Assembly: GCA_964490005.1 (NCBI GenBank) | Contig: CAZBBB010000004.1 | Location: 888 to 64,887, forward strand | From: an uncultured Phycisphaerales bacterium | Lineage (GTDB): Bacteria; Planctomycetota; B15-G4 | Length of the DNA stretch: 64,000 nt | Direction of reading: 5' to 3' | Shown here: positions 1 through 64,000 of the stretch, piece by piece | How positions within the stretch are numbered: position 1 is the stretch's first letter | How the letters are laid out: each line of letters starts with the position of its first letter | Translations under genes and position numbers: made by a program | Notes under the pieces: generated by a model | What the model was told of the DNA's origin: nothing | What the model saw: only the letters and a program-made list of their open reading frames with translations | Databases searched by the model: none

Positions 1-2547
1 CGCCCCCCGCTCTCGCCCACGACGTCGCGGATGGCGTGCGCCGCGTTGACGAGCAGGTTCAGGAAGACCTGGTTGAGGTCGGTGACCCAGCACTCGACCG
101 CCGGCAGGTCCCCGAAGTCGGTCTCGATGTCGGCCACGTACTTGTACTCGTTGCGCGCCACCGCGAGCGTGGTCGCGATGGCCTTGTTGAGGTCGGCCGA
201 GCGGCAACCCTGGTTGCCGGGGTGGCTGAAGTCCTTCATCGCGCGCACGATCGTCGTCACGCGACCGAGCCCCTCCTGCGTCTCGGAGAGCGCCGTCGGC
301 AGCTCGTCGGCGAGGAACTCGACGTCGACGCCGCTCGCCGCCTGCTCGAGGCGCTCGACCAGCTCGGCCGGCAGGCTGCCGGCGCGCGCCGCCCGGAGGG
401 TCTCGGGCATCAGCCTCAGCAGTTCGGTGACGGGCGCCACCGACTCGCTCACGAAGCGCACGTTGTCGCTCACGAACTGCATCGGCGTGTTGATCTCGTG
501 GGCGATGCCGGCCGCCAGCGTGCCCACGGCCTCGAGCTTCTGCGCGTGGTGCAGCTGCATCTCGAGCATCTGCTTCTCGGTGACGTCGGCGCCGATGATC
601 ACGAAGCCGCGCCCCTCGCCGAGCATCGTCGGGTTGACCGTGATGCTCACGGCGCGCGGGTCGCGCCCCTCGAGGGTGACCGCGAGGTTCTCGAGGCGGC
701 GACGCTCGCCGCGCTCGAGGCACTCCCGCACGGCCTGGGCGACGAGCACGCAGTCCCAGGGCAGCGGCAGCTCCTCGAAGCGGCGGCCGAGCGCCTGTTC
801 GTCGGAGATGCCGAGCAGTTCGGCCGCGACGCTGTTCCACTCCACGACGCGTCCGGCGGGATCGACGCCGACGAGGAAGGCCGAGAGCGAGTCGAGCACG
901 CGGCGCTTCTCGCGCGCCTCGCGCACGAGATTGGCCTCGGTGACGCGCAGGTGGCGCGCCTGCTCCTCGAGCGACTGGTTGGCTTCGCGCACGGAGGCCG
1001 CGTGGCGCTCGACCGAGGCCTTGGCCTCGGCCAGCGAGGTGGCGCGCTGGCGCAGCAGCTCCGACTTGCGGATCACGAACGACAGCGCCACGGCCAGGAA
1101 CAGGCCGAACCACAGGATGAGCGCGTTGCTCGCGTTGCGTGCGCCGCCGATCCAGGTCGAGTCGGCCTCGCCGGTGAGCACCCAGACGCGATTGCCGAAG
1201 GCCAGACGACCCGAGGTGAGCGAGTGCGGATCGACGTTCGCGGTGCGCCGGGGCGCGCTGCCCGTGCCGCGCGAGCGGTAGAAGGTCTGCCCGCCGAGCA
1301 CGGCCATGTCCACGTTGAAGGCGCGGCCGATGCCCTCGCCAAAGATCCAGTCGAACATCTGCTGCGCGTCGAGGACGTAGCCGACGACGGCGCCCGGCCC
1401 GGCCTCGCCTCCCGAGGCGGGCACCGGCACGAACACGCAGATGTCCCCCGCTCGCCCGTAGACGCTGACGGGATCGCTGACCGCGACCTCGCCGTCTCGA
1501 AGCGCCTCGGAGATGGCGTGGCGCAGCTCGGGCCGACTCTCGACCGCCCGCGAGAGCGACTCGTCGGACGCCCCGACCTCCCAGACCGGGCGACCCTCCG
1601 ACGAGAGGACGGAGACGCAACGCAGCCCGGGCAGGTCCGAGACGAGCCGTTCGGCCTCGGCCCGCAGCAGCTCGCCGTGGGCGTCCGCTCGGCGCGCCGC
1701 CACTTCCGCCGCGAAGCGCTCGAGCGTCTTCAGGCGCGACTGCAGCAGCTGGTTGGCGTGCGCCATCGCCGCCTCGTGGCTGCGCGTGGCCGCCAGGCTG
1801 TTCAGGCGCGCGTCGCTCGCGGACAGGCTCGTCCAGAGCGCCACGGAGAGGCCGGCGACTCCCAGGCCGACGACCCAGACCGACCAGTTGGGCAGGAAGG
1901 CCGCCGTCGGCGACTCGCGGTGCCGGAAGGTCAGCAGGAAGAACCCGATTCCCAGCGCCACGAAGCCGAACGCCGCGTGCGACTCCATGGCCGCGATGCG
2001 CGCCCAACCCGTCGACGTGGCCTGGCCGGTGACGAAACCGAGCAGGCCCGTGAAGCCGACGCCGACCATGCACGAGGCCAGCACGATGGAGAGGGCGCGC
2101 CGCGCCGGCGTGCGCACGCCCGGTGCGGCGGCCGTGAGCAGGACCCCGCCCGCCAAGGCGAGACAGAGCGCGGCCCCGGGCGACATCGACAGGGTCAGGG
2201 AGGGCGCCGCTCCGTCTCCGAAGATGCGGCTCACGATGCTCGCGCCGGATCCGGCAAGCTGATCGGCGAGCGACAGACTGCCCAGCCCCGCGGCCACCAC
2301 TCCGCCCCAGAGCGAGACTCGCCGCCAGCCCAGTCCATGGGCGACCAGCGCGATCCCCGTGACGACGAAGCCGATCGCCGTGCCGTACTGCATCGACATG
2401 CGCGACGGATCGGGCACGAGTTCCCGCAGGGCACCCAGCAGCCGGCTCACGAGCAACACCGCCAACGCGAAGGCGACGGCGGCGCCGATGAGCAGGTTGC
2501 GGTGTCCCGAGGATCTCTCCGGGGCGTGGCCGGACGGCTCCAGCATG
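1..2547 (-). CDS. Multi-domain membrane sensor histidine kinase (C-terminus beyond window start)
   Basis: Minus-strand frame is open from ATG near 2547 to the window edge; it is absent from the ORF track only because there is no in-window stop. Own translation shows an N-terminal polytopic TM region (NLLIGAAVAFALAVLLV...), a coiled-coil/PAS-like segment, a HisKA H-box LAAGIAHEINTPMQF (antisense of plus 470-530) and an N-box LLVNAAHAI. The long plus ORF 36..3401 is its antisense shadow. Confidence 0.7.
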
Positions 2548-2699
2548 CGGTCTCCGAGCCGGCGGCCATGCGGACCCGCACCCCCGGCGAGACCTCCTGT
2601 CGGCCGGAGCGCGCCCCGGCCTTCAGCCAAACTCGCGGCGACGGCCGGGGCCGCGGCCCGGACCCGCGGAGCGCGCGGGGCCCCGGGCGGCCGTGCCGC

Positions 2700-3251
2700 T
2701 CAGCTCTTGGGCGGGAGCGGGTGGCGGTCGGTGAGGGTGAAGCTCGGCTTCCAGGCGTCCTTGCCCGCGCCGGCGCGGTTCGACAGATCGAGCCGCAGCC
2801 GCGTCACCTTCATGCGCGTCGTGTTGCCTTCGATGTAGAGCAGGAAGTTGGCGATCTCCTGCCGCGTGAAGTCGTCCTTGCCCTGCGCCGCGCCGTGCAG
2901 CGCCGGCGTGAGCAGGAAGCGCGTGTCCCGGTAGCCCTCCGAGGGGTGGTCCTCGTTGGTGGGCGGCGCGATGTTGAAGCTCGTCTTGCCGATGCGGCTC
3001 TCGACGGCCTGCTTCTCGATGTACGCGAAGTTGCCGAGCTTGCCGCTGGCGATCGTGTCCTCGGCCATCTCGCGCTTGAGTTCGTCGATCTCCATCGCCA
3101 GCTCGCCGATCTCGGCGAGTTGGGCCTCGGCCGTGCCGAGTCCGGCCCGCAGCTCTTCGGCGACGCCGTTCTCCCAGACGATGAAGCCGATGCCGCCGAC
3201 GATCAACACGCCCATGAAGCCCAGGACGGCCTTCTCGAAGTCGAGCGCCAT
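2700..3251 (-). CDS. PilO/GspM-like bitopic membrane protein
   Basis: 183 aa with an N-terminal TM (VLGFMGVLIVGGIGFIVW), a coiled coil (AEAQLAEIGELAMEIDELKREM) and a periplasmic domain. Its start overlaps the stop of the upstream PilM-N-like gene. Confidence 0.5.
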   Translation of the reverse strand: MALDFEKAVLGFMGVLIVGGIGFIVWENGVAEELRAGLGTAEAQLAEIGELAMEIDELKREMAEDTIASGKLGNFAYIEKQAVESRIGKTSFNIAPPTNEDHPSEGYRDTRFLLTPALHGAAQGKDDFTRQEIANFLLYIEGNTTRMKVTRLRLDLSNRAGAGKDAWKPSFTLTDRHPLPPKS

Positions 3252-4837
3252 CAGCCCTCCTCCGCCGGGCCGGCGTCATCGAGCACGAGCTGGACCGAGA
3301 GGTCGGTGAAACGCAGCCCCGAGCTGGTCTGCTTGGTGCCCGCCGAACTGAGGTTGCGGAACATCGGGTGCGCCCTCAGGATCTCCTCGAGGGTCTGGTA
3401 GCGCGCGGCGTCCTCGACCTCGCCGGTCAGCGTGAGCACCTTGTTGCGCGAACCCACGTCGATGTCGAGCCGCTCGAGCGCGAAGCGACCGAGCGCGGCC
3501 TCGTTCTCGCGGATCAGCTCGAACAGCTCGATCCAGACCGCCAGACCCGAGGGCAGCTCGGGGATGGTCTGGCTGCGGCCGAGCTTCTGCGCGATGTCCT
3601 CGCGCAGGTCGCGGACGGCGGTGAGCAGCGCGCGCACCTGCGGCGGACCGCGCTCGCGGCCCCGCCACTTGGCGGCCGCCGCCTCGTCGTCGCCGAGCAG
3701 GGCGGCGAGCTGCTCTCCGCCGTGGCGCGTGATCTGGTCGTACTCGCCGAGCAGCCGGCGCGTGCGCATGAAGGCGTCGAGGCCGAGGAACGCGACCGCC
3801 AGAAACAGCAGGAACGAGAACACGATCAGGGGCGTCTTGACCTGATCGAAGCGCCGCGTGTACGCGGCCTCCTCGCGCCGGAAGTCGGTCCGCAGCGCAT
3901 CGACGCCGTTGAGCTTGAAGGCCAGCCCGATCGCGACGCCCAGGTCGGGGCCCAGGCGCGCGGCCTCGTCCTCGTCGAGCTTGTGGTCGACGTGTTCGAG
4001 CAGGTCGAGGCGCTCGACCGGCGCGCCGAAAATCTCGCCGAGCGCCTCGGACAGCCCCGGGAGCGAGCCGCCGCCGCCCGTGAGCCGCACGAGTTCGACC
4101 TGTCCCAGATCGGGCAGGTTGGTGAGCGTGCGGCGGATCTCGCGCGACAGCCGCTGCAGGTACTCGTGCTGCCGCGCCGCGGCGAGCTCGTCCTGCGGAC
4201 CGCCGCCGAGGCCGTGGCTGCCGATGCGCACCGACCGCAGGCCGTGCAGCCGGCCGTCGACGAGGAACAGCAGGTCGGTGGCGTGGTCCTGCGCGTTGAC
4301 GACGACGCAGCGCGCGGGCGTGGCGGCCAACCCCGTGGCGACGAGCGCGTTGTAGAGCGCGAAACCGTCGATCTCGACGAGCATCGGGTCGAAGCCGCTC
4401 TCGTCGAGGACGTCGAGCCGGTCGAGCAACTCCTCCTTCTTGACGGCCACGGCCAGGACGTGGCTCTTGTCGCGCGAACGACGCAGCACGGTGTGCTGCA
4501 CGACGTACTCGTCGAGGTCGCCCGGAAAATGGGGCTCGGCCTCGAAGCGCACGACCTTGTCGATCTGCTCGTCGCTCGTGAAGGGCAGGTCGAACTCGCG
4601 GAACAGCGCGCTGCCCGCGTCGATGCTCATCGCGGAGGGGTCGAGCGCCACGCCGGCCGCCTTGGTCGCCTCGGCGATCGCCGCGGCGCGCACGTCGTCG
4701 GGATCCTGGTCCTCGGCGGTGGCCACGTCGAGCGAGACCTCCTCGACGGCGAGCACGCGCACCTTGCGCCCCGAGCCGTCGAACTCGATCAGGCGGAGCC
4801 GGTGGCCCCCGTACTCGATCGCGGTCTGCGCGGCCAT
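3251..4837 (-). CDS. PilM-PilN fusion / GspL-like protein
   Basis: 528 aa. The N-terminal 330 aa match the PilM actin-like fold pattern (FREFDLPFTSDEQIDKVVRFEAEPHFPGDLDEYVVQHTVL; VLAVAVKKEELLDRLDVLDESGFDPMLVEIDGFALYNAL). It then has one TM (TPLIVFSFLLFLAVAFLGL) and a periplasmic C-terminal domain. Confidence 0.6.
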   Translation of the reverse strand: MAAQTAIEYGGHRLRLIEFDGSGRKVRVLAVEEVSLDVATAEDQDPDDVRAAAIAEATKAAGVALDPSAMSIDAGSALFREFDLPFTSDEQIDKVVRFEAEPHFPGDLDEYVVQHTVLRRSRDKSHVLAVAVKKEELLDRLDVLDESGFDPMLVEIDGFALYNALVATGLAATPARCVVVNAQDHATDLLFLVDGRLHGLRSVRIGSHGLGGGPQDELAAARQHEYLQRLSREIRRTLTNLPDLGQVELVRLTGGGGSLPGLSEALGEIFGAPVERLDLLEHVDHKLDEDEAARLGPDLGVAIGLAFKLNGVDALRTDFRREEAAYTRRFDQVKTPLIVFSFLLFLAVAFLGLDAFMRTRRLLGEYDQITRHGGEQLAALLGDDEAAAAKWRGRERGPPQVRALLTAVRDLREDIAQKLGRSQTIPELPSGLAVWIELFELIRENEAALGRFALERLDIDVGSRNKVLTLTGEVEDAARYQTLEEILRAHPMFRNLSSAGTKQTSSGLRFTDLSVQLVLDDAGPAEEG

Positions 4838-4900
4838 GCTCTCAGTCGCTCCGGGCCGCTCCCGCGGCGGCGGCGACCATACGTCGGCGTCGGCGGGACA

Positions 4901-5260
4901 TCAACGTCGCTCCGGCGTCGCTTCCGGCAGACCCCGCGAGAGCTCGACGTAGCGCGCCCGCTGGTCCGCGTCGAGGCACGCCAGCAGCTCCTGCTCGGTG
5001 CGCCGCCGGCGTTCGGCGACGCGATCGGCGAGTCCGGCCAGGCTGTCGGCGAGCCAGGCGTCGAGGTCGCGGTCCTCCGCGGTGAGCAGCGCGTCGATCG
5101 CCGCGACCTGGTCGGCGCGCAGGTCGAGAATGTCCGCCAGCTGCGTGAGGTACGAAGGCGGCGGCTCGGGTTCCGCCGGGAAGCGCCGCCCGAGGAGCAG
5201 GCCGCTCGCGAGCGCGAGCGCCATGCCCGCCGCCAGCCAGAGCCCGCCCGCGGTCCTCAT
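4901..5260 (-). CDS. Periplasmic LTXXQ-motif (Spy/CpxP/CnrX-like) protein
   Basis: 119 aa from an internal Met of ORF 4901..5701. Has a signal peptide MRTAGGLWLAAGMALALASG, then LTQLADILDLRADQVAAIDALL and a second helical repeat. Its start is ATGA-coupled to the upstream anti-sigma stop (5257-5260). Confidence 0.45.
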   Translation of the reverse strand: MRTAGGLWLAAGMALALASGLLLGRRFPAEPEPPPSYLTQLADILDLRADQVAAIDALLTAEDRDLDAWLADSLAGLADRVAERRRRTEQELLACLDADQRARYVELSRGLPEATPERR

Positions 5261-5745
5261 CGCGGGTCCGTCCCCGCGGCGCCGAAACCCGGATCGAGCA
5301 GACGCGCGCGCAGCCCCTCGATCACGGCGTCGGGCGCGAAGGGATGCGCGCGGAAGGCGTCGACGGCGTGGCGCCCGCGCTCGCGCGCCGACCCGGCCTG
5401 CAGAGCGGCGGGCCGGATCGCGTCGAGCGCCAGCGTGACGGCGAGCACGAGGCCCGCGGCGATCGCCAGCCGGCGCGCGAGCGTCGGCACGTCCGCGGAC
5501 CGCGCGCGCCGCGCGGCGAGCACGCGCTCGGTGAAGCCGGCGCGCGCGCGCAGCGGCGGCGCCTCCGCCAGCAGCGCGCGCCGCGCACGGAAGCCTTCCG
5601 CCGTCCGTCGCAGGTCGGGACGCGCGGCCAGCATGGTGCCGCAATACAGCAGCACCTGGGCGGCGATCGGACGCCCGTCGAGGCGCAGCGACTCCACCCA
5701 CAGGCAGGTCGTGTCGTCGGGCGGGATGTCGGCCTCAGCGCTCAC
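5257..5745 (-). CDS. Membrane anti-sigma factor (putative)
   Basis: 162 aa with one TM (LAIAAGLVLAVTLAL). Overlaps the ECF sigma stop by 4 nt (5742-5745). Its position matches an anti-sigma gene. Confidence 0.5.
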   Translation of the reverse strand: MSAEADIPPDDTTCLWVESLRLDGRPIAAQVLLYCGTMLAARPDLRRTAEGFRARRALLAEAPPLRARAGFTERVLAARRARSADVPTLARRLAIAAGLVLAVTLALDAIRPAALQAGSARERGRHAVDAFRAHPFAPDAVIEGLRARLLDPGFGAAGTDPR

Positions 5746-6302
5746 GGTTCGACGTCTCCGAGCAGGTCGCGCAGCTTGCAGCGCGCCCGGAAGATGCGCG
5801 ACTCGACGGTGCCGATCGAGACGCGCAGCAGCGTCGCGATCTCCTCGTACGTATGACCCTGCAGTTCGCGCAGGACGAGCGTCGTGCGGAACGGCTCGGG
5901 CAGGCGCTCGAGCGCCGAATGCACCGCGGCCGCGCGCTCGCTGCGCGCGAGCCGCGCGTCGGGCGGCTCGCCGCCGTCGTCCACGGCGTCGACGATGGGA
6001 CCCTCGGGGCCATCGATCGACACGACCGGCCGCCGCCGACGATGGGCGCGGAAGTCGTGGGCGACGTTGACGGCGATGCGGTAGAGCCAGGTGAACAGCG
6101 CCGAGCCGCCCTCGAAGCGATCGAGGGCCGCGAAGGCCTTGAGGAAGGCTTCCTGGGCGAGGTCCTCGGCGTCGGCGGGCGAACCCGAGACGCGCGCCAC
6201 GAGCGTGATGATGCGGTCGCGGTGGGCGTCGACGAACTCACGGCAGGCGGCCTCCTCGCCGGCGCGCATGCGCGCCACGAGGGAGGCGTCAGCGTCCCTC
6301 AT
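5742..6302 (-). CDS. ECF-type RNA polymerase sigma factor
   Basis: 186 aa. Region 2 is DLAQEAFLKAFAALDRFEGGSALFTWLYRIAVNVAHD; region 4 is TYEEIATLLRVSIGTVESRIFRARCKL. Confidence 0.85.
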   Translation of the reverse strand: MRDADASLVARMRAGEEAACREFVDAHRDRIITLVARVSGSPADAEDLAQEAFLKAFAALDRFEGGSALFTWLYRIAVNVAHDFRAHRRRRPVVSIDGPEGPIVDAVDDGGEPPDARLARSERAAAVHSALERLPEPFRTTLVLRELQGHTYEEIATLLRVSIGTVESRIFRARCKLRDLLGDVEP

Positions 6303-6348
6303 GCAGATCTCCGCGCCGGTCTGCCCCTCCGACGAGCCGCCGCGACGA

Positions 6349-7653
6349 CTATTCCCGCTCCGGCGGCGGCCCGGGGGCCTCCCCGGCCCGGGGGCCGCGG
6401 GGCGGGACGACGGGCAGGTCGAGTTCGTGGCCGAGCTTGTCGCGCTTGGCGTGCAGGTAGGCGGAGTTGTGCTCGTCGGCCGCGACCTGCAGCGGAACGC
6501 GCTCGGCGATGGCCAGGCCGTAGCCGCTCATGGCGTGGTACTTGCTCGGGTTGTTGGTCAGCAGCCGCAGCCGGCGCACGCCCAGGTCGCGCAGGATCTG
6601 CGCGCCGACGCCGTAGTCGCGCACGTCGACGGGCAGGCCGAGGGCCTTGTTGGCTTCGACCGTGTCGAGCCCCTCGGTCTGCTGCAGGTGATAGGCCTTG
6701 AGCTTGTTCGCCAGCCCGATGCCGCGGCCCTCCTGCTGGCGCATGTAAAGCACGACGCCCTCGCCCTCGTCGGCGACGCGCTGCATCGCTTGAGCGAGCT
6801 GCGCGCCGCAGTCGCAGCGCAGCGACGCGAGCACGTCGCCGGTCAGGCACTCGCTGTGCACGCGCACGAGGACGGGCCGCTGCAGGCCGTCCTGCAGCCC
6901 GGGGCGCGGTTCTCCGACGGTGAGGGCCACGTGCTCGCTCTGGTCGACGACGGAGCGGTACAGGTGCGCGCGAAACCGGCCATGGCGCGTCGGCAGATCG
7001 ATCGAGACCAGCCGCTCGACGAGCTGCTCGGTGCGCCGCCGGTGCTTGATGATGTCCGCCACCGTCGCGATGCGCAGCCGGTGCGTCGCGGCGAAGCGAA
7101 CCAGGTCGGGCATGCGCGCCATCGTGCCGTCGTCGTTCATGATCTCGCAGATCACGGCGATCGGGCGGCAACCTGCGAGGCGCGCGAGGTCGACGGCGCC
7201 CTCGGTCTGTCCGGCGCGGCGCAGCACGCCGCCGGGCATGGCGCGCAGCGGGAAGACGTGGCCGGGACGCACGAGGTCGGCCGGCGTGCAGGCCGGGTCG
7301 GCCGCCACCAGGATGGTGCGCGCCCGGTCGCCGGCCGAGATTCCCGTGGTGACGCCCGTCGCCGCCTCGATCGAAACCGTGAAGGCCGTGCCGAGGCGCG
7401 AGGTGTTGCGCTCGACCTGCAACGGCAGCTCGAGCCGGTCGGCGATGGCCTTCTCCATCGGCAGGCAGATCAGCCCGCGCGCGTACCGCGCCATGAAGTT
7501 GACCATCGCCGGGGTGATCGTCTCCGCAAGGCAGACGAGGTCGCCTTCGTTCTCGCGGTCCTCGTCGTCGACGAGGATGATCATGCGCCCGGCGCGCAGG
7601 TCCTCGAGCACCTCGGGGATCGACGCGCAGGCCGGCGTGCGATCCTCGCTCAT
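6349..7653 (-). CDS. ribBA: Bifunctional 3,4-dihydroxy-2-butanone-4-phosphate synthase / GTP cyclohydrolase II
   Basis: 434 aa. DHBP synthase N-terminus ([12 protein letters not shown]) and GTP cyclohydrolase II C-terminus ([20 protein letters not shown]). Confidence 0.9.
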
Positions 7654-10172
7654 GACGAAAGGCCGTCCGGGGCCGGCGGCGGAGCGTCGGGGTCGGCGTG
7701 CGGCTCGGCCGCGCCCTCGGCGGGCGTCGTGGCGCCGGCCTCGTCCCCGTCGACCTCGGGACTGACGCGCGCCGCCGACGCCACCGCGTCACCTTCCTGC
7801 AGCGTGATCAGCCTCACGCCCTGCGTCGCTCGGCCGATGCAGCCGACTTCGGCCGCCGGCGTGCGCACGACCTGCCCGCCCGTCGTGATGTAGATCACGT
7901 CGTCCCCGTCGCCCACGGCCCGCAGCGTGACGACCGGTCCGTTGCGCTCGGTCGTGCGGATGTTGATGACGCCCTGGCCGCCGCGCCCCTGCAGCGGGTA
8001 GTCGTCGTAGGCGGTGCGCTTGCCGTAGCCGTTGCGGCACACGGTGAGCAGCGTGCAGCCCGGGCGCACGAGCGCCATGCCGCAGACCCGGTCGCCCTCC
8101 TTCAGCCGGATGCCGCGCACGCCGGTCGCGGGGCGCCCCATGGCGCGGACATCCTTCGCGGCGAAGCGGATCGACTTGCCCTGCTCCGTGCCGAGGATGA
8201 TGTGGTCGTCGTCCTCGCACACGGCGACGTCGATGAGTCGGTCGCCCTCCGAGAGGCCGAGCGCGATGATGCCGCCCGCCTTGGGCCGGCTGTAGTCGGA
8301 AAGGCTCGTGCGCTTGGTCGTGCCCTGCGCCGTGGCGAAGATCAGCGCCCCCACGGAGAAATCGCGCACGGGGATGACGGCCTGGATGGTCTCCTCGGCC
8401 GGGAAGCCCGGGATCAGGTTGACGGCCGCGCGCCCCATCGCCGTGCGCGACAGTTCGGGGAGCCGCCAGACCTTGAGCCAGTGGACCTTTCCGCTCGCCG
8501 TGAAGAACAGCAGCGAGTCCTTGTTGTTGGCGAGGAACAGCCGCTCGATGAAGTCGCCCTCGCGCGACTCGCCGCCGCGGATCCCCGAGCCGCCGCGGCG
8601 CTGGCTGCGGTACGAGTCGAGGGTCATGCGCTTGAGGTAGCCCTGGTTGCTGATCGTGACGGCCACGGTGTCGTCGGGCACGAGGTCCTCGTCCTCGAGT
8701 CCGTCGACCGGCTCGCCGATCTCGGTGCGACGCGGCGAGGGGTAGGCCAGCGCGAGCTTGTCGAGCTCCTCGACGATGATCGCGTCGATCTGCTTCGGGT
8801 CGGCGAGGATGCCCTCGAGGCGCGCGATCTCGGCCACGAGCGCGCGCCACTCGGCCTCGAGCTTCTCGACCTCGAGGCCCGTCAGCGCGCGCAACCGCAT
8901 GTTGACGATGGCCTCGGCCTGCTTCTCGGACAGCTCGAAGCGCGCGCACAGCTCGGCGATCGCGGCGGCGGCGTTCTCGGCCGCGCGGATCGCGGCGATG
9001 ACTTCGTCGATGTGCGCGACCGCGATGCGCAGGCCTTCGACGATGTGCAGGCGCGCCTTCGCCACGCCGAGCAGGAAGCGCGTGCGGCGGCGGATGACCA
9101 CGCGGCGGTGTTCGAGGAACTCGCGCATCAGCCCGGCGAGCGAAAGCGTGCGCGGCCGGTTGTTCACGAGCGCGATGTTGATGACCGAGACCGTCACCTG
9201 CAGTTGCGTGAACTTGAACAGGTGGTTGAGCGTGACCTGCGGGTCCTCGCCCTTCTTGAGCTCGATCACGATCTCCATGCCGTCGCGATCGGAGTGGTCG
9301 TTGATGTCGTGGATGGACGCGAGGCGCCCGTCCTTGACCAGCTGCGCGATGGCTTCGATCAGGCTGGCCTTGTTCACCTGGTAGGGGATCTCGGTCACGA
9401 CGATGCGCGCGCGCCGGCCCTTCTCCTCGGGGACGCACTCGACCTTGGCCCGCAACAGCGTCGTGCCGCGCCCCGTCTCGTAGGCGTGCCGCACGCCCGA
9501 CTGGCCGCAGAGGATGCCCCCCGTCGGGAAATCGGGGCCAGGCACGAGGGCCATGAGTTCCTCGAGGCTGGCGTCGGGGCGGGCGATGAGCAGCTTGAGG
9601 GCCGCGAAGATCTCGCCCGGATTGTGCGGCGGCATCGAGGTCGCCATCCCGACGGCGATGCCGTTGCTGCCGTTGACCAGCAGATTGGGGAAGGCCGAGG
9701 GCAGGACGACCGGCTCGGTGCGGCTGCCGTCGTAGTTCGGGACGAAGTCGACCGTTTCCTTGTCGAGGTCGTCGAGCATGAAGGCGGCGGCGGCCGTCAT
9801 GCGGGCCTCGGTGTAGCGCATGGCCGCCGGCGGGTCGCCGTCGACGCTGCCGAAGTTGCCCTGCCCGTCGACCAGCGGGACCCGCAGGCTGAACTCCTGG
9901 GCCAACCGGACGAGGGTCGGATACACGACGCTCTCGCCGTGCGGGTGGTAGTTGCCCGACGTGTCGCCGGCGATCTTGGCGCACTTCTTGAACTTGGCCC
10001 GCGGACCGAGATTGAGGTCGTTCATCGCGACCAGCACGCGGCGCTGGCTGGGCTTGAGTCCGTCGCGCACGTCGGGCAGGGCCCGCGCGACGATGACGCT
10101 CATCGCGTAGGACAGGTAGCTGTCCTTCATCTCCTTCTCGATGAGGACGGGCGCGTCGCGAGAGTCAGCCAT
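7650..10172 (-). CDS. gyrA: DNA gyrase subunit A
   Basis: 840 aa. [11 protein letters not shown], active-site region [10 protein letters not shown], and a C-terminal beta-pinwheel repeat region. Its stop overlaps the ribBA start by 4 nt. Confidence 0.95.
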
Positions 10173-10390
10173 GGGGCGGTCCGCCGGGTCGGTGCGGGAA
10201 GCCGGGAAGGCGTTCGATCCGGCGCCCCGGCAAGCCTGTTATGATCGCCTCTCCGGCCGCGGATTACAACGGCTGGAGCGCCGTCTAAGATGCTGGCACG
10301 ACGGGACTTAACACCGATCGTCGCCGGCGCCCCACGACCGCGATCCCGTTCCGCTCCCACGCGTTCGCCCACGCCCCGCCCCCCCACTCC

Positions 10391-11278
10391 ATGCACGCCG
10401 ACGAGAAGGACCTGCTCGAACGCATCTTCGCGGCCGAGCCCGGGGCGTTCGAAGAACTCCTGGCGCGCTATCGCGCGCTGATCTACTCGGTGTTCGTCAG
10501 CCCGGGCTTCGACTTCCCGCGCGACATGCTCGACGACCTGTTCCAGTCCTTCGTCGTCGCCCTCTCGCGCAAGGACTACCACAAGCTGCGCGCCTTCGAG
10601 GGCCGCAACGCCTGCTCGCTCGCCACCTTCCTGCAGGTCGTCGCGACGCGCTTCGCCCTCGACGAGCGTCGCCGCCTGCGCCGGCAGCCGCGGGCCCGCG
10701 GCACGGCCGACCGCGGCGACGACGAGCCGAACTACGAGATCGAGGACGAAGCGGCCGCGCCCCCCGACAGCGCATCGCTCGAGAAGGAACGCGCCGACGC
10801 GTTCCACAACCTGCTGTTCTCGCTCGACTGGAAGCGGATCTCGGCCGTGCTCTGGGTCTTCCGGGACATCTCGCGCGAGCGCATCGCCGAGGTCATGTCC
10901 ACGTCGCGCGCGAACATCGACGCGCTCTACAAGCGCGCCAAGGACCAGATGGCGCGCCTGTACGCGGACGGCGCCTACTCGCGAGCCGAGCGCCGCCCGC
11001 ACGCCGACGTGCTGACCCCCGCCGTGGCCGAGGCGCTGCGCCGCCTCGTGCGCACGCCCACGCCGCTGCTGCTCGAGGCACTGCTTCAGCCCGGGGCCAA
11101 GCGCCGAGCCCTGCTCGGCCTGGTCCTGATCGATTATCCGCAGTATCTGTGCACCTTGGGCGAACTGGCCAAGCTCACCAAGGAACGGCCCGCAAACGTC
11201 GAATCCGAGTGCCTTTCGGTCCTCGAGGGCGTGGCGCTCACGCTCCAGGAAACCCCCATGCAGGAGGCGGGAGGGTGA
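10391..11278 (+). CDS. ECF-like sigma-70 family sigma factor with C-terminal extension
   Basis: 295 aa. Region 2 is DMLDDLFQSFVVALSRKDYHKL; region 4 is ISAVLWVFRDISRERIAEVMSTSRANIDALYKRA. An extra ~95-aa C-terminal part follows. Confidence 0.65.
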   Translation: MHADEKDLLERIFAAEPGAFEELLARYRALIYSVFVSPGFDFPRDMLDDLFQSFVVALSRKDYHKLRAFEGRNACSLATFLQVVATRFALDERRRLRRQPRARGTADRGDDEPNYEIEDEAAAPPDSASLEKERADAFHNLLFSLDWKRISAVLWVFRDISRERIAEVMSTSRANIDALYKRAKDQMARLYADGAYSRAERRPHADVLTPAVAEALRRLVRTPTPLLLEALLQPGAKRRALLGLVLIDYPQYLCTLGELAKLTKERPANVESECLSVLEGVALTLQETPMQEAGG

Positions 11279-11357
11279 GCGGCTGTCAGATCGGGAAGGG
11301 GGCGGGTCGTCTCGGCCCGGTCGGCTTCGGGTTCCCGGCGATGGAAGGATTCCACTG

Positions 11358-12053
11358 ATGACCAGCTTCGACCACGTCTTCGCGCTGCGGGGCCTGCTCT
11401 CCTCCCGGTCCGCGCCGCCGGGACCCGAGTGTCCGAACGACGAACTCCTCGCGGCCTACGCCGACGTGCTGCTCCCGATCCGGGCGCGCGAGAGTGTCGA
11501 GAACCACGCCCTGCACTGCGCCCCGTGCCACGAACTCGTGCGCGCGCTGGTCGATGCCGGCATCGTCCGGAGCGAACCGGTCCGCGTCGGATTGCGCGCG
11601 ACCAGCTCCACCCCGACGGTCGTCACCATCATCGGGCGCCTCGTGCAGCGCGGCATCGAACTGCTCAATCAGGCCGACCTGTCGTTCGGAGCGCGGGGCG
11701 CGCCCGTGCCGGTGCCGGCCCTCGGCGGATTGCGGAGCACGACCGCGGCGGCCGACCTCGTGTCCATCAAGGGTCCCGGTCACGGCATCGACGATATCGA
11801 GCTGCAGGTCCAGCCCAACGGCACGGCGCGGCTGGGTGTCCGCTGCGACGCGCTGCCCGACCTGCCGGCCGACGAGGTGCTCTCGATCGTCCTCGCGGTC
11901 GATGGCGCGCCGCGCGAGAAGCGGCCCTTCGACGGCAGCCCGGTGAGCTTCGCGCCGATCGGCCTCGGCCGCTACGAGATCCGCCTCGTGGCACGCGCGC
12001 CCGGCCGGCAGGCGCGCGAGTTGTCGCGCGCGGTGATCGACCTCAGCGCCTGA
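11358..12053 (+). CDS. Zinc-binding anti-sigma factor (ZAS-type)
   Basis: 231 aa with the HxxxCxxC motif HALHCAPCHELV near the N-terminus. It lies 79 nt downstream of the ECF-like sigma gene. Confidence 0.55.
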   Translation: MTSFDHVFALRGLLSSRSAPPGPECPNDELLAAYADVLLPIRARESVENHALHCAPCHELVRALVDAGIVRSEPVRVGLRATSSTPTVVTIIGRLVQRGIELLNQADLSFGARGAPVPVPALGGLRSTTAAADLVSIKGPGHGIDDIELQVQPNGTARLGVRCDALPDLPADEVLSIVLAVDGAPREKRPFDGSPVSFAPIGLGRYEIRLVARAPGRQARELSRAVIDLSA

Positions 12054-14664
12054 GTTCGGCGCGCCGCAGCTGTGCCGCGCGCTGCAGTTCCCGATCCGCG
12101 GCCTCGGCCTCGAGGCTGGAGCGCAGCACGACGGCCTTGAGCAAGGCGAGGCGCACGCTCGGCAGTTCCGCCGCGCTCGTCCGCTCCCAGACATCCGCGA
12201 AGCGGCCGAAGTCGCCGTAGAGCGCGAGCGGCTCCAGCAGCGCCTCGAGCGCCAGGGCGCGCCGCGGGTCGTCCCCGCCGACCTGTGCGTACTGTTCGAC
12301 CTCGCGCTCGAAGGCCCCCCAATCGACGTCGGGCCGGATCTCGAGCAGCATCTCGTTGACCTCGCCGACGCGGTACTCGTAGCCGGAATGGATGGCGAGG
12401 CCGTGCAGGAGCGGTCGCGGCCAACCCTGCGAGGGCGGCCCTCCGACCGCGACCGTCGAGAAGTCGGCGGATCCCGACGGCAAGCCGGCCAGCGCCGCCC
12501 AGCCGCGACCGCCCGCCCCGGCCGTCCGGATCAGGCGCGCACCGCGATGCGCCGGCGCGGACTCGGCGAGAGTTGACATTCCCGCGCCGTCCAGGAGCAG
12601 CAGGGCGGCCAGGTCGGCCGGGTCCCGCAGCCGGGTGCGGCCGGCAGCCGGTGCGAGTCGCGCGAGACGCTCGTGCAACTCCTCCGCATCGAGGCGCCCC
12701 GTCTCGTCGGCCCAGCCGACGAGGGCCACGTGCGGCGCGTCGAGTTCGCGCATCTCGACGAAGGCGGCGCTCGCGGCGCCGAACGCGGAAGCGAACGCCG
12801 CCAGACGCGCTTCCAGCGCGGCGGCATCGACACCCGAGGCATCGATCCACGCCAGGCAGCGTCCGCCGGGGCCCAGCAACTCCTGCGCCCGTCCCAGCGC
12901 CTCCGACGTGAGCGTGTCGTGGTCGTCCAAGGCGCCGAGCAGCACGATCGTGTCGAACTCGCCGGGCGCGGCATCGCGGAGAGCCACCGCCGGATCGAGC
13001 ACGCGCCCGGCCTGCCACCCCGACGAGCCGAGGGCCTCGAGCAGGATGCGCGTCAGCATCGATCCGAACGGGGTCGGACTGGCGACCATCGTTTCGCTCG
13101 CCAGCCCCGCGTCGTTCAGATCCGCCGCCAGCAGTTCGGCGCCGCGACCCGCAATCAGCGTGCGGCCCCGACGGGCGAACAGGCGCGTAAGGCGCGCGAG
13201 GCTGCCGCCCGGGCCGATGGGAGCCGCGCCCGCGAACGCCGTCCGGCCGCCGACCCGCAGCCCGTAGCAGCGTCGCGGTTCGGACGGCTCGCCCCCCTCC
13301 TCGTCGTCGTGCGTCGAGCTGGCTGCGAGGCGCTCGACGAGCCGCCCACCTTCGTCGAGGTCGTAGACCGGCTCGAGGCACGTGCAGGTGTGCTTCCACG
13401 CCGCGCGCCCCTCGAGACTGTGACTGCTGCGGTCGGGCGTCGAGAACAGCACCACGTCTTCGAGCGGCGCGCGCTCGAAGGCCTCGACCGTGAACTCCCC
13501 GGGGCGCCGCACTTCGTCGTAGGCCGGTCGCGACTCGGGCGCCACCACCAGGAACGGAACGGCCGCAAGCGGGGCCGCCCAGACGCCCCGCCTGCCGGCG
13601 AACCCGATCACCCCCGCGACCAGCGCCGCACCCGAGGCCGACAGCAGCATGAGCGCGGGCGACGTCTGCGGCGCGATCTCCGTGAGGACCGTCGCCGCCA
13701 GCGCCGCGCCGACGCCCAGGCACAACGCGCCGGCGGCCCGCGCATCGAGCGTCGCCAGCGCGAGTCCCGCCCCGATGAGCGGACGCGCCGCGAACATGAG
13801 CAACCACAGGCGCCAGTCGTCGACCAGCGGCCAACCGCGCCCGCCCCACAGCGCCAGCTTGCGCGTGAGCTCGACCTGGATCATGGGCTCGCGGTGGAGC
13901 GCGAGCGGCTCGATCAGCAGCACGAGGAGCACGGCCAGCACGAGACCGCCCGCACCGGCGAGCAGGCGACGCATCGGGCCCGCCGACGCCACGACGCGGC
14001 CCAGGGCGGCGAGCAGCGCGACGGGGACCGTCAGTACGCAAATGATGTCGGTGCTCGCGTGCGGTCCGGGCCCGACGTAGGCAGGGACGACGCGCGCCAG
14101 CACGAGGCCCAGCGCGCCGACGGCGAATCCGCACAGGGCGGCGCGCAGGCACGACCCGTCGCGCACGTCGCCGACGAGATGCTCCGGCTGTCCGCCACGC
14201 AGCGCCTCCCTGCCCGCCGTCAACGCGGTCGCGACGACGGCGCCCAGCAGCCAGGCGGGCATGAGCGCGCCCGCGCCCCACCAGGAGGCCGCAACCTGCG
14301 CAAGGGCGATGCCGAGCAGCGCGGTGGACAGTCCGCCGCGCAGGCACGGGTGCAGCAGCCTGCCCAGCACGAAACCGACGGGCAGCAGCGAAACGGCCGC
14401 CGCCAGGAGCAGCGCGGCGCGCCCCGCGGGGAGCACGCGCACCAGGACGTCGGCGATCGGGCCGCGCAGGGGAACGAGCAGCGCGAGCGCCACGCCGTCG
14501 GAGAGGTAGGGCACGCGGCGCCGCGACCGCAGGCCGATGCCGACGGCAGCCACGAGCAGGGCCGACGCCAGCGGCTCCTGCCGGAGCCCGAGGCCCGCCG
14601 CCGTTCCCGCCAGCAGCACCTGGACGAGCAGCGCCGCCGCGGCGACCGCCAGCAGCGGGATCAT
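12043..14664 (-). CDS. Polytopic membrane protein with spermidine-synthase-like C-terminal domain
   Basis: Internal start MIPLLAVAAAALL of ORF 12043..15288 (its first 208 aa are R-rich and overlap dapF in another frame). About 12 TM helices are followed by an aminopropyltransferase-fold region. Its ATG overlaps the dapF stop (ATGA at 14661-14664). Confidence 0.45.
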   Translation of the reverse strand: MIPLLAVAAAALLVQVLLAGTAAGLGLRQEPLASALLVAAVGIGLRSRRRVPYLSDGVALALLVPLRGPIADVLVRVLPAGRAALLLAAAVSLLPVGFVLGRLLHPCLRGGLSTALLGIALAQVAASWWGAGALMPAWLLGAVVATALTAGREALRGGQPEHLVGDVRDGSCLRAALCGFAVGALGLVLARVVPAYVGPGPHASTDIICVLTVPVALLAALGRVVASAGPMRRLLAGAGGLVLAVLLVLLIEPLALHREPMIQVELTRKLALWGGRGWPLVDDWRLWLLMFAARPLIGAGLALATLDARAAGALCLGVGAALAATVLTEIAPQTSPALMLLSASGAALVAGVIGFAGRRGVWAAPLAAVPFLVVAPESRPAYDEVRRPGEFTVEAFERAPLEDVVLFSTPDRSSHSLEGRAAWKHTCTCLEPVYDLDEGGRLVERLAASSTHDDEEGGEPSEPRRCYGLRVGGRTAFAGAAPIGPGGSLARLTRLFARRGRTLIAGRGAELLAADLNDAGLASETMVASPTPFGSMLTRILLEALGSSGWQAGRVLDPAVALRDAAPGEFDTIVLLGALDDHDTLTSEALGRAQELLGPGGRCLAWIDASGVDAAALEARLAAFASAFGAASAAFVEMRELDAPHVALVGWADETGRLDAEELHERLARLAPAAGRTRLRDPADLAALLLLDGAGMSTLAESAPAHRGARLIRTAGAGGRGWAALAGLPSGSADFSTVAVGGPPSQGWPRPLLHGLAIHSGYEYRVGEVNEMLLEIRPDVDWGAFEREVEQYAQVGGDDPRRALALEALLEPLALYGDFGRFADVWERTSAAELPSVRLALLKAVVLRSSLEAEAADRELQRAAQLRRAELRR

Positions 14665-15500
14665 CCGCCCGACCAGTGGCCGTCGAACACCAGGCGCGCC
14701 GGCCCCTCGAGCCAAGCCGAACCGTGGCCGCTCCACCGCACGTGCAGTTCGCCTCCCGGCATCCGCACCGCGACGCGATGCGTCTGCATCCAGCCCAGTC
14801 GCATCGCCACGGCGGCGCAGGCCACCGCCCCGGTGCCACACGCTCGCGTCGCGCCCGAGCCGCGCTCCCACGGGCGGGCGACGATCGTCTCCGCATCGGC
14901 AAGCCGGAGGAAGTGCACGTTGGCGCCGTCGGGCAGTTCCGGAGAACGCTCGATGCGGGCTCCGAAGCGCGGCAGGTCGACCGTCTCGGGCTCGGCCACG
15001 CGCACGACGACGTGCGGATTCCCGATGGAGACGCAGAAGCCCGCGTCCGGATCTGCGCCGAGCTCCGCCGGCAGCGGCAACTCGACGGGCGTCGAGCCGT
15101 CTCCGGCCCGCAGGACAGGGATCGCGTCCGGCGAGAAGTCGGGCGGCCCCATGTCGACCTCGGCGCGCGTCGCCGACAGCAGGCGGCCGTGCCGGAGCCC
15201 CGCGGCGGTCTCGACCGTGACCAGCGGCCCGGTCGCGCGTCCGCTCTCGACCAGCCAGCGGATCACGCAACGCAGGCCGTTGCCGCACATGCGCCCCTCG
15301 CTGCCGTCGGCGTTGAAGATGCGCATGCGCGCCACGGCCGCGCCGCGCGGCGGCCCGACCAGGATCAGCCCGTCGCTGCCGATGCCGCGATGGCGGTCGC
15401 TGACCGCCCGCGCCAGCGCGGCCGGATCGCCCACGCGCTCCTCGAACGCGTTGACCAGCACGTAATCGTTGCCCGCGCCCTCGATCTTGATGAAGTGCAT
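14661..15500 (-). CDS. dapF: Diaminopimelate epimerase
   Basis: C-terminal 279 aa of ORF 14661..16793: MHFIKIEGAGNDYVLVN...GNGLRCV...ACGTGAVA (two catalytic Cys regions). Confidence 0.85.
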   Translation of the reverse strand: MHFIKIEGAGNDYVLVNAFEERVGDPAALARAVSDRHRGIGSDGLILVGPPRGAAVARMRIFNADGSEGRMCGNGLRCVIRWLVESGRATGPLVTVETAAGLRHGRLLSATRAEVDMGPPDFSPDAIPVLRAGDGSTPVELPLPAELGADPDAGFCVSIGNPHVVVRVAEPETVDLPRFGARIERSPELPDGANVHFLRLADAETIVARPWERGSGATRACGTGAVACAAVAMRLGWMQTHRVAVRMPGGELHVRWSGHGSAWLEGPARLVFDGHWSGG

Positions 15501-15574
15501 GTCGTCGATCTCCGGCGGGCGAGAGGCCCGTCCGGGCCCTTGCCCGCGACGATACCCGAGCGCACCCCGGCCCT

Positions 15575-17040
15575 TCACGGGCCGGCCACCACGCCGCGCA
15601 GCACGACGAAGTCGCGCCCGCCGGCGTGCAGCTCGCCCACGGCCTCCACGTCCCGGAACGAGCGCCGCACCTCGTCGACGCGCCCGCCGCGCACGCTGCG
15701 ATGCGAAGCGCTCAGTTCGACGACGACCAGCGCGCGCTGCCCGGCCCGCTCCGGCAAGGCCGCGGTGTCCAGGTTCCACAACTCGTACTGCAGCCCCCGT
15801 CCGTGCTTCACGTTGAGCGGGTGGTCGAGCGCCACGACGGGCAGCGTCCCGCGCAGCCCGAACTCGAGCTCCGCGGCCGCGACGTAGTTGTCGGCCACGA
15901 CCAGGTCGACCGGTTCGGTGGCCAGCTCCTCGCGCACGCGGCTCGAGATCTCGTTCCAGCCCGAGAATCCGCCGGCCGGGGCGAAACCGGGCCAGCCGAT
16001 GACCGCATCGGCCAGCACGAGCACGAACAGCGCGGCGCCGAGAAGGGGCGCGGCGCGCGCCGCGAGCGACCAGGCCCGGCCGCGTGCCGCGGCCGCGGCG
16101 AGAACGCGCGGGAGCAGCGGGAGCAGCGCCAGATAGCCGAGCTGCGGCCAGTGCAGGAAGTTGTGGCGCGCATCCGTGAACGGGGCCAGCAGGAAGTACA
16201 GCCCCATCGGCAACGTGGCGAAGCAGGCCGCGCGGGCGCAGGCCTCGTCTCCGCGCCGCGCGGCCGCCCAGGCGCCCCACAGCGCCGCGAGCAGCGCGGC
16301 GTACATGAGCGGCGAGGCCACGAGCGCCTGCTCGAGCGGGTGCATCAGCCAGGCCACCGCGCCGCGCCCGACGCCGTGCCGTTCGGCCAGCTGGTAGCCG
16401 AGCTGCTCGAAGTCGTTCTGCAGGTTGAAGACCAGCATCGGCAGCAACCCCGTCGCCATCACGAGCAGCGCGATCCAGGGGCCGGGGCCGCGCAGGCGCT
16501 TCCGGCCGGCGCGGCTGCCGACCAGCCACAGGGCCGCGGCCGCAGGCAGCAGCACGAAGCGCACGTGGGACGCCAGACCCGCGGCGCCGCACGCCCCCGT
16601 CAGCAACCAGGCCGCCGTCGACCCGCGGCGCGTTGCCCGCTCGAAGGAGGCGATCAGCCCCGCACCGAAGAGCAGCAGCGCGGCGTCGGGCGTCATCAGC
16701 ATCGTCGTCAGCGTCAGCAGCGGCAGAGACAGGCTCAGCGCGGCGGCGCGCCGCGCGTCCCGCTCGCCCACGAGCTGGTGCGCGTGCCTCCACACGACGA
16801 AGGGCAGCGCCGCGCCGGCGAGCAGCGGCAGCAGCCGGACTCCGAAGTTCGTCTCGCCGCCCAGCCAGGCGCCCAGGCCGGCCCAGAGCGCCGCCATGAA
16901 CGGGTGGTCGGCGTAGGCGAGCTGCGGCCGACGCGCGCAGGCGCGGTAGAAGGCCTCGTCGCTGAACAGGTCGAGCTGCGTCGCGGCGAAGACCTTGACG
17001 GCGCAGGCCGCGACGATGCAGGCCAACAGGGTTCTCGGCT

Positions 17041-17044
<4 letters not shown>
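15575..17044 (-). CDS. GT-C family membrane glycosyltransferase (ArnT/PMT-like, GT39/GT83)
   Basis: 489 aa from a GTG start ([16 protein letters not shown]) of ORF 15575..18358. Has a DE motif in the first loop ([10 protein letters not shown]) and more than 10 TM helices. GTGA overlap with the upstream GT2 stop. Confidence 0.6.
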
Positions 17045-17838
<794 letters not shown>

Positions 17839-17870
17839 GGGGCTGTTCTAGGCGGCGCCGCGCGGCGCTG

Positions 17871-19064
17871 TCAATCGCCGCCCCGGACGCGACCGCCGTC
17901 GGCGGGCAGCCAGCGCGCGCGGTCGCGGGGCGACCAGATCGCCAAGGGCCGGCCGCGCCACGCCGAGAGCGGCGCCGGGCCGTAGTCGCGACCGTCACGG
18001 GAGCGGGCCGCGAAGTCGCCCAGGAGCAGCACGTGCCCCGGCGGCACGCGCACGCCACGGATCGGGTCGTGCGCGAGCCCGCCCCGTGCGACGTAGTGCA
18101 CGTCGCGCAGGACCTCGACCTCGAGCAGTTCGACGTCTCCGTCCTCGACGGCCAGGGCCGGCTCGTTGCGCAGCGGCGCGCCCGGAGGCTGCGTCGCGTC
18201 GGCGGGCACGTCCCGGCCGAGCAGCAGGCGCTCGTCGACGAACAGGCGCAGGCCGTCGTCCACGTTCCAGAACAGCACGCGCTGCCCGCGCCGCAGCCCG
18301 GCGAAGTCGGGTGCCGCCGCGACCACGCCGCCGCCCAGGTTGTGGTGCAGCGTCGCACCGCCCGACTCGGCCGGCGCGAGCCGCGCGCGGAACACGTCCG
18401 ACCCCTCGCGCAGTTCGAGCTCGAGCACGCCCCGGCAGTCGCCCACGCGCACGGCCAGGGCCGTGTCGTTCACGGCCACCTCGCCCGCCTGCCCCGGGAG
18501 GCCGTCGTCGATCGACGCCTCGTAGCGCGCCTCGGCGCGCCGGCCTTCGGAAGCCGACAGCCGCACGCCCGCGGGTTCGAGCAGCTCGCTCGTGCCGGGC
18601 CCCAGCCAGCGCCACGGCGAGGAGAGCCCTTCGCCGTGGTGCATCGTCACGAGCATGTCGGCGATGCGCGCCTCGTCGCGCGCCGCGCGCGGCGGTGCGG
18701 GTTCCGGGCCCGCGTGCAGATCGCCGTCGACGAGGGCAATCCACTCGCCGGGCAGGCCCGCGACGCGCTTGATCACGGCTCCGAGTTCGCGCGGCATCGT
18801 CGGATCGATCGCGCCGTCGAAGACCGCCAGGTCGTAGCGCCGCATCGGCCGCGGGTCGACCGCGGCGCGCAGCACGAGCAGGCGGTCGCCGTCCGTCTCG
18901 CTGCCGCGCAGCAGCGGCTCCATCGACGAGGAGCGGATCTGGAACACGTCGATCACGCATCCGCGCACCAGCAGCGCCGGCAGCAGCGCGATGCCCGCCA
19001 GGACCAACCCGCGCCTCGCGCGCGCGGCGCGCGGGACCCCGCCGCCAGCGCTAGTGGACGCCAA
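17871..19064 (-). CDS. lepB: Signal peptidase I (long form)
   Basis: 397 aa. N-terminal TM, an S26 catalytic Ser box (SSSMEPLL) and a C-terminal GDFAARSRDGR box. Confidence 0.7.
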   Translation of the reverse strand: MASTSAGGGVPRAARARRGLVLAGIALLPALLVRGCVIDVFQIRSSSMEPLLRGSETDGDRLLVLRAAVDPRPMRRYDLAVFDGAIDPTMPRELGAVIKRVAGLPGEWIALVDGDLHAGPEPAPPRAARDEARIADMLVTMHHGEGLSSPWRWLGPGTSELLEPAGVRLSASEGRRAEARYEASIDDGLPGQAGEVAVNDTALAVRVGDCRGVLELELREGSDVFRARLAPAESGGATLHHNLGGGVVAAAPDFAGLRRGQRVLFWNVDDGLRLFVDERLLLGRDVPADATQPPGAPLRNEPALAVEDGDVELLEVEVLRDVHYVARGGLAHDPIRGVRVPPGHVLLLGDFAARSRDGRDYGPAPLSAWRGRPLAIWSPRDRARWLPADGGRVRGGD

Positions 19065-20424
19065 GGACGCTCATGAGCGAGATGGCCACCGTGAAGTAGA
19101 TCGCGTAGCCGGTGAGATCGTTCATCGTCTGCAGGAACGGCCCGCTGGCGTAGGCGGGGTCGATCTTCACGCGCTCGCACAGGAACGGGATGAGCGTCCC
19201 CGACAGCGCCGCGACGGTGATCGAGCAGGGCAGCGCGACGCCGACCACCGCCGCCAGCCAGGCCTCCTGCGGCGAGGTCAGGGCCAGGAAGGGGCCCACG
19301 AGCAGGCCGGCGCTCAGGCCGATCATCACGCCCAGCAGCACCTCGCGCGGCAGCACGCGCATCGGCCGCTCGGGATCGACCTCGCCCGTGGCGAAGCCGC
19401 GCACCATGGTCGCCGAGGACTGGCTGCCCACGTTGCCCGCCATCCCGCCGATCATCGGGATGAAGTAGAGCAGCGACTTGTAGGTGCTCGGCACGTCCTC
19501 CAGGATCGGCCCGAACCAGTGCCGTTCGATCTCGCGCAGCAGCAGGCTCGCGCCGAAGCTGCCCGTCAGCGTGATCGCCAGCCACGGCGAGCGCGCGAGG
19601 TAGCGCCGCAGGAGCGGCTGCTTGGTGGGATTGCTGGCGCTCGTGCCCGCCAGGACGAGCACGTCCTCCTCGGCCTCTTCGCCGATGACCTCGATGATGT
19701 CGTCGACGGTGATCACGCCCAGCAGGCGATCGTGCGCGTCGACGACGGGCAGCGACGAGAGGCGATAGTGCTCGACGCGCCGCGCGGCCTCCTCCTGGTC
19801 GGCGTCGGCCCGCACCGAGATCACGGTCGGGTCCATGAGCTCGGCGACGCGGCCGTCGGCCGGCGCGCCGAGCAGGTCCTTGAGCTGCACGACGCCCACG
19901 AGCACCCCGGCCGCGTCGACGACGAACAGCGCGCTGATCGTCTCGGCCTGCTCGGCCTCGTTGACCTTCGCCAGCGCGACGCGCACGCTCGTGTCGCTCG
20001 TGACGGCCACGACTTCGGTCGTCATGATGCCGCCGGCCGTCTCGGGTTCGTAGCGGCCGAGCGCGCTGACCGCGTGGCGATGCTCCTCGTCGAGCGTCGC
20101 GAGCAGGGCCGCGCGCGTCTCCTCCGGGGCCGCCTGCAGGATGTCGGCCGCATCGTCGGGGTCGAGCAGCGCGAGCAGCCGACCGAGACGTTCGGCCGTC
20201 AACCCCGCGACGAGCGTCTCGCGCGTCGGTTCGTCCGTCTCGACGAGCACGTCGGCCGCCTTGGCGTCGCCGAGCAGCGAGAAGACGAGCTGCTGGCCGT
20301 CCTGGTCGAGATCGGGGAGCGCGCGCGCGATGTCCGCCGCGTGGACCTCGCCCCCGCGCGCCCCCACGCCCGCCGGCGCGTGGCGCAGATTCTCGATCAG
20401 ACGGGCGATGTCGGGGTGCTTCAT
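19051..20424 (-). CDS. mgtE: Magnesium transporter
   Basis: Internal Met (MKHPDIARLIENL) of ORF 19051..20469. Tandem CBS domains and a C-terminal 5-TM MgtE domain (GNVGSQSSATMVRG). Confidence 0.85.
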   Translation of the reverse strand: MKHPDIARLIENLRHAPAGVGARGGEVHAADIARALPDLDQDGQQLVFSLLGDAKAADVLVETDEPTRETLVAGLTAERLGRLLALLDPDDAADILQAAPEETRAALLATLDEEHRHAVSALGRYEPETAGGIMTTEVVAVTSDTSVRVALAKVNEAEQAETISALFVVDAAGVLVGVVQLKDLLGAPADGRVAELMDPTVISVRADADQEEAARRVEHYRLSSLPVVDAHDRLLGVITVDDIIEVIGEEAEEDVLVLAGTSASNPTKQPLLRRYLARSPWLAITLTGSFGASLLLREIERHWFGPILEDVPSTYKSLLYFIPMIGGMAGNVGSQSSATMVRGFATGEVDPERPMRVLPREVLLGVMIGLSAGLLVGPFLALTSPQEAWLAAVVGVALPCSITVAALSGTLIPFLCERVKIDPAYASGPFLQTMNDLTGYAIYFTVAISLMSVLGVH

Positions 20425-20525
20425 GGGCCTCCGGCGCGCAGGGTAGCCCCGCGGCCGGCACGTCACCATCCCGCGGCAGGGGTTACTCTGAGCGCCGGGC
20501 AGTCGTACGGGAGGCCCTTCGAGGA

Positions 20526-21575
20526 GTGCGCGGGTCGATGAACGAGCAGGAGGCGCTGGCCGCGATGCTGACCGCCGTCGACGAGGGGGGCGCGGGTCTC
20601 GACGCGCTCGTCGCGGCGCGCCCGCGCGAGGGGCTGTTCTTCGGCGAGTTGCAGCGCCTGGGACTCGACGACACGGAAGTCGAGCTGGTGCTCGCCGCGC
20701 TCGCGTCGCGCCTGTCGGGCGAACTGCCCTGCACGGGCGCCGAGCTGGCGCGCCGCACCGGCGCCGGATCGGCCCGGCGTCTCGCCGCCCTCGCCCGACT
20801 GACGGCCGACGGCGCGCTCGTCGCCCGCGGCCTGCTGCAGCCCGACATCTCGCCGCTCGACTCGGTCGAGGCCGAAGCGACGTCCTTCCGACTCGGCGAA
20901 CGCCTGCTGCGCGCGGCCAGCGGCCCCTTCGCGCCGCCGCCCGCCGCGCCGCCGCCCGACCCGACGCCCTACGCCTCCAACGCGGCGCTGCTGTCCGACC
21001 TGCGCCGGCTGAGCCAGGTCTACCGGCGCCGCGCCGCGCGGTTGTTCCGGCTCGACCCCTGGTCGGCCACCGAGCTCGATTCGAGCGCTCCGGCCGGCGA
21101 CCTGCTCGACCTGTCCCGCAGCGAGGCCGCGCGCGTGCAGCAACGCCTCGCGCTCACGACCTCGCGCGAGCAGCTCCCCCTGCTCGTGCTGGCCGACGAA
21201 CACCGCCTCGACCTCGACGCCCTCGTCGTGCTCGCGACCCTGCTTTTCCAGGAGGTGCTCGAGGGCGTCGGCGCCGTCGACGCGGTCGACCTGGTGCGCC
21301 TCGTCAGCGAGAGCGAGCACGACCTGATCAAGCGGCGCACCATGCTGCAGCCGCTCGAGCGGCGCGGACTGCTGCGGCTGGAGGGCGCCTACGCGGGCAA
21401 GGACCTCACCGCCGACGCCTCGCTGCCGGAGTCCGTGCTGCGGTCCATGCTGGGCTCGCCGCGCGTCATCGACACCGACGACCGCATCGACTTCCACGCC
21501 TACCTCAGCCAGCTCGACTCCTCGGATTCGTTCTTCGACGACCTGCACGGTCAGTCGCCGCCCGACGCCGACTGA
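20526..21575 (+). CDS. Hypothetical protein
   Basis: 349-aa ORF with ordinary coding composition. No recognisable motifs. Confidence 0.4.
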   Translation: MRGSMNEQEALAAMLTAVDEGGAGLDALVAARPREGLFFGELQRLGLDDTEVELVLAALASRLSGELPCTGAELARRTGAGSARRLAALARLTADGALVARGLLQPDISPLDSVEAEATSFRLGERLLRAASGPFAPPPAAPPPDPTPYASNAALLSDLRRLSQVYRRRAARLFRLDPWSATELDSSAPAGDLLDLSRSEAARVQQRLALTTSREQLPLLVLADEHRLDLDALVVLATLLFQEVLEGVGAVDAVDLVRLVSESEHDLIKRRTMLQPLERRGLLRLEGAYAGKDLTADASLPESVLRSMLGSPRVIDTDDRIDFHAYLSQLDSSDSFFDDLHGQSPPDAD

Positions 21576-21608
21576 GCGCGTCGCGGGCCGCGGGGCTTTC
21601 CCGCTAGA

Positions 21609-22868
21609 ATGGGCGGCATGAAGGACCTCTCCCGCGACGACCTCATCCACGACTGGAACACCACCGAACCCGTTCCGGCGCCTCCGCACCCGATCGAGTT
21701 CGACGACGAGACGCTGCGCGACGGGCTGCAGTGCCCGTCGGTGACTTCGCCGACCATCGAGCAGAAGATCCGCCTGCTGCACCTGATGAGCGGGCTCTCG
21801 CTGCGCTACGTCAACGTCGGCCTGCCGGGCGCCGGCCCGCACGTCGTCGCCACGGTGACGCGCCTGGTCGAGGAGATCCGCGACGGCAAGCTCGCCATCG
21901 AGCCCAACTGCGCGGCGCGTACGGTGGTCGCCGACGTCCGCCCCGTGGCCGAGATCCAGCAGAAGACGGGCGTGCCGATCGAGGTTTCGACCTTCATCGG
22001 CAGCTCGCGCATCCGGGCCTACACCGAGGAGTGGGACCTCGCCACGATGCTCGAGCACTCGCGCACGGCGCTGCGCTTCGCGCGCAAGGAAGGCCTCTCG
22101 GTCATGTACGTCACCGAGGACACGACGCGCGCCGACCCCGAGACGCTGCGGGCGCTCTACGGCGTGGCCCTCGACGAGGGCGCCAGCCGGCTGTGCTTCT
22201 GCGACACGGTCGGGCACGCGACGCCCGAAGGCGCGCGCAACCTGATCCGCTTCGCGGTCGAGCTGGTCGCGCAGAGCGGCCGCAAGGACGTCAAGATCGA
22301 CTGGCATGGCCACATGGACCGCGGCCTGGGGATCTTCAACGCGATCGCGGCGCTGCAGGCCGGCGCGCACCGCGTGCACGGCACGGCGCTGGGCATCGGC
22401 GAGCGGGCCGGCAACTGCCCGATGGACCTGCTGCTCGTGAACCTCAAGCTGCTCGGCTGGATCGACAACGACCTGCGCCAGCTCGGCGACTACGTGCGCC
22501 TGACGAGCGAGGCGGTCGACGTGCCGATCCCGATCGGCTACCCCGTCTTCGGGCGCGACGCCTTCGAGACGGGCACCGGCGTGCATGCGGCCGCCGTGAT
22601 CAAGGCGCTGCAGAAGGGCGATCCGTGGCTGGCCGACCGCGTCTACTCGGGCGTCCCCGCCGCCGACTTCGGCCTCGAGCAGGTCATCCGCGTGGGGCCG
22701 ATGAGCGGCAAGAGCAACGTCGTCTTCTGGCTGCAACAGCACGGGTACGCGACCGACGAGGCGCTCGTCGAGCGGCTCTTCCAGGCCGCCAAGGCGAGCC
22801 GCAGGCTGCTCGAGGACGGCGAGCTGCACGCGCTCGTGAAGGGTCGCGCGCCGGTCGGCAAGGCCTGA
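21609..22868 (+). CDS. 2-isopropylmalate synthase / homocitrate synthase family (DRE-TIM metallolyase)
   Basis: 419 aa. ETLRDGLQ, HGHMDRGLG and GIGERAGNCPMD motifs. Confidence 0.7.
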   Translation: MGGMKDLSRDDLIHDWNTTEPVPAPPHPIEFDDETLRDGLQCPSVTSPTIEQKIRLLHLMSGLSLRYVNVGLPGAGPHVVATVTRLVEEIRDGKLAIEPNCAARTVVADVRPVAEIQQKTGVPIEVSTFIGSSRIRAYTEEWDLATMLEHSRTALRFARKEGLSVMYVTEDTTRADPETLRALYGVALDEGASRLCFCDTVGHATPEGARNLIRFAVELVAQSGRKDVKIDWHGHMDRGLGIFNAIAALQAGAHRVHGTALGIGERAGNCPMDLLLVNLKLLGWIDNDLRQLGDYVRLTSEAVDVPIPIGYPVFGRDAFETGTGVHAAAVIKALQKGDPWLADRVYSGVPAADFGLEQVIRVGPMSGKSNVVFWLQQHGYATDEALVERLFQAAKASRRLLEDGELHALVKGRAPVGKA

Positions 22869-22883
22869 GGCGCGGCGCCGCGC

Positions 22884-23720
22884 TCAGCCGCGCAGCTTGG
22901 TGAAGGCCGCGCGCGCCGTCACGACCGGGTCGTGCCCGTGGCGCGGCAGTTCGAGCGTGGCCAGTCCGCGGTAGCCGATCCGCGCGAGCACCGCGCGCAG
23001 CGCGTCCCAGTCGACCACGCCTTCGCCCGGGAACAGGTGCGCGTGCACGCCCGGCTGCGCATCGGCCAGTTGCAGACCGCCGAGCCGCTCGGCGCAGCTC
23101 GCCACCGCCTCGTGCGCCGACAGGCTCTCGGTCACGGGCACGTGGCTCACGTCGAGCATGATCGCCAGCTCCGGGCGGTTCAGGCGCGCGAGGAAGGCGT
23201 GGCACTCGTCCAGCGTGGCCACGAACATGCCCGGCTCGGGCTCGAAGCACACGGTCAGGCCGCTGCCGCGCGCGCGATCGAGCACCGCCGCGGCGCCCTC
23301 GCACAGCCGATCGAGCAGTTCGTCGCGGTCCGCGGGCGCACCCGACGAGGAGGGCACGTAGCTGCCCGACCAGAACGAGAAGGTCTCGGCGCGCAGTTCG
23401 ACGGCGATCTCCAGGCAGCGCGTCAGCAGTTCCAGCCGACGCGCGCGCCCGGGCGCGTCGGAGAGCAGCGTCGGCTGGTGCTTGCGGCGCGGGTCGAGCA
23501 GGAAGCGCGCCCCGGTCTCGACCGCGACCGCCAGCCCCGACTCGGCCAGGCGCGGCTGCAAGGCCCGCGCCTGCGCCCGCCCGTCGCGCAGCGGGTCGAG
23601 ATGGAAGACGTCGGGCGTGATCGCGATGCCGGCATAGCCGATCTCCGCCAACAGCTCCGCCACGTCCTCGACGCGATGCTGCGGGAAGCCGTTCGTGTTG
23701 TAGCCCAGGCGCAGGCTCAC
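22884..23720 (-). CDS. Sugar phosphate isomerase/epimerase (xylose-isomerase-like TIM barrel)
   Basis: GTG-initiated 278 aa (VSLRLGYNTNGF...) within ORF 22884..23993. The upstream in-frame part is R/G-rich and rejected. Confidence 0.65.
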   Translation of the reverse strand: MSLRLGYNTNGFPQHRVEDVAELLAEIGYAGIAITPDVFHLDPLRDGRAQARALQPRLAESGLAVAVETGARFLLDPRRKHQPTLLSDAPGRARRLELLTRCLEIAVELRAETFSFWSGSYVPSSSGAPADRDELLDRLCEGAAAVLDRARGSGLTVCFEPEPGMFVATLDECHAFLARLNRPELAIMLDVSHVPVTESLSAHEAVASCAERLGGLQLADAQPGVHAHLFPGEGVVDWDALRAVLARIGYRGLATLELPRHGHDPVVTARAAFTKLRG

Positions 23721-25129
23721 GCGACGGCCCCCTCCCAACCCGCGACCAGCCGCCGAAGGTGCGCCGCGTCGGCGACGAACACCAGCTCCGAGCGCGTGGC
23801 GCGCAGACCGTGCTCGCCGGCCTCTTCGGGCTCGTGGCTGCAGACCGAGTAGACCAGCCGGCCGCCGGGCGCCAGGTGCCGGGACGCGGACGCGAGCAAC
23901 CGGCGCTGCAGGGCGGCCAGCTCCGTGATCGCCTCGGGCGTGACGCGCCAGCGGGCCTCGGGGCGCCGGCCGAGCACCGCCGTGTTGCTGCACGGGGCGT
24001 CGAGCAGGATCGCGTCGAACCCCGGCGCGGGTCGACCGGGAGGCGCGAGCGTGTCGAGCAGGTCGTGCACGGCGAAGCGCACGCGCTCGTCGAGCCCGAG
24101 GCGCGCGGCGTGCTCCTGCGCGCGCCGCAGGCGCGGCTCGGAGACGTCCGTCGCGAGGAGTCGCCCGCTCCCGCCCGCATCGACGCGCAGCAGACGCTCG
24201 GCGAGCTGGCAGGCCTTGCCGCCCGGCGCGGCGCAGGCGTCCCAGAGCTGCTCGCCCGGTCGCGGATCGAGGATCTCCGCCGCGTCCATCTGGGCGGCGT
24301 CCTGCACGCTGAACAGGCCCTGGGCGAAGCTGGCGGTCGCGAGCAGCCGGGCCTTGCCGGGACGCACGAGCAACGCGTCGTCGCCGTCGGGACGCGCGAT
24401 CCGCTCGGTCGCCACGCCCTCGCGCGCCAGGCGCTCGGCGAGCCCGTCGGCGGTCACGCGGCCGGCGCGCGGGCGCAGCGTGAGCGGCGGCGTGGCGTTG
24501 GCCGCCTCCATGCGCGCGACGGCCTGCGCCTCGCCCTGTCGCGCGACCCAGCGCTCGACCAGGAAGCGCGGATGGCTGTGGACGACCGAGAGCCAGCCGA
24601 GTCGGTCGCGCTCGGGATCGGGGAAGACGGCGCGCGAGAAGAACACGACGGCGCGCCCGGGACGGTGCAGGCGCTTGGTCGGGCTCGCGCCGCCGCGGTC
24701 GCGCTCCTCGGGCAGCTTGCGGCTCTCGCGCAGCACGCTGCGCAGCAGGGCGTTGGCGTAGCCGCGCGCCGAAGGACGCAGCGCGGCCACGGTCGCGCTC
24801 ACGATGGCGTGCGGCGGGACGCCGTCGAGGAACAGGTACTGGTGCAGGCCGAGGCGCACGACCTGCAGCACGTCCGGGTCGAGCGCGGCGGCCGGGCGTC
24901 GCCCCCAGGCGTCGTGCACCGCATCGAGCGTGAGGCGCCGGCGCAGCACGCCGAGCACCAGCTCGCGCACGAAGGGCGTGTCGTCGGGACCGAGCAGGTC
25001 CACGGCGCGTCGCCCCCGCTCGACCTCGAGCAGCACGGCCAGGGCCCGCGCGCGGCCGTCGTCCGCCCGCGCCTTGCCGCGACGCGGGGCCCCGCCGCCC
25101 GGAGCGCGTGGCCGCGGCGCACCGCTCAT
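23717..25129 (-). CDS. rsmB: 16S rRNA (cytosine967-C5)-methyltransferase
   Basis: Internal Met (MSGAPRPRAP..., 470 aa) of ORF 23717..25657. NusB-like N-terminus and MTase motifs DACAAPGGKA, FDAILLDAPCS and LVYSVCS. ATGA overlap with the fmt stop. Confidence 0.8.
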   Translation of the reverse strand: MSGAPRPRAPGGGAPRRGKARADDGRARALAVLLEVERGRRAVDLLGPDDTPFVRELVLGVLRRRLTLDAVHDAWGRRPAAALDPDVLQVVRLGLHQYLFLDGVPPHAIVSATVAALRPSARGYANALLRSVLRESRKLPEERDRGGASPTKRLHRPGRAVVFFSRAVFPDPERDRLGWLSVVHSHPRFLVERWVARQGEAQAVARMEAANATPPLTLRPRAGRVTADGLAERLAREGVATERIARPDGDDALLVRPGKARLLATASFAQGLFSVQDAAQMDAAEILDPRPGEQLWDACAAPGGKACQLAERLLRVDAGGSGRLLATDVSEPRLRRAQEHAARLGLDERVRFAVHDLLDTLAPPGRPAPGFDAILLDAPCSNTAVLGRRPEARWRVTPEAITELAALQRRLLASASRHLAPGGRLVYSVCSHEPEEAGEHGLRATRSELVFVADAAHLRRLVAGWEGAVA

Positions 25130-26052
25130 GGGCCGAGCCGTGCGCCGGCGGGCAGGCTCGTGCCGCGCAGGAACTCGGCCGCCTCCATCGGCCGGCGCCC
25201 CTCCCGCTGCAGGCGCGTGACGCGATAGGCGCCCTCGCCGCAGGCCACGAGCAACTCGCCGTGGGCGGCCAGCACCTCGCCCGGCAGATGCCCGGGCTCG
25301 CCCGCGACCGGCTCGCCGGCCAGGATCGCGAGCCGCGAGCGGTCCGCGAACAGCGCGAAGGCGCCGGGGCGCGGCGTCACCGCGCGCACGCGGCGGTCGA
25401 CGTCGATGGCCGCGTGCTCCCAGCGGATGCGCCCGTCGTCGGGCCCCAGCTTGGGAGCGCGCGTGGCGGCGCGCTCGTCCTGCGGCGCGCGCCGCACATC
25501 GCCCGACACCAGCGCATCGATGACCTCGAGCAGCAGCCGCGCGCCCGTCGCGGACAGCTCGTCGAGCAGCTCGCCCGAGGTCTTGCGGCCGACGTTCGTG
25601 GCGCGGCTCGCCAGGACGTCGCCGGCGTCCATGCGATCGACGACGTCGATCACGCACACGCCCGTCTGTTCGTCGCCCGCCAGCACGGCCGCCGGCACGG
25701 GCGCCGCGCCGCGCCAGCGCGGCAGCAGCGAGGGGTGGATGTTGACGCAGCCCCAGGGCGCGGCGGCGCGCACGGCCTTGCCGAGCTTCTGCCCGAAGGC
25801 CACCACGACGAGCAGGTCGGGGCGGCAGAAGCTCAGCCAGTCGAGCGCCGCCACGTCGTTCACGTCGTCCAGCTCCCGCGACGCCACGCCCAGCGCCTCG
25901 GCGCGCAGCGCGACGGGCGTGCGGCGCAGCCCCCGGCCGCGCCCCGCGGGCCGCCCCGGCTGCGTCCCCACGCTCAGTTCGTGGCCGGCCTGCACGAGGG
26001 CCTCGAGCGCCGGCAGGGCGAAGTCCGCCGAGGCGAGCAGCGTGACGCGCAT
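25126..26052 (-). CDS. fmt: Methionyl-tRNA formyltransferase
   Basis: 308 aa. NIHPSLLPRWRGAAP motif. Classic fmt-rsmB arrangement. Confidence 0.9.
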   Translation of the reverse strand: MRVTLLASADFALPALEALVQAGHELSVGTQPGRPAGRGRGLRRTPVALRAEALGVASRELDDVNDVAALDWLSFCRPDLLVVVAFGQKLGKAVRAAAPWGCVNIHPSLLPRWRGAAPVPAAVLAGDEQTGVCVIDVVDRMDAGDVLASRATNVGRKTSGELLDELSATGARLLLEVIDALVSGDVRRAPQDERAATRAPKLGPDDGRIRWEHAAIDVDRRVRAVTPRPGAFALFADRSRLAILAGEPVAGEPGHLPGEVLAAHGELLVACGEGAYRVTRLQREGRRPMEAAEFLRGTSLPAGARLGP

Positions 26053-26083
26053 CGGGCCGGGCGGCGGGCGCCCCGCCGCGCGT

Positions 26084-26422
26084 TCAGACCGCGACGCCGA
26101 AGACCTTGGCGAACTCCTTGCGGAGCTCGCCGGCGGTCTTCGTGCCCATCATCCGCCCGACTTCCTTGCCGTTGCGGAACATGAGCAGCGTCGGGATCGC
26201 CGTCACGCCGTACTTGTTGGGCGTGTTCGGGTTGGCCGTGATGTCGAGCTTGCCGATCGTGATCGAGCCGGACAGCTCCTTGGAGAGCGCCTCGATCGTC
26301 GGCGCGAGCGCCCGGCAGGGTGCGCACCATTCGGCCCACAGGTCGATGACGACGGGCTTGTCGGACTTCAGCACCAGGGCTTCGAAGTTCGCGTCGGTGA
26401 ATTCCGGGACGTTGCCAGCCAT
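26084..26422 (-). CDS. trxA: Thioredoxin
   Basis: 112 aa from an internal Met of ORF 26084..26908. WAEWCAPCR active site. Confidence 0.9.
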   Translation of the reverse strand: MAGNVPEFTDANFEALVLKSDKPVVIDLWAEWCAPCRALAPTIEALSKELSGSITIGKLDITANPNTPNKYGVTAIPTLLMFRNGKEVGRMMGTKTAGELRKEFAKVFGVAV

Positions 26423-26456
26423 GTCGAGCCTCTCTGCGGTTGCCGGTGGCAGGGCT

Positions 26457-27275
26457 TCACACGATACCGGTCTCGTCCTCGGCGGCCAAGGGGCGCGGCT
26501 CGGGCTCGGCCGCGGGCTCAGGCGCCGGCGCGTCGTCGGCGAACAGGCCCGCAAGCAGCGAATCGTCGCGATCCTGCCGCAGGGCGACCCGGATCTCGGC
26601 GCCGCTCTCCTCCTGCTCGACCACGATCTGCCGCGACTTGACCAGCTCGAGCACCGACAGGAACACGCCGAACACGCCCGCCGTGCCGCCGCTGGCGAGC
26701 ACCAGCTCGCGGAAGGGCCAGCGCTCGCGCGCCAGCAGGTTGTCGAGCACCGCGCGCAGGTAGGCCTTGAGCGGCTTCTCCTGGCGCAGCGTGTCGAAGC
26801 GGCGCTTGAGGCCCAGTTCCTCGACGAGGCGCGCGAAGCTCCCGACGAGCTCCCAGATGCCGATCTCGGCCAGCTCGGCGTCGACGGCCGGCGGCACCTC
26901 GTGCGCACCGCGCTCGTGGCGCAGCGCGCGCTCCTCGGCGCGCCGCTCGAGCTCGAGCGAGAGCGTCTTGAACTTGCGGTACTCGAGCAGCTGCAGGATG
27001 AGCTCGTCGCCCGGGTCGAGCTCCTCGGAGAGGTCGATCTCCTCGCGCGGCAGCAGGGCGCGCGACTTCACGAGCAGCAGCGTGCTCGCCATGACGAGGA
27101 ACTCGCCGGCCACGTCGATGTCGAGCTGTCGCAGCACCTCGAGCGCTCGCAGGTACTGGTCGCACAGGCGCGAGAGGTCGACCTCCGTGATCTCGACCTC
27201 CTGCTCGCGCACCAGGTGCAGCAGCAGGTCCATCGGCCCGCGGAAGTTGTCGAGTTCGAAGACCTGCTCGGTCAT
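26457..27275 (-). CDS. scpA: Segregation and condensation protein A
   Basis: Starts at MTEQVFELDNFRGPMDLLLHLV. ScpA/kleisin family. Its stop lies just before the M50 protease start and its start overlaps the M50 stop region by 4 nt. Confidence 0.8.
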   Translation of the reverse strand: MTEQVFELDNFRGPMDLLLHLVREQEVEITEVDLSRLCDQYLRALEVLRQLDIDVAGEFLVMASTLLLVKSRALLPREEIDLSEELDPGDELILQLLEYRKFKTLSLELERRAEERALRHERGAHEVPPAVDAELAEIGIWELVGSFARLVEELGLKRRFDTLRQEKPLKAYLRAVLDNLLARERWPFRELVLASGGTAGVFGVFLSVLELVKSRQIVVEQEESGAEIRVALRQDRDDSLLAGLFADDAPAPEPAAEPEPRPLAAEDETGIV

Positions 27276-28009
27276 TGGGCCGCCAGCCACGCCTGGGCGA
27301 GTTGGTCGACGACGCCGGCGAATCCGCCCAGCGCCTCGAGGAACACCCGCTGAACGTACCGCAGTCCGTCGAACACGAAGAACACGACGACCACCAGCAG
27401 CAGGCCGATGCGGTCGAGGCGGTACCAGGCCGGCTGCAGCCCCCGCGGCAGCAGCCAGCCGACGAAGCGCGAACCGTCGAGCGGCGGCAGCGGCATCATG
27501 TTGAAGACCGCCAGGATGATGTTGAACAGGAACGCGCTCTGCAGCCCGAAGCGCAGCAGGTCGCCGTCGCTGTCCCCCAGGATCGAGGGGGCGAAGACGT
27601 GGTCGGCGCCGAAGGGGTTGGCGACGACCTGGGCGGGGATGACGCCTTCGGCCACGCAGGCCGCGAAGATCAGCCCGGCGGCCATGGCCAGCAGCAGGTT
27701 CGAGCCCGGCCCGGCCAGCGCCACGAGCATGAAGTCGCGCGTCGGGTGCCGGAACTGCCGGATGTCGATCGGCACGGGCTTGCCGCCGCCGAACACGAAC
27801 GGCGATCCGACGAGGATCAGCATGCCCGGCAGCAGCACCGAGAGGAACGGATCGAGGTGCCGCAGCGGGTTGAGCGTGACGCGCCCGAGCTCGCGCGCCG
27901 TCGGGTCGCCGAGACGGTCGGCGACCCAGGCGTGCGCCGCCTCGTGCCAGCTCAGCGCGAGCAGCAGCACGCCGATGAAGATGGCGATTTCGTGGGGACT
28001 CTCGGGCAA
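27272..28009 (-). CDS. Site-2 protease family zinc metallopeptidase (M50)
   Basis: 245 aa. HEAAH motif, multiple TM helices and an LDG motif. Confidence 0.75.
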   Translation of the reverse strand: MPESPHEIAIFIGVLLLALSWHEAAHAWVADRLGDPTARELGRVTLNPLRHLDPFLSVLLPGMLILVGSPFVFGGGKPVPIDIRQFRHPTRDFMLVALAGPGSNLLLAMAAGLIFAACVAEGVIPAQVVANPFGADHVFAPSILGDSDGDLLRFGLQSAFLFNIILAVFNMMPLPPLDGSRFVGWLLPRGLQPAWYRLDRIGLLLVVVVFFVFDGLRYVQRVFLEALGGFAGVVDQLAQAWLAAQ

Positions 28010-28123
28010 GGCGGCGCGGCTTCCCGGTGCGGGGCAGGGCGAAGAATCGCTAATCTAGCGGCCGCGCGCGCCTCCGCCGCCGGGATTCCGGGCGTCGGCG
28101 CGCCCCGGAAGGCGCCACTGCCC

Positions 28124-29134
28124 TTGTCGAACGATCAGGACATCCTCGCGGGCGCCCGCGCGCTGCTCGCCGCCGAGGCCCAGGCGCTCGGGCTGATGCT
28201 GGAGACGCTCGATGCCGACTTCGTCCGCGCCGTGCGGCTGATCGCCGCCTGCGAGGGCCGCGTCGTCACGACCGGCATCGGCAAGGCCGGCATCATCGCC
28301 CGCAAGATCGGCGCGACCCTGGCGAGCACCGGCACGCCGTCCGACTTCCTGCATCCGTCCGAGGCGCTGCACGGCGATCTCGGACGCGTCACGCGCCGCG
28401 ACCTGGTGCTGGCGCTCTCCAACAGCGGCACGACCGACGAGCTGCTGCGGCTCGTCGGGCCGCTGCGGGACATCGGCGCCAAGCTCGTCGCCATCACGGC
28501 CGAGGCCGACTCGCCGCTCGGCCGCCATGCCGACGTCGTGCTCGACTACGGCCACGTCACCGAGGCCTGCCCGCTGGGCCTCGCGCCGACCACGAGCACG
28601 ACCGTCATGCTGGCGCTGGGCGACGCCCTCGCCATGGCCGTGCTGTCCGAGCGACGCTTCTCCCCCGAGGAGTTCGCCCGCTTCCACCCCGGCGGCAACC
28701 TCGGCCGCTCGCTGATGAAGGTCGAGGAGGCCATGCGGCGCGGCGAGCGGCTGCCGCTGCTCGCCGCCGGCTCGACCCTCGCGCAGGCCGTCGAGCGCAT
28801 GACGTCCACGCCGGGTCGGCCGGGCGCCGTGATCGTCGTCGGGCCCGACGAACGCTTCGTCGGCCTGTACACCGACGGCGACCTGCGCCGCCACCTGCTG
28901 GTGGCCGATCGCGAGGGCCGCTGGGACCTGCTGCGCCGGCCCGTCGACGGCTTCATGACGTCGACGGCGACGTCCGTGCGCCCCTCGCAGCTCGTCGCCG
29001 AGGCGCTGCACATCCTGCGCGAACGGCAGATCGACCAGCTGCCGGTCGTGGACGAGGCGGGCCGCGCCGTCGGCCTGCTCGACGTGCAGGACCTGCTCGC
29101 GATCCGCGCCATCGCGCCGTCGGGCGCGCCATGA
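28124..29134 (+). CDS. kdsD: Arabinose-5-phosphate isomerase (SIS + tandem CBS)
   Basis: TTG start (MSNDQDILAG) with GGAAGG upstream. Part of ORF 27275..29134. SIS motif VTTGIGKAG and a CBS pair. Confidence 0.85.
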   Translation: MSNDQDILAGARALLAAEAQALGLMLETLDADFVRAVRLIAACEGRVVTTGIGKAGIIARKIGATLASTGTPSDFLHPSEALHGDLGRVTRRDLVLALSNSGTTDELLRLVGPLRDIGAKLVAITAEADSPLGRHADVVLDYGHVTEACPLGLAPTTSTTVMLALGDALAMAVLSERRFSPEEFARFHPGGNLGRSLMKVEEAMRRGERLPLLAAGSTLAQAVERMTSTPGRPGAVIVVGPDERFVGLYTDGDLRRHLLVADREGRWDLLRRPVDGFMTSTATSVRPSQLVAEALHILRERQIDQLPVVDEAGRAVGLLDVQDLLAIRAIAPSGAP

Positions 29135-29640
29135 GCCCGCTGGCCGACCTGCGCCTGCTGGTGCTCGATGTCGACGGCGTCCTGACGGACGGCACGGTCG
29201 TGCTCGGCGCGGGCGAGGAGGAGCTCAAGGCCTTCCACACGCGCGACGGCGCCGGCATGGCGCTGTGGCGCGACGCCGGCCTGCAACTCACCTTCCTCAC
29301 CGGGCGCGGCGGCGCGGCGGTGCGGCGGCGCGCGCGCGAGCTGCGCCTCGACCGCATCTGGGAGCAGGCGCGCGACAAGAGCGCCGCCTTCGACGAGATC
29401 CTCGCGCACTACGGCGTCCGGGCCTCGCAGACCGCGGTCATGGGCGACGATCTGCCCGACCTCGCGATCCTCGCGCGCGCCGGGTTCTCCGCGGCGCCGG
29501 CCGATGCCGCCGCCGACATCCGCGAGCGCGTCGACCTGGTCACGCGCGCGCCCGGCGGCCGCGGGGCCGTGCGCGAACTCATCGAACACATCCTGCGCGC
29601 GACCGACCGCTGGAGCGCGTTGCTGGAGACCCTCCGATGA
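29131..29640 (+). CDS. kdsC: 3-deoxy-D-manno-octulosonate 8-phosphate phosphatase (HAD)
   Basis: 169 aa. LLVLDVDGVLTDG and GDDLPD motifs. ATGA overlap with kdsD. Confidence 0.85.
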   Translation: MSPLADLRLLVLDVDGVLTDGTVVLGAGEEELKAFHTRDGAGMALWRDAGLQLTFLTGRGGAAVRRRARELRLDRIWEQARDKSAAFDEILAHYGVRASQTAVMGDDLPDLAILARAGFSAAPADAAADIRERVDLVTRAPGGRGAVRELIEHILRATDRWSALLETLR

Positions 29641-32486
29641 AGCTGAACCTGCCGCGCCCCGTGCTGTTCGTCGCCATGGTCTCGCTCGGCCTGTTGACCG
29701 TCTGGCTGCTGTCGGACCCGGTCGGCGGGCGCAAGCACGTCGCCATCGGCGAACTCGAGCCGCAGCGCGACCAGGGGCGCGTGCGCATCACCGACAACCA
29801 GCAGGGCCGCGACGTGCAGGTGCTGCTGGGCGAGGTCGAGTTCGACGTCGTGCAGCGCGAGATCGGCGAAGACGGCCAGGTCAGCGAGCGGCCGGTCTAC
29901 AAGGTGCGCATGGTCTCGGGCGGGCCCGACCCGTCGGGCGCGTTTCTCGCCCACCAGCCGGTCATCCGGCTGCTCGACCGCCGCACCGGCGCCGAGCGCG
30001 GCGTGGTGCGCGCCGACAACGCGCGCTTCGAGACCGAGGGCGCCGTCGGCGGCACGGTCACGCTCGACTTCGGCCGCATGCGCGCGCAGAACTTCTCGCT
30101 GCTCGGCAACGTCGAAGGCGACTTCCCGATGGGCGACGGCCTGGCCGCGCACCTGAGCGCGGGCAGCCTCGAGGTCATCGGCCGGGTCGTGACCGGCCCC
30201 GGCTTCGTGACCTGGTCGCGGCCCGACATGGCGCTTTCGGGCTTCGACATGACCTGGGACGGCGAGGCCGGCCGCCTCAACTTCGACTTCGACGCGCACC
30301 TGTTCGTGGCCGCGACCGACGTGCAGCCCTCGCGCGAGTTCCACGCGCCGGGCGGGCTGACCTGGGTCGTGCCCCCCAGCGCGGAGGACGCCTCGCAGGA
30401 ACAGCACGGCGAACTGCGCGGGCGCGTGACGGGGGAGTCGGGCGACGGCACGCGGCTGCAGGCCGACACGCTGCGCTTCCACGGCGCCGGAGGACGGCTG
30501 GTGCTCGACGGCTCCTCGGTGCTCGAGCGCGACGTCGACGGCCGGCTCTCGCGCCTCACCGCGCAGCACATCCGGGTCGATTCGGACGAGCAGGGCCGGC
30601 TCGCGCTCGCGGAGGCCGACGGCGGCGTGCGGCTCGTCATGGCGCCGCTGGCGGTCATGCCGGCGTGGATGGTCACCGAGGAGCTGCGGCTCGAGGGCGA
30701 CGAGGCGCGCGCTCCGGGCCGCGTGACCTGGGCGCGCGACGACCTCGTCGCCACCGGCGTCGACATGACCTGGCAGCGCGCCGAAGGGCAGCTGGTGTTC
30801 GAGCGCGACGCCGAACTCGCCGTGCAGGAAGGCGGCGACCACGCGCTCGCCGGCGTGCGTCTCGTCGCCCCGGGCGGCATGAACTGGACGCTGCCGGAAG
30901 GCGCGTCCGCGATGGACGCGGCGCGCGGCGAGCTGCGCGGCGGCGTGAAGGGCACCGCGCCCGACGGCTCGGAGCTGGCCGGCGAGGTGCTGTTCTTCGA
31001 CGGGCCCGCGCGCACCTTCCGCCTGGAGGGCGACTCCTCCTTCACGCAGCACCGCGCCGAACGCGCCACGCGCATCGACGCCGAGCGCATCACCGTGACG
31101 GCCGGCGAGGACCGCAAGCTCGCGTTCGTCTCGGCCGAGGGACAGGTCCTGGTGCTCACCGGGCCGGTCGACCTGCTGCCGACGCGTCTCGTCACCGACC
31201 GGCTCGAGCGCCGCGACCGGCTCGTGACCTCGCCGGGCGTCGTGACCTGGATGCGCGACGACCTCACCATCGTCGGCACCGGCATGCGCTGGAACGAGCT
31301 GGAGGGGCACCTCGACTTCGAGCGCGACGCGACGCTGCACGTGCTCGACCCGGCCAAGCGCATCGACCTCGAGCTGGCGGCGGAGGGCGGTCTGTCGTGG
31401 AGGATGCCCCCCGAGAGCATCAACGTGCTCGCCGAAGGGCGCGGCGAATTGCGCGGGCGCGTCACCGGCAGCGCCTCGGACGGCTCGCGGCTCGAGACCG
31501 ACCGGCTGCTCGTCGACGGCCCGGCGAACACGCTTCAACTGCTCGGCCCGTCGACCGTCGTCGTGGCGGACGGCGCCGCGCCGACCTCGCTGAGTTCCGA
31601 CGCGCTCACGATCGAGTCGATCGACACGACGCCGCGCATCCGCACCGACCGGCCGGCGAGCTGGGTGCGCGAGGGCCTGCGCGGCCAGGGCACCGGCCTC
31701 GACTGGGATCGCGAGGCGGGCACGCTCGCGCTCGATCGCGACGTCTCGCTGGAGTTCGTCGACGCCGAGGGCCGGCCGCGCTGGACGATGCAGTCGGGCG
31801 GCAGCCTGAACTGGGAGCTGCCGCCCGGCGCCACCGACCTGCTGCGCGAGGGCCGCGGCGAGGCGCACGGCGGCGTCACCGGCACGGGCCCCGACGGCCA
31901 GCGCTTCGCCGCCGAGAGCCTCGTCGTGGGCCGCGAGGAAGGCCTGATGACCCTCTACGGCAGCTCCTCCTTCGAGCGCGGCGGCCAGGGCGAGCTGCTG
32001 CGCGTGGCGGCCCAGCGCCGGCTCGACGTGCGCTCGGGCCAGGACACCACCGCGCGGCACGTCACGGCCGAGGGCGCGGCGACGGGCTGGTTCGCCTCGC
32101 CCGGGGCGCCGACGACGCGCATCGCCGGCGACACGCTCGTCATGGACCGCGACGCCGGCCTGGCGCGCGCGCAGGGCACGGCCAGCTTCGAACGCGACGA
32201 GGACGGCCGGACGTTGAGTCTCACGGCGGCCGATCGCATCATCGTCCACACGGGCCCCGACGACGCGCTGCGACGCGTGGAAGCACGTGGAGACGTGATC
32301 GTGAAGCGCGACTTCGAGGCCCACGGCCAGGAACTCGTCTGGGACGTCTCGGCCGACCAGGCCACGCTCTCGGGTCGCTGCCGTCTGCTGTTCTCGGGCG
32401 CCTGGATGACCGCCGAGCGCGTCGAGCTGCAGCCGCGCGCCGAGACCTTCCGCATCCTCCGCTCGATCCTCAATCTCGATGGCTAG
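29637..32486 (+). CDS. Membrane-anchored periplasmic protein of tandem LptC/LptA (OstA-N-like) repeats
   Basis: ATG overlaps the kdsC stop (ATGA). 949 aa. TM anchor MKLNLPRPVLFVAMVSLGLLTVWLL, then at least four 150-170-aa repeats with the motif GELRG(R/G)V(T/K)G..(S/P)DG(S/T).L.....L...G....L.L.G.S, spaced by TW.RDDL..(T/S)G.DMTW....G.L.FERDA.L. Confidence 0.6.
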   Translation: MKLNLPRPVLFVAMVSLGLLTVWLLSDPVGGRKHVAIGELEPQRDQGRVRITDNQQGRDVQVLLGEVEFDVVQREIGEDGQVSERPVYKVRMVSGGPDPSGAFLAHQPVIRLLDRRTGAERGVVRADNARFETEGAVGGTVTLDFGRMRAQNFSLLGNVEGDFPMGDGLAAHLSAGSLEVIGRVVTGPGFVTWSRPDMALSGFDMTWDGEAGRLNFDFDAHLFVAATDVQPSREFHAPGGLTWVVPPSAEDASQEQHGELRGRVTGESGDGTRLQADTLRFHGAGGRLVLDGSSVLERDVDGRLSRLTAQHIRVDSDEQGRLALAEADGGVRLVMAPLAVMPAWMVTEELRLEGDEARAPGRVTWARDDLVATGVDMTWQRAEGQLVFERDAELAVQEGGDHALAGVRLVAPGGMNWTLPEGASAMDAARGELRGGVKGTAPDGSELAGEVLFFDGPARTFRLEGDSSFTQHRAERATRIDAERITVTAGEDRKLAFVSAEGQVLVLTGPVDLLPTRLVTDRLERRDRLVTSPGVVTWMRDDLTIVGTGMRWNELEGHLDFERDATLHVLDPAKRIDLELAAEGGLSWRMPPESINVLAEGRGELRGRVTGSASDGSRLETDRLLVDGPANTLQLLGPSTVVVADGAAPTSLSSDALTIESIDTTPRIRTDRPASWVREGLRGQGTGLDWDREAGTLALDRDVSLEFVDAEGRPRWTMQSGGSLNWELPPGATDLLREGRGEAHGGVTGTGPDGQRFAAESLVVGREEGLMTLYGSSSFERGGQGELLRVAAQRRLDVRSGQDTTARHVTAEGAATGWFASPGAPTTRIAGDTLVMDRDAGLARAQGTASFERDEDGRTLSLTAADRIIVHTGPDDALRRVEARGDVIVKRDFEAHGQELVWDVSADQATLSGRCRLLFSGAWMTAERVELQPRAETFRILRSILNLDG
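30300..32100 (+). repeat. Intragenic tandem protein-coding repeats (4-5 copies of about 450-500 nt)
   Basis: Repeated peptide blocks seen in the translation: EQHGELRGRVTGESGDGTRLQADTL; ARGELRGGVKGTAPDGSELAGEVL; GRGELRGRVTGSASDGSRLETDRL; GRGEAHGGVTGTGPDGQRFAAESL. Confidence 0.5.
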
Positions 32487-34734
32487 CCGACGCGCACTGG
32501 GCGCCCTGCTCGTGCTGCTGCTCGGCGCCGCGGCCGCGCGGGCGCAGCAGCCGGCCGGCGAACCGGTCGAGATCCGCCCCGGCGGGCCGCAGTACGGCTT
32601 CCGCGACGGCGAGGAGTTCGTCTGGGTGTTCCTCGGCGGCGTCGAGGTGCTGCAGGCCGGCCGGCGCATCCAGGGCGACACGCTCGTGGCGGTGCTCGCC
32701 GCCGACGGCGCGGCGCCCGCCCCCCCCGCCCCGGACGCCAGCGCGCCGATGCTCGTCGGCCACGACCGGCTGCTCGAGCTGTTCTTCGACGGCCACGTGA
32801 GCGTCGAAGAGGGTGACGAGTCGATCTCCAACGCCTCCACCTACCACCTCGACAACCGCACGGGCGTCGCGACGGTGATCGAGGGCGAGCTGCGTTCGTC
32901 GGTCAAGGGGCGCGCGCCGCTCGTCGTGCGCTACGCCATGCTGCGCAAACTGCAGGACGGCACCTCCGAGATGGAGGACCTGACCTACACGACCTGCACG
33001 TACGACAACGCGCACTGGCACATCAAGACGCCCTGGGCGCGCATCGACCCGACGCCGGAGGGCGACATCCTCACGACCGGCGAGAACACCGTGCGGGTCG
33101 GCGGCGCCTCGGTGATGTGGTGGCCGGGCTACGACGTCAACCTCTCGGACGACGACATCCTGCTGCGGCGCCTGCGACTCGGCAGCAGTTCGCGCTTCGG
33201 GACCGAGATCCGCACCGAGTGGGGCGGCAACGCGTCGGAGTTCGCGACCGGGCTCGCGGGCCTGTTCGGGCACGAGGGGCGCGTGAGCGCCAAGTGGGAG
33301 ACCGAGGCCAGCTGGCTCAGTGACCGCGGCTTCTTCTTCGCGCCCGAGCTCAAGTACCACACCGAACACACGCGCGGCCGGCTGCTCGGCGCCTTCATCG
33401 ACGACCAGTCCTCGACCGACGCGCTCGACGTGCCGGTCACCGACAGCTCGCGCGGTCGCATCGACCTCGAGCACCGCACGCGGATCGACGACCGGCGGAC
33501 CCTCGACATCGAGGTCTCGCGCGAGAGCGACTTCAACTTCCTCAAGGAGTACTACGAGAACGAGTACCGCAACGACAAGCCGCAGGAGACCTACGTCTCG
33601 TTCCGCGACGTCGTCGACAACCACGCCAGGACGGCGCTCGTCAGCACGCGCCTCAACGACTTCCAGACGCAGGTCGAGTACCAGCCGCAGCTCGAGGCGC
33701 GCCAGGTCGGCGAGCCGCTGCCCTGGGGCGGCTTCCTGACGGCGCGCGAGTTCATCAGCAACGCGCGCCTGCTGCCCGACGACAGCACCGGCGCCCCCAG
33801 CGCCCGCACGCTGCGCGTCGGCGCGAGCGCCGAGGCCGCCTGGCCGATCGACCTGCAGAACGGCGACCGCATCACGGTGACGGCCGGCGGCGACCTGACC
33901 GGCTTCGACGACACGCTCGCCGACGGCTCGGAGCTGCGCCGCGCGGCCAGCGGCGCCGTCGAGTGGCGCCGCACCTACAGCGGCACGAGCGATGCGCGGA
34001 GCGAGACCTGGAACATCGACGGGCTGCGCCGGATCGTCGAGCCGCGTGTCGGGTACACCAACCGCTTCGAGGTCTCGCACGCCCCCGCCGAGCTGTTCGC
34101 GATCGATTCGGTCGAGACGCTGGCCGAGACCGAGGCGATCACGGTCGGCCTGCGCGACCGCATCCAGACGCACCAGGGCGGCCGCGTCGTGACGCTGCTC
34201 GACACCGACATCGAGCTGCCCTTCTTCCCGCACGCCTCGCGCGACAACGGCGACGACAACTACGGTCCGCTGATGCTCGACACCGTCTGGCGCCCGGGCG
34301 CGAACATCACGGGCCTGTCCGACGCGACGTTCCGCTGGCGGCTCGACTTCGACATCGAGGACCAGCACTACGTCGAGTCCTTCGCCTCCTTCTCCACGAT
34401 GATCGCCGAGGGCCGGCGCCTGTTCATCGGCAGTGCCAAGACCTTCCACGTGCAGAACTACATGACCTACGGCCTCGAGTGGCTGCTCAACAAGCGCTGG
34501 TCGGTGGCGCTCGTCTTCCAGGAGGACGAGCTGACGAACCAGACCGCGCGCAGCGGCATCATCCTGAGGCAGCTGGCGCACTGCTGGATCATCGACTACG
34601 AGATCAGCTCGCGGCGCGGCACGAGCACCGCCGGCAGCAACGAGGACGAAGTGCGCTTCACGCTGCACTTCCAGCCCATCACGGCGGATCCGGGAGCCGA
34701 GCTGGCCGACGTGCTCGGCGGCTCGATCTTCTGA
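32479..34734 (+). CDS. lptD: LPS-assembly outer membrane protein LptD
   Basis: 751 aa. Signal peptide (ALGALLVLLLGAAAARAQQ), an N-terminal OstA-like domain and a large C-terminal beta-barrel region. Overlaps the upstream gene by 8 nt. Confidence 0.8.
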   Translation: MASRRALGALLVLLLGAAAARAQQPAGEPVEIRPGGPQYGFRDGEEFVWVFLGGVEVLQAGRRIQGDTLVAVLAADGAAPAPPAPDASAPMLVGHDRLLELFFDGHVSVEEGDESISNASTYHLDNRTGVATVIEGELRSSVKGRAPLVVRYAMLRKLQDGTSEMEDLTYTTCTYDNAHWHIKTPWARIDPTPEGDILTTGENTVRVGGASVMWWPGYDVNLSDDDILLRRLRLGSSSRFGTEIRTEWGGNASEFATGLAGLFGHEGRVSAKWETEASWLSDRGFFFAPELKYHTEHTRGRLLGAFIDDQSSTDALDVPVTDSSRGRIDLEHRTRIDDRRTLDIEVSRESDFNFLKEYYENEYRNDKPQETYVSFRDVVDNHARTALVSTRLNDFQTQVEYQPQLEARQVGEPLPWGGFLTAREFISNARLLPDDSTGAPSARTLRVGASAEAAWPIDLQNGDRITVTAGGDLTGFDDTLADGSELRRAASGAVEWRRTYSGTSDARSETWNIDGLRRIVEPRVGYTNRFEVSHAPAELFAIDSVETLAETEAITVGLRDRIQTHQGGRVVTLLDTDIELPFFPHASRDNGDDNYGPLMLDTVWRPGANITGLSDATFRWRLDFDIEDQHYVESFASFSTMIAEGRRLFIGSAKTFHVQNYMTYGLEWLLNKRWSVALVFQEDELTNQTARSGIILRQLAHCWIIDYEISSRRGTSTAGSNEDEVRFTLHFQPITADPGAELADVLGGSIF

Positions 34735-34735
34735 C

Positions 34736-35056
34736 GTGCTCGGGCTGCTGGACATCGGCCCGATCGAGTTTCTGATCCTCGTCGGGGCCGCGGTGATGCT
34801 CTTCGGGGGCGACCTGCCCGACGTCGCGCGGCGCGCGGGCCGGGCCGTGGCCCGCCTGCGCGAGGTGGCGTCGGAGTTCACGCGCTCCATCGATGCGCCG
34901 AGCGAACTGCGGCGTCCGCCCGAACTCGATCTGCACCACGAACCTTTCGCGCCCCCGTCCGAGGCGCCGACGGCGCCGCAGCGCGACGCGGAAGACCCTC
35001 CGCCTCCGGCCGCCGAGGACGCGCCGGGCGTCGAGCGCCCCGCGCCCCCCGCCTGA
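34736..35056 (+). CDS. tatA: Sec-independent translocase TatA/TatB family protein
   Basis: 106 aa. LLDIGPIEFLILVGAAVMLFGGDLPDVARRAGRAVARLRE matches the TatA/B TM plus amphipathic-helix signature. Pro/Ala-rich tail. Confidence 0.6.
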   Translation: MLGLLDIGPIEFLILVGAAVMLFGGDLPDVARRAGRAVARLREVASEFTRSIDAPSELRRPPELDLHHEPFAPPSEAPTAPQRDAEDPPPPAAEDAPGVERPAPPA

Positions 35057-35087
35057 GCCGGCGCCGCGCGCGGCGCGGCCGCGACGC

Positions 35088-37777
<2,690 letters not shown>

Positions 37778-37796
37778 GGGCGACGTCCCTCCCCGC

Positions 37797-38903
37797 TCAG
37801 GACGTGATCGGCATGACGACGTAGATCGAGTCGCCGCTTCCGCGGAACACGCCCGCCGAGGCGCGGTTCTTGAACGCGAAGTCGACCTGGTCCTCCGACA
37901 CCGTCTTGAGGTAGTCGCCGAGGAACTCGGGATTGAAGCGGATCTTGACCTCCTCGCCGTCGTACTCGACGCCGATCTCGCTGCGGCACTCGCCCAGACC
38001 GTCCTGCCGCGAACAGACCGCGAGCCGACCGGCACTGAATTGCAGTTCGACGGCGCGCGCTTCCTCGCCCGCCGTCACCGCCGCGCGCGAGATCGCCTCG
38101 ACGAATGCCGACCTGCCGATCGCGGCGCGGCAGGGCGTGTCGCTCTCCTTGGGCAGCACGGCGCGATAGTCGGGGAACTCGCCCTCCACGAGCAGGACGA
38201 TCACTTCCGTCTCGGCCAGACCGAAACCGATCTGGTTGTCGCGGACGTCGATCGTCAACTCGCCCGAGGCGTCGCTTGCGGCGCGGCGCAATTGGTCGAG
38301 GCCGCGCACCGGAACGATGGACGAGCAGGTCTCCGTCAGTCCCGTGCTGCAGCGCATCGAGGCGCGGGCCAGCCGCCGACCGTCGGTGGAGACGATCACG
38401 ATCTCTTCCGGGCCCAGTTCGAGCAGCACGCCGTGGAACGCGTAGCGCCCCATGTCGCGCGCGGCGGCGAAGGATGCGCGGTCGCACAGGTCGAGGAAGG
38501 CCGCGAGGGGCACGCGCACCGAAGCCTTCCCGCCGGCATCGAGCCCGGGAATCGCGGGAAACAAGTCCGCATCCTCCCCGTGCAGCTTGAAGGTGGTCGA
38601 CTCGCCCGAGATCTCGTGCAGGTTGCCCGACTCGCGGATGCTGAGTTCGGCGCTCGGCAGTGCGCGCACGGCGGACAGCAGCGTGGCGGCCGGCAGGGCG
38701 ACCCGCCCCGAGCCCGAGAGGCCTTCGACGTTGAGCCTGGTGCGGCAGGAGACCTCGCCATCGGTGGCGAGCAGGCGCACGCCGCCGTCATCGACCTCGA
38801 GCAGGACGTCCTGGAAGATCGGTCGGGGGCTTCGATTGGGTGCGAAGGAGGCTGCCAATTGCAGGCGCTGGAGGAAGGCTTCGCGGGGAGTATTCAGTTG
38901 CAT
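37797..38903 (-). CDS. dnaN: DNA polymerase III beta sliding clamp
   Basis: 368 aa with a three-domain clamp pattern (LLEVDDGGVRLLATDGEVS...; NPEFLGDYLK). Confidence 0.9.
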   Translation of the reverse strand: MQLNTPREAFLQRLQLAASFAPNRSPRPIFQDVLLEVDDGGVRLLATDGEVSCRTRLNVEGLSGSGRVALPAATLLSAVRALPSAELSIRESGNLHEISGESTTFKLHGEDADLFPAIPGLDAGGKASVRVPLAAFLDLCDRASFAAARDMGRYAFHGVLLELGPEEIVIVSTDGRRLARASMRCSTGLTETCSSIVPVRGLDQLRRAASDASGELTIDVRDNQIGFGLAETEVIVLLVEGEFPDYRAVLPKESDTPCRAAIGRSAFVEAISRAAVTAGEEARAVELQFSAGRLAVCSRQDGLGECRSEIGVEYDGEEVKIRFNPEFLGDYLKTVSEDQVDFAFKNRASAGVFRGSGDSIYVVMPITS

Positions 38904-39243
38904 GGAGGCGTCCTGCGGAACAGAGCAATCTTAATGAAATTCAGGTCTTCATCAGAAGAGCGAACGGATTGCGGATGGGCGGAGGAATGCATCACGCAAA
39001 GCGTTGCGGTGGAGGGGTTTATGGTATCGCAAAGACTGTTGATGAAGCTCGCGGAGAAGCGTGCGGAACGGTGCATGGCGACCGGTCGCTCGAGGGGAGC
39101 TGCCAAGCCGTCGCGCGGGTGCTGTGGAGGCTGCCCCGCCGGAGACCCTGGCCCTCCCGGGGATCTCCACAAGCGCGGCCGGGAATTCCGTCGAACCGCT
39201 TGGGGGCGACCCCGGCGCGCGACCCCACGCGTGCCGTTCGCAT
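38904..39243. promoter_or_regulatory. dnaA-dnaN intergenic region, candidate oriC / dnaN promoter
   Basis: 340-nt non-coding gap, locally AT-richer (38915-39060). DnaA-box-like 9-mers ATCTCCACA (about 39163) and TGTGGAGGC (about 39123). Confidence 0.3.
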
Positions 39244-40617
39244 TCATCGCTGGATGCGCGACTCGAGGTCATGAACGAGCTGCGAAAAGGGGCGATCGGC
39301 GTCGATGCGCTGCTTGACGCGATCGATCGCGTAGAGCACGGTCGAGTGGTCGCGCCCGCCGAAGTGCCCGCCGATCTCCTCGAGGGACAGCGCGGTCAGC
39401 CGGCGCGCGAGGAACATCGCGGTCTGGCGCGGCAACGTGACGGACTGCGTCCGGCGGCGCCCCTGCAGGTCGGCCACGCGCACGTCGAAGTGCTTGCAGA
39501 CGGCCTCCAGGATGCGCTCGATGCCGGTCAGCGGGCGCAGCGAGCCCCCGGGCGGACCGCCGAGCGCTTCGTGCGCCAGGTTCGCGTCGATCTCCCGATG
39601 GATGAGCTGGCTGTAGCCGATCACCTTGTTGATCGCCCCCTCGAGCTCGCGGATGTTCGTGTCGACGCGTTCGGCCAGCACGCCGAGGACGTCCTCGGGC
39701 ACGGCGACGCGGCGATCCTTCGCCTTGCGACGCAGGATGGCGACGCGCGTTTCGTAGCCCGGCGCGCCGATTTCGGCCTCCATGCCCCACTTGAAGCGGC
39801 TGACGAGCCGCTCCTTGAGCGAGGGGATGTCCTCGGGAGGGCTGTCGCTCGAGAGGACGATCTGGCGGCCGGAGTTGTAGAGCGCGTTGAAGGTGTGAAA
39901 GAACTCCTCCTGCGTCCGCTCCTTGTTCGCGAGCAGGTGGATGTCGTCGACGAGCAGGATGTCGACGTTGCGGTAGCGGTAGCGGAAGCGGTCGAGGTCG
40001 CGCTGCTCGATCGCGCCGATGAACTGGTTGATGAACGTCTCGGCCGACAGATACAGGATGTTCACCGCGTTGCCCGAGCGCATGGCCTGATGGCAGATGG
40101 CCTGCAGCAGGTGGGTCTTGCCGAGGCCGACGCGTCCGTGGAGGAAGAGCGGGTTGTACGAGGCGGCCGGGGCGTCGGCGACGGCGCGCGCGGCGGCGTG
40201 CGCGAGACGGTTGTTCGGGCCGACGACGAATTCGTCGAAGACGTATTTCTCGTTGAGCACGACGTCGGAGTGGTTGGCGAAGAAGTCGCGGTTCGTGTTC
40301 GCGGGCGCCGGGCCGGGAGCCGGCGCGGCCGTCGGCGGCGCCGGCCCGGCCGTGTCGGCGACGGAGCAGCGGAGCGGGGCATCGACGCCGAGCACGTCGC
40401 GCACGGCGGCCTTCAGCACGTCGCCGTAGTAGGCCGTGATCCAGTCGCGGATGAAGGGGTTGGCCACCGTCACGTGCACGCCCGCCTCGTCGGCGGAGAT
40501 CAGCGCGAGCGACGAGAACCACAGGTCGAACTGCTGCTTGCTGACGAGCCGGCGGATCGCCTCGACCAGGGCCGGCTGGCGCGGGGAGGGTTCGACGGCG
40601 GTCACTTCCTGCTGCAC
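39244..40617 (-). CDS. dnaA: Chromosomal replication initiator protein
   Basis: 457 aa. AAA+ motifs (GRVGLGKTHLL; ILLVDDIHLL) and the C-terminal DNA-binding domain (TLPRQTAMFLARRLT). Confidence 0.95.
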   Translation of the reverse strand: MQQEVTAVEPSPRQPALVEAIRRLVSKQQFDLWFSSLALISADEAGVHVTVANPFIRDWITAYYGDVLKAAVRDVLGVDAPLRCSVADTAGPAPPTAAPAPGPAPANTNRDFFANHSDVVLNEKYVFDEFVVGPNNRLAHAAARAVADAPAASYNPLFLHGRVGLGKTHLLQAICHQAMRSGNAVNILYLSAETFINQFIGAIEQRDLDRFRYRYRNVDILLVDDIHLLANKERTQEEFFHTFNALYNSGRQIVLSSDSPPEDIPSLKERLVSRFKWGMEAEIGAPGYETRVAILRRKAKDRRVAVPEDVLGVLAERVDTNIRELEGAINKVIGYSQLIHREIDANLAHEALGGPPGGSLRPLTGIERILEAVCKHFDVRVADLQGRRRTQSVTLPRQTAMFLARRLTALSLEEIGGHFGGRDHSTVLYAIDRVKQRIDADRPFSQLVHDLESRIQR

Positions 40618-40907
40618 GGCGATGCTCCTGCAAACGCGTTGGGCCTCGGGCGCAACGCACGGCCAGCGACGGAACGGAACTCGCCCCGACGCGCACTCTC
40701 CCGGTTGATCGCGCCCGGCTGTTGCCCGGTGCCGCTTCGCTCACAACGACTCGCCGAGTCCGCCACAGCCGCGTTCCCGCCGCGAGCCCGCGAAGCACGC
40801 ACGCCATCCGATCGCGAGCGTGACACTATGAGCGTTTTCACGTGCCTGTCAACGACGGCACCGCGTGCGCGCGTCGGCGCGACGCGGGACGAAGTGTTCG
40901 GATTCGA

Positions 40908-42035
40908 TCAGCGCGCGCGGACGGCGACGTCGCGCAGCGCGGTGGCGAGGCGCTCGGCGAACGCGGCGATGTCGGCGTCGGTGTTGCTCGGGCCGACGCT
41001 GATGCGCAGCGCGCCCTCGGCGCGCTCTGCGGGCCCACCGAGCGCGGCGATCACGGCCGAAGGTCGTTGCGAGCCCGACATGCACGCCGAACCGTGCGAC
41101 GCGCTCACGCCCAGCAGGTCGAGGCGCTGCACGAGCACGCTGCCACGGCGCCCGGGAAACGAGACGTTGAGCGTGTTCGAAAGGACGCGATCGACGGGAG
41201 AGTTCACCACCAGATGGGGCTCGACGTCGGTCATGGCCTCGAGCAGCCGAGCGGTCCAACCCGACCAGCGCGGTTGCGCGGCGGGGAGTTCCCTCAGCGC
41301 CGTCTCGGCGGCGGCGGCGAAGGCGTACGCCAGGGCGGCGGCCTCGGTTCCGGGCCGCAGCCCGCCCTCCTGGCCGCCCGCGGATCCGCCGCGCGCGGGC
41401 GACGCGAGCGAGCGACGCACGATGAGCGCGCCGATGCCGACGGGTCCACCCAGCTTGTGGGCCGAGAGGGTCATCAAGTCGGCGCCCGACGCGCGGAAGG
41501 ACAGCGGCTCCTTGCCGAACGCCTGGCTCGCATCGACGTGGAACAGGGCGTCCGCGCGCGCGGCGGCGGCGGCGAGCGAGGGCAGGTCCTGAAGCGTGCC
41601 GAGCTCGTGGTTGGCGGCCGCGACGCTCACCAAGGCAGCGCGCGTGGAGCTTGGCGCGGCGATCGAAGCGGGATCGACGCGTCCCCATGAATCGATCGCA
41701 AGAGCGAGGGGGCGACCGGTGCGCAGAACCGCCGCGAGGACCGAGGGGTGCTCGATGGGTGCGCAGGCGGCCGCGCCTCCGGGCGGAGTGAACGCGAGGG
41801 CGATCGCGTTGCTCTCGGTTCCGCCGGACGTGAAGACCAGTTCGTCGCGCTCGCAGTCGATGCAGCGCGCCAGGCGCTCGCGGGCCTCCTCGAGCCAGCG
41901 ACGCGCGCGTCGGCCGTCGGCGTGCGCGCTCGAGGGGTTGCCTGCGAGGCCCTCCTCGAAGCACTGCCACAGGCTCGACCGCGCCTCGGGGCGCAGCGGG
42001 CAGGTCGCGTTGTGGTCGAGATACAGGCGCTTCAT
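40908..42035 (-). CDS. Cysteine desulfurase (class V aminotransferase, NifS/IscS-like)
   Basis: 375 aa. FTSGGTESN, PLP-lysine SAHKLGGPVG and active-site SGSACMS. Confidence 0.8.
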   Translation of the reverse strand: MKRLYLDHNATCPLRPEARSSLWQCFEEGLAGNPSSAHADGRRARRWLEEARERLARCIDCERDELVFTSGGTESNAIALAFTPPGGAAACAPIEHPSVLAAVLRTGRPLALAIDSWGRVDPASIAAPSSTRAALVSVAAANHELGTLQDLPSLAAAAARADALFHVDASQAFGKEPLSFRASGADLMTLSAHKLGGPVGIGALIVRRSLASPARGGSAGGQEGGLRPGTEAAALAYAFAAAAETALRELPAAQPRWSGWTARLLEAMTDVEPHLVVNSPVDRVLSNTLNVSFPGRRGSVLVQRLDLLGVSASHGSACMSGSQRPSAVIAALGGPAERAEGALRISVGPSNTDADIAAFAERLATALRDVAVRAR

Positions 42036-43168
42036 GCGCCGGAACCGAGCAGCTCTTCGTAGATCGACTCGTGGCGCGCGACCGCCGCCTGCAGCGAAAA
42101 GACCTCTCGGGCGCGCTGCGCGCTGGCGGCGCCGAGTTGCCGGCGCAACGGGACGTCGTCGACGAGTCGCCCGACGGCCTCGGCCATGCCGGCCGTGTCC
42201 CCCACCGCCCGCAGATAGCCGGTCACGCCCTCGACCACCACCTCGGGCAGCCCGCCGACGCGCGAGGCGACGACGGGAACCGCGCAGGACATGGCCTCGA
42301 GGGCGGCCAGGCCGAACGACTCGGACTCGCTGGGAAACAGCGCCACGTCGGCGACCGCCGTGATGTGCTCGGCGTCGGGGATCTCGCCGAGCATGCGCAC
42401 GCGTCCGGCCAGGCCGCGCCGGCAGGCCTGGTCGCGAACGTGCTGCAGGTCGGGCCCGTCGCCGACGAGCATCAGGACGACGCGGCGCTCGGCGCCGAGC
42501 CGCTCGAGCACGTCGACCGTGTCGATGGCGCGCTTCAGGGGGCGGAAGTTGCTCGTGTGCAGCAACAGCGTCTCGTCGTCGGCGGCGAGTTCCCGCCGCG
42601 CGCGATCATCCTCGCGCGGCCGGAACCTGCGGGGGTCGACGAAGTTGGGCACGACATGGATCGGCCCGTCGTAGGCGAAGACTTCTCGCGTCTGCGCCTC
42701 CAGCCACGACGAGACGGAGATGACCGCGTCGCTCTTCTGCAGGCCGAAGCGGATGACCTCGCGGTAGCTCGGGTCGCGGCCGAGGATCGTGATGTCGGTG
42801 CCGTGGAGCGTGGTGACGATGCGGGTGCGCGAGGCCGGGAGCATCTCCCGGGCCAGCCAGGCGGACACGGCGTGCGGCACCGCGTAGTGCACGTGCAGGA
42901 CGTCGAGCGGCGTCGTCGCCATCACTTCGCGCAGCGTGGACGAGAGCGCCAGGTCGTAGGGCGGGTAGCGGAACAGCGGGTAGGACGAGACGCTCACGCC
43001 GTGGAACGTCACGCCGTGACGCAGCGCCGACAGTCGCGCGGGCCGCGAATAGCTGAAGAGATGGACGTCGTGCCCGCGGTCCGCAAGTGCCAGGCCGAGT
43101 TCGGTGGCCATCACGCCGCTGCCGCCGTAGGTCGGATAGCAGACGATGCCGATGCGTCGCCGCTTCAC
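42032..43168 (-). CDS. bshA: GT4 glycosyltransferase, BshA-like (N-acetyl-alpha-D-glucosaminyl L-malate synthase)
   Basis: GTG start (VKRRRIGIVCYPTYGGSGV...), 378 aa. EX7E-type motif (ESESFGLAALEAMSCAVPVVAS). 4-nt overlaps on both sides. Confidence 0.65.
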   Translation of the reverse strand: MKRRRIGIVCYPTYGGSGVMATELGLALADRGHDVHLFSYSRPARLSALRHGVTFHGVSVSSYPLFRYPPYDLALSSTLREVMATTPLDVLHVHYAVPHAVSAWLAREMLPASRTRIVTTLHGTDITILGRDPSYREVIRFGLQKSDAVISVSSWLEAQTREVFAYDGPIHVVPNFVDPRRFRPREDDRARRELAADDETLLLHTSNFRPLKRAIDTVDVLERLGAERRVVLMLVGDGPDLQHVRDQACRRGLAGRVRMLGEIPDAEHITAVADVALFPSESESFGLAALEAMSCAVPVVASRVGGLPEVVVEGVTGYLRAVGDTAGMAEAVGRLVDDVPLRRQLGAASAQRAREVFSLQAAVARHESIYEELLGSGA

Positions 43169-43902
43169 GGTGCGTGCCCGGTCTGTCCGTGGCCGCGCCC
43201 GCGGACGGCCGCCACCGGATCGTCGATCGCGAGCGGGCCCTCGACGATGTAGGGCTCTCCGTAGGTGGCGCCGATCATCGCGCCGCAGGTGCGATTGCCG
43301 GCGGCGATGGCCTCGAGGAAGTCCGGCGCGGAAATCGTCGTTCGCGGCTCGGTCGACGACGGATCGTGCAACTGGCTCGCGTGGGCGCGCACGGCCTCGA
43401 GCTTGCGTTCGAACACGTGGCTGATGTCGACGATCAGGGTCGGCTGGATCGGCTCGCGGGACGGATAGAACAGCACCCGACCGGGGCGCCACGGGTCGCC
43501 GGACGGACCGACGCGCGCGCACCCCGCCAGAAAGCGCGCTTCCTTCACGAGTTGACCGGTGCGCGCATGGTCCGGGTGGTCGTCGCTGATCCAGGGAGCG
43601 ACGACGAGCCGGGGGCGGTGGCGCCGGATCGCGTCGATCACGAGGTCGCGCGAGCTTCGATCCGATTCGATCGCACCGTCCGGAAGCCCGAGGCATTCGC
43701 GGAAGGCGAGTCCGAGGAGTTGGGCGCCGCGCGCCGCTTCCCCGGCGCGCCGATCGCTGGAGCCGCGCGTGCCCGATTCGCCGGCCGACATGTCGATGCC
43801 CCCCACCGTGCGTCCGCGCTCGCGCAGCGCGAGCACGAGACCGCCCGCGCAGATCTCGATGTCGTCGGGGTGCGGGCCGAAGACGAGGACATCAACCATC
43901 GC
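43165..43902 (-). CDS. bshB: LmbE/PIG-L family deacetylase, BshB-like
   Basis: Internal Met MVDVLVFGPHPDDIEICAGG (PIG-L HPDDE motif). 245 aa. Confidence 0.7.
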   Translation of the reverse strand, partial: AMVDVLVFGPHPDDIEICAGGLVLALRERGRTVGGIDMSAGESGTRGSSDRRAGEAARGAQLLGLAFRECLGLPDGAIESDRSSRDLVIDAIRRHRPRLVVAPWISDDHPDHARTGQLVKEARFLAGCARVGPSGDPWRPGRVLFYPSREPIQPTLIVDISHVFERKLEAVRAHASQLHDPSSTEPRTTISAPDFLEAIAAGNRTCGAMIGATYGEPYIVEGPLAIDDPVAAVRGRGHGQTGHAP

Positions 43903-45355
43903 GGCTCTCCGGGTCGGTGGTGTGGAGCACGTGGCGTGGCGGATCCAGCGGGCGCGCCAGGTCGACGAGTCGCCGCCCCCATGATGCAGGCCCTCCGTGC
44001 TCGAGCGCATCCGGAAGCCACGCGAGGACGGTGTCTTGGGGGCGGCCGCGCGGGCTGAGCGTCGCGGTCAGTAGCGAGCGCGGGCGGGTGTGCCAGGCGC
44101 GCTGTTCGGCCAGCCTGCGCATCGCGGACTCCGTCGACCGCCTCCAGCGCTCCGCGCGCGCCGCGATGCGCGCAGGTCCGTCGTCGAACGTGCGGGCGAA
44201 GTCGCGCAGGGCTTCACGCACGGCGTGCTCGGCAGGACCCGACGTGGACCGGGACGCGCCGAGGTCGAGCCCTTCCAGCCCGCCAGGGAGGCTGCCGAGG
44301 AGCGCCGGAGACACGAAGCTCGCTTCGAGGCGCGGCACCAGGACGGGGGCGATCAGTCCGAACTCCTGGTGCAGCAAACGTGCCTCACCCAGATAGCGCA
44401 GTTCGCTCGGCCCGCAGACTTGAGCGACCACCGGCAGCGACGCGGCCTGGACGAGGGGCCTGAGCGCGGCGTGGGGCGAGAAGTCTTCCGGCGATCGATC
44501 GTGGCGGCGGGCGGCCTCCCGATCCTCCGCAGCCACTCGCCGGCGTCGCCCGCCCCGCGACTCCATCACGAGCGGTCGCGGATCGCCGGCATCGAAGGAA
44601 GGCTGGAGACGGGCGGTCCGGGCGAGGTGCTGACCGCGCTCCAGGCTCGCGCGCAGTTGGTCCGGGCGGGTCAGGGCGCGGCGGATAATCTCATCGCCCA
44701 GCGGGCGCAGCGCATGCGCCTCGACCACGCGAAGCCCAAGAGGACCGAACGCGGCAAGCAGAGCGGCGCCATGGACTCTGGAGAGCTCGCAGAGCGCTGA
44801 ACTGTGAACGGATGTCGACTTTAAAACATCATTTAATTGATCACAACATGATTTCAAAGCACTTGTTAGAACCGAATCGTGATTCGTGGCGTACGTGCTG
44901 CGCCACGAAGCGTCGGAGCCGGGCAGGATGCGTGCCCTGAATCTCCGAATGCGGCCATCCAAATCATCGACAAGATCAATGTGATCCACCTCTGAAGAGT
45001 CGTGATCTTCTGTTGCGAGAAGGAACACCGGGACAACCGGACGAGACCAGGCGGACGAGAGATCGCGGGCGAGGGCGACCGCCGTGGCCGCCTTGTGGGC
45101 GATCAGGGCGGCGCCCGCTGCGAAGCAGGGCTGCTGTCCCGCGAGGACGACGAGTGCCCCCGAGGGAGCGGCTTCCCCGCGGAGAACGGCAAAGCCGCCG
45201 TTCCGTCCGGGATCGAGGGCCTGCGCGACGCGCTCGAAGCTTGCGAGCCCGGGCGCATGCCCCATCAGGGCCTGCAGCGACGGATCGCCCCCCCACCAAG
45301 CCTCCGTCCAGGACGCGTGCACCCTCGGCCTGGGCAGCCGACGCTCAGTGCTCAA
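43892..45355 (-). CDS. bshC: Bacillithiol biosynthesis cysteine-adding enzyme BshC-like
   Basis: 487 aa. LAGQQPCF...IAHKAATAVALA...PVVPVFLLATEDHDSSEVDH matches the recalled BshC N-terminal signature (GGQQ..G..HK...PVIPVFW.A.EDHD). Operonic with bshB-bshA. Confidence 0.55.
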   Translation of the reverse strand: MSTERRLPRPRVHASWTEAWWGGDPSLQALMGHAPGLASFERVAQALDPGRNGGFAVLRGEAAPSGALVVLAGQQPCFAAGAALIAHKAATAVALARDLSSAWSRPVVPVFLLATEDHDSSEVDHIDLVDDLDGRIRRFRARILPGSDASWRSTYATNHDSVLTSALKSCCDQLNDVLKSTSVHSSALCELSRVHGAALLAAFGPLGLRVVEAHALRPLGDEIIRRALTRPDQLRASLERGQHLARTARLQPSFDAGDPRPLVMESRGGRRRRVAAEDREAARRHDRSPEDFSPHAALRPLVQAASLPVVAQVCGPSELRYLGEARLLHQEFGLIAPVLVPRLEASFVSPALLGSLPGGLEGLDLGASRSTSGPAEHAVREALRDFARTFDDGPARIAARAERWRRSTESAMRRLAEQRAWHTRPRSLLTATLSPRGRPQDTVLAWLPDALEHGGPASWGRRLVDLARPLDPPRHVLHTTDPESRDG

Positions 45356-46251
45356 CGCGTGGCCTGGTGCGCAGCCTCGCGAAGCTGGTCGCGCAGCTTC
45401 TTCGCGGCGTCCCGAATGGGAGATTGCCAGTCGGCGCAGGCGGGATCGCCGAAGGCGTACAGAATCCCCCGCGACGAGTTCACGATCGCACCGAGGCCCG
45501 CCGAGTCGAAGGCGGCGGCGACATCGCGCGCCGTTGCGCCCTGGGCCCCGACTCCGGGGACGAGGAACCAGGCTTCAGGAAGCAGGCTTCGAAGCCGCGC
45601 CAGCTCGGCGGGCATGGTTGCGCCGACGACCGCGCCGACGCCGCAGTAGCCTCTCGAGGTCTCGAGCTGCGTCCCCCATTCGCGAACGAGCTGGGCGATG
45701 TGTTCATGAAGTGCGCGGCCATCGACGCGCAGGTCCTGCAACTCGCGGGCGGACGGATTTGACGTCCGGACGAGGATGAACAGGCCGGCGCCGGAACTGC
45801 GCGCCTCTCGCAGGAACGGAACGACGCTGTCCGACCCGAGGAGCGGATTGACCGTGACGGCGTCGGCGGCATGCGCGCCGCGCAGGTGGCCGGCGGCGTA
45901 GGCCTCGGCGGTCGAGCCGATGTCCCCGCGCTTGATGTCGCCGATGACGAGCAGGCCGGCGCGCTTCGCGGCGACGATGGCGGCCTCGTACGCCTCGATT
46001 CCCGGAGGCCCCCAACGCTCGTAATAGGCGCTCTGGGGTTTGACCGCGACCGCGTAGGGGCGGACGAGGTCGATGACGGCCGCGTCGAAGCGTCGAATGG
46101 CGTCTGCGGCGCGCGAGCGCTCATCCCCGCCCTCCGCGCGCTCGAGGATCGCCGCCGGGAACAGGGAGGGTTGCGGGTCGAGGCCGACGACAAGTGCCGA
46201 GTCCTTGCTCAGGACGGCATCCGCGAGGCGCTCGGCGAACGGCGAGGGCAT
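45352..46251 (-). CDS. pyrF: Orotidine 5'-phosphate decarboxylase (type 2)
   Basis: 299 aa from an internal Met (MPSPFAERLADAVLSKDSALVVGLDP) of ORF 45352..46581. DIKRGDIGST motif. Confidence 0.8.
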   Translation of the reverse strand: MPSPFAERLADAVLSKDSALVVGLDPQPSLFPAAILERAEGGDERSRAADAIRRFDAAVIDLVRPYAVAVKPQSAYYERWGPPGIEAYEAAIVAAKRAGLLVIGDIKRGDIGSTAEAYAAGHLRGAHAADAVTVNPLLGSDSVVPFLREARSSGAGLFILVRTSNPSARELQDLRVDGRALHEHIAQLVREWGTQLETSRGYCGVGAVVGATMPAELARLRSLLPEAWFLVPGVGAQGATARDVAAAFDSAGLGAIVNSSRGILYAFGDPACADWQSPIRDAAKKLRDQLREAAHQATR

Positions 46252-46832
46252 CAAGACTCCAGGAATGCCGCCAGGATCTGCCCACCGCATGGCGTCAGGA
46301 ACGACTCGGGATGGAACTGAACGCCGTAGTGGGGGCGCTCGGCGTGCCGAAGGGCCATGATATCGCCGTGCGGACTGCGAGCGGAGATGATCCACTCCCG
46401 GGGAAGCCCGACCTCCTCGACCAGCAATGAGTGGTACAGACCGGCATCGAAACGCGGAAGCGCTCGATCGAATGGAGGGCCGCCGTCGTGCGTGATCGAG
46501 ACGGCCCGCCCGTGCGTTGGTCTGGGGGAGCGGACGATCCGAGCCCCGGACGCGAACGCGAGCGCTTGGTGGCCGAGGCACACTCCGAGCAATGGGGTGT
46601 CCGGCCAGATGTCGCTGGCGACCAGCGAAGCTCCGGAGCGTCCGGGATGTCCTGGCCCGGGCGAGAGCACGACATGCGTGTACTCGCGGCGCTTCGAGTC
46701 CCCGACATCGACACGATCGTTGCGAACCACGGCAAGCGAGGCCCCTGGGCGGCAGAGGGCGCCAATGGCCTGATATAAATTATATGTAAACGAATCGTAA
46801 TTATCTATTATTAGTATATTCATATCAGACAT
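46251..46832 (-). CDS. pabA: Glutamine amidotransferase component of anthranilate/aminodeoxychorismate synthase
   Basis: MSDMNILIIDNYDSFTYNLYQ, catalytic GVCLGHQAL, HPES. The first ~25 codons are strikingly AT-rich. Confidence 0.85.
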   Translation of the reverse strand: MSDMNILIIDNYDSFTYNLYQAIGALCRPGASLAVVRNDRVDVGDSKRREYTHVVLSPGPGHPGRSGASLVASDIWPDTPLLGVCLGHQALAFASGARIVRSPRPTHGRAVSITHDGGPPFDRALPRFDAGLYHSLLVEEVGLPREWIISARSPHGDIMALRHAERPHYGVQFHPESFLTPCGGQILAAFLES

Positions 46833-46901
46833 CGCAGCGCGCGTCGACTTCAAAGGGCGGTCACGGCGTTGAGGCGGATAACGTCAATGTTAGTGGTAGA
46901 T

Positions 46902-48086
46902 TCAATATTCTATAAGTGAAGTATCGCTAACAGAGGCGCTCAGGAGCTCTCGGACGATGCTGTCCGCTCGCGGCAGCTCCTGCGGGGGGAGCGAGATGCC
47001 GTCGGAATCGTTCCGCACGAGCCCGATCGAGCAGAGCCGCGGGAGGGCGTCGCCAAGTACTGCCTTCCATGAGGGGCCGAAGCGTCGTTCCAAGCGTGCC
47101 CGCGGGATCCCGTCCCGCGTGCGCAGCCCCGTGGCCAGCGTCTCGAGCAGACGCTGGACCGGGGTCACTCGTTCGCAGGCGGCTCTCGCGGAGCGCGAAC
47201 CCTGGCAGGCGGCGCCGTAAGCCGCCAGCGTCCGCTGGTTGGTCCAGCGCCACGGATGGACGGAACTCGCCGCGCTGGGTCCGAGACCCACGTAGGAGTC
47301 GTTGCGCCAGTAGACCTGATTGTGTCGCGAGCGGTGCCCGGCGCGGCTGAAGTTCGAGACCTCGTAGCGCTGCAGTCCGCCGCGTTCGAGGAGTTCGGAC
47401 CAGGTGGCATCGAACGCGTCGCGTCGCGTGCTCGGCGCGACGACGATGCGGCCTTGATGCTGCAGGCGATGGAGCGGGGTGTCTTCTTCGATCGTCAGCC
47501 CGTAGACCGACACATGCGGCGGGCAGAACGCGAGCAACTGATTCACATCGGCGATGACGTCGGATCGCCGCTGCCCGGCCCATCCCACGAGCAGGTCCGC
47601 CGACCACGTGTGGGGCCAATGAGCGGCGACGAGGTCAAGCGCGGCGAGCACGTCGTCGGTCGAGTCGTGGCGGCCGAGGCGCGCCAGGACGTCGTGTCGA
47701 AACGTCTGTGTCCCGACGGAAAGCCGCGTGATGCCGAGTGCGTTCCACGCGCGCAACGCGGCCAGCGAGATGTCGCCGGGGTTCACCTCGAGCGTGACCT
47801 CGGCGCGCGCGGGCATTGACGTCGCTTCGCAAACGACGCCGAGAAGGCGTTCAAGCACATCGGGGGCGAGGCGCGACGGAGTGCCACCGCCGACGTACAC
47901 GGTCTCGAGCGCGTGTCCGAGGGGCGCCCGCCGCGCTTCGCGCGCGAGCGCATCGACGAAGTGCTCGTGCAGCGATGGGTCGTCGGGGAGAGTCGCGAAC
48001 GCGCAGTACGTGCAGCGGTCCCGACAGAAGGGAACGTGCACGTAGACACTGGACGGTGGGCCGTCCGGACCACGATCGAGCAGCAC
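46902..48086 (-). CDS. hemW: Radical SAM heme chaperone HemW (HemN-like)
   Basis: 394 aa. CRDRCTYCAF radical-SAM motif and HemN_C-like C-terminus. Confidence 0.85.
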   Translation of the reverse strand: MLLDRGPDGPPSSVYVHVPFCRDRCTYCAFATLPDDPSLHEHFVDALAREARRAPLGHALETVYVGGGTPSRLAPDVLERLLGVVCEATSMPARAEVTLEVNPGDISLAALRAWNALGITRLSVGTQTFRHDVLARLGRHDSTDDVLAALDLVAAHWPHTWSADLLVGWAGQRRSDVIADVNQLLAFCPPHVSVYGLTIEEDTPLHRLQHQGRIVVAPSTRRDAFDATWSELLERGGLQRYEVSNFSRAGHRSRHNQVYWRNDSYVGLGPSAASSVHPWRWTNQRTLAAYGAACQGSRSARAACERVTPVQRLLETLATGLRTRDGIPRARLERRFGPSWKAVLGDALPRLCSIGLVRNDSDGISLPPQELPRADSIVRELLSASVSDTSLIEY

Positions 48087-48103
48087 GGCCGAGGCGCCCT
48101 CGG

Positions 48104-48895
48104 TTAGACGGGTTCGCCCTCGGTCAGGGCAGCCAGCAGGCGGGCAAGCGCCTCGTTCTGGATTTGACGCACGCGTTCGCGGGTCAGACCCAACTCCTGG
48201 CCGATCTCCTTGAGGGTCATCGGCTCATCGTAGCCGAGACCGAAGCGCATCCGCAGAATCCGGACCTGCCTCTCATCCAGAGAGTCGAGGAGCAGCAACA
48301 TCCGCCGCTGCTCCTGTTGCTCAAGCATCGTCCTGCCCGGGTCGGGACTGTTCGGGTCGACGATGACCTCCGTGAGGTCGCCGTTCTCCTCGTCCTGCGC
48401 GAAGGACTGGGTATAGCGCGACGCGGTTCGCATGGCGGCCCGTACGGCGACGACGGCGTCGTCCTTCAGCTTCATGTGTCGGCCGACCTCCCCCGGCGAG
48501 GGCTCGCGGCCGAGCTCGAGCACGAGACGCTCCGTCGTCTGTTGCCAGCGCGACATGAGCTCGATCATGTAGGAAGGAATGCGCACGGTCTTCACCGTGT
48601 TCGTCAGCGCCCGGCGAATCGACTGCTTGATCCACCAGGTCGCGTAGGTCGAGAACCTGCAGTTCGCGTCGGGGTCGAACTTCTCGACGGCGCGCATGAG
48701 GCCGACGTTGCCTTCCTCGATGAGGTCGAGCAGCGCCATGCCGCGGTTCATGTAGCGCTTCGCGATGCTGACGACAAGCCGGAGGTTGGCGGCGGCAAGG
48801 TCGTTGCGCGACTGGCGACAGCCGAGCCGCACGCCGCGCGCGAGTTCCTTCTCCTGGTCAGCCGTCAGCAGCTTGACGCGGTTGATCTCCCGCAA
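48104..48895 (-). CDS. Group-2 sigma-70 family sigma factor (RpoS/RpoD-like without region 1.1)
   Basis: 263 aa. Region 1.2 [11 protein letters not shown]; region 2 [41 protein letters not shown]; region 3 [11 protein letters not shown]; region 4 [23 protein letters not shown]. Confidence 0.8.
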
Positions 48896-49047
48896 GTAAA
48901 TCTCGATCGACTGGTCGCCGGGAATCGGAGTCGCTCCGTGGAGAGGACACAGCGGGGCCCTCGTCGACTGCGTGCTGCGGCGGGCTTGAGGCGAAACCGG
49001 CCTCCGACCGACGAGAGTGCTATGCTGACGGAATCCGGGTCGGGCTC

Positions 49048-50343
49048 ATGACGCAGCAGGCCAAGTCACGCGACATCATCGTGCGGGAGGATGAATTCGG
49101 CCGCCTGCTCGCGGAGGCCGGCCTGAGCTGCGGCGCTTGGGCGGCGACGCTGCTGCGTGACCGTCGGCTGCTGGCCGATGAAGACGTGGTCGCCGCGTTC
49201 GTGCATCGGGCGCATGAGCTCGAGGCGTTCCTCGACGACTTCGGTGCACGCGAGAATCGAACGTTCGTGATGCTCGGCGAACTCGCGGCATCCCTGCACG
49301 GGCTCGCGACCGTGAAGACCAATGCCCTGCACCTGACCGCGCGGCTGCCGCGCTACCATGTGCTCATCGACAGCGGCCCGCTGGCTGCCGCGCTCGAGCA
49401 GGCGCACGTGATTCTGGACGACAGCCTGACCGCCCTGCTCGAAGCCTTCGCCAACGAGAGCCGCCGTTGGCTGCGAGACGACCTCGAGATCGCGCTGCCG
49501 ACGGGCGGACTGTCATCGCAGCGGCAACTCCTTCCGAGAAACCTCGACGAAGGCGAGACGGTCGACGAGCGCCAGCACATCGCGGAGATCGGTGCCCGGT
49601 TTCTGGCCATTCTTGCGACAAGCCGGAGCCTGGAACTCGGCCACAAGCGACCGATCAGGGAACTGCGGGACTTCGTGGCCGAGCACGCCACGGAGGCTCG
49701 CTGCCGCTGGTACGAGTCCTCCGTGCACAGCATTCAGTCCATGTACGACACCTACGTGCTGAACACCGCGGTGGAGCGCGACCACCCCTGGTTGAAGTCG
49801 ATGCGCGGACACGCGTCGGTTGCATTGCACCTGCTCGAGATGGCGACGGGGCTGGTGCACTTCTACGAGCGGCACGAGAACGACATCCGACATGAGCGGG
49901 CACGCCAAGCCATCGCGAAACTCGTGGCAAAGGACGAAGTCCTCGACGTCGCTGTTAATATAAGCCTAAGGCAGGCATATATTTACGTTGAGTCTGCGGC
50001 GGCAACGGCCAGTCAGATCTTGCGCACGTTCGTGAGGCATGGCGTCGCCAACCTGCGGCTTCTGCCGGGCATCACGCTGCACGCTCGGCCGCTCGCGCTC
50101 GTCGCCCAGGTTGCGAGGCATTACGGCACGCCGCTCGAGATCGACTTCGACGGCGACTCATGTGCCGCGGGGTCGCTCATGAGCCTGATCCTGCTCGGGG
50201 GCAAGCACCCCCGGCCCGTCGAGATCACGGCGCGAGGCGATGCCAGGGCGCTCCGAGACCTTGAAATTCTCTTCGCGGCGGGCCTTGGCGAGGGCGGCCG
50301 GGCATTGCCCCCGGAGCTCGACTACCTGCGCGCCAGGAATTAA
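49048..50343 (+). CDS. Protein with unknown 340-aa N-terminal domain fused to C-terminal HPr-family phosphocarrier domain
   Basis: 431 aa. The C-terminus LRLLPGITLHARPLALVAQVARHYGTPLEIDFDGDSCAAGSLMSLILLGGKHPRPVEITARGDARALRDLEILF matches HPr (His in GLHARPA; Ser region; GxxxxAxG). Confidence 0.6.
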   Translation: MTQQAKSRDIIVREDEFGRLLAEAGLSCGAWAATLLRDRRLLADEDVVAAFVHRAHELEAFLDDFGARENRTFVMLGELAASLHGLATVKTNALHLTARLPRYHVLIDSGPLAAALEQAHVILDDSLTALLEAFANESRRWLRDDLEIALPTGGLSSQRQLLPRNLDEGETVDERQHIAEIGARFLAILATSRSLELGHKRPIRELRDFVAEHATEARCRWYESSVHSIQSMYDTYVLNTAVERDHPWLKSMRGHASVALHLLEMATGLVHFYERHENDIRHERARQAIAKLVAKDEVLDVAVNISLRQAYIYVESAAATASQILRTFVRHGVANLRLLPGITLHARPLALVAQVARHYGTPLEIDFDGDSCAAGSLMSLILLGGKHPRPVEITARGDARALRDLEILFAAGLGEGGRALPPELDYLRARN

Positions 50344-50383
50344 CCGGCGGCCCCATTAGGGGTGGCGAGATGGTCGTCGGAGG

Positions 50384-50399
50384 TGTTTCACGTGAAACG
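50384..50399. promoter_or_regulatory. parS: parS centromere-like site
   Basis: TGTTTCACGTGAAACG matches the parS consensus TGTTTCACGTGAAACA at 15/16 positions. It lies about 85 nt upstream of parB. Confidence 0.8.
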
Positions 50400-50481
50400 C
50401 CTTGGTTGCCGCACCGACCGCGATTAGCCTTCCCACCCAAGCACTGAGCGTAAATCAACGGCGGCTGCGGAGGGTCAGATC

Positions 50482-51369
50482 ATGGGCGTGGATCGCAGGC
50501 TTGGGCGCGGGCTGGACAGCCTGATCTCCAGGACGACGGTAGAGGTAGGCGCCGGATCTCCTGCTGGGAGGCTCGTGGAGATCCCGGTGGCGATGGTCGA
50601 CCCGAACCCGGATCAGCCTCGCAAGTCGATGAATGAAGCCACTTTGGATGGATTGGCTGCCTCGATTAAGGCGCATGGGGTGCTGCAGCCGATCGTGGTC
50701 CAAGCCAGAGGGGCGCGTTATGAGCTCGTCGCCGGTGAGCGCCGACTTCGGGCTTCGAAGCGAGCGGGCCTCGAGACCGTTCCCGCGATCATCCTGGAGG
50801 TCGGGCCGGACAAGTCACTTGAGCTGGCGCTGCTCGAGAACATCCAGCGGGAGGACCTGGGAGCACTGGAAGAGGCATCGGCCTACGACGCCCTCATCGA
50901 ACGACTCGGCCTGACGCATCAGGCGCTTGCCGACCGCATCGGCAAGAGCAGGGCCTTCGTCACGAACAGTCTCAGGCTGCTGGAGCTGCCAGATGCCGTC
51001 AAGCGCCTGGTGCAGAGCGGAGCGCTTGCAGCCGGGCAGGCTCGTGCGCTGCTTGGCGCTCCGACTCCCGCCGATGTTGCCAGCCTCGCCATTGAGGCGG
51101 CGCGCAACCATTGGTCAACGCGCGAAGTTGAGAGCAGGGTGCGAGCCCTTTCGAAAGCCCGTGGGGGGCGCAAGGCGCGCCGCGTACACACCGAGATGAA
51201 GTCGCGATCAAGCGAAGAACTACGAACGTTATTCGGAACTAAGGTGACAGTAAGGGAGAACGATGGGCGCGGCGAGGTTGCGCTGGCGTTCTATTCGGCG
51301 CAGGATCGCGACAGACTGCTCCACTTGCTGCTCATCGGCGGCCGCAGTGCGGAGCGCCAGGGCGGCTAG
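50482..51369 (+). CDS. parB: Chromosome partitioning protein ParB/Spo0J
   Basis: 295 aa. GRGLDSLI N-terminus, LQPIVV, GERRLRAS box and HTH, plus a C-terminal dimerisation domain. Confidence 0.85.
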   Translation: MGVDRRLGRGLDSLISRTTVEVGAGSPAGRLVEIPVAMVDPNPDQPRKSMNEATLDGLAASIKAHGVLQPIVVQARGARYELVAGERRLRASKRAGLETVPAIILEVGPDKSLELALLENIQREDLGALEEASAYDALIERLGLTHQALADRIGKSRAFVTNSLRLLELPDAVKRLVQSGALAAGQARALLGAPTPADVASLAIEAARNHWSTREVESRVRALSKARGGRKARRVHTEMKSRSSEELRTLFGTKVTVRENDGRGEVALAFYSAQDRDRLLHLLLIGGRSAERQGG

Positions 51370-51382
51370 CAGATGACACGGG

Positions 51383-51418
51383 CTTCGCGTACCGCGAGCC
51401 GGCACGCGAGCCTTTTTT
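51383..51418 (+). terminator. Putative intrinsic terminator downstream of parB (convergent gene pair)
   Basis: GC-rich imperfect hairpin (GGCTTCGCG..CGCGAGCC) followed by TTTTTTT, then GGGGGGGG. Confidence 0.3.
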
Positions 51419-51458
51419 TGGGGGGGGCTTGGCCGCGGTTGCCCCCGGACGAAGCCAG

Positions 51459-51827
51459 TCAGGCCCCGGCGGTCGCGGGGGGGAAGCTGTCGACCGCCTG
51501 CAGGAGCTTTCGCATCCAGGGCGTTGTCGCATGCGACGGATTGCGAGCGACGGACTGCTCGGCGAGCTGGCGAGCGCGTTCGAGCGACCCGGCATCGCCC
51601 TTGTCGAACAACATCACGGCGAGTTGGTAATCCAACCACGGCATGGCTTCGGTCGACTCCGCTTTCACGCGGGCGGCTTCAAGGGACTCGACGGTCGCCC
51701 CGGAACTCGTGGCCGCGAAGAGCTCGTCCCAGCCCGCGCCCGTAGAGGCGGCCAACTGATAGCGAACGACCACCACGATCACCGCGGCGACCGAGACAGC
51801 GAGAAGAAGTCGAATGCCCTTGCTCAT
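51459..51827 (-). CDS. Small N-terminally anchored membrane protein, hypothetical
   Basis: 122 aa. TM LLLAVSVAAVIVVVV, then a helical soluble part. Confidence 0.4.
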   Translation of the reverse strand: MSKGIRLLLAVSVAAVIVVVVRYQLAASTGAGWDELFAATSSGATVESLEAARVKAESTEAMPWLDYQLAVMLFDKGDAGSLERARQLAEQSVARNPSHATTPWMRKLLQAVDSFPPATAGA

Positions 51828-52296
51828 GCTTTATTGGTCTTTTGAATGATGTATAGAATGATGTTAATGAAACGTTGATTCCATAATACATGCATCGCGA
51901 TCGACGCGTCCGAGGACTGCAATCAAGTCACCGCTCGTCGATCGACATCCGAAGCGCGTTTCGCTGCACGCGCTGCGCCTGCCGGCAAGGATGCGGCATG
52001 GAGGGCGCGTTCCCGGAAGCCAGCCGAGATCCACGGCCAACATCGGGGCACGCCGGACGCACGCATCGGAGACCGCAACACGCCGGCTCATTGTGATGCG
52101 CCTGAGTGCGCGGCACAAGCGAGGTCGTTCGGGACGATGTCCTTTCCATGACGGGGGCGTCGGACACCTTGTCGCGGTCGAGGGGCGTGAGCCAAGATCC
52201 GTTCCTGCACCTACGGCGGCCGCTCGGCCCTCCCCTGCTCGACCTGTCGTTCCCGAGCCCTCCGAGACCCGCGCCGCTTCCCCCAGGAGTCGTCCC

Positions 52297-54453
52297 ATGC
52301 TGATCGCCCTCGTTGCCGCCGCCGCCCTCGGCGTCGCGCCTGCCCCCAAGATCGATGACCCCGCAGCGCTGCTGCCGGCGGACACGCTGATCTACTTCGG
52401 CACGCACAGCGTGCAGGCGAGCGCCGCGGCGAATTCGAAGTCCGCGATGCACCTGATCCTCGGCGAGCCCGAAGTGAAGGCCTTCATGCAGAAGCCCGTC
52501 GCGGGCGCCGACCGCATGCTCAGGGCGCTTCTCGATGACGCCGGCGCCGACCCGGCCCAAGCGGAGCGCCTTTCGGTCTCGAAGCTCATGGCCGGCGAGA
52601 GCGTCGCTCCGATCGGCAAGCTGTTCGTCGCGCTGACGCATGTCGGACTGCCGGTGCCGGGCGACGGACAGCTCGGCGCGCCCGACGTGGGGCTCATCGT
52701 CGGAGTGGAACTGCTCGACGCCAACGACCTCGGGCTCGTCCGCCAGCTGTGGGACAAGATCCCGCTGCTGGAGGAGACCGGAACGCACGCCGGACAGGCG
52801 TACTTCCAGAAGACGAGCCCGGAGGGGATGGTGATCGGCCTCTCCTTCGTCGGCAACCTCGCCATCGTCAGCATGTCGATGAAGTCGCTGCGCGCCGCGC
52901 TCGATCGCGCGGCCGGACAGGGCGCGTCGCTCGCCGAAGCCGCGGACTACGCCAAGCTCGTCACGACGGCCGGCGGCATCGAAGCCGGAGGGTCGAGCTG
53001 GATCGTGCGCGCCGCGGACGTCTCGAAGCTCATCCGCGGCGTGATGAGCATGGCGCTCGCGATGGAGGCGGCCGACGAGCCGGAGCTTTCCGGCAAGCTG
53101 CTGGCGGTGTACGACAGCATCGGGCTGGATGCGCTCACCTGGCTGGGAGGCGTGTCGCACCGCGACCTCGCCGGCCGCGTGCATTCGACCAGCGCCGTCC
53201 ATGTCGATCCGTCGATCAAGGGTCTGATCGGAGACTGCCTCGGCGCCGGCATGACGCTCGACGCGGCGCGTCTCGACTCGGTGCCGGCCAACTGCCTGTC
53301 GATGACGGCGGGCTCGATCGACGTCCTTCCGCCGATCTACGACTTCGCCATGAAGGCGGTCGAGACCTTCGCTGCCGAGGAGTTCGGCGAGATCCAGGCG
53401 ACGATCAAGGGCGTGATGGGCGAGTACGACCTGAGGAACGACCTGCTCGCCAACGTGCACGGCGCCTTCCTGAGCTACTCGATGCCCGGCGAAGGCTTCC
53501 CGGGCACGCCGACGTCGGTCATGCGCATGGAAGTGCGCGACGGCGAGCGGTTCCTCGGCGCGATCTCGCAGCTCGCGAGCGGCCTGAGCGCGATGTTCTT
53601 CGCCGGGCAGCCCGTCACGCTCAAGACGAGCGAGCACGAGACCTGGGCCTTCAACGAGCTCGACATCTCGCGCACGCCGCTCGCCATGTCGATGATGCAG
53701 CCCGCCTTCGTCATCGACGGCCAGGAACTCGTGATGAGCCTCGAGTCGGGCAAGGCGCTCAAGACGGCGCTCAACGGGCTCGGCGGCGCCACGCCGCTGT
53801 CGAAGAACGCCGACCTGGCCGCCTTCGTGGCTTCCGCGAAGCGTCGCGGCGAGCTGTCCGCGCTGACCTATTCCGACAACGCACGCACCTTCGGCGCGCT
53901 CTACGGGCAGGTCGCGGGAATGGCCGGCATGATGGCGGGCGGATTGGGCGACCTGCCCGTCGATCTCGCGCTCATGCCGAGCGAGCAGTCGATCACCAAG
54001 CATCTCACGTCGAGCTACTCGGCGGCCTTCACGATGGACGGCGGCCGCACGTACGTCGGCGTCAGCGAATCCCAGTTCCAGGTCAGCGACTTCATGCCGC
54101 TGGCGGTGCTGGGAGGAATGCTCGTCGCTTCGGTCGCGACGGGCGAGTCGATCGAGGCGCCTCCGGTCGAACTCGACCCGGCCGAACGGGTGCAGCGCGA
54201 CCTGGCCGAGATCAAGGCCGGGATGACGGTGTTCAAGCTGGCGGAGAACCGCTACCCCGACTCGATCGCGGACCTGATCAAGCCGTTGGCGGACTTCCCC
54301 GAGGGTTGCCTGAACCGCGACAGCGTGCCGGTGGACCCGTGGGGCAACGCCTACTCCTTCAGGCTGAACGAGAAGGGCAAGCCGGTCGTGTGGAGCTTCG
54401 GCCCGAACGGCGTCGATGACTCCGGCAGCGGCGACGACATCGTCAAGGGCTGA
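52297..54453 (+). CDS. Secreted 718-aa protein with C-terminal T2SS pseudopilin GspG-like (T2SSG) domain
   Basis: Internal Met MLIALVAAAALGVAPAP (Sec signal) of ORF 51991..54453. The C-terminus LAEIKAGMTVFKLAENRYPDSIADL...DPWGNAYSFRLNEKGKPVVWSFGPNGVDDSGSGDDI resembles the GspG/PulG C-terminal domain. No GFTLIE prepilin leader. Confidence 0.55.
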   Translation: MLIALVAAAALGVAPAPKIDDPAALLPADTLIYFGTHSVQASAAANSKSAMHLILGEPEVKAFMQKPVAGADRMLRALLDDAGADPAQAERLSVSKLMAGESVAPIGKLFVALTHVGLPVPGDGQLGAPDVGLIVGVELLDANDLGLVRQLWDKIPLLEETGTHAGQAYFQKTSPEGMVIGLSFVGNLAIVSMSMKSLRAALDRAAGQGASLAEAADYAKLVTTAGGIEAGGSSWIVRAADVSKLIRGVMSMALAMEAADEPELSGKLLAVYDSIGLDALTWLGGVSHRDLAGRVHSTSAVHVDPSIKGLIGDCLGAGMTLDAARLDSVPANCLSMTAGSIDVLPPIYDFAMKAVETFAAEEFGEIQATIKGVMGEYDLRNDLLANVHGAFLSYSMPGEGFPGTPTSVMRMEVRDGERFLGAISQLASGLSAMFFAGQPVTLKTSEHETWAFNELDISRTPLAMSMMQPAFVIDGQELVMSLESGKALKTALNGLGGATPLSKNADLAAFVASAKRRGELSALTYSDNARTFGALYGQVAGMAGMMAGGLGDLPVDLALMPSEQSITKHLTSSYSAAFTMDGGRTYVGVSESQFQVSDFMPLAVLGGMLVASVATGESIEAPPVELDPAERVQRDLAEIKAGMTVFKLAENRYPDSIADLIKPLADFPEGCLNRDSVPVDPWGNAYSFRLNEKGKPVVWSFGPNGVDDSGSGDDIVKG

Positions 54454-54481
54454 GCGCCCCGAGGGCGCCCGCGCGCGTAGA

Positions 54482-55186
54482 ATGCGCCGTTCGATGACGG
54501 CGAAGGAAAGCGGACGCGGGTTGGGCGAGGAGCTCCGGATCGAATTCGTCTCGCGCCTCGGCGCGGTCGCGAACTCGGCCCTGTGCGCATTGACGCGCAT
54601 GCGCCTCGTCGACCCGCCCTACGCGCTGCGGCGACGGTCGGGTGCGGGCGCTGGCCGCTGCGTCTACGCGGTCTGGCACGAGAACCTCTGGCACGGCATG
54701 CACGCGCTCAAGCATCAGGGCGTGCACGCGATGGTCTCTTCGCACCGCGACGGCGAGATCATCGCCCGCATCCTGCGCCGCGCGGGCTTCGGCCTGCTGC
54801 GCGGCAGCAGCACGCGCGGCGGCGCCAAGGCCCTGCGCGACCTCGCGCGCGTGGCGCGCGAAACCGACGACGACATCGTCGTCACCATCGACGGACCCAA
54901 GGGCCCGCCGCGCGTCGTCAAGGAGGGCGTGCTCTTCGCCGCGAGCCGCACCGGACTGCCCATCGTCCCGATGGGGCTGGCGGTCGATCGCGCCTGGCGC
55001 GCGCGCTCCTGGGACCGCATCGTGATCGGCAAACCCGGCGCGCTCGTCTCGGTCGCGTTCGGCGAAGAACTGCACGTCCCGCGCGATGCTCGACGCGAGC
55101 GGCTCCTGCCGGAGTGGGGGCCGCTCCTGGCGGCGGCCATGGAGCGCGTCGAGCGACGCGCCGGCCGCGGCGAGCCGCTCGCCTGA
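54482..55186 (+). CDS. DUF374 family protein (lysophospholipid acyltransferase-like, Kdo-transferase associated)
   Basis: AVWHENLW...MVSSHRDGEIIARILRRAGFGLLRGSSTRGGAKAL...VTIDGPKGPPRVVKEGVLFAASRTGLPIVPM matches the DUF374 signature. Confidence 0.65.
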   Translation: MRRSMTAKESGRGLGEELRIEFVSRLGAVANSALCALTRMRLVDPPYALRRRSGAGAGRCVYAVWHENLWHGMHALKHQGVHAMVSSHRDGEIIARILRRAGFGLLRGSSTRGGAKALRDLARVARETDDDIVVTIDGPKGPPRVVKEGVLFAASRTGLPIVPMGLAVDRAWRARSWDRIVIGKPGALVSVAFGEELHVPRDARRERLLPEWGPLLAAAMERVERRAGRGEPLA

Positions 55187-55306
55187 AGGCCCGCGGCGCC
55201 GCGGGGCGCGCCGCTCGCCCCGGGCGGCGACGGCGCGGCGGGCCCGCGCCGTTCTGCTAGCATTTCCGCGCGGGTCGCCCCGGCCCGCGCCCCCGGGAGG
55301 CACACG

Positions 55307-56248
55307 ATGACCGCGAGGTCCGCCGGCACGCTCTCGCTCACCGGACGCGATCTCGTCTCGATGCGCGACTTCTCGCGCGAAGAGCTGCTCGCCTTTCTCG
55401 ACGAGGCGGCCGAGTTCGAGGGATACGAGCGCCCGATCCTGCAGGGGAAGGTGCTGGGCTCGCTGTTCTTCGAGCCGTCGACGCGGACGAACCTGTCCTT
55501 CTCGAGCGCGATGCAGCGGCTCGGCGGATCGGTCGTCGGCTTCGCCGACTCCAAAGTCTCGAGCACGGCCAAGGGCGAGTCGCTCATCGACACGATCCGC
55601 GTCGTCGAGAACTACTGCGACATCATCCTGATCCGGCATCCCCTCGAGGGAGCCGCGCGTCTCGCAGGCGAGAGCACGGTCAAGCCGGTGATCAACGCCG
55701 GCGACGGCACGAACCAGCATCCCACGCAGACGCTGCTCGACCTGTACACGATCCGGCAGCGGCGCGGCCGCCTCGACAACCTCAAGATCGCGTTCGTCGG
55801 CGACCTCAAGTACAGCCGGACGGTGCACAGCCTGATCGAGACGCTCACGCACTTCGACAACGAGCTGTACCTCATCTCGCCGCAGTCGCTGCGCATCCCG
55901 CCCGACTTCATCGAGGAACTCGAGACGCGCGGAACCGTCTACTACGAGAACGAGGACTTCTTCGCCATCGCTCAGGACGTCGACGTGCTCTACTCCACCC
56001 GCATCCAGCAGGAGCGCTTCCCGGACCCGGTCGAGTACGAGAAGGTGAAGAACGCCTATCGCATCGACCGCGCCTCGATCGAGAAGCTGGGCGGCAACAT
56101 CACCCTCATGCACCCGCTGCCGCGCCTGCAGGAGATCAACCGCGACCTCGACGACTACTCCGGGTCGGCCTACTTCGAGCAGGCCCGCAACGGCGTGACG
56201 GTGCGCAAGGCCGTGCTCAGCATGCTGCTGGGGGTGGCCCGTGTCTGA
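55307..56248 (+). CDS. pyrB: Aspartate carbamoyltransferase catalytic subunit
   Basis: 313 aa. STRTN, HPTQ and HPLP motifs. Confidence 0.9.
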   Translation: MTARSAGTLSLTGRDLVSMRDFSREELLAFLDEAAEFEGYERPILQGKVLGSLFFEPSTRTNLSFSSAMQRLGGSVVGFADSKVSSTAKGESLIDTIRVVENYCDIILIRHPLEGAARLAGESTVKPVINAGDGTNQHPTQTLLDLYTIRQRRGRLDNLKIAFVGDLKYSRTVHSLIETLTHFDNELYLISPQSLRIPPDFIEELETRGTVYYENEDFFAIAQDVDVLYSTRIQQERFPDPVEYEKVKNAYRIDRASIEKLGGNITLMHPLPRLQEINRDLDDYSGSAYFEQARNGVTVRKAVLSMLLGVARV

Positions 56249-56708
56249 GAAGGGCGTCGTCGAGCCGACGATCAAGGTCGCCGCGCTGCGCGAGGGGACC
56301 GTGATCGATCATCTCGTCGCGGGCTCGGCGCTCAAGGTGCTGTCGATCCTCGGCATCAGCTTCGACGGCGCGGTGATGATCGGCATGAACCTCGACAGCC
56401 GCAAGGCGGGCCGCAAGGACATCATCAAGATCGAGCGGCGCGAGGTGACGCCCGACGAGGTCGCGCGCATCGGCGTGATCTCGCCGCGCGCGTCCTTCTC
56501 GATCATCCGCGACTTCCAGGTGGTGAAGAAGTTCACGCCCGCGCTGCCCGCGGTCATCGAGCGCATGATCCGCTGCCCGAACCCGTCGTGCATCAGCACC
56601 GCGGAGTGGGTCGCGACGAAGTTCGAGGTGCTGCGGGCCGACCCGCTGCGCGTGCGCTGCCTGTACTGCGAGCGCTCGCTGAAGAAGGAGGAGATCGAGC
56701 TGCTGTGA
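56241..56708 (+). CDS. pyrI: Aspartate carbamoyltransferase regulatory subunit
   Basis: 155 aa. Allosteric N-domain and Zn domain CPNPSC...CLYC. 8-nt overlap with pyrB. Confidence 0.85.
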   Translation: MSEKGVVEPTIKVAALREGTVIDHLVAGSALKVLSILGISFDGAVMIGMNLDSRKAGRKDIIKIERREVTPDEVARIGVISPRASFSIIRDFQVVKKFTPALPAVIERMIRCPNPSCISTAEWVATKFEVLRADPLRVRCLYCERSLKKEEIELL

Positions 56709-57575
56709 TCAGCCGCCCGCGGCGGGGGCGCGCTCGCCGGTCGGCGCCGGCTGTCCGTTGACGACGAGGTTGACCACCGCGAGCACCTGTTCGTGCTTGC
56801 CCATGCCCGGCAGCTCCATCACGTTCGTGATGCGCGTCGGGATCGTGATCTCGCCGAACGTGGCGTAGAGCATCTGCGTCTGGCTCGTCTGGCGCATCAT
56901 GCCGCCGGCGATGTCCGTGAGGGTTTCCTGCCGGTCCATGAGCAGCGCCTCGTTCGTCTCGCTGGCCTTGCGCCACACGTAGCTGCTCGTGACCTTCACG
57001 GGCAGGGCGCCCATGGGCGTCTGCTGCTCCATCTCGATCACGCTGCGCCGCAGCGTGTTGTCCTCGTCGAAGTGGTACGACTGCGCCTTGACGCCGCCGG
57101 CCGCGGCCGCCGCGTCGGCGACGTTCACGACGACCAGGCCGTCCTGGGGCGCGGCCATCGTCGCCACGCCCGTCTCGAGCAGCGAGCTGAGCGGGCGGTT
57201 GAGCATGCTCACGAGCACCTGCTTGCCGTTTTCGATCGCGCCCGCGCGCACGGCCTCGGGCGGCACCTGGGGCGGGAGTTCGAGGGCGTCGTTGGCGGTG
57301 ATCGTCGCCGTCACGGGCGTGCCGGCGGCCCAGCTCACGTGCACCGTCCCGACCTTGCCGATGGTCGGCAGGTCGACGTCGACGTCGAAGGCCAGGCTGG
57401 CGAGGCCGGCCTTCTGCGGGTCGTAGAGCAGCGACTCGGCCTCCATCAGGTAGCCGCGCACCATCTCCGAGGTCTGCGGCGCGGCCTCCGGAGCGCCGGG
57501 CGCGGGCGTCGTCGTCTCGGGTGCGTCCTGGAACGCGCCCATGGCGAGAAGGAGGGCGATCAGCATGGTCGGCAT
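56709..57575 (-). CDS. Secreted hypothetical protein
   Basis: 288 aa from an internal Met of ORF 56709..59354 (MPTMLIALLLAMGAFQDA signal). The upstream part of that ORF is the antisense of purF and is rejected. Confidence 0.45.
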   Translation of the reverse strand: MPTMLIALLLAMGAFQDAPETTTPAPGAPEAAPQTSEMVRGYLMEAESLLYDPQKAGLASLAFDVDVDLPTIGKVGTVHVSWAAGTPVTATITANDALELPPQVPPEAVRAGAIENGKQVLVSMLNRPLSSLLETGVATMAAPQDGLVVVNVADAAAAAGGVKAQSYHFDEDNTLRRSVIEMEQQTPMGALPVKVTSSYVWRKASETNEALLMDRQETLTDIAGGMMRQTSQTQMLYATFGEITIPTRITNVMELPGMGKHEQVLAVVNLVVNGQPAPTGERAPAAGG

Positions 57576-57716
57576 GGCAGGGTCTCCGCGAAGGCGCGGC
57601 ATCGTAACCGAAGGGGCGTCGGCGAACGATTCGGCGCACGGCGCCCCCGGTGCGTGGCGGCCGTGCAGCCGCGCGGCTAGAATCGCTGGCTCCCACCGAG
57701 GCGGCGAGCGAACGAG

Positions 57717-59171
57717 ATGTGCGGATTCATCGGCATCGTCGGCCCTCCCGGAGCGGAGGTCTTCCCGCAGCTGATCTCGGGGCTGCTGGCCATCCAGCAC
57801 CGCGGCCAGGACGCCGCCGGCGCGCTCACCTGGGACGGCCGGTTCCACCTGCACAAGGGGCGGGGGCTGGTGCGGGACGCCTTCGGCGAGGCCGAGGCGC
57901 AGCGCCTGCGCGGCTGGGCCGGCATCGGCCACGTGCGCTACCCGACCGTGGGCGCGGGCAGCGTCGAGGACGCGCAGCCCTTCGTGATCGCCTATCCGTT
58001 CGGCATCGGCATGGTGCACAACGGCAACGTCACGAACTTCGACGAGATCAAGCAGCAGCTCTCCGCCGACTCGCACTGGCACATCAACAGCACCTGCGAT
58101 CTCGAAGGGCTGCTCAACGTCCTGGGCGACGAACTCGCGCAGCAGGAGATCGACACGCTCGCGCCCGAGCACGTGTTCGCGGCGGTCGAGGGCGTCTTCC
58201 GGCGCGTCAAGGGCGCCTACTCCGTCGTCGGCCTGATCGCGGGCGGCGGCATGTACGCCTTCCGTGACCCCTACGGCATCAAGCCGATCATCGTCGGCGA
58301 GCGCACCGACGAGCGCGGCCGCCGCAGCTGGGCCATCGCTTCCGAGAGCGTGCTCATGGACCTGCTCGACTTCCACAGCACCTTCGATCTCGCGGCGGGC
58401 GAGGCGCTGTACATCGACCCCGAGGGACGGCTGCATCGCCGCAAGCTCGCCGACAAGCCGCACTCGCCGTGCCTGTTCGAGTGGGTCTACTTCGCGCGGC
58501 CCGATTCCTTCCTCGACCGCGTCAGCGTCTACAAGACCCGGTTGCGGCTCGGCGAGTCGATGGCCGACGCTTGGCGCGCGACGGGCTGGAGCGCCGACGT
58601 GATCATCCCCGTCCCGGAATCCGCGACGACCTCGGCCATGGCGATGGCGCGCGCCCTCGACATGAAGTACCGCGAGGGTCTCGTCAAGAACCGCTACATC
58701 GGCCGCACGTTCATCATGGCGAGCAATCGCGTGCGGCAGTCCTCGATCCGCCAGAAGCTCAACACGATCCAGCTCGAATTCGAGGGCAAGGACGTGCTGC
58801 TGGTGGACGACTCGATCGTGCGCGGCAACACGTCGCGGCAGATCGTCGACCTCGCGCGCCGCGCCGGGGCGCGCAAGGTCTACTTCGCCAGCGTGTCGCC
58901 GCCACTGCGCCACCCGTGCATCTACGGCATCGACATGTCGACGAAGAACGAGTTCGTCGCCAAGGAACGCACGCCCGCGCAGGTCGCCGAGGCGATCGGC
59001 GCCGACGGCGTGGTCTACCAGTCGCTCGAGAACCTCGAGGCCGCCGTGATGGACGGCAATCCGTCGATCCGGCAGGCGTGCAGCGCCTGCTTCTCGGGGG
59101 TCTACCCCACCGGCGACGTCACCGAAGAGCAACTCGCGCGCATCGAAGCCGAGCGTCTCGTCCAGCAATGA
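57717..59171 (+). CDS. purF: Amidophosphoribosyltransferase
   Basis: 484 aa. MCGFIGIVG N-terminal nucleophile Cys, PRTase motif VLLVDDSIVRGNTS and C-terminal Cys ligands. Confidence 0.95.
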   Translation: MCGFIGIVGPPGAEVFPQLISGLLAIQHRGQDAAGALTWDGRFHLHKGRGLVRDAFGEAEAQRLRGWAGIGHVRYPTVGAGSVEDAQPFVIAYPFGIGMVHNGNVTNFDEIKQQLSADSHWHINSTCDLEGLLNVLGDELAQQEIDTLAPEHVFAAVEGVFRRVKGAYSVVGLIAGGGMYAFRDPYGIKPIIVGERTDERGRRSWAIASESVLMDLLDFHSTFDLAAGEALYIDPEGRLHRRKLADKPHSPCLFEWVYFARPDSFLDRVSVYKTRLRLGESMADAWRATGWSADVIIPVPESATTSAMAMARALDMKYREGLVKNRYIGRTFIMASNRVRQSSIRQKLNTIQLEFEGKDVLLVDDSIVRGNTSRQIVDLARRAGARKVYFASVSPPLRHPCIYGIDMSTKNEFVAKERTPAQVAEAIGADGVVYQSLENLEAAVMDGNPSIRQACSACFSGVYPTGDVTEEQLARIEAERLVQQ

Positions 59172-59265
59172 AGCGCCTCCGTTCCCGCCGAGGACGGCGC
59201 GCCCCCCGGATCCCGGCCCTGTCCCGCAGCCGGCGCCCCGCGCGCCGCGCCCCTGGAGACCAGAG

Positions 59266-59526
59266 ATGAAGAGCACGATGCTGTCGCTGCTGAAGTTCGG
59301 CTGCGACAACCCGCAGTGCCTGTTCGAGTGCTGGATCAACCGGAACAACAACATGCTGATCCACTACAACGCCGACATGTCGGCGCTGCTCGACTGGCTC
59401 TGCCCCGAGTGCAAGACCGGGCACCTGCGCTACGCCCCGGCCAACGCGCGCTTCGAGTTCGAGCTGCGCAAGAACCCCAAGGCCGAGTCGGGCGGCGGCG
59501 AGGGGCCGGCCTCCGAGGGCGGCTGA
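59266..59526 (+). CDS. Small 4-Cys zinc-ribbon protein, hypothetical
   Basis: 86 aa. GCDNPQC...CPEC. Coding-like composition. Confidence 0.4.
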   Translation: MKSTMLSLLKFGCDNPQCLFECWINRNNNMLIHYNADMSALLDWLCPECKTGHLRYAPANARFEFELRKNPKAESGGGEGPASEGG

Positions 59527-59527
59527 G

Positions 59528-59905
59528 CTATTCCGCGCCGGCCGAGCGCGCGTCGATGCGCTCGGTGCCGGGGGCCGGCCGGACGGCCGGCTCGAACCGG
59601 AACGAGATGCTGACCTCGCCGAGGTCGAAGGTGTCGAGCAGCCCGGTGGGCGTCTCGGCGCGGCGGTGCACGTCGGGCTTGAGCGAATAGTTGATGTGCC
59701 GGCCGTCGCGGCGGCTGCGGATGACGCCGGCGCTGCGCAGGATCGCGAGGTGATGGCTCACCTTGGGCTGGTCGAGCCCGAGCCGGTCGACGAGGTCCGA
59801 GACGCAATACTCGCCGGTCACGAGGATCGCGAGGATCGCCAACCGGTTCGGGTCGCAGAGGGCCTTGAGGCCCCGCGCCATCCGGATCGAGTCGAGCTGC
59901 TGCAT
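59528..59905 (-). CDS. ArsR/SmtB family transcriptional regulator
   Basis: LKALCDPNRLAILAIL...CVSDL...QPKVSHHLAILRSAGVI (wHTH). Start taken at MQQLDSIRM. Confidence 0.7.
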   Translation of the reverse strand: MQQLDSIRMARGLKALCDPNRLAILAILVTGEYCVSDLVDRLGLDQPKVSHHLAILRSAGVIRSRRDGRHINYSLKPDVHRRAETPTGLLDTFDLGEVSISFRFEPAVRPAPGTERIDARSAGAE

Positions 59906-60090
59906 ACGGCCCTCTATGCGCCTGCCCATGCTGCCCGCATCCCTCCCGAGGGACACGCCGGGCTCCATTATGGACTACCGTCGGCGGATCCCCGCACGAT
60001 TCTGTCGACCCGGCGGGCGGATGACCGGAGCCTTCAAGGCGCGCACGGCGCCCGGTCGACAGGGACCGCTCGGCGCAAGCGGGGCGGCCT

Positions 60091-61626
60091 GTGCTCCGAC
60101 GCGCTATGATCGCCCGCTTTTCCACGGACCCGTCGCCCCGGAAGCCTCGCGTGACCCCCCCGACCAGCGAGCGTCCGGCCGGCCCCGTCGTGATCGTGGG
60201 CGCGGGCATGGCCGGCCTCGGCGCCGCCCTCACGCTGCAGCGCGCGGGGCGCGACGTCGTCGTGCTCGAACGTCTCGACGTCGTGGGCGGCCTGGCGCGC
60301 TCGGTCGAGGTGCGCGGCCACGTCTTCGATGTCGGGCCCCACTACTTCTTCCTCGACGTCTCCGAGGAGGTCAATGCGCTGGTGAAGTCGTGCGTGCGCC
60401 CGGAGGAATGGCGCCCGATCGACTTCAAGATCAACGCGCTCATCGGACGCGCCGACGTCCCCTGGCCGCCGACGGCGAGCGCGGCCTTCAAGCTGCCGCC
60501 GTCGGGCATCTACCGCTTCCTGCGCAACGCCATCAAGAGCGAAGTGCCTCCGCACAAGCTGGCCCGCGACTTCCTGCAGCGCTGCTACGGCGACAAGATG
60601 TACCGCATCTTCCTCGGGCCCTATCTCAAGAAGAAGGTGCCGCCTTCGAACGGGGCCGAGGCCCTGCACCGCGACTGGTGGAACCAGACGGCGCGCACGA
60701 TCCACAACCTGCCCGACGCCAAGCGCGACAAGATCCTCCAGACCGAGCCGCAGCTCGTGGAGCGCTATCTCGCGCGCTACCCGCAGCCCAAGCCGGCGCC
60801 CGGCGCCGCGGCGCCGGCCAAGCCGCCCGCGCCCACCGGCATCAAGCGCGTCTGGCGCATCGCGCAGGGCCTGACGCGCACGGCCTTCGCGGCCAACTAC
60901 AAGAAGGTGCTCTACCCGCCCGGCGGCGTGGGCCAGATCACCGAGCGCATGGCGGAGGACTACCGCGCCAAGGGCGGGCCGCTGCACCTGCGCGCGAGCA
61001 ACGTCGCGCTGCAGCACGACGGCCGGCGCGTCACGCGCGTGAGCTGGGACGGCGGCGTCGTCGAGGACCCGGCGCACGTCATCTGGACGGGTTCGATCCA
61101 CCGGCTGTGCTCGCTGCTCGGCGTGCCGCGCGAGGAGCTGCCCTTCATGACCATCCTGCTGGGCATGCTGCTCGTCGACAAGCCGCTCAAGGCCGGCGAA
61201 GACCTCTACACCTACGTCGCCGACCCGCAGATCGTGTTCAACCGCATCTACTATCCCAACCGCTCGGTCGGCGGCCTGTGCCCCCCGGGCAAGGACAGCG
61301 TCTGCGTCGAGATCACGCCCTACGACGAGCGCGACGTGGCCGACCCCACGCGCCTCACCGACGCGATCAAGGAGGGTCTCGCGAAGCTCGGCGTGTGCCG
61401 GCCGCAGGACATCTCGCACGTGCACTACATGTTCGTGCCCGACAGCTATCCGGTGTACCCGATGGACTACCGCGAGAAGCTCGACCGCATCTGGGCGCAG
61501 CTCGGGCGCTTCGAGAACGTGCACAGCATCGGGCGCTCGGGACAGTTCTGGTACAACAACATGGCGCGCTCGATGCGGGCGGGCATCGAGACGGCGCAGG
61601 ACGTCCTGGGCACCTTCAAGGCCTGA
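60091..61626 (+). CDS. FAD/NAD(P)-binding oxidoreductase (amine-oxidase / mutase-like fold)
   Basis: 511 aa. VVIVGAGMAGLGAAL dinucleotide-binding motif. Confidence 0.65.
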   Translation: MLRRAMIARFSTDPSPRKPRVTPPTSERPAGPVVIVGAGMAGLGAALTLQRAGRDVVVLERLDVVGGLARSVEVRGHVFDVGPHYFFLDVSEEVNALVKSCVRPEEWRPIDFKINALIGRADVPWPPTASAAFKLPPSGIYRFLRNAIKSEVPPHKLARDFLQRCYGDKMYRIFLGPYLKKKVPPSNGAEALHRDWWNQTARTIHNLPDAKRDKILQTEPQLVERYLARYPQPKPAPGAAAPAKPPAPTGIKRVWRIAQGLTRTAFAANYKKVLYPPGGVGQITERMAEDYRAKGGPLHLRASNVALQHDGRRVTRVSWDGGVVEDPAHVIWTGSIHRLCSLLGVPREELPFMTILLGMLLVDKPLKAGEDLYTYVADPQIVFNRIYYPNRSVGGLCPPGKDSVCVEITPYDERDVADPTRLTDAIKEGLAKLGVCRPQDISHVHYMFVPDSYPVYPMDYREKLDRIWAQLGRFENVHSIGRSGQFWYNNMARSMRAGIETAQDVLGTFKA

Positions 61627-61653
61627 GCGGCGACGTGGCCGACAACATCCTGA

Positions 61654-62774
61654 TGGTCTCGGCCGACCGGTGGGTCGTGGCCGGCGACAAGGGGCCCTTC
61701 CACTACATGCTCGAGGCCTTCGCGCCTCACTGGGGCCGCGTCGACGTCATCGGCCTGCGCCCCGAGCGGCGCGTGCACGCGACGGTCTTCGGCAACGTGC
61801 ACCTGCACCACCCGACGGGCGGCAAGCTGGCGCAGGCGGGATTCATCGCGAAGACCGGTGCGCGCCTCGCCCGCGAGCGCGACTACGCCGTGATGACCAG
61901 CCACGACTACAACCCCTTCTACAACGGATGGGGCGCGTGGCGCGTCGCGCGCGCGACGGGCATTCCGTGGGTCTCGGAGATCCACCACGTGCCCGGTCAC
62001 CCCCGCGCCGCCACGATGCGCGAACGCGTCGATCGTCTCGCCACGCGGCGCTGGGTGCGCTGGGCCGCCTCGCGCGCGGCCGGCTTCCGCGTCGTGAACG
62101 GCGTCGAGCTGCCGACGCTGCTGCAGGGCTGGGGCGTGCCGGCCGGCAGGATCCACGTGTTGCCCTCGCTGTATCTCGACCTGGAGACCTTCACGCCGGA
62201 AGGCCCGCGGGCCGAGCCGGTCGACCTGCTCATGGTCGGGCGGCTCGTGCCGAGCAAGGGCGTGTTGCAGGTGCTCGACGCCCTGGCGCGTCTCGCGCGG
62301 CGCGGGTTGCGCGGCACGACCCTGCATCTCGTCGGACGCGGCCCGCAGGCCGCGCGCATCCGCGCGCACGCCGAGCGCCTCGGTCTGCGCTCGCAGCTGC
62401 GCACGACCGAATGGATCGCGGATGCGGCGGGCCTCGCCGCGGCGTATCGCTCGGCGCGCTACCTGGTCATGGCCTCGACCAGCGAAGGTGGACCGCGCGT
62501 CGCCGCCGAGGCCATGGCCTGCGGCACGCCGGTCATCGGCACCGCGGTCGGCCTGATGCCCGAGCTGGTCCGCGACCGGCACAACGGGCTGCTCTACGAC
62601 GGGCGCGTCGAGGGCCTGACGCTGACGCTGCAGCGCGCGCTCACCGATCCGAGCACCGAGACCGCCCTGCGCGCGGCGCTGCCGGGCGACCTGTCGGCCT
62701 ACGGACGCGAGCGGGTCATCGCGCGGCTCGCCGAGGGGCTCAGGAGCCTGGGCGCGGCGCATCGCCGCCCCTGA
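61654..62774 (+). CDS. GT4 family glycosyltransferase
   Basis: C-terminal about 373 aa of ORF 59763..62774 (MVSADRWVVAG...). EX7E-like motif STSEGGPRVAAEAMACGTPVIGT. Confidence 0.65.
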
Positions 62775-64000
62775 GCGCGGGGCCGCCGGGCAGGCACACG
62801 AAGGGCTTCCCGTCGAGCCGCAGGCAGACGGTGTCGTTCTCGACGGCGAGGCGCAGCTCCTCGACCCCGTCGAAGACCTCCGAGACGGCGGCGTCGCTGA
62901 GCAGCGAGATGACCATGCGCTCGACGTTGCGTTCGACGTGCCGCGCCCCGAGGCGCGCGTCGTAGCCGCGCGTCGCCACCAGCTTCACGACCTCGTCGTC
63001 GAAGACCAGGCGCTTGCCGCGCGACGTCCAGCGCTCGGTTTCCGCGGCGAGGATGCGCGCCGCGATGTCGAGCATGTCCGACTCGTCGAGCACGCGGAAG
63101 GGCACGATCTCGTCGATGCGGTTCACGAACTCGGGCGGCAGCACGCGCAGCAGGTGCTCCTGGACGGCGTCGCGCAGCGGCCCGCCGGCCGCCTCGGAGC
63201 GCCCGAAGCCGATCGGCCGGTCGCCCGTCATGGCGTACAGCTCGCGCCCGATGTTGCTCGTCATGATGATGACGGTCTCGGAGAAGTCGACCACGCGGCC
63301 CTTGCTGTCCGTGAGCCGCCCGTCGTCGAAGACCTGCAGGAACAGGTTGAGCACCTGGGGGTGGGCCTTCTCGATCTCGTCGAGCAGCACGACCCCGTGT
63401 CCCAGCCGCGCGATCGGGCCCGTGAGCGCGCCCTCCTCGCCGTATCCGACGTAGCCGGGCGGGGCGCCGACGATGCGCGCGATCGAGTGCGCCTCGAGGT
63501 ACTCGCTCATGTCGATGCGCACGAGGTGGCTCTCGTCGTCGTACAGCGCGCGCGCCAGCGAGCGCGCCATCTCCGTCTTGCCCACGCCCGAGGGCCCGAG
63601 GAACAGGAACACGCCGTCGGGGCGCTCGGGGCGACGGTCGAGCCGCAGCTTGGCGAGACGCACGCGCCGGGCGACGGCGTCGGCGGCGAAGGCCTGCCCG
63701 AGCACGCGGGCCGACAACGCGTCGGCCAGGCCGGCGAGCCGTTCGCGGCTGAACACGCGGGCCTCGCTCGGCAACTCGTCGTCGGCCGCGCGCGCGACGT
63801 GGCCGGCCGTGACGAGCCCCTGACCGGCGGCGCGGGCCATCGCGCAGGCCTCGTCCACGAGCCGGATCGTCGAGCCCGGCGGCAGGTAGTCGGCGGCGCC
63901 CTCCGCGAGCGAGCGCGCGACGGCGGCCTCGAGCGCGGCGTCCTCGATCTTGAGCTTGAAGTGCCGCTCCAGGCGCGGGCGCAGGTCGTGCAGGATCTCG
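62740..64000 (-). CDS. ClpA/ClpB-family AAA+ ATPase (N-terminal part beyond window end)
   Basis: D2 AAA+ domain (FLFLGPSGVGKTEMARSLA; sensor/arginine region). The reading frame continues upstream to the window edge with a D1 small-domain-like LPPGSTIRLVDEACAMA. It overlaps the GT4 stop, so the two genes converge. Confidence 0.7.
   Translation of the reverse strand, partial: EILHDLRPRLERHFKLKIEDAALEAAVARSLAEGAADYLPPGSTIRLVDEACAMARAAGQGLVTAGHVARAADDELPSEARVFSRERLAGLADALSARVLGQAFAADAVARRVRLAKLRLDRRPERPDGVFLFLGPSGVGKTEMARSLARALYDDESHLVRIDMSEYLEAHSIARIVGAPPGYVGYGEEGALTGPIARLGHGVVLLDEIEKAHPQVLNLFLQVFDDGRLTDSKGRVVDFSETVIIMTSNIGRELYAMTGDRPIGFGRSEAAGGPLRDAVQEHLLRVLPPEFVNRIDEIVPFRVLDESDMLDIAARILAAETERWTSRGKRLVFDDEVVKLVATRGYDARLGARHVERNVERMVISLLSDAAVSEVFDGVEELRLAVENDTVCLRLDGKPFVCLPGGPALRGGDAPRPGS

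Follow-up and report, generated by a model that had tools for sequence, protein, structure and literature searches.

The type IVa pili of Pseudomonas aeruginosa, Myxococcus xanthus, and Thermus thermophilus are built with an alignment subcomplex of PilM, PilN, and PilO. In type II secretion systems (T2SS), GspL is a single chain with an actin-like domain in the cytoplasm, one transmembrane (TM) helix, and a ferredoxin-like domain in the periplasm, and a small bitopic partner, GspM, follows it. In the RpoE-RseA-RseB system of Proteobacteria, an RpoE-like sigma factor is co-transcribed with a single-pass anti-sigma factor, and a periplasmic accessory protein and a self-inducing ECF promoter complete the system. 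In Escherichia coli, CpxP ties a stress pathway to misfolded pilus subunits, and in the PorXY-SigP control of type IX secretion in Bacteroidota, a component of a trans-envelope machine is associated with a two-component system as well as with an ECF sigma factor. Akkermansia muciniphila, a member of the PVC superphylum like the organism studied here, carries MUL2 (Amuc_1098-1102), which has been described as resembling a pilus or secretion locus and in which a PilM-like protein, Amuc_1101, occurs with Amuc_1100 (PMC13174399); the secretin-type gene Amuc_1098 (PilQ) is beside it (PMC12619756). Finally, a 719-aa “PilM” of Rhodopirellula baltica, RB2860, is encoded far from pilB/T/C and is co-induced with them under salt stress (PMC2754498). 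It is a lead for the fusion family described below, as a candidate orthologue only.

The window, that is, the whole 64,000-nucleotide stretch of planctomycete DNA that was analyzed, opens with six consecutive minus-strand genes (Table 1), all of them present at the place and with the identities given in the first-pass annotation. Five form a cassette (sigma factor, anti-sigma, Spy-like protein, PilM-PilN-like fusion, and PilO-like protein), with a lineage-specific two-component system downstream. Are the five genes all coupled by overlaps of 1 to 4 nt, as first described? Three junctions are: the sigma and anti-sigma genes overlap by 4 nt, as do the anti-sigma and 119-aa genes, and the fusion and PilO-like genes overlap by 1 nt. 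At the fourth, however, the 119-aa and fusion genes are separated by 63 nt (4838-4900), and because this gap carries a conserved sigma-70-type promoter, the cassette is divided into two transcription units. A scan of the window found no terminator-like sites in 2300-6600. The kinase gene begins 153 nt after the PilO-like gene, in agreement with the 150 nt noted earlier.

Table 1. Genes, protein domains, and promoters of the locus (positions within the window)
Feature	Position	Strand	Basis
ECF-type autoregulatory promoter, GGAATA-N15-CGTCGGAG	6327..6355	-	motif conservation
ECF (group IV) sigma factor, RpoE-like, 186 aa	5742..6302	-	Pfam Sigma70_r2 + r4_2
Single-pass anti-sigma-like protein, 162 aa	5257..5745	-	TM prediction + family alignment
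Membrane-anchored Spy/CpxP-like (LTXXQ-type) protein, 119 aa	4901..5260	-	profile search, TM prediction
Sigma-70-type promoter candidate, TTGATG-N17-TATGGT	4876..4904	-	positional conservation
PilM-TM-PilN-like fusion, 528 aa	3251..4837	-	Pfam PilM_2
PilM-like actin-fold cytoplasmic domain of fusion, residues 1 to ~315	3893..4837	-	Pfam, PDB profile search, Foldseek
TM helix of fusion, ~residues 337-359	3761..3829	-	alignment, model, hydropathy
Periplasmic part of fusion, residues 360-528	3254..3760	-	secondary-structure order in model
PilO-like protein, 183 aa	2700..3251	-	predicted PilO fold
Polytopic PAS histidine kinase, N-terminal 848 aa	1..2546, off window start	-	PAS_4 + HisKA

The main point, which was not visible to the first-pass annotation, is that conservation of the five-gene cassette extends across the phylum Planctomycetota. 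Among 41 Planctomycetota genome loci, in which the fusion is 25 to 57% identical, the full cassette is present wherever there is enough sequence: the ECF and anti-sigma genes in 38/38, the 119-aa protein in 41/41, and the PilO-like gene, directly downstream of the fusion, in all 39 loci with sequence there. The cassette genes are never separated in the 38 of 38 informative loci at 25 to 34% identity, while the upstream neighbors of distant loci vary widely (sulfatases, hydrolases, PDH E1, and small ORFs). In all major classes, the surroundings are housekeeping and origin-proximal (gyrA, ribBA, carB, and dnaA). What about the rest of a pilus or secretion machine? The earlier observation that no T2SS or type IV pilus (T4P) gene lies nearby holds for the ORFs scanned across the whole 64 kb, none of which is a pilus ATPase, secretin, platform, or canonical pilin gene; in the 41 loci, a scan of recurrent neighbor families found no ATPase, secretin, PilC/GspF, or pilin within 10 kb. 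The sole related item in the window lies some 47 kb away, a 718-aa protein whose C-terminal domain is GspG-like.

The fusion begins with a domain of the same fold and sequence family as PilM. It matches Pfam PilM_2 at 63.4 bits (cutoff, 27; E 2.4e-17) and Thermus PilM 2ych in a profile search (E 7e-27), and in the predicted structure (mean pLDDT, 86.9) Foldseek aligns the domain to 5eou (E 2.5e-23; target TM-score, 0.73). Against NCBIfam TIGR01175, the fusion reaches 69 bits, below the cutoff of 133. Unlike in canonical PilM, both DxG phosphate motifs of the actin fold are lost in the window's clade (IEYG and VNAQ stand in their place in the window fusion), whereas they are intact in the distant clade; nucleotide binding is therefore probably degenerate in the window's clade. 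A conserved juxtamembrane motif, DFRREExAYTRKFDQVK, precedes the TM helix, which is predicted to lie within a continuous helix spanning residues 327-381. The periplasmic part has no sequence-family match; by the order of its secondary structure, it is predicted to start with helices and to end in an (alpha-beta-beta)x2 ferredoxin-like domain of the PilN/GspL type (H431-449, E452-460, E467-474, H477-489, E493-503, and E508-517). The 183-aa partner has neither a Pfam match nor a PDB sequence match. Its model (pLDDT, 85.5) places a TM helix at residues 8-26, a coiled coil up to residue 64, and then an (alpha-beta-beta)x2 domain, the same succession of TM helix, coiled coil, and ferredoxin-like fold as in type IVa PilO. 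The top Foldseek matches are PilO of M. xanthus (3jc8_Oa, E 8e-4) and of P. aeruginosa (2rjz and 5uvr), so the predicted likeness to PilO is modest in score, and the Amuc_1100 structures 6kny and 6lad also match, with a probability of ~1.

How does this pair compare with the known ones? In contrast to type IVa loci, PilM and PilN are fused in one chain, pilP/pilQ do not follow, no pilus genes are near, and an ECF sigma module is linked. The architecture of the pair is identical to that of GspL-GspM, and the probably degenerate nucleotide site is also GspL-like, but in sequence the fusion is only marginally similar to GspL (Pfam T2SSL, 23.7 bits with a cutoff of 25.5; TIGR01709, 23 bits with a cutoff of 65; PDB GspL, E 0.15), its cytoplasmic domain has the full size of PilM, and no gsp genes adjoin. 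Among NCBIfam families, the fusion best matches that of Amuc_1101, a long PilM-like protein (E 2e-25); the score of 89.6 bits is far below the cutoff of 650, and the match covers residues 6-206 only. The Akkermansia locus differs in including a pilin-like gene, Amuc_1102, and to our knowledge no ECF module has been described in it.

The upstream unit is RpoE-like in layout. The sigma factor matches Sigma70_r2 (E 9e-17) and r4_2 (E 4e-15) and exceeds the cutoff of TIGR02937 (103.7 bits versus 42.9); its best NCBIfam match is RpoE TIGR02939, at 144.9 bits, below the cutoff of 236. The anti-sigma-like protein has no Pfam match, and NF052375 of NCBIfam reaches only E 0.023. An alignment of 34 family members delineates an anti-sigma-type N-terminal region without zinc ligands, a TM helix (residues 89-107 in the window), and a short periplasmic tail of ~55 aa. 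The module departs from RpoE-RseA-RseB in having no Pfam anti-sigma domain, in being physically joined to the PilMN-PilO genes, and in its accessory protein, which is membrane anchored (TM at residues 5-23, then a helical domain) and resembles Spy/CpxP, not RseB. The LTXXQ assignment originally made for this 119-aa protein is weakly supported. There are two L-x-x-x-Q motifs, LDLRADQ and LDADQ; G20, L47, Q51, L96, and Q100 are invariant in the family; and the family profile matches Spy in the PDB (3oeo, E 6e-4; 5wnw, E 9e-4; range, 6e-4 to 1e-3). Pfam LTXXQ is matched by 10/22 family members, all below threshold, and the protein in the window matches no Pfam family.

Each unit has a promoter motif of its own. 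The ECF-type motif, GGAA-N17/18-CGTCCAAG in its family form, occurs at the same position, ~50 nt 5' of the sigma gene, in 34/38 related loci and once elsewhere in ~800 kb (0.55 matches per 64 kb are expected by chance); its 3' end in the window is 24 nt before the start codon. In the promoter candidate of the fusion gene, the -35 box shares bases with the stop codon that ends the 119-aa gene, and the -10 box ends 38 nt before the fusion ATG. The window site has only 8/12 consensus positions and was missed by a generic promoter scan, but TTGAnn-N16-18-TAnnnT is found at the conserved position in 13/18 close-clade sequences (scoring 14 or more, as 0.4% of background segments do), and a CCCTATAATCC-type -10 box precedes the fusion gene in 19 of 25 distant loci.

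What might such a cassette do? The reading that we favor as the most likely, though tentatively, is that the PilMN-PilO pair forms the platform, in the inner membrane, of a type IV filament machine whose genes are dispersed, and that the RpoE-like envelope module monitors or boosts it. The sigma factor, anti-sigma, and Spy/CpxP-like protein would form a self-inducing unit under the ECF-type promoter, and the fusion, GspL-like in architecture, would be made with its partner from a housekeeping-type promoter, with no intrinsic terminator predicted between the units. The two membrane proteins may pair through their periplasmic domains, and the platform would serve a T4P- or T2SS-like machine; the genes for its ATPase, polytopic platform protein, secretin, and pilins presumably lie elsewhere. 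If the anti-sigma and Spy-like protein signal stress in the periplasm or envelope, the freed sigma factor would induce its own operon, and read-through could lift platform expression above the constitutive level. In the window's clade, a second input may come from a polytopic PAS kinase and a pair of response regulators, whose genes were inserted after the cassette and ahead of carB. PorXY-SigP is analogous; its protein families are unrelated, and the likeness is one of association, with any control of a secretion machine by the sigma factor or the kinase being hypothetical here. The PilM match of the fusion, the PilO and Amuc_1100 matches of the partner, the (alpha-beta-beta)x2 topology modeled in both periplasmic domains, and the conservation of the cassette and its promoters favor the platform. 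On the other side, its link to a filament machine comes from homology only, since the scanned neighborhoods hold none of the other machine parts; both DxG motifs are lost in the window's clade; the likeness of the partner to PilO is modest in score and has no sequence-family match beside it; the housekeeping, origin-proximal setting is unusual for accessory pilus genes; and separate promoters mean that co-regulation of the two units is not required.

Could the pair work without any filament? The ECF pathway may have co-opted it as its scaffold or membrane sensor: the pair would bind the anti-sigma, the Spy-like protein, or both on the periplasmic side and couple this binding to the cytoplasmic actin-like domain, so that the five proteins make up one envelope-surveillance device. 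We regard this as possible but unlikely. It would fit the strict company of the five genes while their flanks change, the housekeeping neighborhood free of adjoining pilus genes in the scanned loci, the recruitment of a kinase and response regulators beside the cassette in one clade, and the loss of the ATP-site motifs there, as expected of a pure scaffold; the intact DxG motifs of the distant clade, like those of a real PilM, and the pair's own constitutive-type promoter speak against it, and we know of no precedent for PilMNO-type proteins solely in sigma/anti-sigma signaling. That the two units are neighbors with no functional link, kept together by low rearrangement of the origin-proximal region, is more doubtful still. 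Their promoters are of different types, and carB downstream is also syntenic, as is ribBA upstream in the close clade and five distant loci, so there is some regional inertia. Yet the five genes stay unsplit where the upstream neighbors vary, and the kinase/regulator insertion landed after the cassette, not within it.

Two further explanations have very little in their favor. The layout of the first three genes resembles that of cnrYXH, in which a sigma factor, a small anti-sigma, and a membrane-anchored helical periplasmic protein occur together, and Pfam Metal_resist is matched by 6/22 members of the 119-aa family, all below threshold. The first-pass annotation had raised a CnrX-like, metal-sensing reading. 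A role in which the 119-aa protein would detect periplasmic metal ions and release the sigma factor is highly improbable: the window protein lacks His altogether and its only Cys is not conserved, the PDB profile search finds Spy and not CnrX, and no efflux or resistance genes adjoin. It is barely conceivable that the window start truncates a conventional pilus or T2SS operon that resumes with pilP-pilQ or gsp genes just past the kinase. Nothing was found in favor of this, although the window does end within the kinase gene, after six TM helices, an extracytoplasmic loop of ~230 aa, a seventh TM helix, PAS_4, and HisKA. Against it, the recurrent neighbor families are without secretion domains. 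Orthologues of this kinase are 941 to 951 aa long and include HATPase_c. In orthologous loci, two response regulators follow the kinase; 13 kinase-bearing loci continue into response-regulator genes, with convergent, opposite-strand carB next wherever the contig reaches; the locus is therefore not the end of a pilus/T2SS operon, and the description of the pair as an orphan stands. The kinase is not a core partner of the cassette but a clade-specific, variable addition. It is present in 12/16 close-clade loci and 0 distant loci; of two additional close relatives checked separately, one lacks it; and loci without it run straight into carB.

The minus-strand cassette joins an RpoE-like sigma module (sigma factor, anti-sigma-like protein, and 119-aa protein) to a predicted PilM-PilN fusion and its PilO-like partner. 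Coding frames in the window, which has a G+C content of about 72%, were chosen by third-position G+C, and the first-pass annotation proved correct in its list of six minus-strand genes, that is, these five and a sensor kinase. It also had the five cassette genes coupled throughout by overlaps of 1 to 4 nt. Such overlaps are found between the sigma and anti-sigma genes (4 nt), the anti-sigma and 119-aa genes (4 nt), and the fusion and 183-aa genes (1 nt), but the 119-aa and fusion genes stand 63 nt apart. The kinase gene follows the PilO-like gene after 153 nt.

Genes of the cassette and the adjoining kinase, with the number of loci carrying each gene among those with sequence at that place
Gene product	Position	Strand	Features	Loci
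ECF sigma factor, 186 aa	5742-6302	minus	Pfam Sigma70_r2 and r4_2	38/38
Anti-sigma-like protein, 162 aa	5257-5745	minus	One TM helix, residues 89-107; family alignment	38/38
119-aa protein	4901-5260	minus	N-terminal TM helix; helical domain with LDLRADQ and LDADQ	41/41
Predicted PilM-PilN fusion, 528 aa	3251-4837	minus	Pfam PilM_2	
PilO-like protein, 183 aa	2700-3251	minus	Predicted fold; no Pfam match	39/39
Sensor kinase	3-2546 (starts at 2546, runs off the window)	minus	PAS_4 and HisKA	

How widely is this arrangement kept? Scanning one genome per species gave 41 loci, all but three labeled Planctomycetota and several bearing Phycisphaerales, Planctomycetia, or Brocadiaceae labels, across which the identity of the fusion runs from 57% to 25%. 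The cassette genes were sought by tblastn, iterated HMMs, and a six-frame HMM search. Wherever a locus has enough sequence, all five are there and their order is unchanged; the coverage gaps are contig ends. Upstream neighbors differ among loci while the cassette is constant, and in most loci a convergent carB comes directly after it. In the distant loci, meaning those outside the window's own clade of 16 loci, the genes that recur nearby are those for an HtrA-like protease, PDH E1, sulfatases, hydrolases, XdhC, and DUF885. When 1.84 billion representative proteins were searched, 598 representatives had an E value of 1e-30 or better; the best 150 of these are mostly 500 to 700 aa long, and in many of them the match extends across most of the profile. 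Those with names come from Planctomycetota MAGs and carry the annotation “pilus assembly protein PilM”; a cluster look-up of 10 representatives gave MAG names only, with no cultured species. A homology search with a broader profile (A3) brought back the same clade and, beyond it, a single 917-aa PilM-like protein, unrelated and in a different context. Exact database look-ups found no record of the fusion protein sequence and, for the PilO-like protein, only contigs of 3 to 5 kb that end in the kinase. In one locus, L019 (CAVPAZ010000027.1, a long-read MAG, 10001-14051), the fusion and kinase genes are each split into two ORFs, more likely through frameshift assembly errors than as pseudogenes.

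In the kinase, six TM segments are followed by an outside loop of about 230 aa, a seventh TM segment, and then PAS_4 and HisKA. Together with its regulators, it is limited to the window's clade (12 of 16 loci), and its accessory status is established. The best NCBIfam match of the kinase core is “T2SS_HK” (NF038348), at 134 bits against a cutoff of 450. Since this match is confined to the HisKA/ATPase region and falls far under the cutoff, it probably reflects generic similarity.

What lies past the window edge was judged from orthologous loci. On the 5.29-Mb contig CBDFJQ010000002.1, a homologue with 52% identity sits in the order gyrA, ribBA, ECF, 170 aa, 119 aa, PilM-like 538 aa, 174 aa, and kinase (950 aa), after which come two response regulators and then carB on the opposite strand. 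A 59% homologue has the same layout, and a 58% homologue is missing the kinase altogether. The window therefore does not hold the truncated end of a pilus operon: its orthologues continue with the kinase, two response regulators, and carB, not with pilus or gsp genes, and the earlier proposal that the PilM/PilO pair is an orphan stands. Pfam scans of the window ORFs detected no pilus or secretion components adjoining the cassette or elsewhere, apart from the domain described next, and no pilP or pilQ was identified among the window ORFs or the recurrent neighbor families scanned in the 41 loci. Of the neighbors expected from Akkermansia MUL2, the downstream protein resembles Amuc_1100 in fold, and no pilin-like or secretin gene was found adjoining the cassette in the 41 loci. 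A 718-aa protein encoded at 52297-54453 (+) does have a GspG/pseudopilin-type globular domain (Pfam T2SSG, E value of 1.8e-7), only at its extreme C terminus (residues 631 to 714), which is an unusual placement; a hydrophobic stretch precedes the domain, and a prepilin cleavage motif is not visible. The Pfam scans also picked out the housekeeping genes dnaA, dnaN, gyrB, gyrA, dapF, fmt, rsmB, scpA, mgtE, pyrB, and pyrF. Because dnaA, dnaN, gyrB, and other housekeeping genes fall in the window, the region as a whole is origin-proximal; dnaA, dnaN, and gyrB lie some 30 kb away from gyrA-ribBA and from the cassette (window 35088-40617 and 7650-10172 [-]).

What kind of protein is the 528-aa fusion? 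Pfam PilM_2 (PF11104) scores 63.4 bits against a cutoff of 27, and the NCBIfam PilM model TIGR01175 scores 69.4 bits, under its cutoff of 133. Profile comparison with the PDB gave Thermus PilM at an E value of 7e-27 and GspL only at 0.15. The AlphaFold2 model (mean pLDDT of 86.9, with 29 homologues in the alignment) predicts an actin-like (ASKHA) fold of the PilM type from residue 1 to about 315, a long helix (residues 327 to 381) that includes the TM segment, additional periplasmic helices, and a C-terminal alpha-beta-beta-alpha-beta-beta domain (residues 431 to 517). Its best Foldseek match is Pseudomonas aeruginosa PilM:PilN(1-12) (5eou; E value of 2.5e-23, target TM-score of 0.73), with Thermus PilM (2ych) and Myxococcus PilM (3jc8) also at the top and FtsA (about 1e-15) and the EpsL/GspL cytoplasmic domain (about 1e-10) lower down. 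Because PilM leads both fold and profile matches, ahead of FtsA and GspL, the protein appears to descend from PilM while having the overall architecture of GspL, which makes it a PilM-PilN fusion.

Canonical PilM comes from a pilMNOPQ operon in which PilN is a protein of its own; here the PilM part continues into a TM helix and then a domain of the PilN type. The model and hydropathy give the fusion the topology of GspL (a cytoplasmic actin-like domain, a single TM helix, and a periplasmic ferredoxin-like domain), yet by sequence the GspL family (PF05134) falls short (T2SSL, 23.7 bits with a cutoff of 25.5; TIGR01709, 23 bits with a cutoff of 65), and gsp genes do not adjoin it. The Amuc_1101 family (NF045709) matches residues 6 to 206 only, at 89.6 bits against a cutoff of 650. 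In the window's clade, the DxG phosphate-1 and phosphate-2 motifs are lost and the GGGS motif is kept; distant Planctomycetota relatives retain GLDIG and DVGA at the phosphate motifs. The window's clade has IEYG and VNAQ in their place, and its proteins probably bind nucleotide in a degenerate way, if at all.

The 183-aa partner has no Pfam or NCBIfam match at E values up to 1, PilO and T2SSM included, and no PDB sequence match better than 0.25. In its AlphaFold2 model (pLDDT of 85.5), a TM helix leads into a coiled coil that extends to residue 64, and the core is of the (alpha-beta-beta)x2 type. Foldseek places it with Myxococcus PilO (3jc8_Oa, E value of 8e-4) and P. aeruginosa PilO (2rjz and 5uvr; target TM-score of 0.62), and structures of Akkermansia Amuc_1100 (6kny, E value of 7e-3, and 6lad) are also among the top matches. 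“PilO-like” is thus a fold-level call with modest scores.

The sigma factor contains sigma-70 regions 2 and 4 only (TIGR02937, 103.7 bits; cutoff, 42.9), and its closest NCBIfam model is RpoE, with a score under that model's cutoff. The 162-aa protein has no Pfam domain and matches an NCBIfam anti-sigma model only at an E value of 0.023. Its family alignment looks anti-sigma-like, with a cytoplasmic N terminus of the “S..LDG(E/R)” type that lacks zinc ligands, then a TM helix, and a periplasmic tail that is short. The 119-aa protein had been called an LTXXQ protein similar to CpxP and CnrX, of which the first likeness has weak support and the second is not supported. The window copy has no Pfam match, but the profile of its family (22 members) matches Spy in the PDB at E values of 6e-4 to 1e-3. 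LTXXQ (PF07813) is detected in 10 of the 22 members (E value of 0.001 or weaker) and Metal_resist in 6, all under threshold, and G20, L47, Q51, L96, and Q100 are invariant. A CnrX-type metal sensor was rejected: the window copy lacks His, conserved Cys or Met positions are absent, so that there is no His/Met/Glu metal-binding site, and CnrX is not among the PDB matches. Unlike Spy and CpxP, the protein is predicted to be anchored in the membrane, and “membrane-anchored Spy/CpxP-like protein” is the description that suits it best. In 11 distant loci (L021, L022, L024, L025, L030, L031, and five more), an HtrA/DegP-like serine protease with PDZ domains is encoded near the cassette, a few kilobases downstream of carB. 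This is noteworthy because, in Escherichia coli, proteases of the HtrA family initiate anti-sigma cleavage and degrade CpxP.

How might these genes be transcribed? Aligned orthologous regions upstream of the sigma gene have in common GGAA(T/G)A-N-CGTCCAAG, which has the classic shape of a self-inducing ECF promoter (a GGAAC-like -35 and a CGT-like -10 element). In 34 of 38 loci, GGAA-N17/18-CGTCCAAG stands roughly 50 nt ahead of the sigma gene (6327-6355 in the window); the pattern was derived from the very sequences scored, and therefore what counts as evidence is its constant position, not that it matches. In about 800 kb, the pattern GGAA-N17/18-CGTC[CGT][ACG]A[GC] has only one further match, with about 0.55 expected by chance per 64 kb. 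A second match in the window, at 60094-60123 (-), is some 125 nt ahead of the gene (59528-59968) for an ArsR-family regulator. This match was rejected as a regulon member, being at chance level, with at least two matches in 12 of 100 shuffles.

A different motif occupies the gap between the 119-aa and fusion genes. The close clade has in common TTGAnn-N16-18-TAnnnT, ending 32 to 41 nt before the ATG; the window's candidate is TTGATG-17-TATGGT, with its -35 box overlapping the stop codon. In 19 of 25 distant loci, a -10 box (TATAAT, TATACT, or TACAAT) lies 9 to 80 nt before the start, and in 17 it is of the CCCTATAATCC type. A promoter score of at least 14 is reached by 31% of fusion-upstream regions, compared with 0.4% of random segments. 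The window's own sigma-70-type site is weak (8 of 12 positions) and was missed by a generic scan of 2300-6600, which returned no promoters and no terminators, so the promoter calls rest on conservation across loci. With an ECF-type motif before the sigma gene and a sigma-70-type motif before the fusion gene, the cassette would comprise two units, the first driven by the ECF sigma factor and the second by a housekeeping-type promoter. Read-through from the first into the second is possible.

What, then, does the cassette do? The protein identities and folds, the orphan pair, the phylum-wide cassette, the two promoter motifs, and the accessory kinase are established. We infer that the fusion and its PilO-like partner would serve as the inner-membrane platform for a type IV filament machine whose remaining genes lie elsewhere, and that the sigma module would report envelope stress and increase expression of the platform. 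Two leads point the same way. In Rhodopirellula baltica, the 719-aa “PilM” RB2860, a candidate relative only, is encoded at a distance from pilB/T/C, and its expression increased along with theirs under salt stress (PMC2754498). In Akkermansia, which also belongs to the PVC group, the PilM-like Amuc_1101 and Amuc_1100 are encoded within the pilus-like MUL2 locus (PMC13174399).

Three observations count against a filament platform and would fit a PilMN-PilO complex taken over for signaling equally well: a motor, pore, or pilin gene is never adjacent, the nucleotide-site motifs are lost in the window's clade, and the setting is housekeeping. Could the sigma module and the pair be neighbors by pure coincidence? 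That reading is less likely, since the flanks change from locus to locus and the five genes stay together. A bolder proposal, which we consider rather unlikely, is that the cassette is a phylum-defining envelope device: either the hitherto missing inner-membrane base of a fiber or pilus proposed to import whole macromolecules (compare Akkermansia MUL2) under dedicated RpoE-type surveillance, or a PilMN-PilO complex turned into the sensor of the circuit. Either way, the sigma module and platform proteins would be one physical unit, which is not known to have been described before.

Every part of the cassette belongs to a known kind. What is new, in that it was not found in the searchable literature, is that an RpoE-like module and an orphan PilMN-PilO pair are fixed together throughout the phylum; a full-text search of open-access literature returned no paper linking an ECF sigma factor and PilM in Planctomycetes. 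The presence of the cassette wherever it could be checked in the 41 loci points to a core envelope function, in a phylum whose envelope is unusual. According to a review, the mechanism of macromolecule uptake in Planctomycetota is unknown, and pili from crateriform structures are discussed as part of the uptake system (PMC12673574). If the sigma module and platform interact, this would be a new coupling of a type IV filament-type platform to extracytoplasmic stress signaling. The two predicted promoters, the putative sigma/anti-sigma switch, and the two membrane proteins offer experimental handles. For annotation, the phylum's “pilus assembly protein PilM” entries hide a GspL-like fusion that never adjoins pilus genes.

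Elsewhere in the window, where Rfam and repeat searches gave nothing of note, a 295-aa protein (10391-11278 [+]) was picked up by the iterated ECF-sigma profile and has no Pfam match. The next gene encodes a 231-aa protein (11358-12053 [+]) with a faint zf-HC2 anti-sigma signature. This pair is divergent from gyrA, and a gene for an 897-aa protein of unknown function (12043-14736 [-]) converges on it. Most close-clade loci keep the synteny of the three, which suggests that the 295-aa and 231-aa proteins are a second, very divergent sigma/anti-sigma-like pair. Farther along, adjacent genes encode proteins of 949 aa (29637-32486 [+]) and 751 aa (32479-34734 [+]) with only faint LptD_N and LptD matches; they may be a divergent or split LptD-like outer-membrane protein pair.

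Follow-up and report, generated by a model that had tools for sequence, protein, structure and literature searches.

Conserved clusters of rare codons have been described that lie mostly inside domains, between small structural motifs (Chaney et al. 2017, PMC5438181). Another precedent is known from Streptomyces, in which TTA codons are under the control of bldA (PMC2000904) and a UUA codon is located in the linker of adpA (PMC10732093). Here we describe a bshC-like gene with an AT-rich, rare-codon block in its first third, within a GC-rich window (the whole 64-kb stretch of DNA that was analysed), and compare it with these systems and with canonical BshC.

The bshC-like gene and its neighbourhood

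The gene occupies 43892..45355 on the minus strand (487 codons), and its TTG start overlaps the pyrF stop as TTGA. Residues 12-25 of the product (VHASWTEAWWGGD) align with the orthologs, and the start is therefore placed upstream of the annotated Met31. The product is predicted to be a divergent bacillithiol cysteine-adding enzyme of a Planctomycetota-type subfamily. It matches the Rossmann-like BshC domain PF10079 with E=3.7e-32 and scores 129 bits against TIGR03998, under the equivalog cutoff of 265.8, while the BshC family profile matches B. subtilis BshC (PDB 4WBD) with E=5.4e-48. In common with canonical BshC (B. subtilis YllA, PDB 4WBD; TIGR03998), it has the PF10079 domain, the GQQ and EDHD motifs and the neighbourhood of bshB1 and bshA. 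It differs in being about 50 residues shorter, and the C-terminal coiled-coil domain of canonical BshC, PF24850, was not detected in it by domain searches.

Both partner genes follow directly downstream on the minus strand and score above their NCBIfam cutoffs: bshB1 (deacetylase) at 43165..43899, with 233 bits for TIGR04001 (cutoff 182.5), and bshA (glycosyltransferase) at 42032..43160, its start being approximate, with 465.9 bits for TIGR03999 (cutoff 273.7; the match covers residues 181-550 of a long ORF). The beginning of bshB1 and the end of bshC share 8 nt, in agreement with the gene call in L162, and wherever the contigs of the orthologous loci reach far enough, the order bshC-bshB-bshA is kept.

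The GC content at 44790-45040 is 50.6%, against a mean of 71.4% (SD 4.5%) for 251-nt windows over the whole window (z = -4.7). Frame-independent GC windows were used for these whole-window statistics, since a crude GC3-based ORF caller took some shadow ORFs. Elsewhere in the 64 kb, GC falls this low at a single place, the 5' end of a GATase gene with the intergenic DNA next to it (~46.7-47.0 kb). With 90-nt windows, seven stretches fall below 55% GC, of which the island is the sole deep intragenic one; the rest lie for the most part between genes or at 5' ends. The gene parB is located 5.5 kb from the island.

The island spans codons ~108-190 and is composed of two sub-islands with a GC-normal spacer between them, all with sharp boundaries of ~10 codons. 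Sub-island A (44936..45034, minus strand; codons ~108-140) has 50% GC, measured at 44946-45035, and a GC3 of 0.40-0.47, compared with 0.81 in the rest of the gene. It overlies one of the most conserved motifs of BshC (FLLATEDHDSSEVDH / FLLATEDHDSSEVDHID) and the beta-hairpin that follows, and the AF2 model of the protein (pLDDT 82.9) assigns H120-123, E125-129 and E136-140 to this region. The spacer (44885..44935, minus strand; codons 141-157) has a near-normal GC of 68%, measured at 44886-44945, and a GC3 deviation of ~0 in both the window and the orthologs. It carries the conserved residues P145, F150 and W155 and contains a perfect 9-bp inverted repeat (44883-44891 / 44901-44909). Sub-island B (44786..44884, minus strand; codons ~158-190, DSVLTSALKSCCDQLNDVLKSTSVHSSALCELS) is the most extreme part, with 34.9% GC at 44800-44885, a GC3 of 0.13-0.27 and low GC1 and GC2 as well. 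It corresponds to the least conserved bins of the BshC alignment, the most variable part of the protein, and to the lowest-confidence part of the model (pLDDT 46-57).

Codon rarity was scored by the %MinMax of Clarke & Clark with the organism's own codon usage, a rare cluster being a ~17-codon window with %MinMax <0. In the ~17,500 codons of the window's other ORFs, a crude GC3-based set, TTA occurs at 0.06 per 1000, AAA at 0.57, TGT at 1.0 (TGC at 9.6), TCA at 1.4, ACA at 0.9 and CTA at 0.4, and GAT makes up 15% of the Asp codons. All 31 negative %MinMax windows of bshC are centred at codons 118-182, with a minimum of -90 at codon 170. In sub-island A, GAT encodes six of the seven Asp residues, accompanied by gcA, acA, gaA, tcT, tcA, atT, ctT, ttG, agA and agG. 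Sub-island B holds the deepest rare-codon cluster, including the consecutive rare Cys codons TGT TGT (44843..44848, minus strand; codons 170-171) and two TTA (Leu) codons within 44822..44836 on the minus strand, namely 174 (44834-44836) and 178 (44822-44824).

The initial annotation had described a single island of about 240 nt and ~45% GC in the middle of the gene. The low-GC region is real and far beyond chance; its measured GC is 50.6%, it is divided into two pieces by the spacer, and it belongs to the first third of the gene. The uninterrupted reading frame and the peptide quoted for it are both correct, and the rarity claimed for TTA, AAA, TCA, TGT and GAT agrees with the codon frequencies of the window.

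Conservation of codon rarity in Planctomycetota

The window gene was compared with 14 non-redundant orthologs, giving 15 deep Planctomycetota lineages; identity to the window protein is 41-49% for the orthologs, and every pair shares <70% of its amino acids. Codons 121-185 form the lowest-GC3 65-codon block of bshC in 12 of the 15 lineages (11 of the 14 orthologs), although GC pressure holds GC3 at 0.8-0.95 in the rest of these genes. The ortholog GC3 deviation amounts to -0.17 to -0.26 at codons 121-140 and -0.14/-0.22 at codons 161-180, and is ~0 elsewhere. When the ortholog means of 205 ten-codon bins from seven syntenic genes are ranked (SD 0.044), three of the lowest four fall in the block, and a comparable dip is absent from the six neighbouring syntenic genes. 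Even the lowest-GC members of the clade, L002 and L083, dip to a GC3 of 0.2-0.3. The feature is leaky, in that L086 and L093 have no dip, L003 is marginal and several lineages show one lobe only.

The codon-rarity scores agree with this pattern. Negative %MinMax occurs within codons 116-192 in 10 of the 15 lineages, and 167 of the 196 negative windows lie inside this interval, as scored with ortholog codon-usage tables of only 500-2200 codons each. Rare-codon windows co-occur in up to 6 of the 15 lineages, at codon 177, whereas the maximum in 300 random reverse translations averaged 1.02 and never exceeded 2. In 35 canonical, GC-rich BshC genes from other phyla, this part of the gene has no block of rare codons.

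Most lineages of this deep Planctomycetota clade share codon rarity at the aligned positions, whichever codons provide it. Corresponding positions hold different rare codons (CTA, TTA, AGA, CGA, AGG, AGT, TCA, ATA, GAT and others), and AGG, which is rare although G-ending, recurs at the invariant Arg140. The dip of the orthologs is mainly in the third position, as exemplified by codons 131-140 (GC3 -0.25, GC1 -0.06, GC2 +0.05). Both A3 (2.1x) and T3 (2.6x) are enriched in the block, so strand-asymmetric deamination was rejected. GATC is also more frequent in the block than expected from synonymous shuffling (44 observed, 29.9 expected). Clustering of this tetranucleotide was nevertheless rejected as the island's cause because the bias for GAT before C is gene-wide, with an odds ratio of ~2.7 in the block and 2.9 in the rest of the gene.

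Explanations for the island

We put the chance at about even that the island is a native, position-specific and evolutionarily maintained cluster of rare A/T-ending codons that slows translation, with two lobes at codons ~121-140 and ~161-185. Judged by its codons, the block can be classed as a position-specific conserved rare-codon cluster under the published definition (PMC5438181). From the pattern we infer that slowed translation in aid of folding is the likeliest mechanism. The ribosome would slow once the first beta-alpha unit of the Rossmann-like domain has left the exit tunnel, and a second time once beta-2 and the beta-hairpin have left it; these pauses may allow the sub-motifs to fold or dock ahead of the synthesis of the variable helical segment and the remainder of the domain. 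In this lineage, the second lobe would fall on a stretch of the protein that is hardly constrained in sequence, so that the pressure could also pull the first and second codon positions, and hence the choice of amino acids, towards AT. Such a pull would explain why the island is unusually deep, although the GC1 and GC2 depression in sub-island B of the window fits a nucleotide-level alternative too.

This alternative, a cis-element within the coding sequence, is a real but minor possibility. Here AT-rich, weakly structured DNA or RNA would itself be needed, e.g. as an AU-rich entry site of the RNase E/Y type, a binding target of an sRNA or protein, a promoter (internal or antisense) or a nucleoid-protein site, and codon rarity would be a by-product. 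Rarity of codons and AT-richness nearly coincide in a genome of high GC, and a nucleotide-level requirement predicts much of the same pattern. Sub-island B of the window is shifted towards AT at all three codon positions, meaning that amino-acid choice is affected as well. The perfect 9-bp repeat would form a GC hairpin flanked by two AU-rich stretches, and the seven-gene synteny is strictly conserved, so that an element acting on the operon could have kept its place. Sub-island B also contains one weak sigma-70-like match on the sense strand (TTGAAA-18-AATGAT, 9/12; 44857..44828, minus strand), for which shuffles give ~0; it is probably a by-product of AT-richness, and no such match is present anywhere in bshC of the 14 orthologs. 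Several further observations weigh against a cis-element. The ortholog dip is confined mostly to third positions, the affected lobe differs among lineages, as would not be expected of a fixed site, and the only k-mers shared in the block are those forced by the conserved EDHD/EVDH residues. An Rfam search of the block gave no match at E<=1, RNA folding revealed no excess structure in it (z = -0.44), and no terminators were found. For a replication origin or DNA-unwinding element, considered because of the nearby parB, the GC-skew profile is uninformative and has no switch at the island.

An improbable explanation is a neutral local effect, in which a fast-evolving, indel-prone segment escapes the GC-enriching force, either biased gene conversion or codon selection, so that AT-biased mutation shows through. 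Sub-island B is indeed least conserved, length-variable among the orthologs and low in pLDDT. Derived SNPs among three strains are AT-biased (32 GC>AT and 11 AT>GC; 4 of 4 GC>AT in the island), in agreement with the universal AT-biased mutation pressure described in PMC2936535. Protein variability as the sole cause is ruled out by other poorly conserved bins, at codons 1-10, 41-60, 351-370 and 421-430, where GC3 does not dip; nor does GC3 deviation correlate with conservation outside the block (rho = 0.13, p = 0.42). Contrary to a neutral effect, sub-island A sits on a highly conserved motif, and the two lobes have sharp boundaries of ~10 codons around a GC-normal spacer. Conversion tracts are generally thought to be much longer than this. 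The SNP density in the island, 1.6% compared with 1.0% elsewhere, is not unusual. Since the least conserved part of BshC is the one encoded by sub-island B, some contribution of relaxed constraint to this sub-island is possible.

It would surprise us if the block, instead of aiding folding, were a metabolic sensor, in which ribosome slowing at the two TTA codons and TGT-TGT couples BshC production to the supply of charged tRNA or to growth phase. The charged tRNA could be that of cysteine or leucine, bshC itself encoding the predicted cysteine-adding enzyme, and uncoupling of transcription from translation, with polarity, could reach the overlapping downstream bshB-bshA. This would constitute an internal, attenuation-like control of bacillithiol production. 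In the subfamily, Cys is enriched about 3-fold at codons 142-192 (1.7% vs 0.5%); 12 of the 23 members have no Cys there, so the cysteine version of the sensor gains little from this enrichment.

Very improbable, too, is a bldA-like checkpoint at TTA, by which translation of bshC, and thereby bacillithiol synthesis, would be gated by the supply of a rare tRNA-Leu(UAA). TTA occurs once in the ~17,500 codons of the window's other ORFs, and Streptomyces uses it about as rarely. The window bshC holds two of them, and all eight TTA codons of bshC across the 15 lineages fall within codons 129-184. Against such gating, bshC of only six of the 15 lineages contains TTA, at positions that do not align, and the excess of rare codons in the block is spread over many kinds, with no particular weight on TTA. 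Housekeeping neighbours in the same 15 lineages also carry TTA, namely hemN (7), GATase (6) and pyrF (1). No tRNA genes are present in the 64-kb window. Of the rare-codon checkpoint proposed in the initial annotation, the cluster of rare A/T-ending codons thus stands, with many kinds of codon in it, while its TTA/bldA part does not hold.

The other proposal made there, a foreign or recombined segment, fares worse, and we see hardly any chance for a recent mosaic with a low-GC donor. Sub-island B does depart from the usual composition at first, second and third codon positions alike, and none of the orthologs has a peptide that closely resembles the one it encodes. Nevertheless, alignments of 22 subfamily proteins and of B. 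subtilis BshC (4WBD) run through the island without an indel, which shows that it is not an insertion. The island is present in all three strains with an ordinary SNP density. No relative of the island peptides was found in metagenome contigs, and neither plasmids nor phages yielded a match when searched with the island by blastn. In 11 of 14 distant orthologs the block of lowest GC3 occupies these very codons, and such a likeness in relatives had been named in the initial annotation as refuting its proposal; because the dip is common to deep lineages, including the lowest-GC L002 and L083, no member of the clade is fit as the donor, and we take recent foreign origin to be excluded. A sequencing or assembly chimera, conceivable for what is evidently a metagenome-assembled contig, has practically no probability because two independent assemblies (runs SRR28842990 and SRR22250828; 99.1% and 99.5% identical to the window, with 2 SNPs each inside the island) reproduce it gap-free over 5.1-5.7 kb.

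Significance and comparison with known systems

If the block is a maintained rare-codon cluster, it offers a clean and directly testable natural case of selection on synonymous sites, its position being kept across lineages whose synonymous sites have long been saturated and against a strong genome-wide GC pressure. It could help to decide if the folding of a Rossmann-like enzyme in GC-rich bacteria depends on the speed of translation, and advises caution in "codon-optimising" such genes for heterologous expression. It also calls for care in inferring horizontal transfer or assembly chimeras from composition, as a patch of 35% GC is here native and conserved.

With compositionally atypical, horizontally acquired (mosaic) segments, the island shares a local GC drop of >20 points and atypical codon usage; it differs from them in having no indel, donor or amelioration, and in the dip of deeply diverged orthologs. 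The likeness to bldA/TTA control in Streptomyces (PMC2000904) consists in a GC-rich genome from which TTA is nearly absent, TTA codons in a weakly constrained segment and, in principle, translation that depends on a rare tRNA. In bshC, however, TTA is conserved neither in presence nor in position, and the signal is that of a general rare-codon cluster.

The closest likeness is to the clusters of Chaney et al. (2017). As in those, synonymous rare codons are gathered inside a coding sequence but not near its 5' end, what is conserved is their rarity and not their identity, to an extent that exceeds random reverse translations, and the block lies within a structural domain, between small motifs. 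The bshC block differs from them in being two-lobed and unusually deep (%MinMax -90; 35% GC in a 71% GC genome), in its limitation to one clade of the family, and in reaching non-synonymous positions in this lineage.

The AT-rich island and its host gene

The island lies in a divergent bshC gene (43892..45355, minus strand, 487 codons), whose product matches Pfam PF10079 (E = 3.7e-32) and reaches 129 bits against NCBIfam TIGR03998, under the cutoff of 265.8. The family profile matches the B. subtilis BshC structure 4WBD (E = 5e-48). Directly downstream on the same strand are bshB1 and bshA, each above its own equivalog cutoff, and upstream are pyrF, a class-I glutamine amidotransferase (GATase), a HemN-like radical-SAM protein and a sigma-70 factor. 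The subfamily to which the product belongs (with P0002-P0072, about 475-500 aa) likewise scores under the TIGR03998 equivalog cutoff and has no PF24850 match, whereas canonical BshC proteins (P0073-P0080) pair a C-terminal PF24850 with PF10079. Residue 141 is Cys in most subfamily members (RxRC) and Ala in the window protein.

The order and orientation of the seven-gene array sigma70-hemN-like-GATase-pyrF-bshC-bshB-bshA are kept across the deep Planctomycetota lineages recovered (window 42032-48895; loci L001-L003, L006 and L081-L093, of which short contigs reveal only part), with no GATase match in L002 and L093 among the array loci compared. Identity within the array is 59-77% for BshB and BshA and 64-87% for sigma70, BshC being the fastest-evolving member at 41-50%. 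A ParB-family gene (ParB_N + HTH_ParB, 50482-51369, plus strand), 5.5 kb from the island, adjoins a strand switch near 49.0 kb, and no origin-like switch is visible in the GC skew across the window. The database version of the bshC product (P0001, 457 aa) begins at Met31, and the gene call in L162, a contig of a related strain, gives 476 aa. Because residues 12-25 (VHASWTEAWWGGD) align with the nearly invariant H13, W16, W20 and G23 of the orthologs, the true start lies upstream of Met31; within 45265-45355 (minus strand), it is probably the TTG at 45355, overlapping the pyrF stop as TTGA.

The window has 71.4% GC and 44790-45040 only 50.6% (z = -4.7 against all 251-nt windows), a value matched by a single other locus in the 64 kb. 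The initial annotation had described one island of about 240 nt and 45% GC in the middle of a BshC-like gene; the drop and its host gene are real, but the measured value is about 51%, the position is in the first third, and there are two lobes. Sub-island A (codons ~108-140, about 44936-45034, minus strand) has a third-position GC (GC3) of 0.40-0.47, and sub-island B (codons ~158-190, about 44786-44884, minus strand) one of 0.13-0.27, with 34.9% GC over 44800-44885; the spacer between them (codons 141-157, minus strand) is normal in composition at 68% GC. The reading frame is open throughout, and the peptide quoted in that annotation is correct, as is its remark on rare codons: across the window's remaining ORFs, TTA occurs at 0.06 per 1000 codons, CTA at 0.4, AAA at 0.57, ACA at 0.9, TGT at 1.0 and TCA at 1.4, and GAT makes up 15% of Asp codons. 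The codon-rarity score %MinMax falls to -90.

Seven stretches of the window are below 55% GC, and the bshC island is the sole deep one within a gene. The deepest (46705-46986, minimum GC 0.33) occupies the gap between hemN and GATase together with the 5'-most ~45 codons of GATase. A shallower intragenic patch (49930-50000, gctgttaatataagcctaaggcaggcatatatttacgttgagtct, minimum GC 0.48 in 90 nt) spans codons ~295-317 of an ORF at 49048..50343 (plus strand), ~25-45 codons ahead of a C-terminal PTS-HPr domain (residues 344-409), and may be another rare-codon cluster, at a domain boundary. Exactly between the bshC lobes, in the GC-normal spacer, lies a perfect 9-bp inverted repeat (44883-44909, TTCGTGGCG / CGCCACGAA, 9-nt loop). 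A 43-codon antisense ORF found by eye (44812-44943, plus strand, MSTLKHHLIDHNMISKHLLEPNRDSWRTCCATKRRSRAGCVP), with its ATG in sub-island B, is probably a chance product permitted by AT-rich sequence; long shadow ORFs in other frames end at stop codons supplied by the island.

A rare-codon cluster conserved in most of 15 Planctomycetota lineages

We compared the window with 14 orthologous loci, chosen to be non-redundant, from MAGs of Planctomycetota and from metagenomes; to correct GC3 for amino-acid identity, codon usage outside the block was taken from each gene itself. The orthologs are 41-49% identical to the window BshC and no two of the 15 lineages reach 70%, so synonymous sites are long saturated. 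Averaged over the orthologs, GC3 is lower by 0.17-0.26 over codons 121-140 and by 0.14-0.22 over codons 161-180, against deviations of no more than about +/-0.07 in bins that lie outside codons 121-190. Of all 65-codon blocks in the gene, codons 121-185 have the lowest GC3 in 12 of the 15 lineages, the feature being missing from L086 and L093 and at most marginal in L003. When the seven syntenic genes are divided into ten-codon bins (205 in all), the block accounts for three of the four lowest ortholog means (-0.22, -0.20 and -0.13; SD 0.044). Rare-codon %MinMax windows coincide at codon 177 in up to 6 lineages, compared with a mean maximum of 1.02, and none above 2, in 300 random reverse translations; 167 of 196 negative windows lie within codons 116-192. 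At the aligned positions, no dip is seen in 35 GC-rich BshC genes from other phyla (GC3 >= 0.75), and the dip is therefore neither a side-effect of the encoded amino acids nor a universal property of BshC. The rare-codon cluster is thus conserved, and selected or maintained.

In the orthologs, the signal resides mainly in the third position, with deviations of -0.25 in GC3, -0.06 in GC1 and +0.05 in GC2 at codons 131-140, and of -0.21, -0.07 and -0.03 at codons 171-180. A-ending codons are enriched 2.1x and T-ending ones 2.6x, and the rare codons vary by lineage (CTA, TTA, AGA, CGA, AGG, AGT, TCA, ATA, GAT and others).

Alternative explanations

We considered five alternatives, in order of falling probability an embedded cis-element, neutral escape, a TTA checkpoint, a foreign mosaic and an artefact. 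An AT-rich cis-element embedded in the gene is a possible but doubtful source of the signal. The island holds one weak promoter-like match (44857..44828, sense strand), absent from every ortholog, and has no Rfam family, no terminator and no excess of RNA structure (z = -0.44); the lineages share no nucleotide motif in the block beyond that forced by conserved residues. GATC is enriched there, and this reflects a general context bias, since GAT is favoured before C just as strongly elsewhere in the gene. Across the 15 bshC genes, Asp is written as GAT about twice as often if C opens the following codon (39% versus 20% of cases outside the block, 55% versus 29% inside); GATC sites are in excess throughout owing to this preference, which could represent codon-pair bias or GATC-related selection.

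That the segment has escaped GC pressure locally, by a neutral process, seems unlikely. Singleton (derived) SNPs among three co-occurring strains (the window, L161 and L162, differing at about 0.5-0.9% of sites over 43852-49000) are strongly AT-biased (32 GC>AT, 11 AT>GC, 10 other), as expected for bacteria (PMC2936535). This bias suggests active maintenance of the background GC3 (0.8-0.95); at the divergence of the orthologs, an AT-rich patch lacking a cause of its own should have been erased. Nine of the 17 bshC singletons are non-synonymous; R135C, C170F and D176N are among these and fall inside the island. Protein variability as the sole cause is rejected: the dip is missing from other bins of low conservation, conservation does not correlate with GC3 deviation outside the block, and sub-island A falls on highly conserved residues.

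The initial annotation proposed a TTA checkpoint, for which bldA offers a precedent (PMC2000904), and was right in kind as to a rare-codon checkpoint, though not in the TTA detail. The ORFs of the window hardly ever use TTA; its bshC has two (codons 174 and 178). However, the eight TTA codons of bshC over the 15 lineages, all within codons 129-184, are at unaligned positions, nine lineages have none, and orthologs of hemN, GATase and pyrF contain TTA as well. TTA is not the conserved feature of the block; a bldA-like gate, very improbable as the explanation of the island, might still act in the window organism alone. GATase codon 26 is TTA in three lineages (window, L001, L083), and the window contains no tRNA gene.

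Less probable still is the foreign mosaic that had also been suggested, a reading refuted on the terms set in the initial annotation itself, given that the orthologs dip at the same codons. The window BshC aligns without indel through the island to 22 subfamily members and 4WBD, which rules out an insertion, and searches with island peptides in metagenome contigs and with island DNA in plasmids and phages found nothing. Sub-island A encodes PVFLLATEDHDSxEVDHxD, which ranks among the most conserved motifs in the family; sub-island B encodes the least conserved part of the protein, two low-confidence helices and a loop in the AlphaFold model (pLDDT 46-57, model mean 82.9). An artefact can be practically dismissed, and the assembly chimera raised initially as a possible refutation is excluded, because the island recurs, with two SNPs in each copy, in the two further members of the protein cluster, which stem from independently made assemblies of different sequencing runs (L161, SRR28842990, 99.1% identical over 5.1 kb; L162, SRR22250828, 99.5% over 5.7 kb; no gaps), at a density (1.6%) similar to that elsewhere (1.0%).

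A putative role in cotranslational folding

The most likely function of the cluster is a translational slow-down that would order the folding of the Rossmann-like domain, acting presumably through elongation rate. In the model, the two lobes come after beta1-alpha1 (residues 68-103) and beta2 plus a beta-hairpin (residues 107-140), respectively, and each might trail its structural unit by roughly one exit-tunnel length. As a clearly delimited case, the block is suited to synonymous-recoding experiments; it is also a caution for composition-based calls of horizontal gene transfer.

Conserved rare-codon clusters are found mostly within domains, where they separate small structural motifs (Chaney et al., PMC5438181). 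By both operational criteria of that study, the bshC block is a position-specific conserved rare-codon cluster, and it is a new, unusually deep example of this already known phenomenon.

Follow-up and report, generated by a model that had tools for sequence, protein, structure and literature searches.

A conserved cluster of A/T-ending codons at the start of pabA in a GC-rich Phycisphaerales bacterium, a possible region of accessible translation initiation

Known AT-binding silencers of the H-NS, Lsr2 and MvaT type typically target long horizontally acquired tracts, not 50-nt patches in core genes, and the bldA-TTA system of Streptomyces is a case of rare-tRNA gating. The choice of start-proximal codons for mRNA accessibility is an established phenomenon (PMC8410138; also PMC3072339 and PMC12725619), and reduced folding round the start codon was described by Kudla 2009 and Bentele 2013, according to the review PMC8410138. 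In near-overlapping gene pairs, the upstream gene's 3' end serves the initiation of the downstream gene (PMC8410138). Here, we compare these systems with AT-rich islands at the boundary between hemW and pabA in the window, meaning the whole 64-kb stretch of DNA that was analysed, which has a GC content of 71.4% (genome ~71%).

Layout of the hemW-pabA boundary

The lowest GC content of the whole window is found at the pabA start, with 15% over 40 nt, confirming the AT-rich composition near the hemW end and the pabA start that a preliminary description of this DNA had pointed out. The minus-strand codons quoted there are also right, both for pabA (aat ata cta ata ata gat aat tac gat tcg ttt aca tat aat tta tat) and for the hemW end (gtt agc gat act tca ctt ata gaa tat tga). 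The single AT-rich island of that description, however, resolves into two, the hemW tail and the pabA start, with a GC-rich spacer between them; 40-nt stretches with at most 40% GC lie within 46754-46845 and within 46868-46943. The islands were mapped by a scan of raw composition, the per-frame count of AT3 runs over the window ORFs being noisy through wrong-frame ORF parts. The features are as follows.

46902 to 48086, minus strand: hemW, radical SAM heme chaperone HemW, 394 aa, stop codon TGA at 46902-46904
46885 to 46935, minus strand: AT-rich island 1, the last ~11 hemW codons (V S D T S L I E Y stop) and ~17 nt past the stop
46833 to 46884, minus strand: GC-rich part of the hemW-pabA spacer (whole spacer 46833-46901, 69 nt)
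46251 to 46832, minus strand: pabA/trpG, encoding aminodeoxychorismate/anthranilate synthase component II, with 193 aa when counted from the ATG at 46832
46773 to 46829, minus strand: AT-rich island 2, a cluster of synonymous A/T-ending rare codons at pabA codons 2-20

Both gene names are borne out by matches above the curated cutoffs. The hemW product contains the Pfam domains Radical_SAM and HemN_C and reaches 219.6 bits with TIGR00539 (cutoff 205.4), and the pabA product reaches 150 bits with TIGR00566 (trpG_papA, cutoff 121) and is also matched in Pfam.

The spacer had been given as 48 nt, a value that holds only if the pabA ORF is extended to a TTG at 46853. From the hemW stop to the ATG at 46832 it measures 69 nt, and 78 nt if pabA starts at the ATG at 46823 (MNILIIDNY...), which agrees better with the orthologue N-termini in the alignment. 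In L001 the gene is called at 193 aa. The AT-rich run in pabA is also shorter than the 25 codons first proposed, as AT3 is raised over codons 2-20 of the ATG-started gene, with ATA GAT AAT TAC GAy TCn TTT as the conserved core. Island 1 is found at a distance of 55-105 nt on the 5' side of the pabA ATG, and the 20-70 nt that immediately precede the ATG are GC-rich in this species.

The AT-rich codon composition of the islands clearly exceeds chance. AT3 is 0.80-0.87 in the pabA island versus 0.24 in the pabA body, and 0.60 in the last 15 hemW codons versus 0.19 in the hemW body. The AT3 bases mildly favour A over T (29:16 versus 993:1142, p = 0.02).

The pabA gene is an internal member of a tightly packed GC-rich operon (sigma, hemW, pabA, pyrF, bshC, bshB, bshA, csd) with an RNA length of ~8 kb. 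In eight of nine relatives hemW and pabA abut or overlap (gap -20 to +14 nt), the remaining one, L004, having a gap of 103 nt, so the 69-nt GC-rich spacer is peculiar to this species. Its sequence is unique and seen only in L001, which rules out a repeat element, and a disrupted hemW coding sequence was rejected as well. Across taxa, the presence of the codon cluster is not associated with the hemW-pabA spacing. No tRNA genes were found in the 64-kb window, and an internal bshC start suggested by the L090 gene call is an artefact of the gene caller, the bshC ORF being intact.

Conservation of the codon cluster in strains and relatives

The pabA island is the same in a second strain, with no differences there and 28 in 5,957 nt overall. 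The comparison of pabA/hemW junctions in relatives, which had been proposed as a check, gives the same AT-rich cluster at the same codons in seven of ten syntenic taxa (the window, L002, L005, L006, L088, L090 and L091) and its absence in three. The relatives share 55-65% protein identity and their silent sites are near saturation, with identity at fourfold sites outside the clusters of 0.43-0.49 versus 0.37-0.41 expected (15 pairs, only L002/L006 being close). In the cluster-bearing taxa AT3 is 0.53-0.87 over codons 2-20 versus 0.07-0.26 in the gene bodies, and the pabA start forms the strongest cross-taxon AT3 peak, which none of 500 permutations equals in height. Since the same codons recur in seven of ten taxa at near-saturated silent sites, the cluster is, judging from this comparison, maintained by selection.

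The shared island in the second strain and at the same codons of near-saturated relatives also refutes the recombination scar that had been considered, and an assembly artefact is rejected together with it, as two independent assemblies and seven lineages carry the island. More broadly, the patch might have no function at all, being a neutral leftover, a patch received from a low-GC donor by horizontal transfer or gene conversion, a product of relaxed selection or an assembly chimera. It does look like the spelling that low-GC bacteria use for the same peptide, and the genes of the block that holds the islands have a GC3 of 0.70-0.89 versus 0.92-0.96 in the flanks. A neutral AT patch, however, would decay under the pressure that holds GC3 at ~90%, and the two assemblies, the seven lineages and the 0/500 permutations speak against it as well. 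These comparative data appear to have refuted the neutral reading already, and we regard it as extremely improbable.

The three cluster-less taxa are scattered on the tree, which does not fit a single origin followed by a single loss, although the neighbour-joining tree has long branches and is weak in this respect.

Position by position, AT3 is found in four to seven of the seven taxa through codon 11, in 7/7 at Phe15 and in 6/7 at Tyr17, and reaches background by codons 19-20. The bases just upstream of the pabA start, whether non-coding or hemW-coding, are AT-rich too in L002, L006 and L088. The AT3 enrichment of the hemW tail repeats across taxa (permutation p = 0.004), and the protein sequence of the HemW tail is not conserved across relatives. 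The Tyr12 codon is TAC in all seven taxa although its neighbours are AT3; with TAT-GAy at this position an AUG would arise out of frame, and in every taxon the first 63 nt of pabA are free of out-of-frame ATGs. A block of ~30 nt is nearly identical at the DNA level in seven lineages. This near-identity and the near-constant choice of ATA over ATT for Ile are more specific than AT-richness alone needs, which counts against the accessibility reading given below.

The run of ATA, CTA and TTA could act as a rare-codon gate or ramp, slowing early elongation or tying PabA to scarce tRNAs, namely tRNA-Ile2 (lysidine) and tRNA-Leu(UAA), comparable to bldA/TTA in Streptomyces or to a Tuller-type ramp. 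Among the ~16,650 codons counted there are only 7 ATA, 4 TTA and 6 CTA, and nearly all of them lie in pabA and its sister islands elsewhere in the window (5/7, 4/4 and 4/6, respectively), with 3/7, 1/4 and 1/6 in pabA codons 2-20. Ile codon 9 is ATA in 7/7 taxa and the neighbouring Ile codons are mostly ATA, even though ATT is commoner genome-wide, and position 8 is TTA in four taxa. The mid-gene sister islands use the same rare codons, so that a codon-level mechanism could cover both. Nevertheless, the AT enrichment reaches non-coding bases and the hemW 3' end, where pabA codons are irrelevant, while a bldA-like effect would stay within the regulated gene's own codons. Most of the AT3 codons, being GAT, AAT, TTT and TAT, share their tRNAs with C-ending partners, and the signal fades away from the start over the distance that accessibility would predict. 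For the N-terminal rare-codon effect itself, published work names RNA structure as the main cause (Bentele 2013 and Kudla 2009, via PMC8410138). A rare-codon gate is, in our assessment, unlikely, and the ramp likely rests on mRNA accessibility rather than on slow codons.

The same bases contain a promoter-like match:

46779 to 46807, minus strand (sense): sigma-70-like hexamer pair TAGATA-17-TATAAT, 10/12, with TATAAT at 46779-46784, written in the codons Ile-Asp-Asn ... Tyr-Asn

This pair could be an embedded sigma-70-type promoter that drives pyrF-bshCBA-csd, with the hemW-tail island as a promoter or UP-like element for pabA. Hexamers were scored against the TTGACA-17-TATAAT consensus, which may not be that of this phylum. 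The aligned site is TAGACA-17-TATAAT (11/12) in L088 and TAGATA-17-TATAAT (10/12) in L091 as in the window, and the region has four promoter-like matches versus 0.8 expected, all within the AT islands. The operon genes overlap or abut and the downstream genes have no intergenic space, so internal promoters would need to be coding; rare codons are a known mark of intragenic promoters, and a promoter for the next gene can arise from synonymous changes at a gene end (PMC8410138). On the other hand, the -10 lacks the final T or the A2 in four of the seven cluster-bearing taxa (TATAAC twice, TTTAAC and TTCAAT, shared among L002, L006, L090 and L005 and again read against a consensus that may not be the phylum's). 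ATA makes the -35 weaker (TAGAYA) than ATT would (TTGAYA), which is the opposite of promoter selection. AT3 conservation is highest beside the start codon and not at the -10, the transcript would begin inside pabA, ~520 nt before pyrF, and in no taxon does the hemW tail carry a consistent hexamer pair. An embedded promoter seems to us quite unlikely.

A preference for such codons at gene starts in general had been named as the finding that would overturn a special role of this island, and it is not what we observe. Over codons 2-16, AT3 is 0.80-0.87 in pabA and 0.07-0.33 in the other 11 genes of the block, and the genes of relatives have 0.15-0.29 in codons 1-10 versus 0.11-0.19 in their bodies, so a genome-wide 5' ramp is only weak in the data considered (12 window genes and the gene calls of five relatives). 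The identical PabA N-terminal peptide occurs in at least 80 other bacteria of many phyla. At least ~35 other GC-rich bacteria among the matches listed encode it with GC-ending codons, which means that the AT-rich start is not a general need of pabA, and a general property of pabA/trpG in GC-rich bacteria was rejected on the 80 loci among the matches listed. One member of the clade is among the matches listed.

mRNA folding and initiation at pabA

Folding of the mRNA, another suggestion of the preliminary description, is predicted to be among the weakest in the operon at the pabA start. In six of six taxa it is the weakest or near-weakest 60-nt window of the ~8-kb operon RNA, with a predicted dG of about -2 to -6 against a mean of -20, and the translation-initiation region falls at the 0-4% percentile in four of the six. 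From -25 to +75 the cluster-bearing taxa fold with -10 to -23 kcal/mol versus -24.5, -30.3 and -38.9 in the cluster-less ones. The hemW tail is likewise a local folding minimum (dG -1.9 to -7.7). Starts are structured in translationally coupled cistrons, bshC among them (71st-99th percentile), and open in genes that come first in an operon.

A Shine-Dalgarno (SD) sequence upstream of pabA is absent in five of the six taxa scanned. Three relatives manage without the cluster: L089 has AGGAG at 8-nt spacing and a structured start (28th percentile), and L004 and L007 show no evident SD either, which weighs against the accessibility reading.

An inverted repeat had also been reported in this segment. 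It exists, in a form other than the one quoted, since the quoted 8-mers match at 7/8:

46770 to 46780 and 46818 to 46828, minus strand: arms of the inverted repeat CTGATATAAAT / ATTCATATCAG, 10/11 complementary, with a 37-nt loop

The repeat is able to form an AU-rich hairpin round the pabA start region with a dG of -13.8 kcal/mol versus -7.8 +/- 2.5 in shuffles (z = -2.4), 3.7% of the shuffles equalling it, and thus exceeds chance only marginally. Being confined to this species, near chance and not conserved in relatives, it loses the importance given to it at first. That the start can enter this hairpin, and that the bases before the ATG are GC-rich in this species, is awkward for a simple open-start model. 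RNAalifold gives 0 consensus pairs for the seven cluster-bearing taxa, the hairpins varying by taxon, the hemW-pabA junction folds with z = -0.28, and no Rfam family matches at the gathering score or at E <= 5. A conserved riboswitch, thermometer or operator hairpin is rejected on the 0 consensus pairs and the missing Rfam match.

The best explanation, which we put forward with about even confidence, is that the pabA island is an initiation region predicted to be kept unfolded by synonymous codon choice. The translation-initiation ramp that was among the first suggestions is supported in substance by the gradient from the start codon, the folding minimum, the lack of an SD and the conservation. 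The signal is anchored on the start and decays within about -30 to +50 nt, predicted folding is weaker than elsewhere in the transcript (with the caveat of the species-specific hairpin of -13.8 kcal/mol), and the protein is unchanged while silent sites are selected. In mechanistic terms, pabA would be an independently initiated internal cistron, and because it has no SD, the ribosome would have to locate its start codon on accessible A/U-rich mRNA. As the N-terminal peptide (ILIIDNYDSFTYNL) belongs invariantly to the fold and is not free to change, selection would fall on the silent third positions, so that these have become almost all A/T over ~55 nt after the start. Selection would also act on the hemW 3' end, which directly abuts the pabA start in most relatives, and in this species the GC-rich spacer would have split the two AT-rich halves. 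We infer efficient SD-independent initiation as the benefit and the spacer as a secondary development.

Sister islands in the block and relation to known systems

Similar conserved AT3 islands are found inside bshC (two sites), the gene of an HPr-like protein and parB (C-terminal domain), as well as at intergenic sites. All eight islands with at most 40% GC and 20 of 29 with at most 50% GC sit in 36-52 kb, the gyrB-dnaN-dnaA...parB block with the sole parS at 50384-50399. Within genes, the islands of bshC, the HPr-like gene and parB are as strong and as conserved as that of pabA and are not explained by initiation, which is irrelevant there, making a shared cause other than initiation possible. 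A contig search with the HPr-like protein as query gave no matches.

The islands in pabA, bshC, the HPr-like gene, parB and between genes may be candidate sites of a nucleoid-associated or chromosome-organising protein near the origin and centromere, a binding site for such a protein or for a regulator having been among the first suggestions for the pabA region. Their confinement to the block that holds parS agrees with this, and so do the almost invariant ~30-nt pabA block at the DNA level and the positional conservation of the mid-gene islands across saturated lineages, for which there is no translational rationale. However, the islands share no common motif and contain neither parS (TGTTNCACGTGAAACA) nor a DnaA box (TTATCCACA), the sole DnaA-box-like match in the window being at 11134. 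From taxon to taxon, island strength changes in each gene independently of the others, which speaks against a single trans factor and contradicts one that is present or absent across taxa. In the pabA island the gradient is tied to the start codon, and the islands, 40-100 nt long, belong to a syntenic block of conserved core genes, unlike typical silencer targets. We consider such protein binding very unlikely, and give a similarly slim chance to pabA belonging to a clade-specific set of AT islands that would act at the DNA level, as phasing or nucleation sites or as coordinated embedded promoters.

The start of pabA offers a natural example of strong selection on silent sites, with ~20 consecutive rare A/T-ending codons where ~90% of third positions are G/C. 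It can serve as a test case for mRNA accessibility versus codon rarity and for SD-independent initiation at internal cistrons of uncultured GC-rich Planctomycetota. It also cautions annotators against taking every short AT island in a GC-rich gene for a scar, an insertion or a silencer target. The conserved AT islands in several origin-proximal genes are a less ordinary observation than the pabA start.

Among the described systems, sigma-70-type promoters that lie within genes and are marked by rare codons (Urtecho 2020, cited in PMC8410138) resemble the island in the 10-11/12 match in three taxa, whereas here four of the seven taxa have degraded hexamers and conservation peaks near the start codon. 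Conserved rare-codon clusters or ramps (Tuller 2010, PMC2840511; Chaney 2017, cited in PMC8410138) likewise place the rarest codons at homologous positions of orthologues, with one cluster here being N-terminal and others inside genes, but the AT-richness at this locus spans non-coding and upstream-gene bases, and most of the codons are read by the tRNAs of their commoner partners. The constraint on the 3' end of upstream genes (Eyre-Walker 1996, via PMC8410138) is matched by the AT3-enriched hemW tail, which in most relatives lies 0-20 nt from the pabA start and so doubles as its initiation region, while in this species it lies 55-105 nt upstream, beyond the classical ribosome-binding region.

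The start-proximal accessibility bias agrees in extent, beginning shortly upstream of the start and reaching about +55 nt, in its purely synonymous A/T-ending codons regardless of rarity, in the folding minimum and in being most pronounced where the genome is GC-rich and the gene lacks an SD. The pabA island differs in that its AT3 of 0.8 is far above the general ramp of the clade (0.07-0.33), ~30 nt are near-identical in seven saturated lineages, the cluster is missing from at least ~35 GC-rich bacteria with the same peptide among the matches listed, and the bases directly 5' of the ATG are GC-rich in this species. The pabA island is an extreme example of this known effect and not a new kind of element.

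AT-rich islands at the hemW-pabA junction

The window has an overall GC content of 71.4%, and the lowest value anywhere in its 64 kb, 15% over 40 nt, lies in an island at the start of pabA. The junction comprises the following features:

46902-48086, minus strand: hemW (TIGR00539; Radical_SAM and HemN_C)
46251-46832, minus strand: pabA/trpG, downstream of hemW (TIGR00566; GATase)
about 46885-46935, minus strand: AT-rich island of the hemW tail, covering the final ~11 codons and ~17 nt past the stop
46773-46829, minus strand: AT-rich island of the pabA start, codons 2-20
46770-46780 and 46818-46828: inverted repeat with arms of 11 nt each, 10/11 complementary

The preliminary description had proposed one AT-rich island here. 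The AT-richness is real and far beyond chance, and the codons quoted for both gene ends are correct, but there are two islands, split by a GC-rich stretch. Three candidate pabA starts are present (TTG 46853, ATG 46832, and ATG 46823), of which ATG 46823 (MNILIIDNY) fits best, because orthologues start one residue ahead of ILLIDNY. The spacer is 69 nt long if the start is ATG 46832 and 78 nt if it is ATG 46823; the 48 nt reported previously holds only for the TTG-extended open reading frame. The first base of the AT-rich run coincides exactly with the ATG at 46832. In the window species, the 20 to 70 nt directly 5' of the pabA ATG are GC-rich. The spacer is unique sequence, which rules out a repeat, and an origin as broken hemW coding sequence was also ruled out; we infer that it may be secondary, having divided a formerly continuous AT-rich junction.

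The inverted repeat was previously quoted as 8-mers, which pair at only 7/8. It could fold into an AU hairpin around the pabA start (predicted −13.8 kcal/mol, z = −2.4); however, an equally good repeat occurs in 3.7% of shuffles, it is not conserved among relatives, and it is incidental. Searches against Rfam gave no family match, neither for the window at the gathering score nor for the junction at an E value of ≤5.

Conservation of the pabA codon cluster

A codon choice general to gene starts, raised beforehand as the point against the island, was not found. Over codons 2-16, AT3 (the share of codons ending in A or T) is 0.80-0.87 in pabA versus 0.07-0.33 (median 0.13) in the other 11 genes of the surrounding block, and relatives show only a weak ramp (0.15-0.29 at codons 1-10 versus 0.11-0.19 in gene bodies), too weak in either case to be the cause. 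Among 80 PabA/TrpG loci from many phyla, about 35 GC-rich genes encode the same N-terminal peptide with ordinary GC-ending codons (AT3 0.00-0.38, mostly ≤0.19), ruling out a general pabA property; the island is specific to the window's clade.

The nearest PabA, 99% identical, is encoded on a 5,957-nt contig of a second strain (Logan SRR22250828), which carries the same islands; its 28 differences from the window all lie outside the pabA island. The next-closest relatives, all uncultured Planctomycetota, share only 54-64% PabA identity, and the gene order is identical in all nine of their loci retrieved. Fourfold-degenerate sites outside the clusters are near saturation (identity 0.43-0.49 versus 0.37-0.41 expected, 15 pairs), the only close pair being loci L002 and L006, so the lineages are effectively independent at silent sites. 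The AT3 clusters nevertheless fall in identical alignment columns across relatives. This recurrence, together with the unchanged island of the second strain, excludes an assembly artefact and the recombination scar suggested earlier.

Cross-taxon AT3 peaks after subtraction of amino-acid-specific AT3 frequencies (500 permutations)
Region; peak; permutation result
pabA N-terminus; 0.41 (highest of all); 0/500
bshC; 0.39; 0/500
parB; 0.39; 0/500
HPr-like gene; 0.32; 0/500
hemW tail; 0.29; p = 0.004

The same test gave no cluster in the sigma factor, bshA, or bshB genes. Comparison of orthologous hemW/pabA junctions, as proposed in the preliminary description, places the pabA cluster (codons 2-20 in A/T-ending codons) in 7 of 10 taxa, with an AT3 of 0.53-0.87 and the core ATA GAT AAT TAC GAy TCn TTT common to all seven; about 30 nt of the island are almost invariant in these lineages. 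The cluster is wholly missing in the other three (AT3 0.00), which do not group on a long-branched distance tree, suggesting an old feature with several losses. The L002 hemW gene (3779-4991) is called in two pieces and is a single 406-aa gene in the near-identical L003 locus (3771-4991). The L002 contig probably carries a frameshift or a sequencing error.

Islands elsewhere in the origin/parS block

The origin/centromere block carries gyrB, dnaN, dnaA, cysteine desulfurase, bshA/B/C, pyrF, pabA, hemW, and a sigma factor gene on one strand, and the genes for an HPr-domain protein and parB on the opposite strand. All eight window stretches of ≤40% GC lie within 38.9-52 kb, and the 36-52 kb region holds 11/11 of the AT-rich 40-nt stretches at ≤45% GC and 20/29 at ≤50%, whereas intergenic regions outside it never fall below 47%. 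GC3 (the share of codons ending in G or C) is also lower in block genes, at 0.70-0.89 versus 0.92-0.96 in the flanks, and these genes rank lowest for GC3 in every relative too. Candidate causes are a reduced GC-biased pressure close to the origin/centromere, low expression, or a DNA-level role. Besides hemW-pabA, island sites comprise two intergenic ones and these mid-gene runs of A/T-ending rare codons:

44795-44888 and 44957-45000: bshC
49945-49997: HPr-like gene
51214-51254: parB, C-terminal domain

Relatives whose silent sites are saturated have such runs at matching alignment columns (0/500 permutations per gene), with gaA ... ggA acT of parB preserved in 5-6 of 6 taxa. They are not explicable by translation initiation; pausing during translation, promoters within the genes, or binding of a protein may each account for them. 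It is mildly interesting that bshC, parB, and the HPr-like gene hold similar conserved islands and that none of these islands lies outside the origin/parS-proximal block.

A near-perfect parS palindrome, TGTTTCACGTGAAACG (50384-50399, one mismatch to consensus), occupies the gap that separates the HPr-like gene from parB; the 64 kb contain no other parS-like site. The HPr-like gene (49048-50343, plus strand) encodes a protein of about 430 aa that ends in an HPr-like domain (PF00381; below the TIGR01003 cutoff) and matches no family elsewhere. Its orthologues lie directly upstream of parB in 9/9 relatives, the usual place of parA, but no adjacent parA is present. Identity between the protein and its L002 orthologue is ~62%, and long motifs are invariant, among them WYESxVHSIQSMYDTYVLNT and FYERHENDIRHE.

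The dnaA-dnaN intergenic island (38913-38971), just 5' of dnaN, is conserved (L004 18165-18231, L005 18570-18641, L006 18072-18130, and L007 17958-18026), with a common TTTCATTAAGATTG-like core and a short GAAGAC...GTCTTC-type inverted repeat ahead of it; candidate roles are termination of dnaA, a dnaN promoter/leader, or a piece of oriC. The whole window contains no DnaA-box cluster of the E. coli type. Cumulative GC skew over 34000-52000 is lowest near 35 kb and climbs until about 52 kb, even though the dnaA-side genes of this stretch lie on the minus strand.

ALTERNATIVES

The genome's rarest codons are gathered in the AT islands (TTA 4/4, ATA 5/7, and CTA 4/6, of about 16,650 codons), as expected if the ATA, TTA, CTA run at the pabA start gated translation, but non-coding and upstream-gene bases are AT-rich as well, and we regard such gating as unlikely.

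The A/T-ending codons of the universally conserved pabA/trpG peptide I-D-N-Y-D-S-F-T-Y-N spell a sigma-70 −35/17-nt/−10 arrangement (46779-46807, minus strand), and ATT GAC A... TAT AAT would give a perfect TTGACA-17-TATAAT. Because the peptide spacing matches −35/−10, low-GC genomes have a near-consensus promoter-like sequence there by default; the clade's invariant ATA in place of ATT weakens the −35. An embedded promoter is unlikely: the candidate TAGATA-17-TATAAT matches at 10/12 positions in the window and L091 and 11/12 in L088, but the −10 is degraded in 4 of 7 cluster-bearing taxa, ATA yields a weaker −35 than ATT would, and conservation is maximal close to the start codon, not at the −10.

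Binding of a protein to the islands would cover both their regional clustering and the mid-gene runs. The islands, however, have no motif in common and contain no parS or DnaA box, and their strengths differ independently from taxon to taxon; we rate this role as unlikely.

A possible translation-initiation role of the pabA island

In our judgement the chances are about even that the pabA island serves as the A/U-rich, weakly folded initiation region, maintained by selection, of an independently initiated internal cistron lacking a Shine-Dalgarno (SD) sequence. Among the causes offered in the preliminary description, translation initiation is the best supported. With the PabA N-terminal peptide invariant, only silent sites would be left for selection to act on. 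AT3 conservation decreases with distance from the start codon, from 4-7 of the 7 cluster taxa up to codon 11, through 7/7 at Phe15 and 6/7 at Tyr17, to background by codons 19-20. The short non-coding hemW-pabA gaps are AT-rich in L002, L006, and L088, and the hemW tail, enriched in AT3 across taxa, belongs to the pabA initiation region because hemW ends −20 to +14 nt from the pabA start in 8/9 relatives.

In the mRNA folding prediction, also proposed beforehand, the pabA start ranks lowest or almost lowest in folding strength among 60-nt windows along the ~8-kb operon RNA in 6/6 taxa (about −2 to −6 kcal/mol versus an operon mean of about −20). From −25 to +75, predicted folding is −10 to −23 kcal/mol with the cluster and −24.5, −30.3, and −38.9 in the three taxa without it; RNAalifold found no consensus base pairs across the seven cluster-bearing sequences. 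No SD sequence was found upstream of pabA in 5 of 6 taxa scanned, and strict SD motifs are rare in these loci (1-5 of 11-18 genes). L089, without the cluster, has AGGAG at 8-nt spacing and a structured pabA start. Starts are structured (71st-99th percentile) in coupled internal cistrons, bshC among them, and open in genes that come first in an operon; pabA resembles the latter. Tyr12 is TAC in all seven cluster taxa amid A/T-ending neighbours; TAT-GAy would yield an out-of-frame AUG, and out-of-frame ATG is absent from the first 63 nt of pabA in every taxon. A is also mildly preferred over T.

Against the initiation reading, the cluster-less L004 and L007 also lack an SD sequence, and ATA is almost always chosen over the commoner ATT. 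This choice and the ~30 near-invariant nt exceed the specificity needed for mere AT-richness, and the GC-rich upstream bases and AU hairpin of the window species do not fit neatly.

Codon choice close to the start is established as affecting mRNA accessibility, and in near-overlapping pairs the upstream gene is known to be constrained at its 3' end (PMC8410138; also PMC3072339 and PMC12725619). The features of the pabA junction agree with both, making the island an extreme, clade-specific case of a known phenomenon and modestly new.

Follow-up and report, generated by a model that had tools for sequence, protein, structure and literature searches.

HPr and its paralogues serve as central hubs of regulation. 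In other bacteria Ser46 of HPr is the target of HprK/P, and the DhaM–DhaL pair illustrates that a domain of HPr type can work with a phosphoryl acceptor that has no part in transport. To our knowledge, the outputs of transporter-less regulatory phosphotransferase systems (PTS) are largely unknown outside Proteobacteria and Firmicutes. Two other kinds of system enter the comparison made here: partner-switching modules, in which a phosphoprotein and a phosphatase work jointly with a sigma factor, and CHAD, a polyphosphate-binding all-helical domain. In Escherichia coli, dephospho-HPr binds the anti-sigma factor Rsd (PDB 4xwj; PMC6055147), the phosphorylation state of His15 deciding the binding partner. 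The HPr paralogue NPr is dephosphorylated by SixA (PMC7948535), and in Planctomycetales Ntr-type PTS genes are present while the sugar PTS is almost absent (PMC13104625, PMC2405797).

The locus described here lies in a 64,000-nucleotide stretch of DNA, analysed as a whole (the window), and encodes a protein in which a novel all-α domain (the N domain) precedes an HPr domain. For its family we establish the identity of the domains, the conservation of the active site, the obligate nature of the fusion, the novelty of the N-domain fold and the conservation of gene neighbourhoods. The fusion protein shares with HPr and NPr (PF00381; ptsH, ptsO) the same fold (TM ~0.8), the LHARP loop, an equivalent of Ser46 and the GD motif ahead of helix 3; however, these relatives are free proteins of ~85–90 residues, whereas the HPr unit here is fused to a 330-residue domain and followed by an extra C-terminal tail. 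Multiphosphoryl proteins (FPr/FruB, DhaM, EI–HPr–EIIA) likewise hold HPr inside a larger polypeptide, but the fusion partner here is not EIIA (Fru, Man or Glc), EI or Dak. As in the HPr–Rsd pair, a module of HPr type is linked with an all-helical protein and with a factor of the sigma-70 family; unlike Rsd, the helical partner is covalently attached, twice the size and non-homologous, and binding to the sigma factor is suggested solely by gene adjacency.

Partner switching (the sigma B RsbV–RsbW–RsbU system and Chlamydia Rsb) has a parallel in most relatives of our locus, where the genes for a phosphorylatable protein and a phosphatase accompany that for a sigma factor. The parts are different: STAS, GHKL-kinase and PP2C domains are all missing here, HPr is the phospho-module (on His or Ser), and the place of the phosphatase is taken by an ApaH/YfcE-like metallophosphoesterase that the window lacks. 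Among soluble proteins, Foldseek ranks CHAD (6qva, 3e0s) nearest to the N domain, CHAD being of similar size, all-helical and furnished with conserved His and Arg, but the match (TM 0.26–0.30, probability ≤0.54) is at noise level for helical proteins, and the conserved N-domain residues are mixed acidic and basic, in contrast to a basic polyphosphate-binding surface. Database labels for the family are limited to 'HPr family phosphocarrier' or 'hypothetical', and a full-text literature search returned no paper that describes this fusion.

Architecture of the fusion protein

The fusion gene (49048..50343, plus strand, stop codon included; defined by the ORF call, homologues and an AF2 model) encodes 431 residues from an ATG start, with a gene-like pattern of GC by codon position (GC1/2/3 = 0.72/0.44/0.82). 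Homologues aligning across the full length of the protein fall into 120 clusters of 29–64% identity, which marks it as a genuine gene, as opposed to an ORF arising by chance in high-GC DNA. The AF2 model of the whole protein is confident (pLDDT 90.5, pTM 0.87). In it, the last N-domain helix stops at residue 328 and the first HPr strand begins at residue 331, leaving a linker of two residues. Through this linker and a conserved C-terminal tail, the two domains are predicted to be rigidly coupled. The tail is specific to the family (50293..50340, plus strand), with an alignment consensus of LPxxLxYLR; its conserved positions are P421, L424, Y426 and L427, with E415 placed just before it. Our favoured reading of this architecture is a cytoplasmic, self-contained phospho-switch of an uncharacterised family.

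The HPr domain

The first-pass annotation had described a 431-residue ORF ending in an HPr domain, which is correct: residues 331–415 (50038..50292, plus strand) are assigned to HPr by PF00381, matches to HPr entries in the PDB, Foldseek and AF2 secondary structure, and the HPr motifs that it quoted are present. The C-terminal segment passes the Pfam PF00381 cut-off (29.6 bits against 23, residues 344–409) and falls under that of NCBIfam TIGR01003 (31.9 bits against 47.9). Searches with phmmer match the domain to solved HPr structures, upon which Foldseek superposes it with TM values of 0.72–0.82. AF2 builds a complete β-α-β-β-α-β-α unit over residues 331–410, composed of strands 331–336, 363–367, 370–373 and 393–398 and helices 346–359, 377–386 and 399–410.

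Alignment places the equivalents of HPr His15, Arg17 and Pro18 in the active-site loop codons H345-A346-R347-P348 (50080..50091, plus strand), within an LHARP loop at residues 344–348; the His15 equivalent is H345 (codon 50080–50082). H345, R347 and P348 are unchanged in every one of the full-length homologues aligned (115/115), and the strict His motif is matched by 257 of 262 family proteins of at least 400 residues. One representative, P0264, is without the active-site histidine. Aligned with the sequences of HPr structures, S376 (50173..50175, plus strand) is the equivalent of Ser46; it is invariant in 115/115 short-form homologues and varies in a long form of the protein, which carries a ~90-residue insertion within the HPr domain.

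The N-terminal domain

Residues 1–330 (49048..50037, plus strand) form an all-α domain of ~13 helices, as judged by alignments and AF2, without a recognised fold or family. That this part holds no recognisable motif had been noted at first pass, and wider searches agree: the query protein has no match here in Pfam or NCBIfam, 27 family members each scanned at E values up to 10 gave nothing consistent for the domain, and a domain profile run with hmmsearch against all PDB sequences gave no consistent match. Foldseek against PDB folds also returned no match (best TM 0.30). Hits to DUF4186 (the best, E 0.05), histone and nucleoporin families were inconsistent or noise.

Specific candidates were compared by hhalign, using as templates single E. 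coli sequences (Rsd, YgiF, DhaL, EI and DhaM), which limits sensitivity; all probabilities were below 0.5%. Homology to Rsd is rejected (0.09%, no Pfam PF04353 match), Rsd chains are absent among the Foldseek matches listed, and these two routes (hhalign to Rsd, and Foldseek) detect no resemblance between the N domain and any anti-sigma domain. CHAD (PF05235) is rejected likewise, with no Pfam match, 0.2% against YgiF and Foldseek E values of 0.6 or higher, as is DhaL/Dak2 (PF02734), with 0.4%, no Pfam match and no place among the N-domain Foldseek matches. EI and DhaM reached 0.08% each. The domain is not a known PTS component by any of these measures (Pfam, NCBIfam, and hhalign to EI, DhaM and DhaL), a possibility that the first-pass annotation had raised against its own proposal. 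Internal duplication was also discarded, hhalign of the two halves giving a probability of 1.4%.

Approximately 25 polar residues of the N domain are invariant or near-invariant, are retained down to 29% overall identity and cluster on four helices. The invariant set includes E59, D63, R68, N70, E78, R99, E216, H227, Q230, S231, D234, T235, E243, R253, H271, Y273, R275, H276 and E277. The model places a further conserved motif, LPRN (L162, P163), in a loop of low confidence. On alignment evidence, this polar conservation resembles that of a pocket for catalysis or ligand binding more than that of the usual sensor or anti-sigma surface. The earlier proposal of an uncharacterised HPr-linked regulator is borne out in part: an intact HPr site is fused to a non-PTS domain, but the conservation of that domain is more pocket-like than that of a typical sensor.

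Mean-field DCA on the family alignment (Neff 199) is underpowered, and the share of top pairs that are inter-domain, about one-third, equals random expectation. On the HPr side, the top inter-domain pairs map to the His loop, helix 1 and helix 2 (338, 342, 353–356, 362 and 378); on the N-domain side they map to residues 12–16, F73, L195, 269–295 and 324–330, beside the invariant motifs. P421 of the tail is coupled to N-domain residues 269–295. Top pairs within HPr agree with what we take to be the contacts of known HPr structures. The resulting picture of the domain interface is coherent, and suggestive only.

Distribution and gene neighbourhood

The N-domain family comprises 448 clusters at 50% identity, with no fewer than 587 matching stretches across 185,579 species-representative genomes. 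Members are also found in Nitrospinae, Accumulibacter, Verrucomicrobiota and deltaproteobacterial MAGs. The N domain is essentially always fused to HPr, an obligate fusion across phyla; we found no convincing stand-alone N-domain protein, and the shorter family members inspected resemble truncated fragments. Neighbours are lineage-specific, and no partner gene common to all phyla was found. Long-form members sit in a LysR–HAD–unknown–fusion–flavodoxin block; the polyphosphate accumulator Accumulibacter is one host of this form.

In the window, the fusion gene is divergent from a gene for a group-2-like sigma-70 factor (48104..48895, minus strand) that Pfam and NCBIfam place in the sigma-70 family, with regions 1.2, 2, 3 and 4 and no region 1.1. 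The two ORFs are 152 nt apart by ORF coordinates, in agreement with the ~150 nt and the lack of region 1.1 reported at first pass. By sequence the protein fits group 2 (Pfam matches to r1_2, r2, r3 and r4, none to r1_1), a class whose definition also includes non-essentiality. It scores under every NCBIfam equivalog cut-off, and its similarity to PDB entries is equal for SigA/RpoD and RpoS. Relatives conserve an in-frame peptide, SIEIYLREI, encoded upstream, so the actual start probably lies a few codons upstream of 48895, at a non-canonical codon. Aligning 10 related intergenic regions reveals two conserved elements in the divergent intergenic region (48896..49047): a CTTGAG box (48985–48990) and an extended −10-like element, TGCTATGCT (49018–49026), 22 nt upstream of the fusion-gene ATG. 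Both are putative promoter elements.

The sigma gene is divergent from the fusion gene in all 73 related loci with a sigma gene in reach (mostly Planctomycetota, the fusion proteins being 34–60% identical), with a gap of no more than 500 bp in 67. Measured against hemW–sigma (45/62) and fusion–parB (direct adjacency in 12/67), the sigma–fusion pair is the tightest in the origin-proximal block. This block is generally syntenic, and part of the pairing is thus lineage inertia. Co-occurrence of fusion and sigma gene in related genomes, put forward as a check at first pass, holds for these loci but not for members in other phyla (L004, L005, L086 and L088), which have no adjacent sigma gene and lie in unrelated neighbourhoods; the biochemistry at the core of the family is thus unlikely to be specific to sigma factors.

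An ApaH/YfcE-like metallophosphoesterase gene lies directly downstream of the fusion gene in 54 loci. It is co-directional and 15–75 bp past the fusion-gene stop in three loci, and in one representative, P0164, the phosphoesterase is fused in-frame to the fusion protein. In the window, no such gene accompanies the fusion gene. What follows instead, ahead of parB (50482..51369, plus strand; Pfam ParB_N and HTH_ParB), is a parS site, TGTTTCACGTGAAACG (50384–50399), which departs from the consensus at one position; by chance, 0.29 matches would be expected. The position just upstream of parS/parB, pointed out at first pass, is accurate for the window but not conserved, given the low frequency of direct parB adjacency, and parS, with parB, is probably context outside the fusion/sigma system.

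No ptsI, ptsN or rapZ occurs in the window. Using tblastn with E. coli EI, EIIA-Glc, EIIA-Ntr, RapZ, NPr, HPr and RpoN, nothing was found outside the fusion gene within 6–10 kb of it in 88 genome loci and 80 metagenome loci; hprK was sought through the Pfam tables of individual loci only. The sole PTS-type gene nearby, by Pfam, is a partial PTS_EIIA_2 at the edge of L005, 8 kb away.

Discussion

We tentatively propose that the fusion protein acts as a built-in phospho-switch with the sigma factor as its output in the Planctomycetota lineage, and place the chances of this somewhat short of even. Enzyme I of a regulatory PTS of the Ntr type, with genes at another genomic site, would phosphorylate H345, and the ApaH-like metallophosphoesterase, a neighbour in most relatives, may reset it. 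The HPr face (His loop, helices 1 and 2) would rest on the N domain, and the phosphorylation state would therefore alter N-domain activity or binding. By analogy, the output in the Planctomycetota lineage could be the divergently encoded group-2-like sigma factor. Counting against this reading are the dissimilarity of the N domain to Rsd, its pocket-like conservation, the lack of an adjacent sigma gene in other phyla, the absence of EI, EIIA and RapZ genes near the gene in the loci searched by tblastn, and the phosphoesterase missing from the window. If the sigma link is true, it would connect metabolic state with transcription in a new way and offer an entry into gene regulation in the poorly understood Planctomycetota. 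A bolder version, which is speculative and which we think unlikely, would make the family a new class of sigma regulator, an HPr phospho-sensor hard-wired to a helical sigma-binding domain and reset by a dedicated metallophosphoesterase; were it so, PEP/energy state would be coupled via the regulatory PTS to sigma availability in a deep Planctomycetota lineage. In a broader form of this reading, the N domain would be a new effector or enzyme fold dependent on phospho-histidine, spread over hundreds of species in several phyla.

The main rival to the sigma-linked switch makes the N domain a novel enzyme and HPr its built-in phosphoryl shuttle. Phospho-H345 would act as phosphate donor to, or acceptor from, a small molecule (substrate or cofactor) that binds in the pocket, by a logic akin to DhaM–DhaL/DhaK or to a non-PEP route of HPr phosphorylation; sigma adjacency in Planctomycetota would then be co-regulation or plain synteny. 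The ~25 polar residues held on four helices at 29% identity argue for such an activity, as does a fusion that is obligate across phyla independently of the sigma gene. Phosphatase-type neighbours that differ by lineage (metallophosphoesterase versus HAD hydrolase) and a DCA signal that puts the His loop near the conserved motifs point the same way. However, the N domain has no similarity to a known enzyme fold or family, DhaL included, no metabolic or transport genes are conserved alongside it across lineages, and its all-α fold has no recognisable nucleotide- or metal-binding motif and so offers no candidate substrate. We regard the enzyme as rather unlikely, though a serious contender; it would, if true, constitute a new phospho-histidine-dependent activity.

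If HPr served here for structure or protein binding, no longer phosphorylated, and the protein acted as a scaffold or regulator outside any phosphorelay, this would account for the lack of PTS genes nearby in ~170 loci, the sub-threshold TIGR01003 score, the loss of the histidine in P0264 and the tolerance of the long form for a ~90-residue insertion inside HPr. Yet there is commonly no linkage between PTS genes and their regulatory targets, and the active-site His, Arg and Pro are invariant in the 115 homologues and near-universal in the wider family; this invariance is hard to explain without phosphoryl chemistry, and we deem loss of phosphorylation improbable. A role at the origin or in segregation, with ParB/parS or DnaA, is suggested by the position of the gene between dnaA and parS–parB, the latter following directly in the window and its closest relatives, with dnaA ~8.4 kb away; in most loci other genes are inserted before parB, members in other phyla are near neither parB nor dnaA, and the fusion protein has no detected DNA-binding or ParB-interacting motif, rendering this role very improbable. 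Less credible still, the protein could be a conventional sugar-PTS multiphosphoryl transfer protein, its N-terminal part a diverged EIIA, EI or DhaM-like domain. Fusions of HPr to EIIA or EI domains are frequent (PMC2405797), and there is a weak NCBIfam FruB match, limited to the HPr part; but no EIIA, EI or Dak domain is detected (hhalign <0.1% to EI and DhaM), the all-α N domain is unlike EIIA folds, no EIIB or EIIC genes lie nearby, and the sugar PTS is nearly absent from Planctomycetales (PMC13104625).

Two cultured bacteria, Saltatorellus ferox Poly30 and Engelhardtia mirabilis Pla133, are among the hosts of the 73 related loci, and both carry the sigma–fusion–phosphoesterase arrangement.

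An HPr domain fused to a new helical domain

The fusion gene is called as an ORF of 431 aa (49048..50343, plus strand), with a gene-like codon-position GC of 0.72/0.44/0.82. Homologues of its product form 120 clusters, 29–64% identical over the full length and mostly from Planctomycetota MAGs; database names for them go no further than "HPr family phosphocarrier protein" or "hypothetical protein". By fold, the C-terminal domain belongs to the HPr family, as the first-pass annotation had proposed: Pfam PTS-HPr matches residues 344–409 above its gathering score (29.6 versus 23), solved HPr structures are matched by sequence, and in an AlphaFold2 model (28 input sequences; pLDDT 90.5, pTM 0.87) residues 331–410 form a complete β-α-β-β-α-β-α unit that superimposes on HPr structures with TM 0.72–0.82. 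The NCBIfam HPr score is 31.9, under the cut-off of 47.9. H345, R347 and P348 (equivalents of His15, Arg17 and Pro18) are invariant in 115 of 115 full-length homologues, as is S376, the Ser46 equivalent. The modelled linker to the N domain (residues 1–330) is two residues long, running from a helix end at 328 to a strand start at 331, and the C-terminal tail of the protein is conserved and family-specific.

The N domain is all-α, with about 13 helices modelled at pLDDT 90 either alone or within the full protein, and contains a low-confidence loop (142–167) with a conserved LPRN motif at its end. Scanning the fusion protein against Pfam and NCBIfam gave no family match for residues 1–330, and Pfam scans of each of 27 family members, at E values up to 10, gave no N-domain match; nor did an N-domain profile match any PDB sequence. 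Foldseek found no match in the PDB or BFVD, the best soluble neighbour being CHAD at a noise-level TM of 0.28. Homology to the E. coli proteins Rsd, YgiF (CHAD), DhaL, EI or DhaM was rejected, with hhalign probabilities below 0.5% for each of these single-sequence templates. Given the lack of library matches and these hhalign values, the N-terminus is not a known PTS component. No curated family in Pfam or NCBIfam covers the domain, and a literature search found no paper describing an N domain–HPr fusion. The fusion protein is an HPr-domain fusion containing a domain that is itself new. Around 25 N-domain polar residues remain fully or almost fully conserved in homologues as distant as 29% identity (E59, D63, R68, N70, E78, R99, E216, R220, H227, Q230, S231, D234, T235, E243, R253, H261, H271, Y273, R275, H276, E277 and others), and the domain is highly constrained.

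The His loop, helix 1 and helix 2 make up the canonical partner-binding face of HPr. Mean-field DCA (325 sequences, Neff 199; underpowered) places these elements and tail residue P421 in its top inter-domain pairs, coupled to segments of the N domain flanking its invariant motifs. The top intra-HPr pairs (26–33, 14–83 and 3–64, HPr numbering) fit contacts known from HPr structures. The couplings are at most suggestive of the partner-binding face and tail contacting the N domain near its invariant motifs.

Distribution and length forms of the family

Searching 1.84 billion representatives with a profile of the N domain only recovered 448 clusters (366 at E ≤ 1e-10), and every match, apparently truncated fragments aside, carries HPr after the domain. 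At least 587 matching stretches were found in GTDB species-representative genomes. Cultured hosts include the planctomycetes Saltatorellus ferox Poly30 and Engelhardtia mirabilis Pla133; others are Nitrospinae, deltaproteobacterial, Thermodesulfobacteriota and Marinimicrobia MAGs. Because the N domain is always found with HPr, fragments aside, across such widely spread hosts, the fusion is obligate and old.

The window protein belongs to a short form of about 430–450 aa. A long form (about 505–550 aa; proteins P0136–P0260), with Candidatus Accumulibacter and Verrucomicrobiota among its hosts, has an insertion of about 90 aa within the HPr domain just past the Ser46 position; His15 is kept and Ser46 is not invariant there. 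In sediment metagenomes (loci L094–L173) the long form lies in a conserved block of its own, which reads LysR, HAD hydrolase, an uncharacterised 285-aa protein, fusion, flavodoxin and FabA-like. At the locus of the polyphosphate accumulator Candidatus Accumulibacter (L086), the long form is divergent from an FHA-adenylate/guanylate cyclase gene. Family members outside these settings and the sigma-paired loci described below have unrelated neighbour genes.

A conserved sigma–fusion gene pair

The window is a chromosomal origin region of about 70% GC, with the gene order gyrA, gyrB, dnaN, dnaA, a bshABC-like cluster, pyrF, a class-I glutamine amidotransferase, hemW, the sigma/fusion locus, parS, parB, pyrB, pyrI and purF. 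Every factual element in the first-pass annotation (the ORF, HPr, the divergent sigma factor, parS and parB) was recovered. Of 84 related genome loci, all non-redundant, 73 have the same sigma factor upstream of the fusion gene. It is on the opposite strand in every one of the 73 and no more than 500 bp away in 67; the median between tblastn ends is 224 bp. Set against hemW–sigma adjacency (45/62 loci) and direct fusion–parB adjacency (only 12/67) in the same locus set, this makes the sigma–fusion pair the most conserved adjacency of the origin-proximal block. Loci keeping the pair encode fusion proteins 34–60% identical. The 11 sigma-less loci comprise one that ends at a contig edge and the ten most distant (29–32% identity), mostly non-Planctomycetota. 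At one further locus, L035, which is labelled Proteobacteria, a sigma gene is 4.2 kb away.

An ApaH/YfcE-like metallophosphoesterase gene lies immediately 3′ of the fusion gene in 54 loci (L003, L014, L016 and L019–L085), covering most of the Planctomycetota relatives, usually convergent and, in three, co-directional 15–75 bp past the stop. The 246-aa example at L003:9359–10099 (minus strand) has intact catalytic motifs, with 3rqz its closest solved structure (1.6e-40). One representative, P0164, carries the enzyme as an in-frame fusion whose 3′ part looks frame-shifted. The metallophosphoesterase is absent from the entire 64-kb window, and the nearest relatives are also without it at the locus.

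The sigma-70-family factor (48104..48895, minus strand) retains regions 1.2, 2, 3 and 4 and lacks region 1.1. It is equally close to SigA/RpoD and RpoS, meeting no NCBIfam equivalog cut-off. The true start is probably not the listed TTG, because an 11-residue in-frame peptide upstream of it (in the stretch 48896–48935, minus strand) matches relatives. No ATG, GTG or TTG codon is present there; either the start is non-canonical (ATT, ATC or CTG) or the MAG sequence is in error. A true start further upstream would leave a gap to the fusion gene of less than 152 nt. Across ten close relatives this intergenic region conserves a CTTGAG box (48985–48990) and an extended −10-like TGnTAnnCT element (TGCTATGCT; 49018–49026), 22 nt before the fusion start codon. 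As the spacing between them varies (at least 29 nt), they are unlikely to form a single promoter; the box may be an operator or part of the divergent sigma promoter.

Candidate function

The family is found widely, always as a fusion and under strong constraint, and cultured strains make it testable; its mechanism we infer. Sequence and model together establish an HPr domain with intact predicted phosphoryl chemistry, permanently attached to a helical domain that is both new and highly conserved. H345 would take up a phosphate, for which Enzyme I of a regulatory PTS is the most plausible donor, and the phospho-state would then change N-domain activity or binding, with the divergently encoded group-2-like sigma factor as the putative output in the Planctomycetota lineage. 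We tentatively favour this phospho-switch, a reading that takes its sigma link from gene order, because the sigma adjacency is exceptionally conserved, because most relatives have a sigma/phosphoprotein/phosphatase trio mirroring partner-switching logic, and because HPr–Rsd and SixA–NPr provide precedents. Dephospho-HPr binds the anti-sigma factor Rsd (PDB 4xwj; PMC6055147), and SixA is a dedicated phosphatase acting on the HPr paralogue NPr (PMC7948535). Any likeness to HPr–Rsd or a partner switch is at most one of working, and every homology test against those families was negative for the fusion protein. The Planctomycetales PTS is of the regulatory kind, with sugar PTS nearly absent (PMC2405797, PMC13104625).

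The main rival casts the N domain as a new enzyme with HPr as its phosphoryl shuttle, which we consider possible if somewhat doubtful. Polar-residue conservation in the domain is enzyme-like, and family members in phyla without an adjacent sigma gene keep the same set of invariant residues. Enzyme and sigma readings are compatible: the core biochemistry might be catalysis or ligand binding, with a sigma-related read-out in Planctomycetota. The strict His-loop motif is found in 257 of 262 family proteins of at least 400 aa, the histidine being clearly lost in only one, and a non-phosphorylated scaffold seems improbable. A near-consensus parS (TGTTTCACGTGAAACG, one mismatch; 50384–50399) lies 83 nt upstream of parB, with no parA gene beside parB in the window. 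We think a role in segregation or at the origin very improbable. Least credible is an ordinary multiphosphoryl PTS protein. FPr, DhaM and EI-HPr-EIIA are described HPr-fusion classes, and the window protein falls in none. By tblastn, EI, EIIA, RapZ and RpoN were found neither in the window nor within 6–10 kb at about 170 loci, the exception being one partial PTS_EIIA_2 gene, which lies at the L005 edge; Pfam annotation of several related loci includes no HPr-kinase family.

Other features of the window

A bacillithiol-type cluster (40908–45355, minus strand), beside dnaA and conserved in relatives, contains a class-V aminotransferase, a GT4 glycosyltransferase (BshA-like) and a BshC-like Rossmann protein. 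A PIG-L deacetylase (BshB-like) is annotated in relatives only; its counterpart here is presumed to be the ORF at 43165–44010 (minus strand). At L003, a ParA/MinD-like ATPase gene sits inside the bsh cluster, several kb from parB. Two adjacent large plus-strand ORFs (29265–32486, 1073 aa, GC3 0.91; 32479–34734, 751 aa, GC3 0.97) look like genes by GC3 and have no Pfam match at E ≤ 1e-4. In the window and close relatives, parB is followed by genes for a conserved 122-aa protein with no Pfam match (51459–51827, minus strand) and an 820-aa protein (51991–54453, plus strand) in which nothing is recognisable except a C-terminal pseudopilin (T2SSG) domain of type II secretion.
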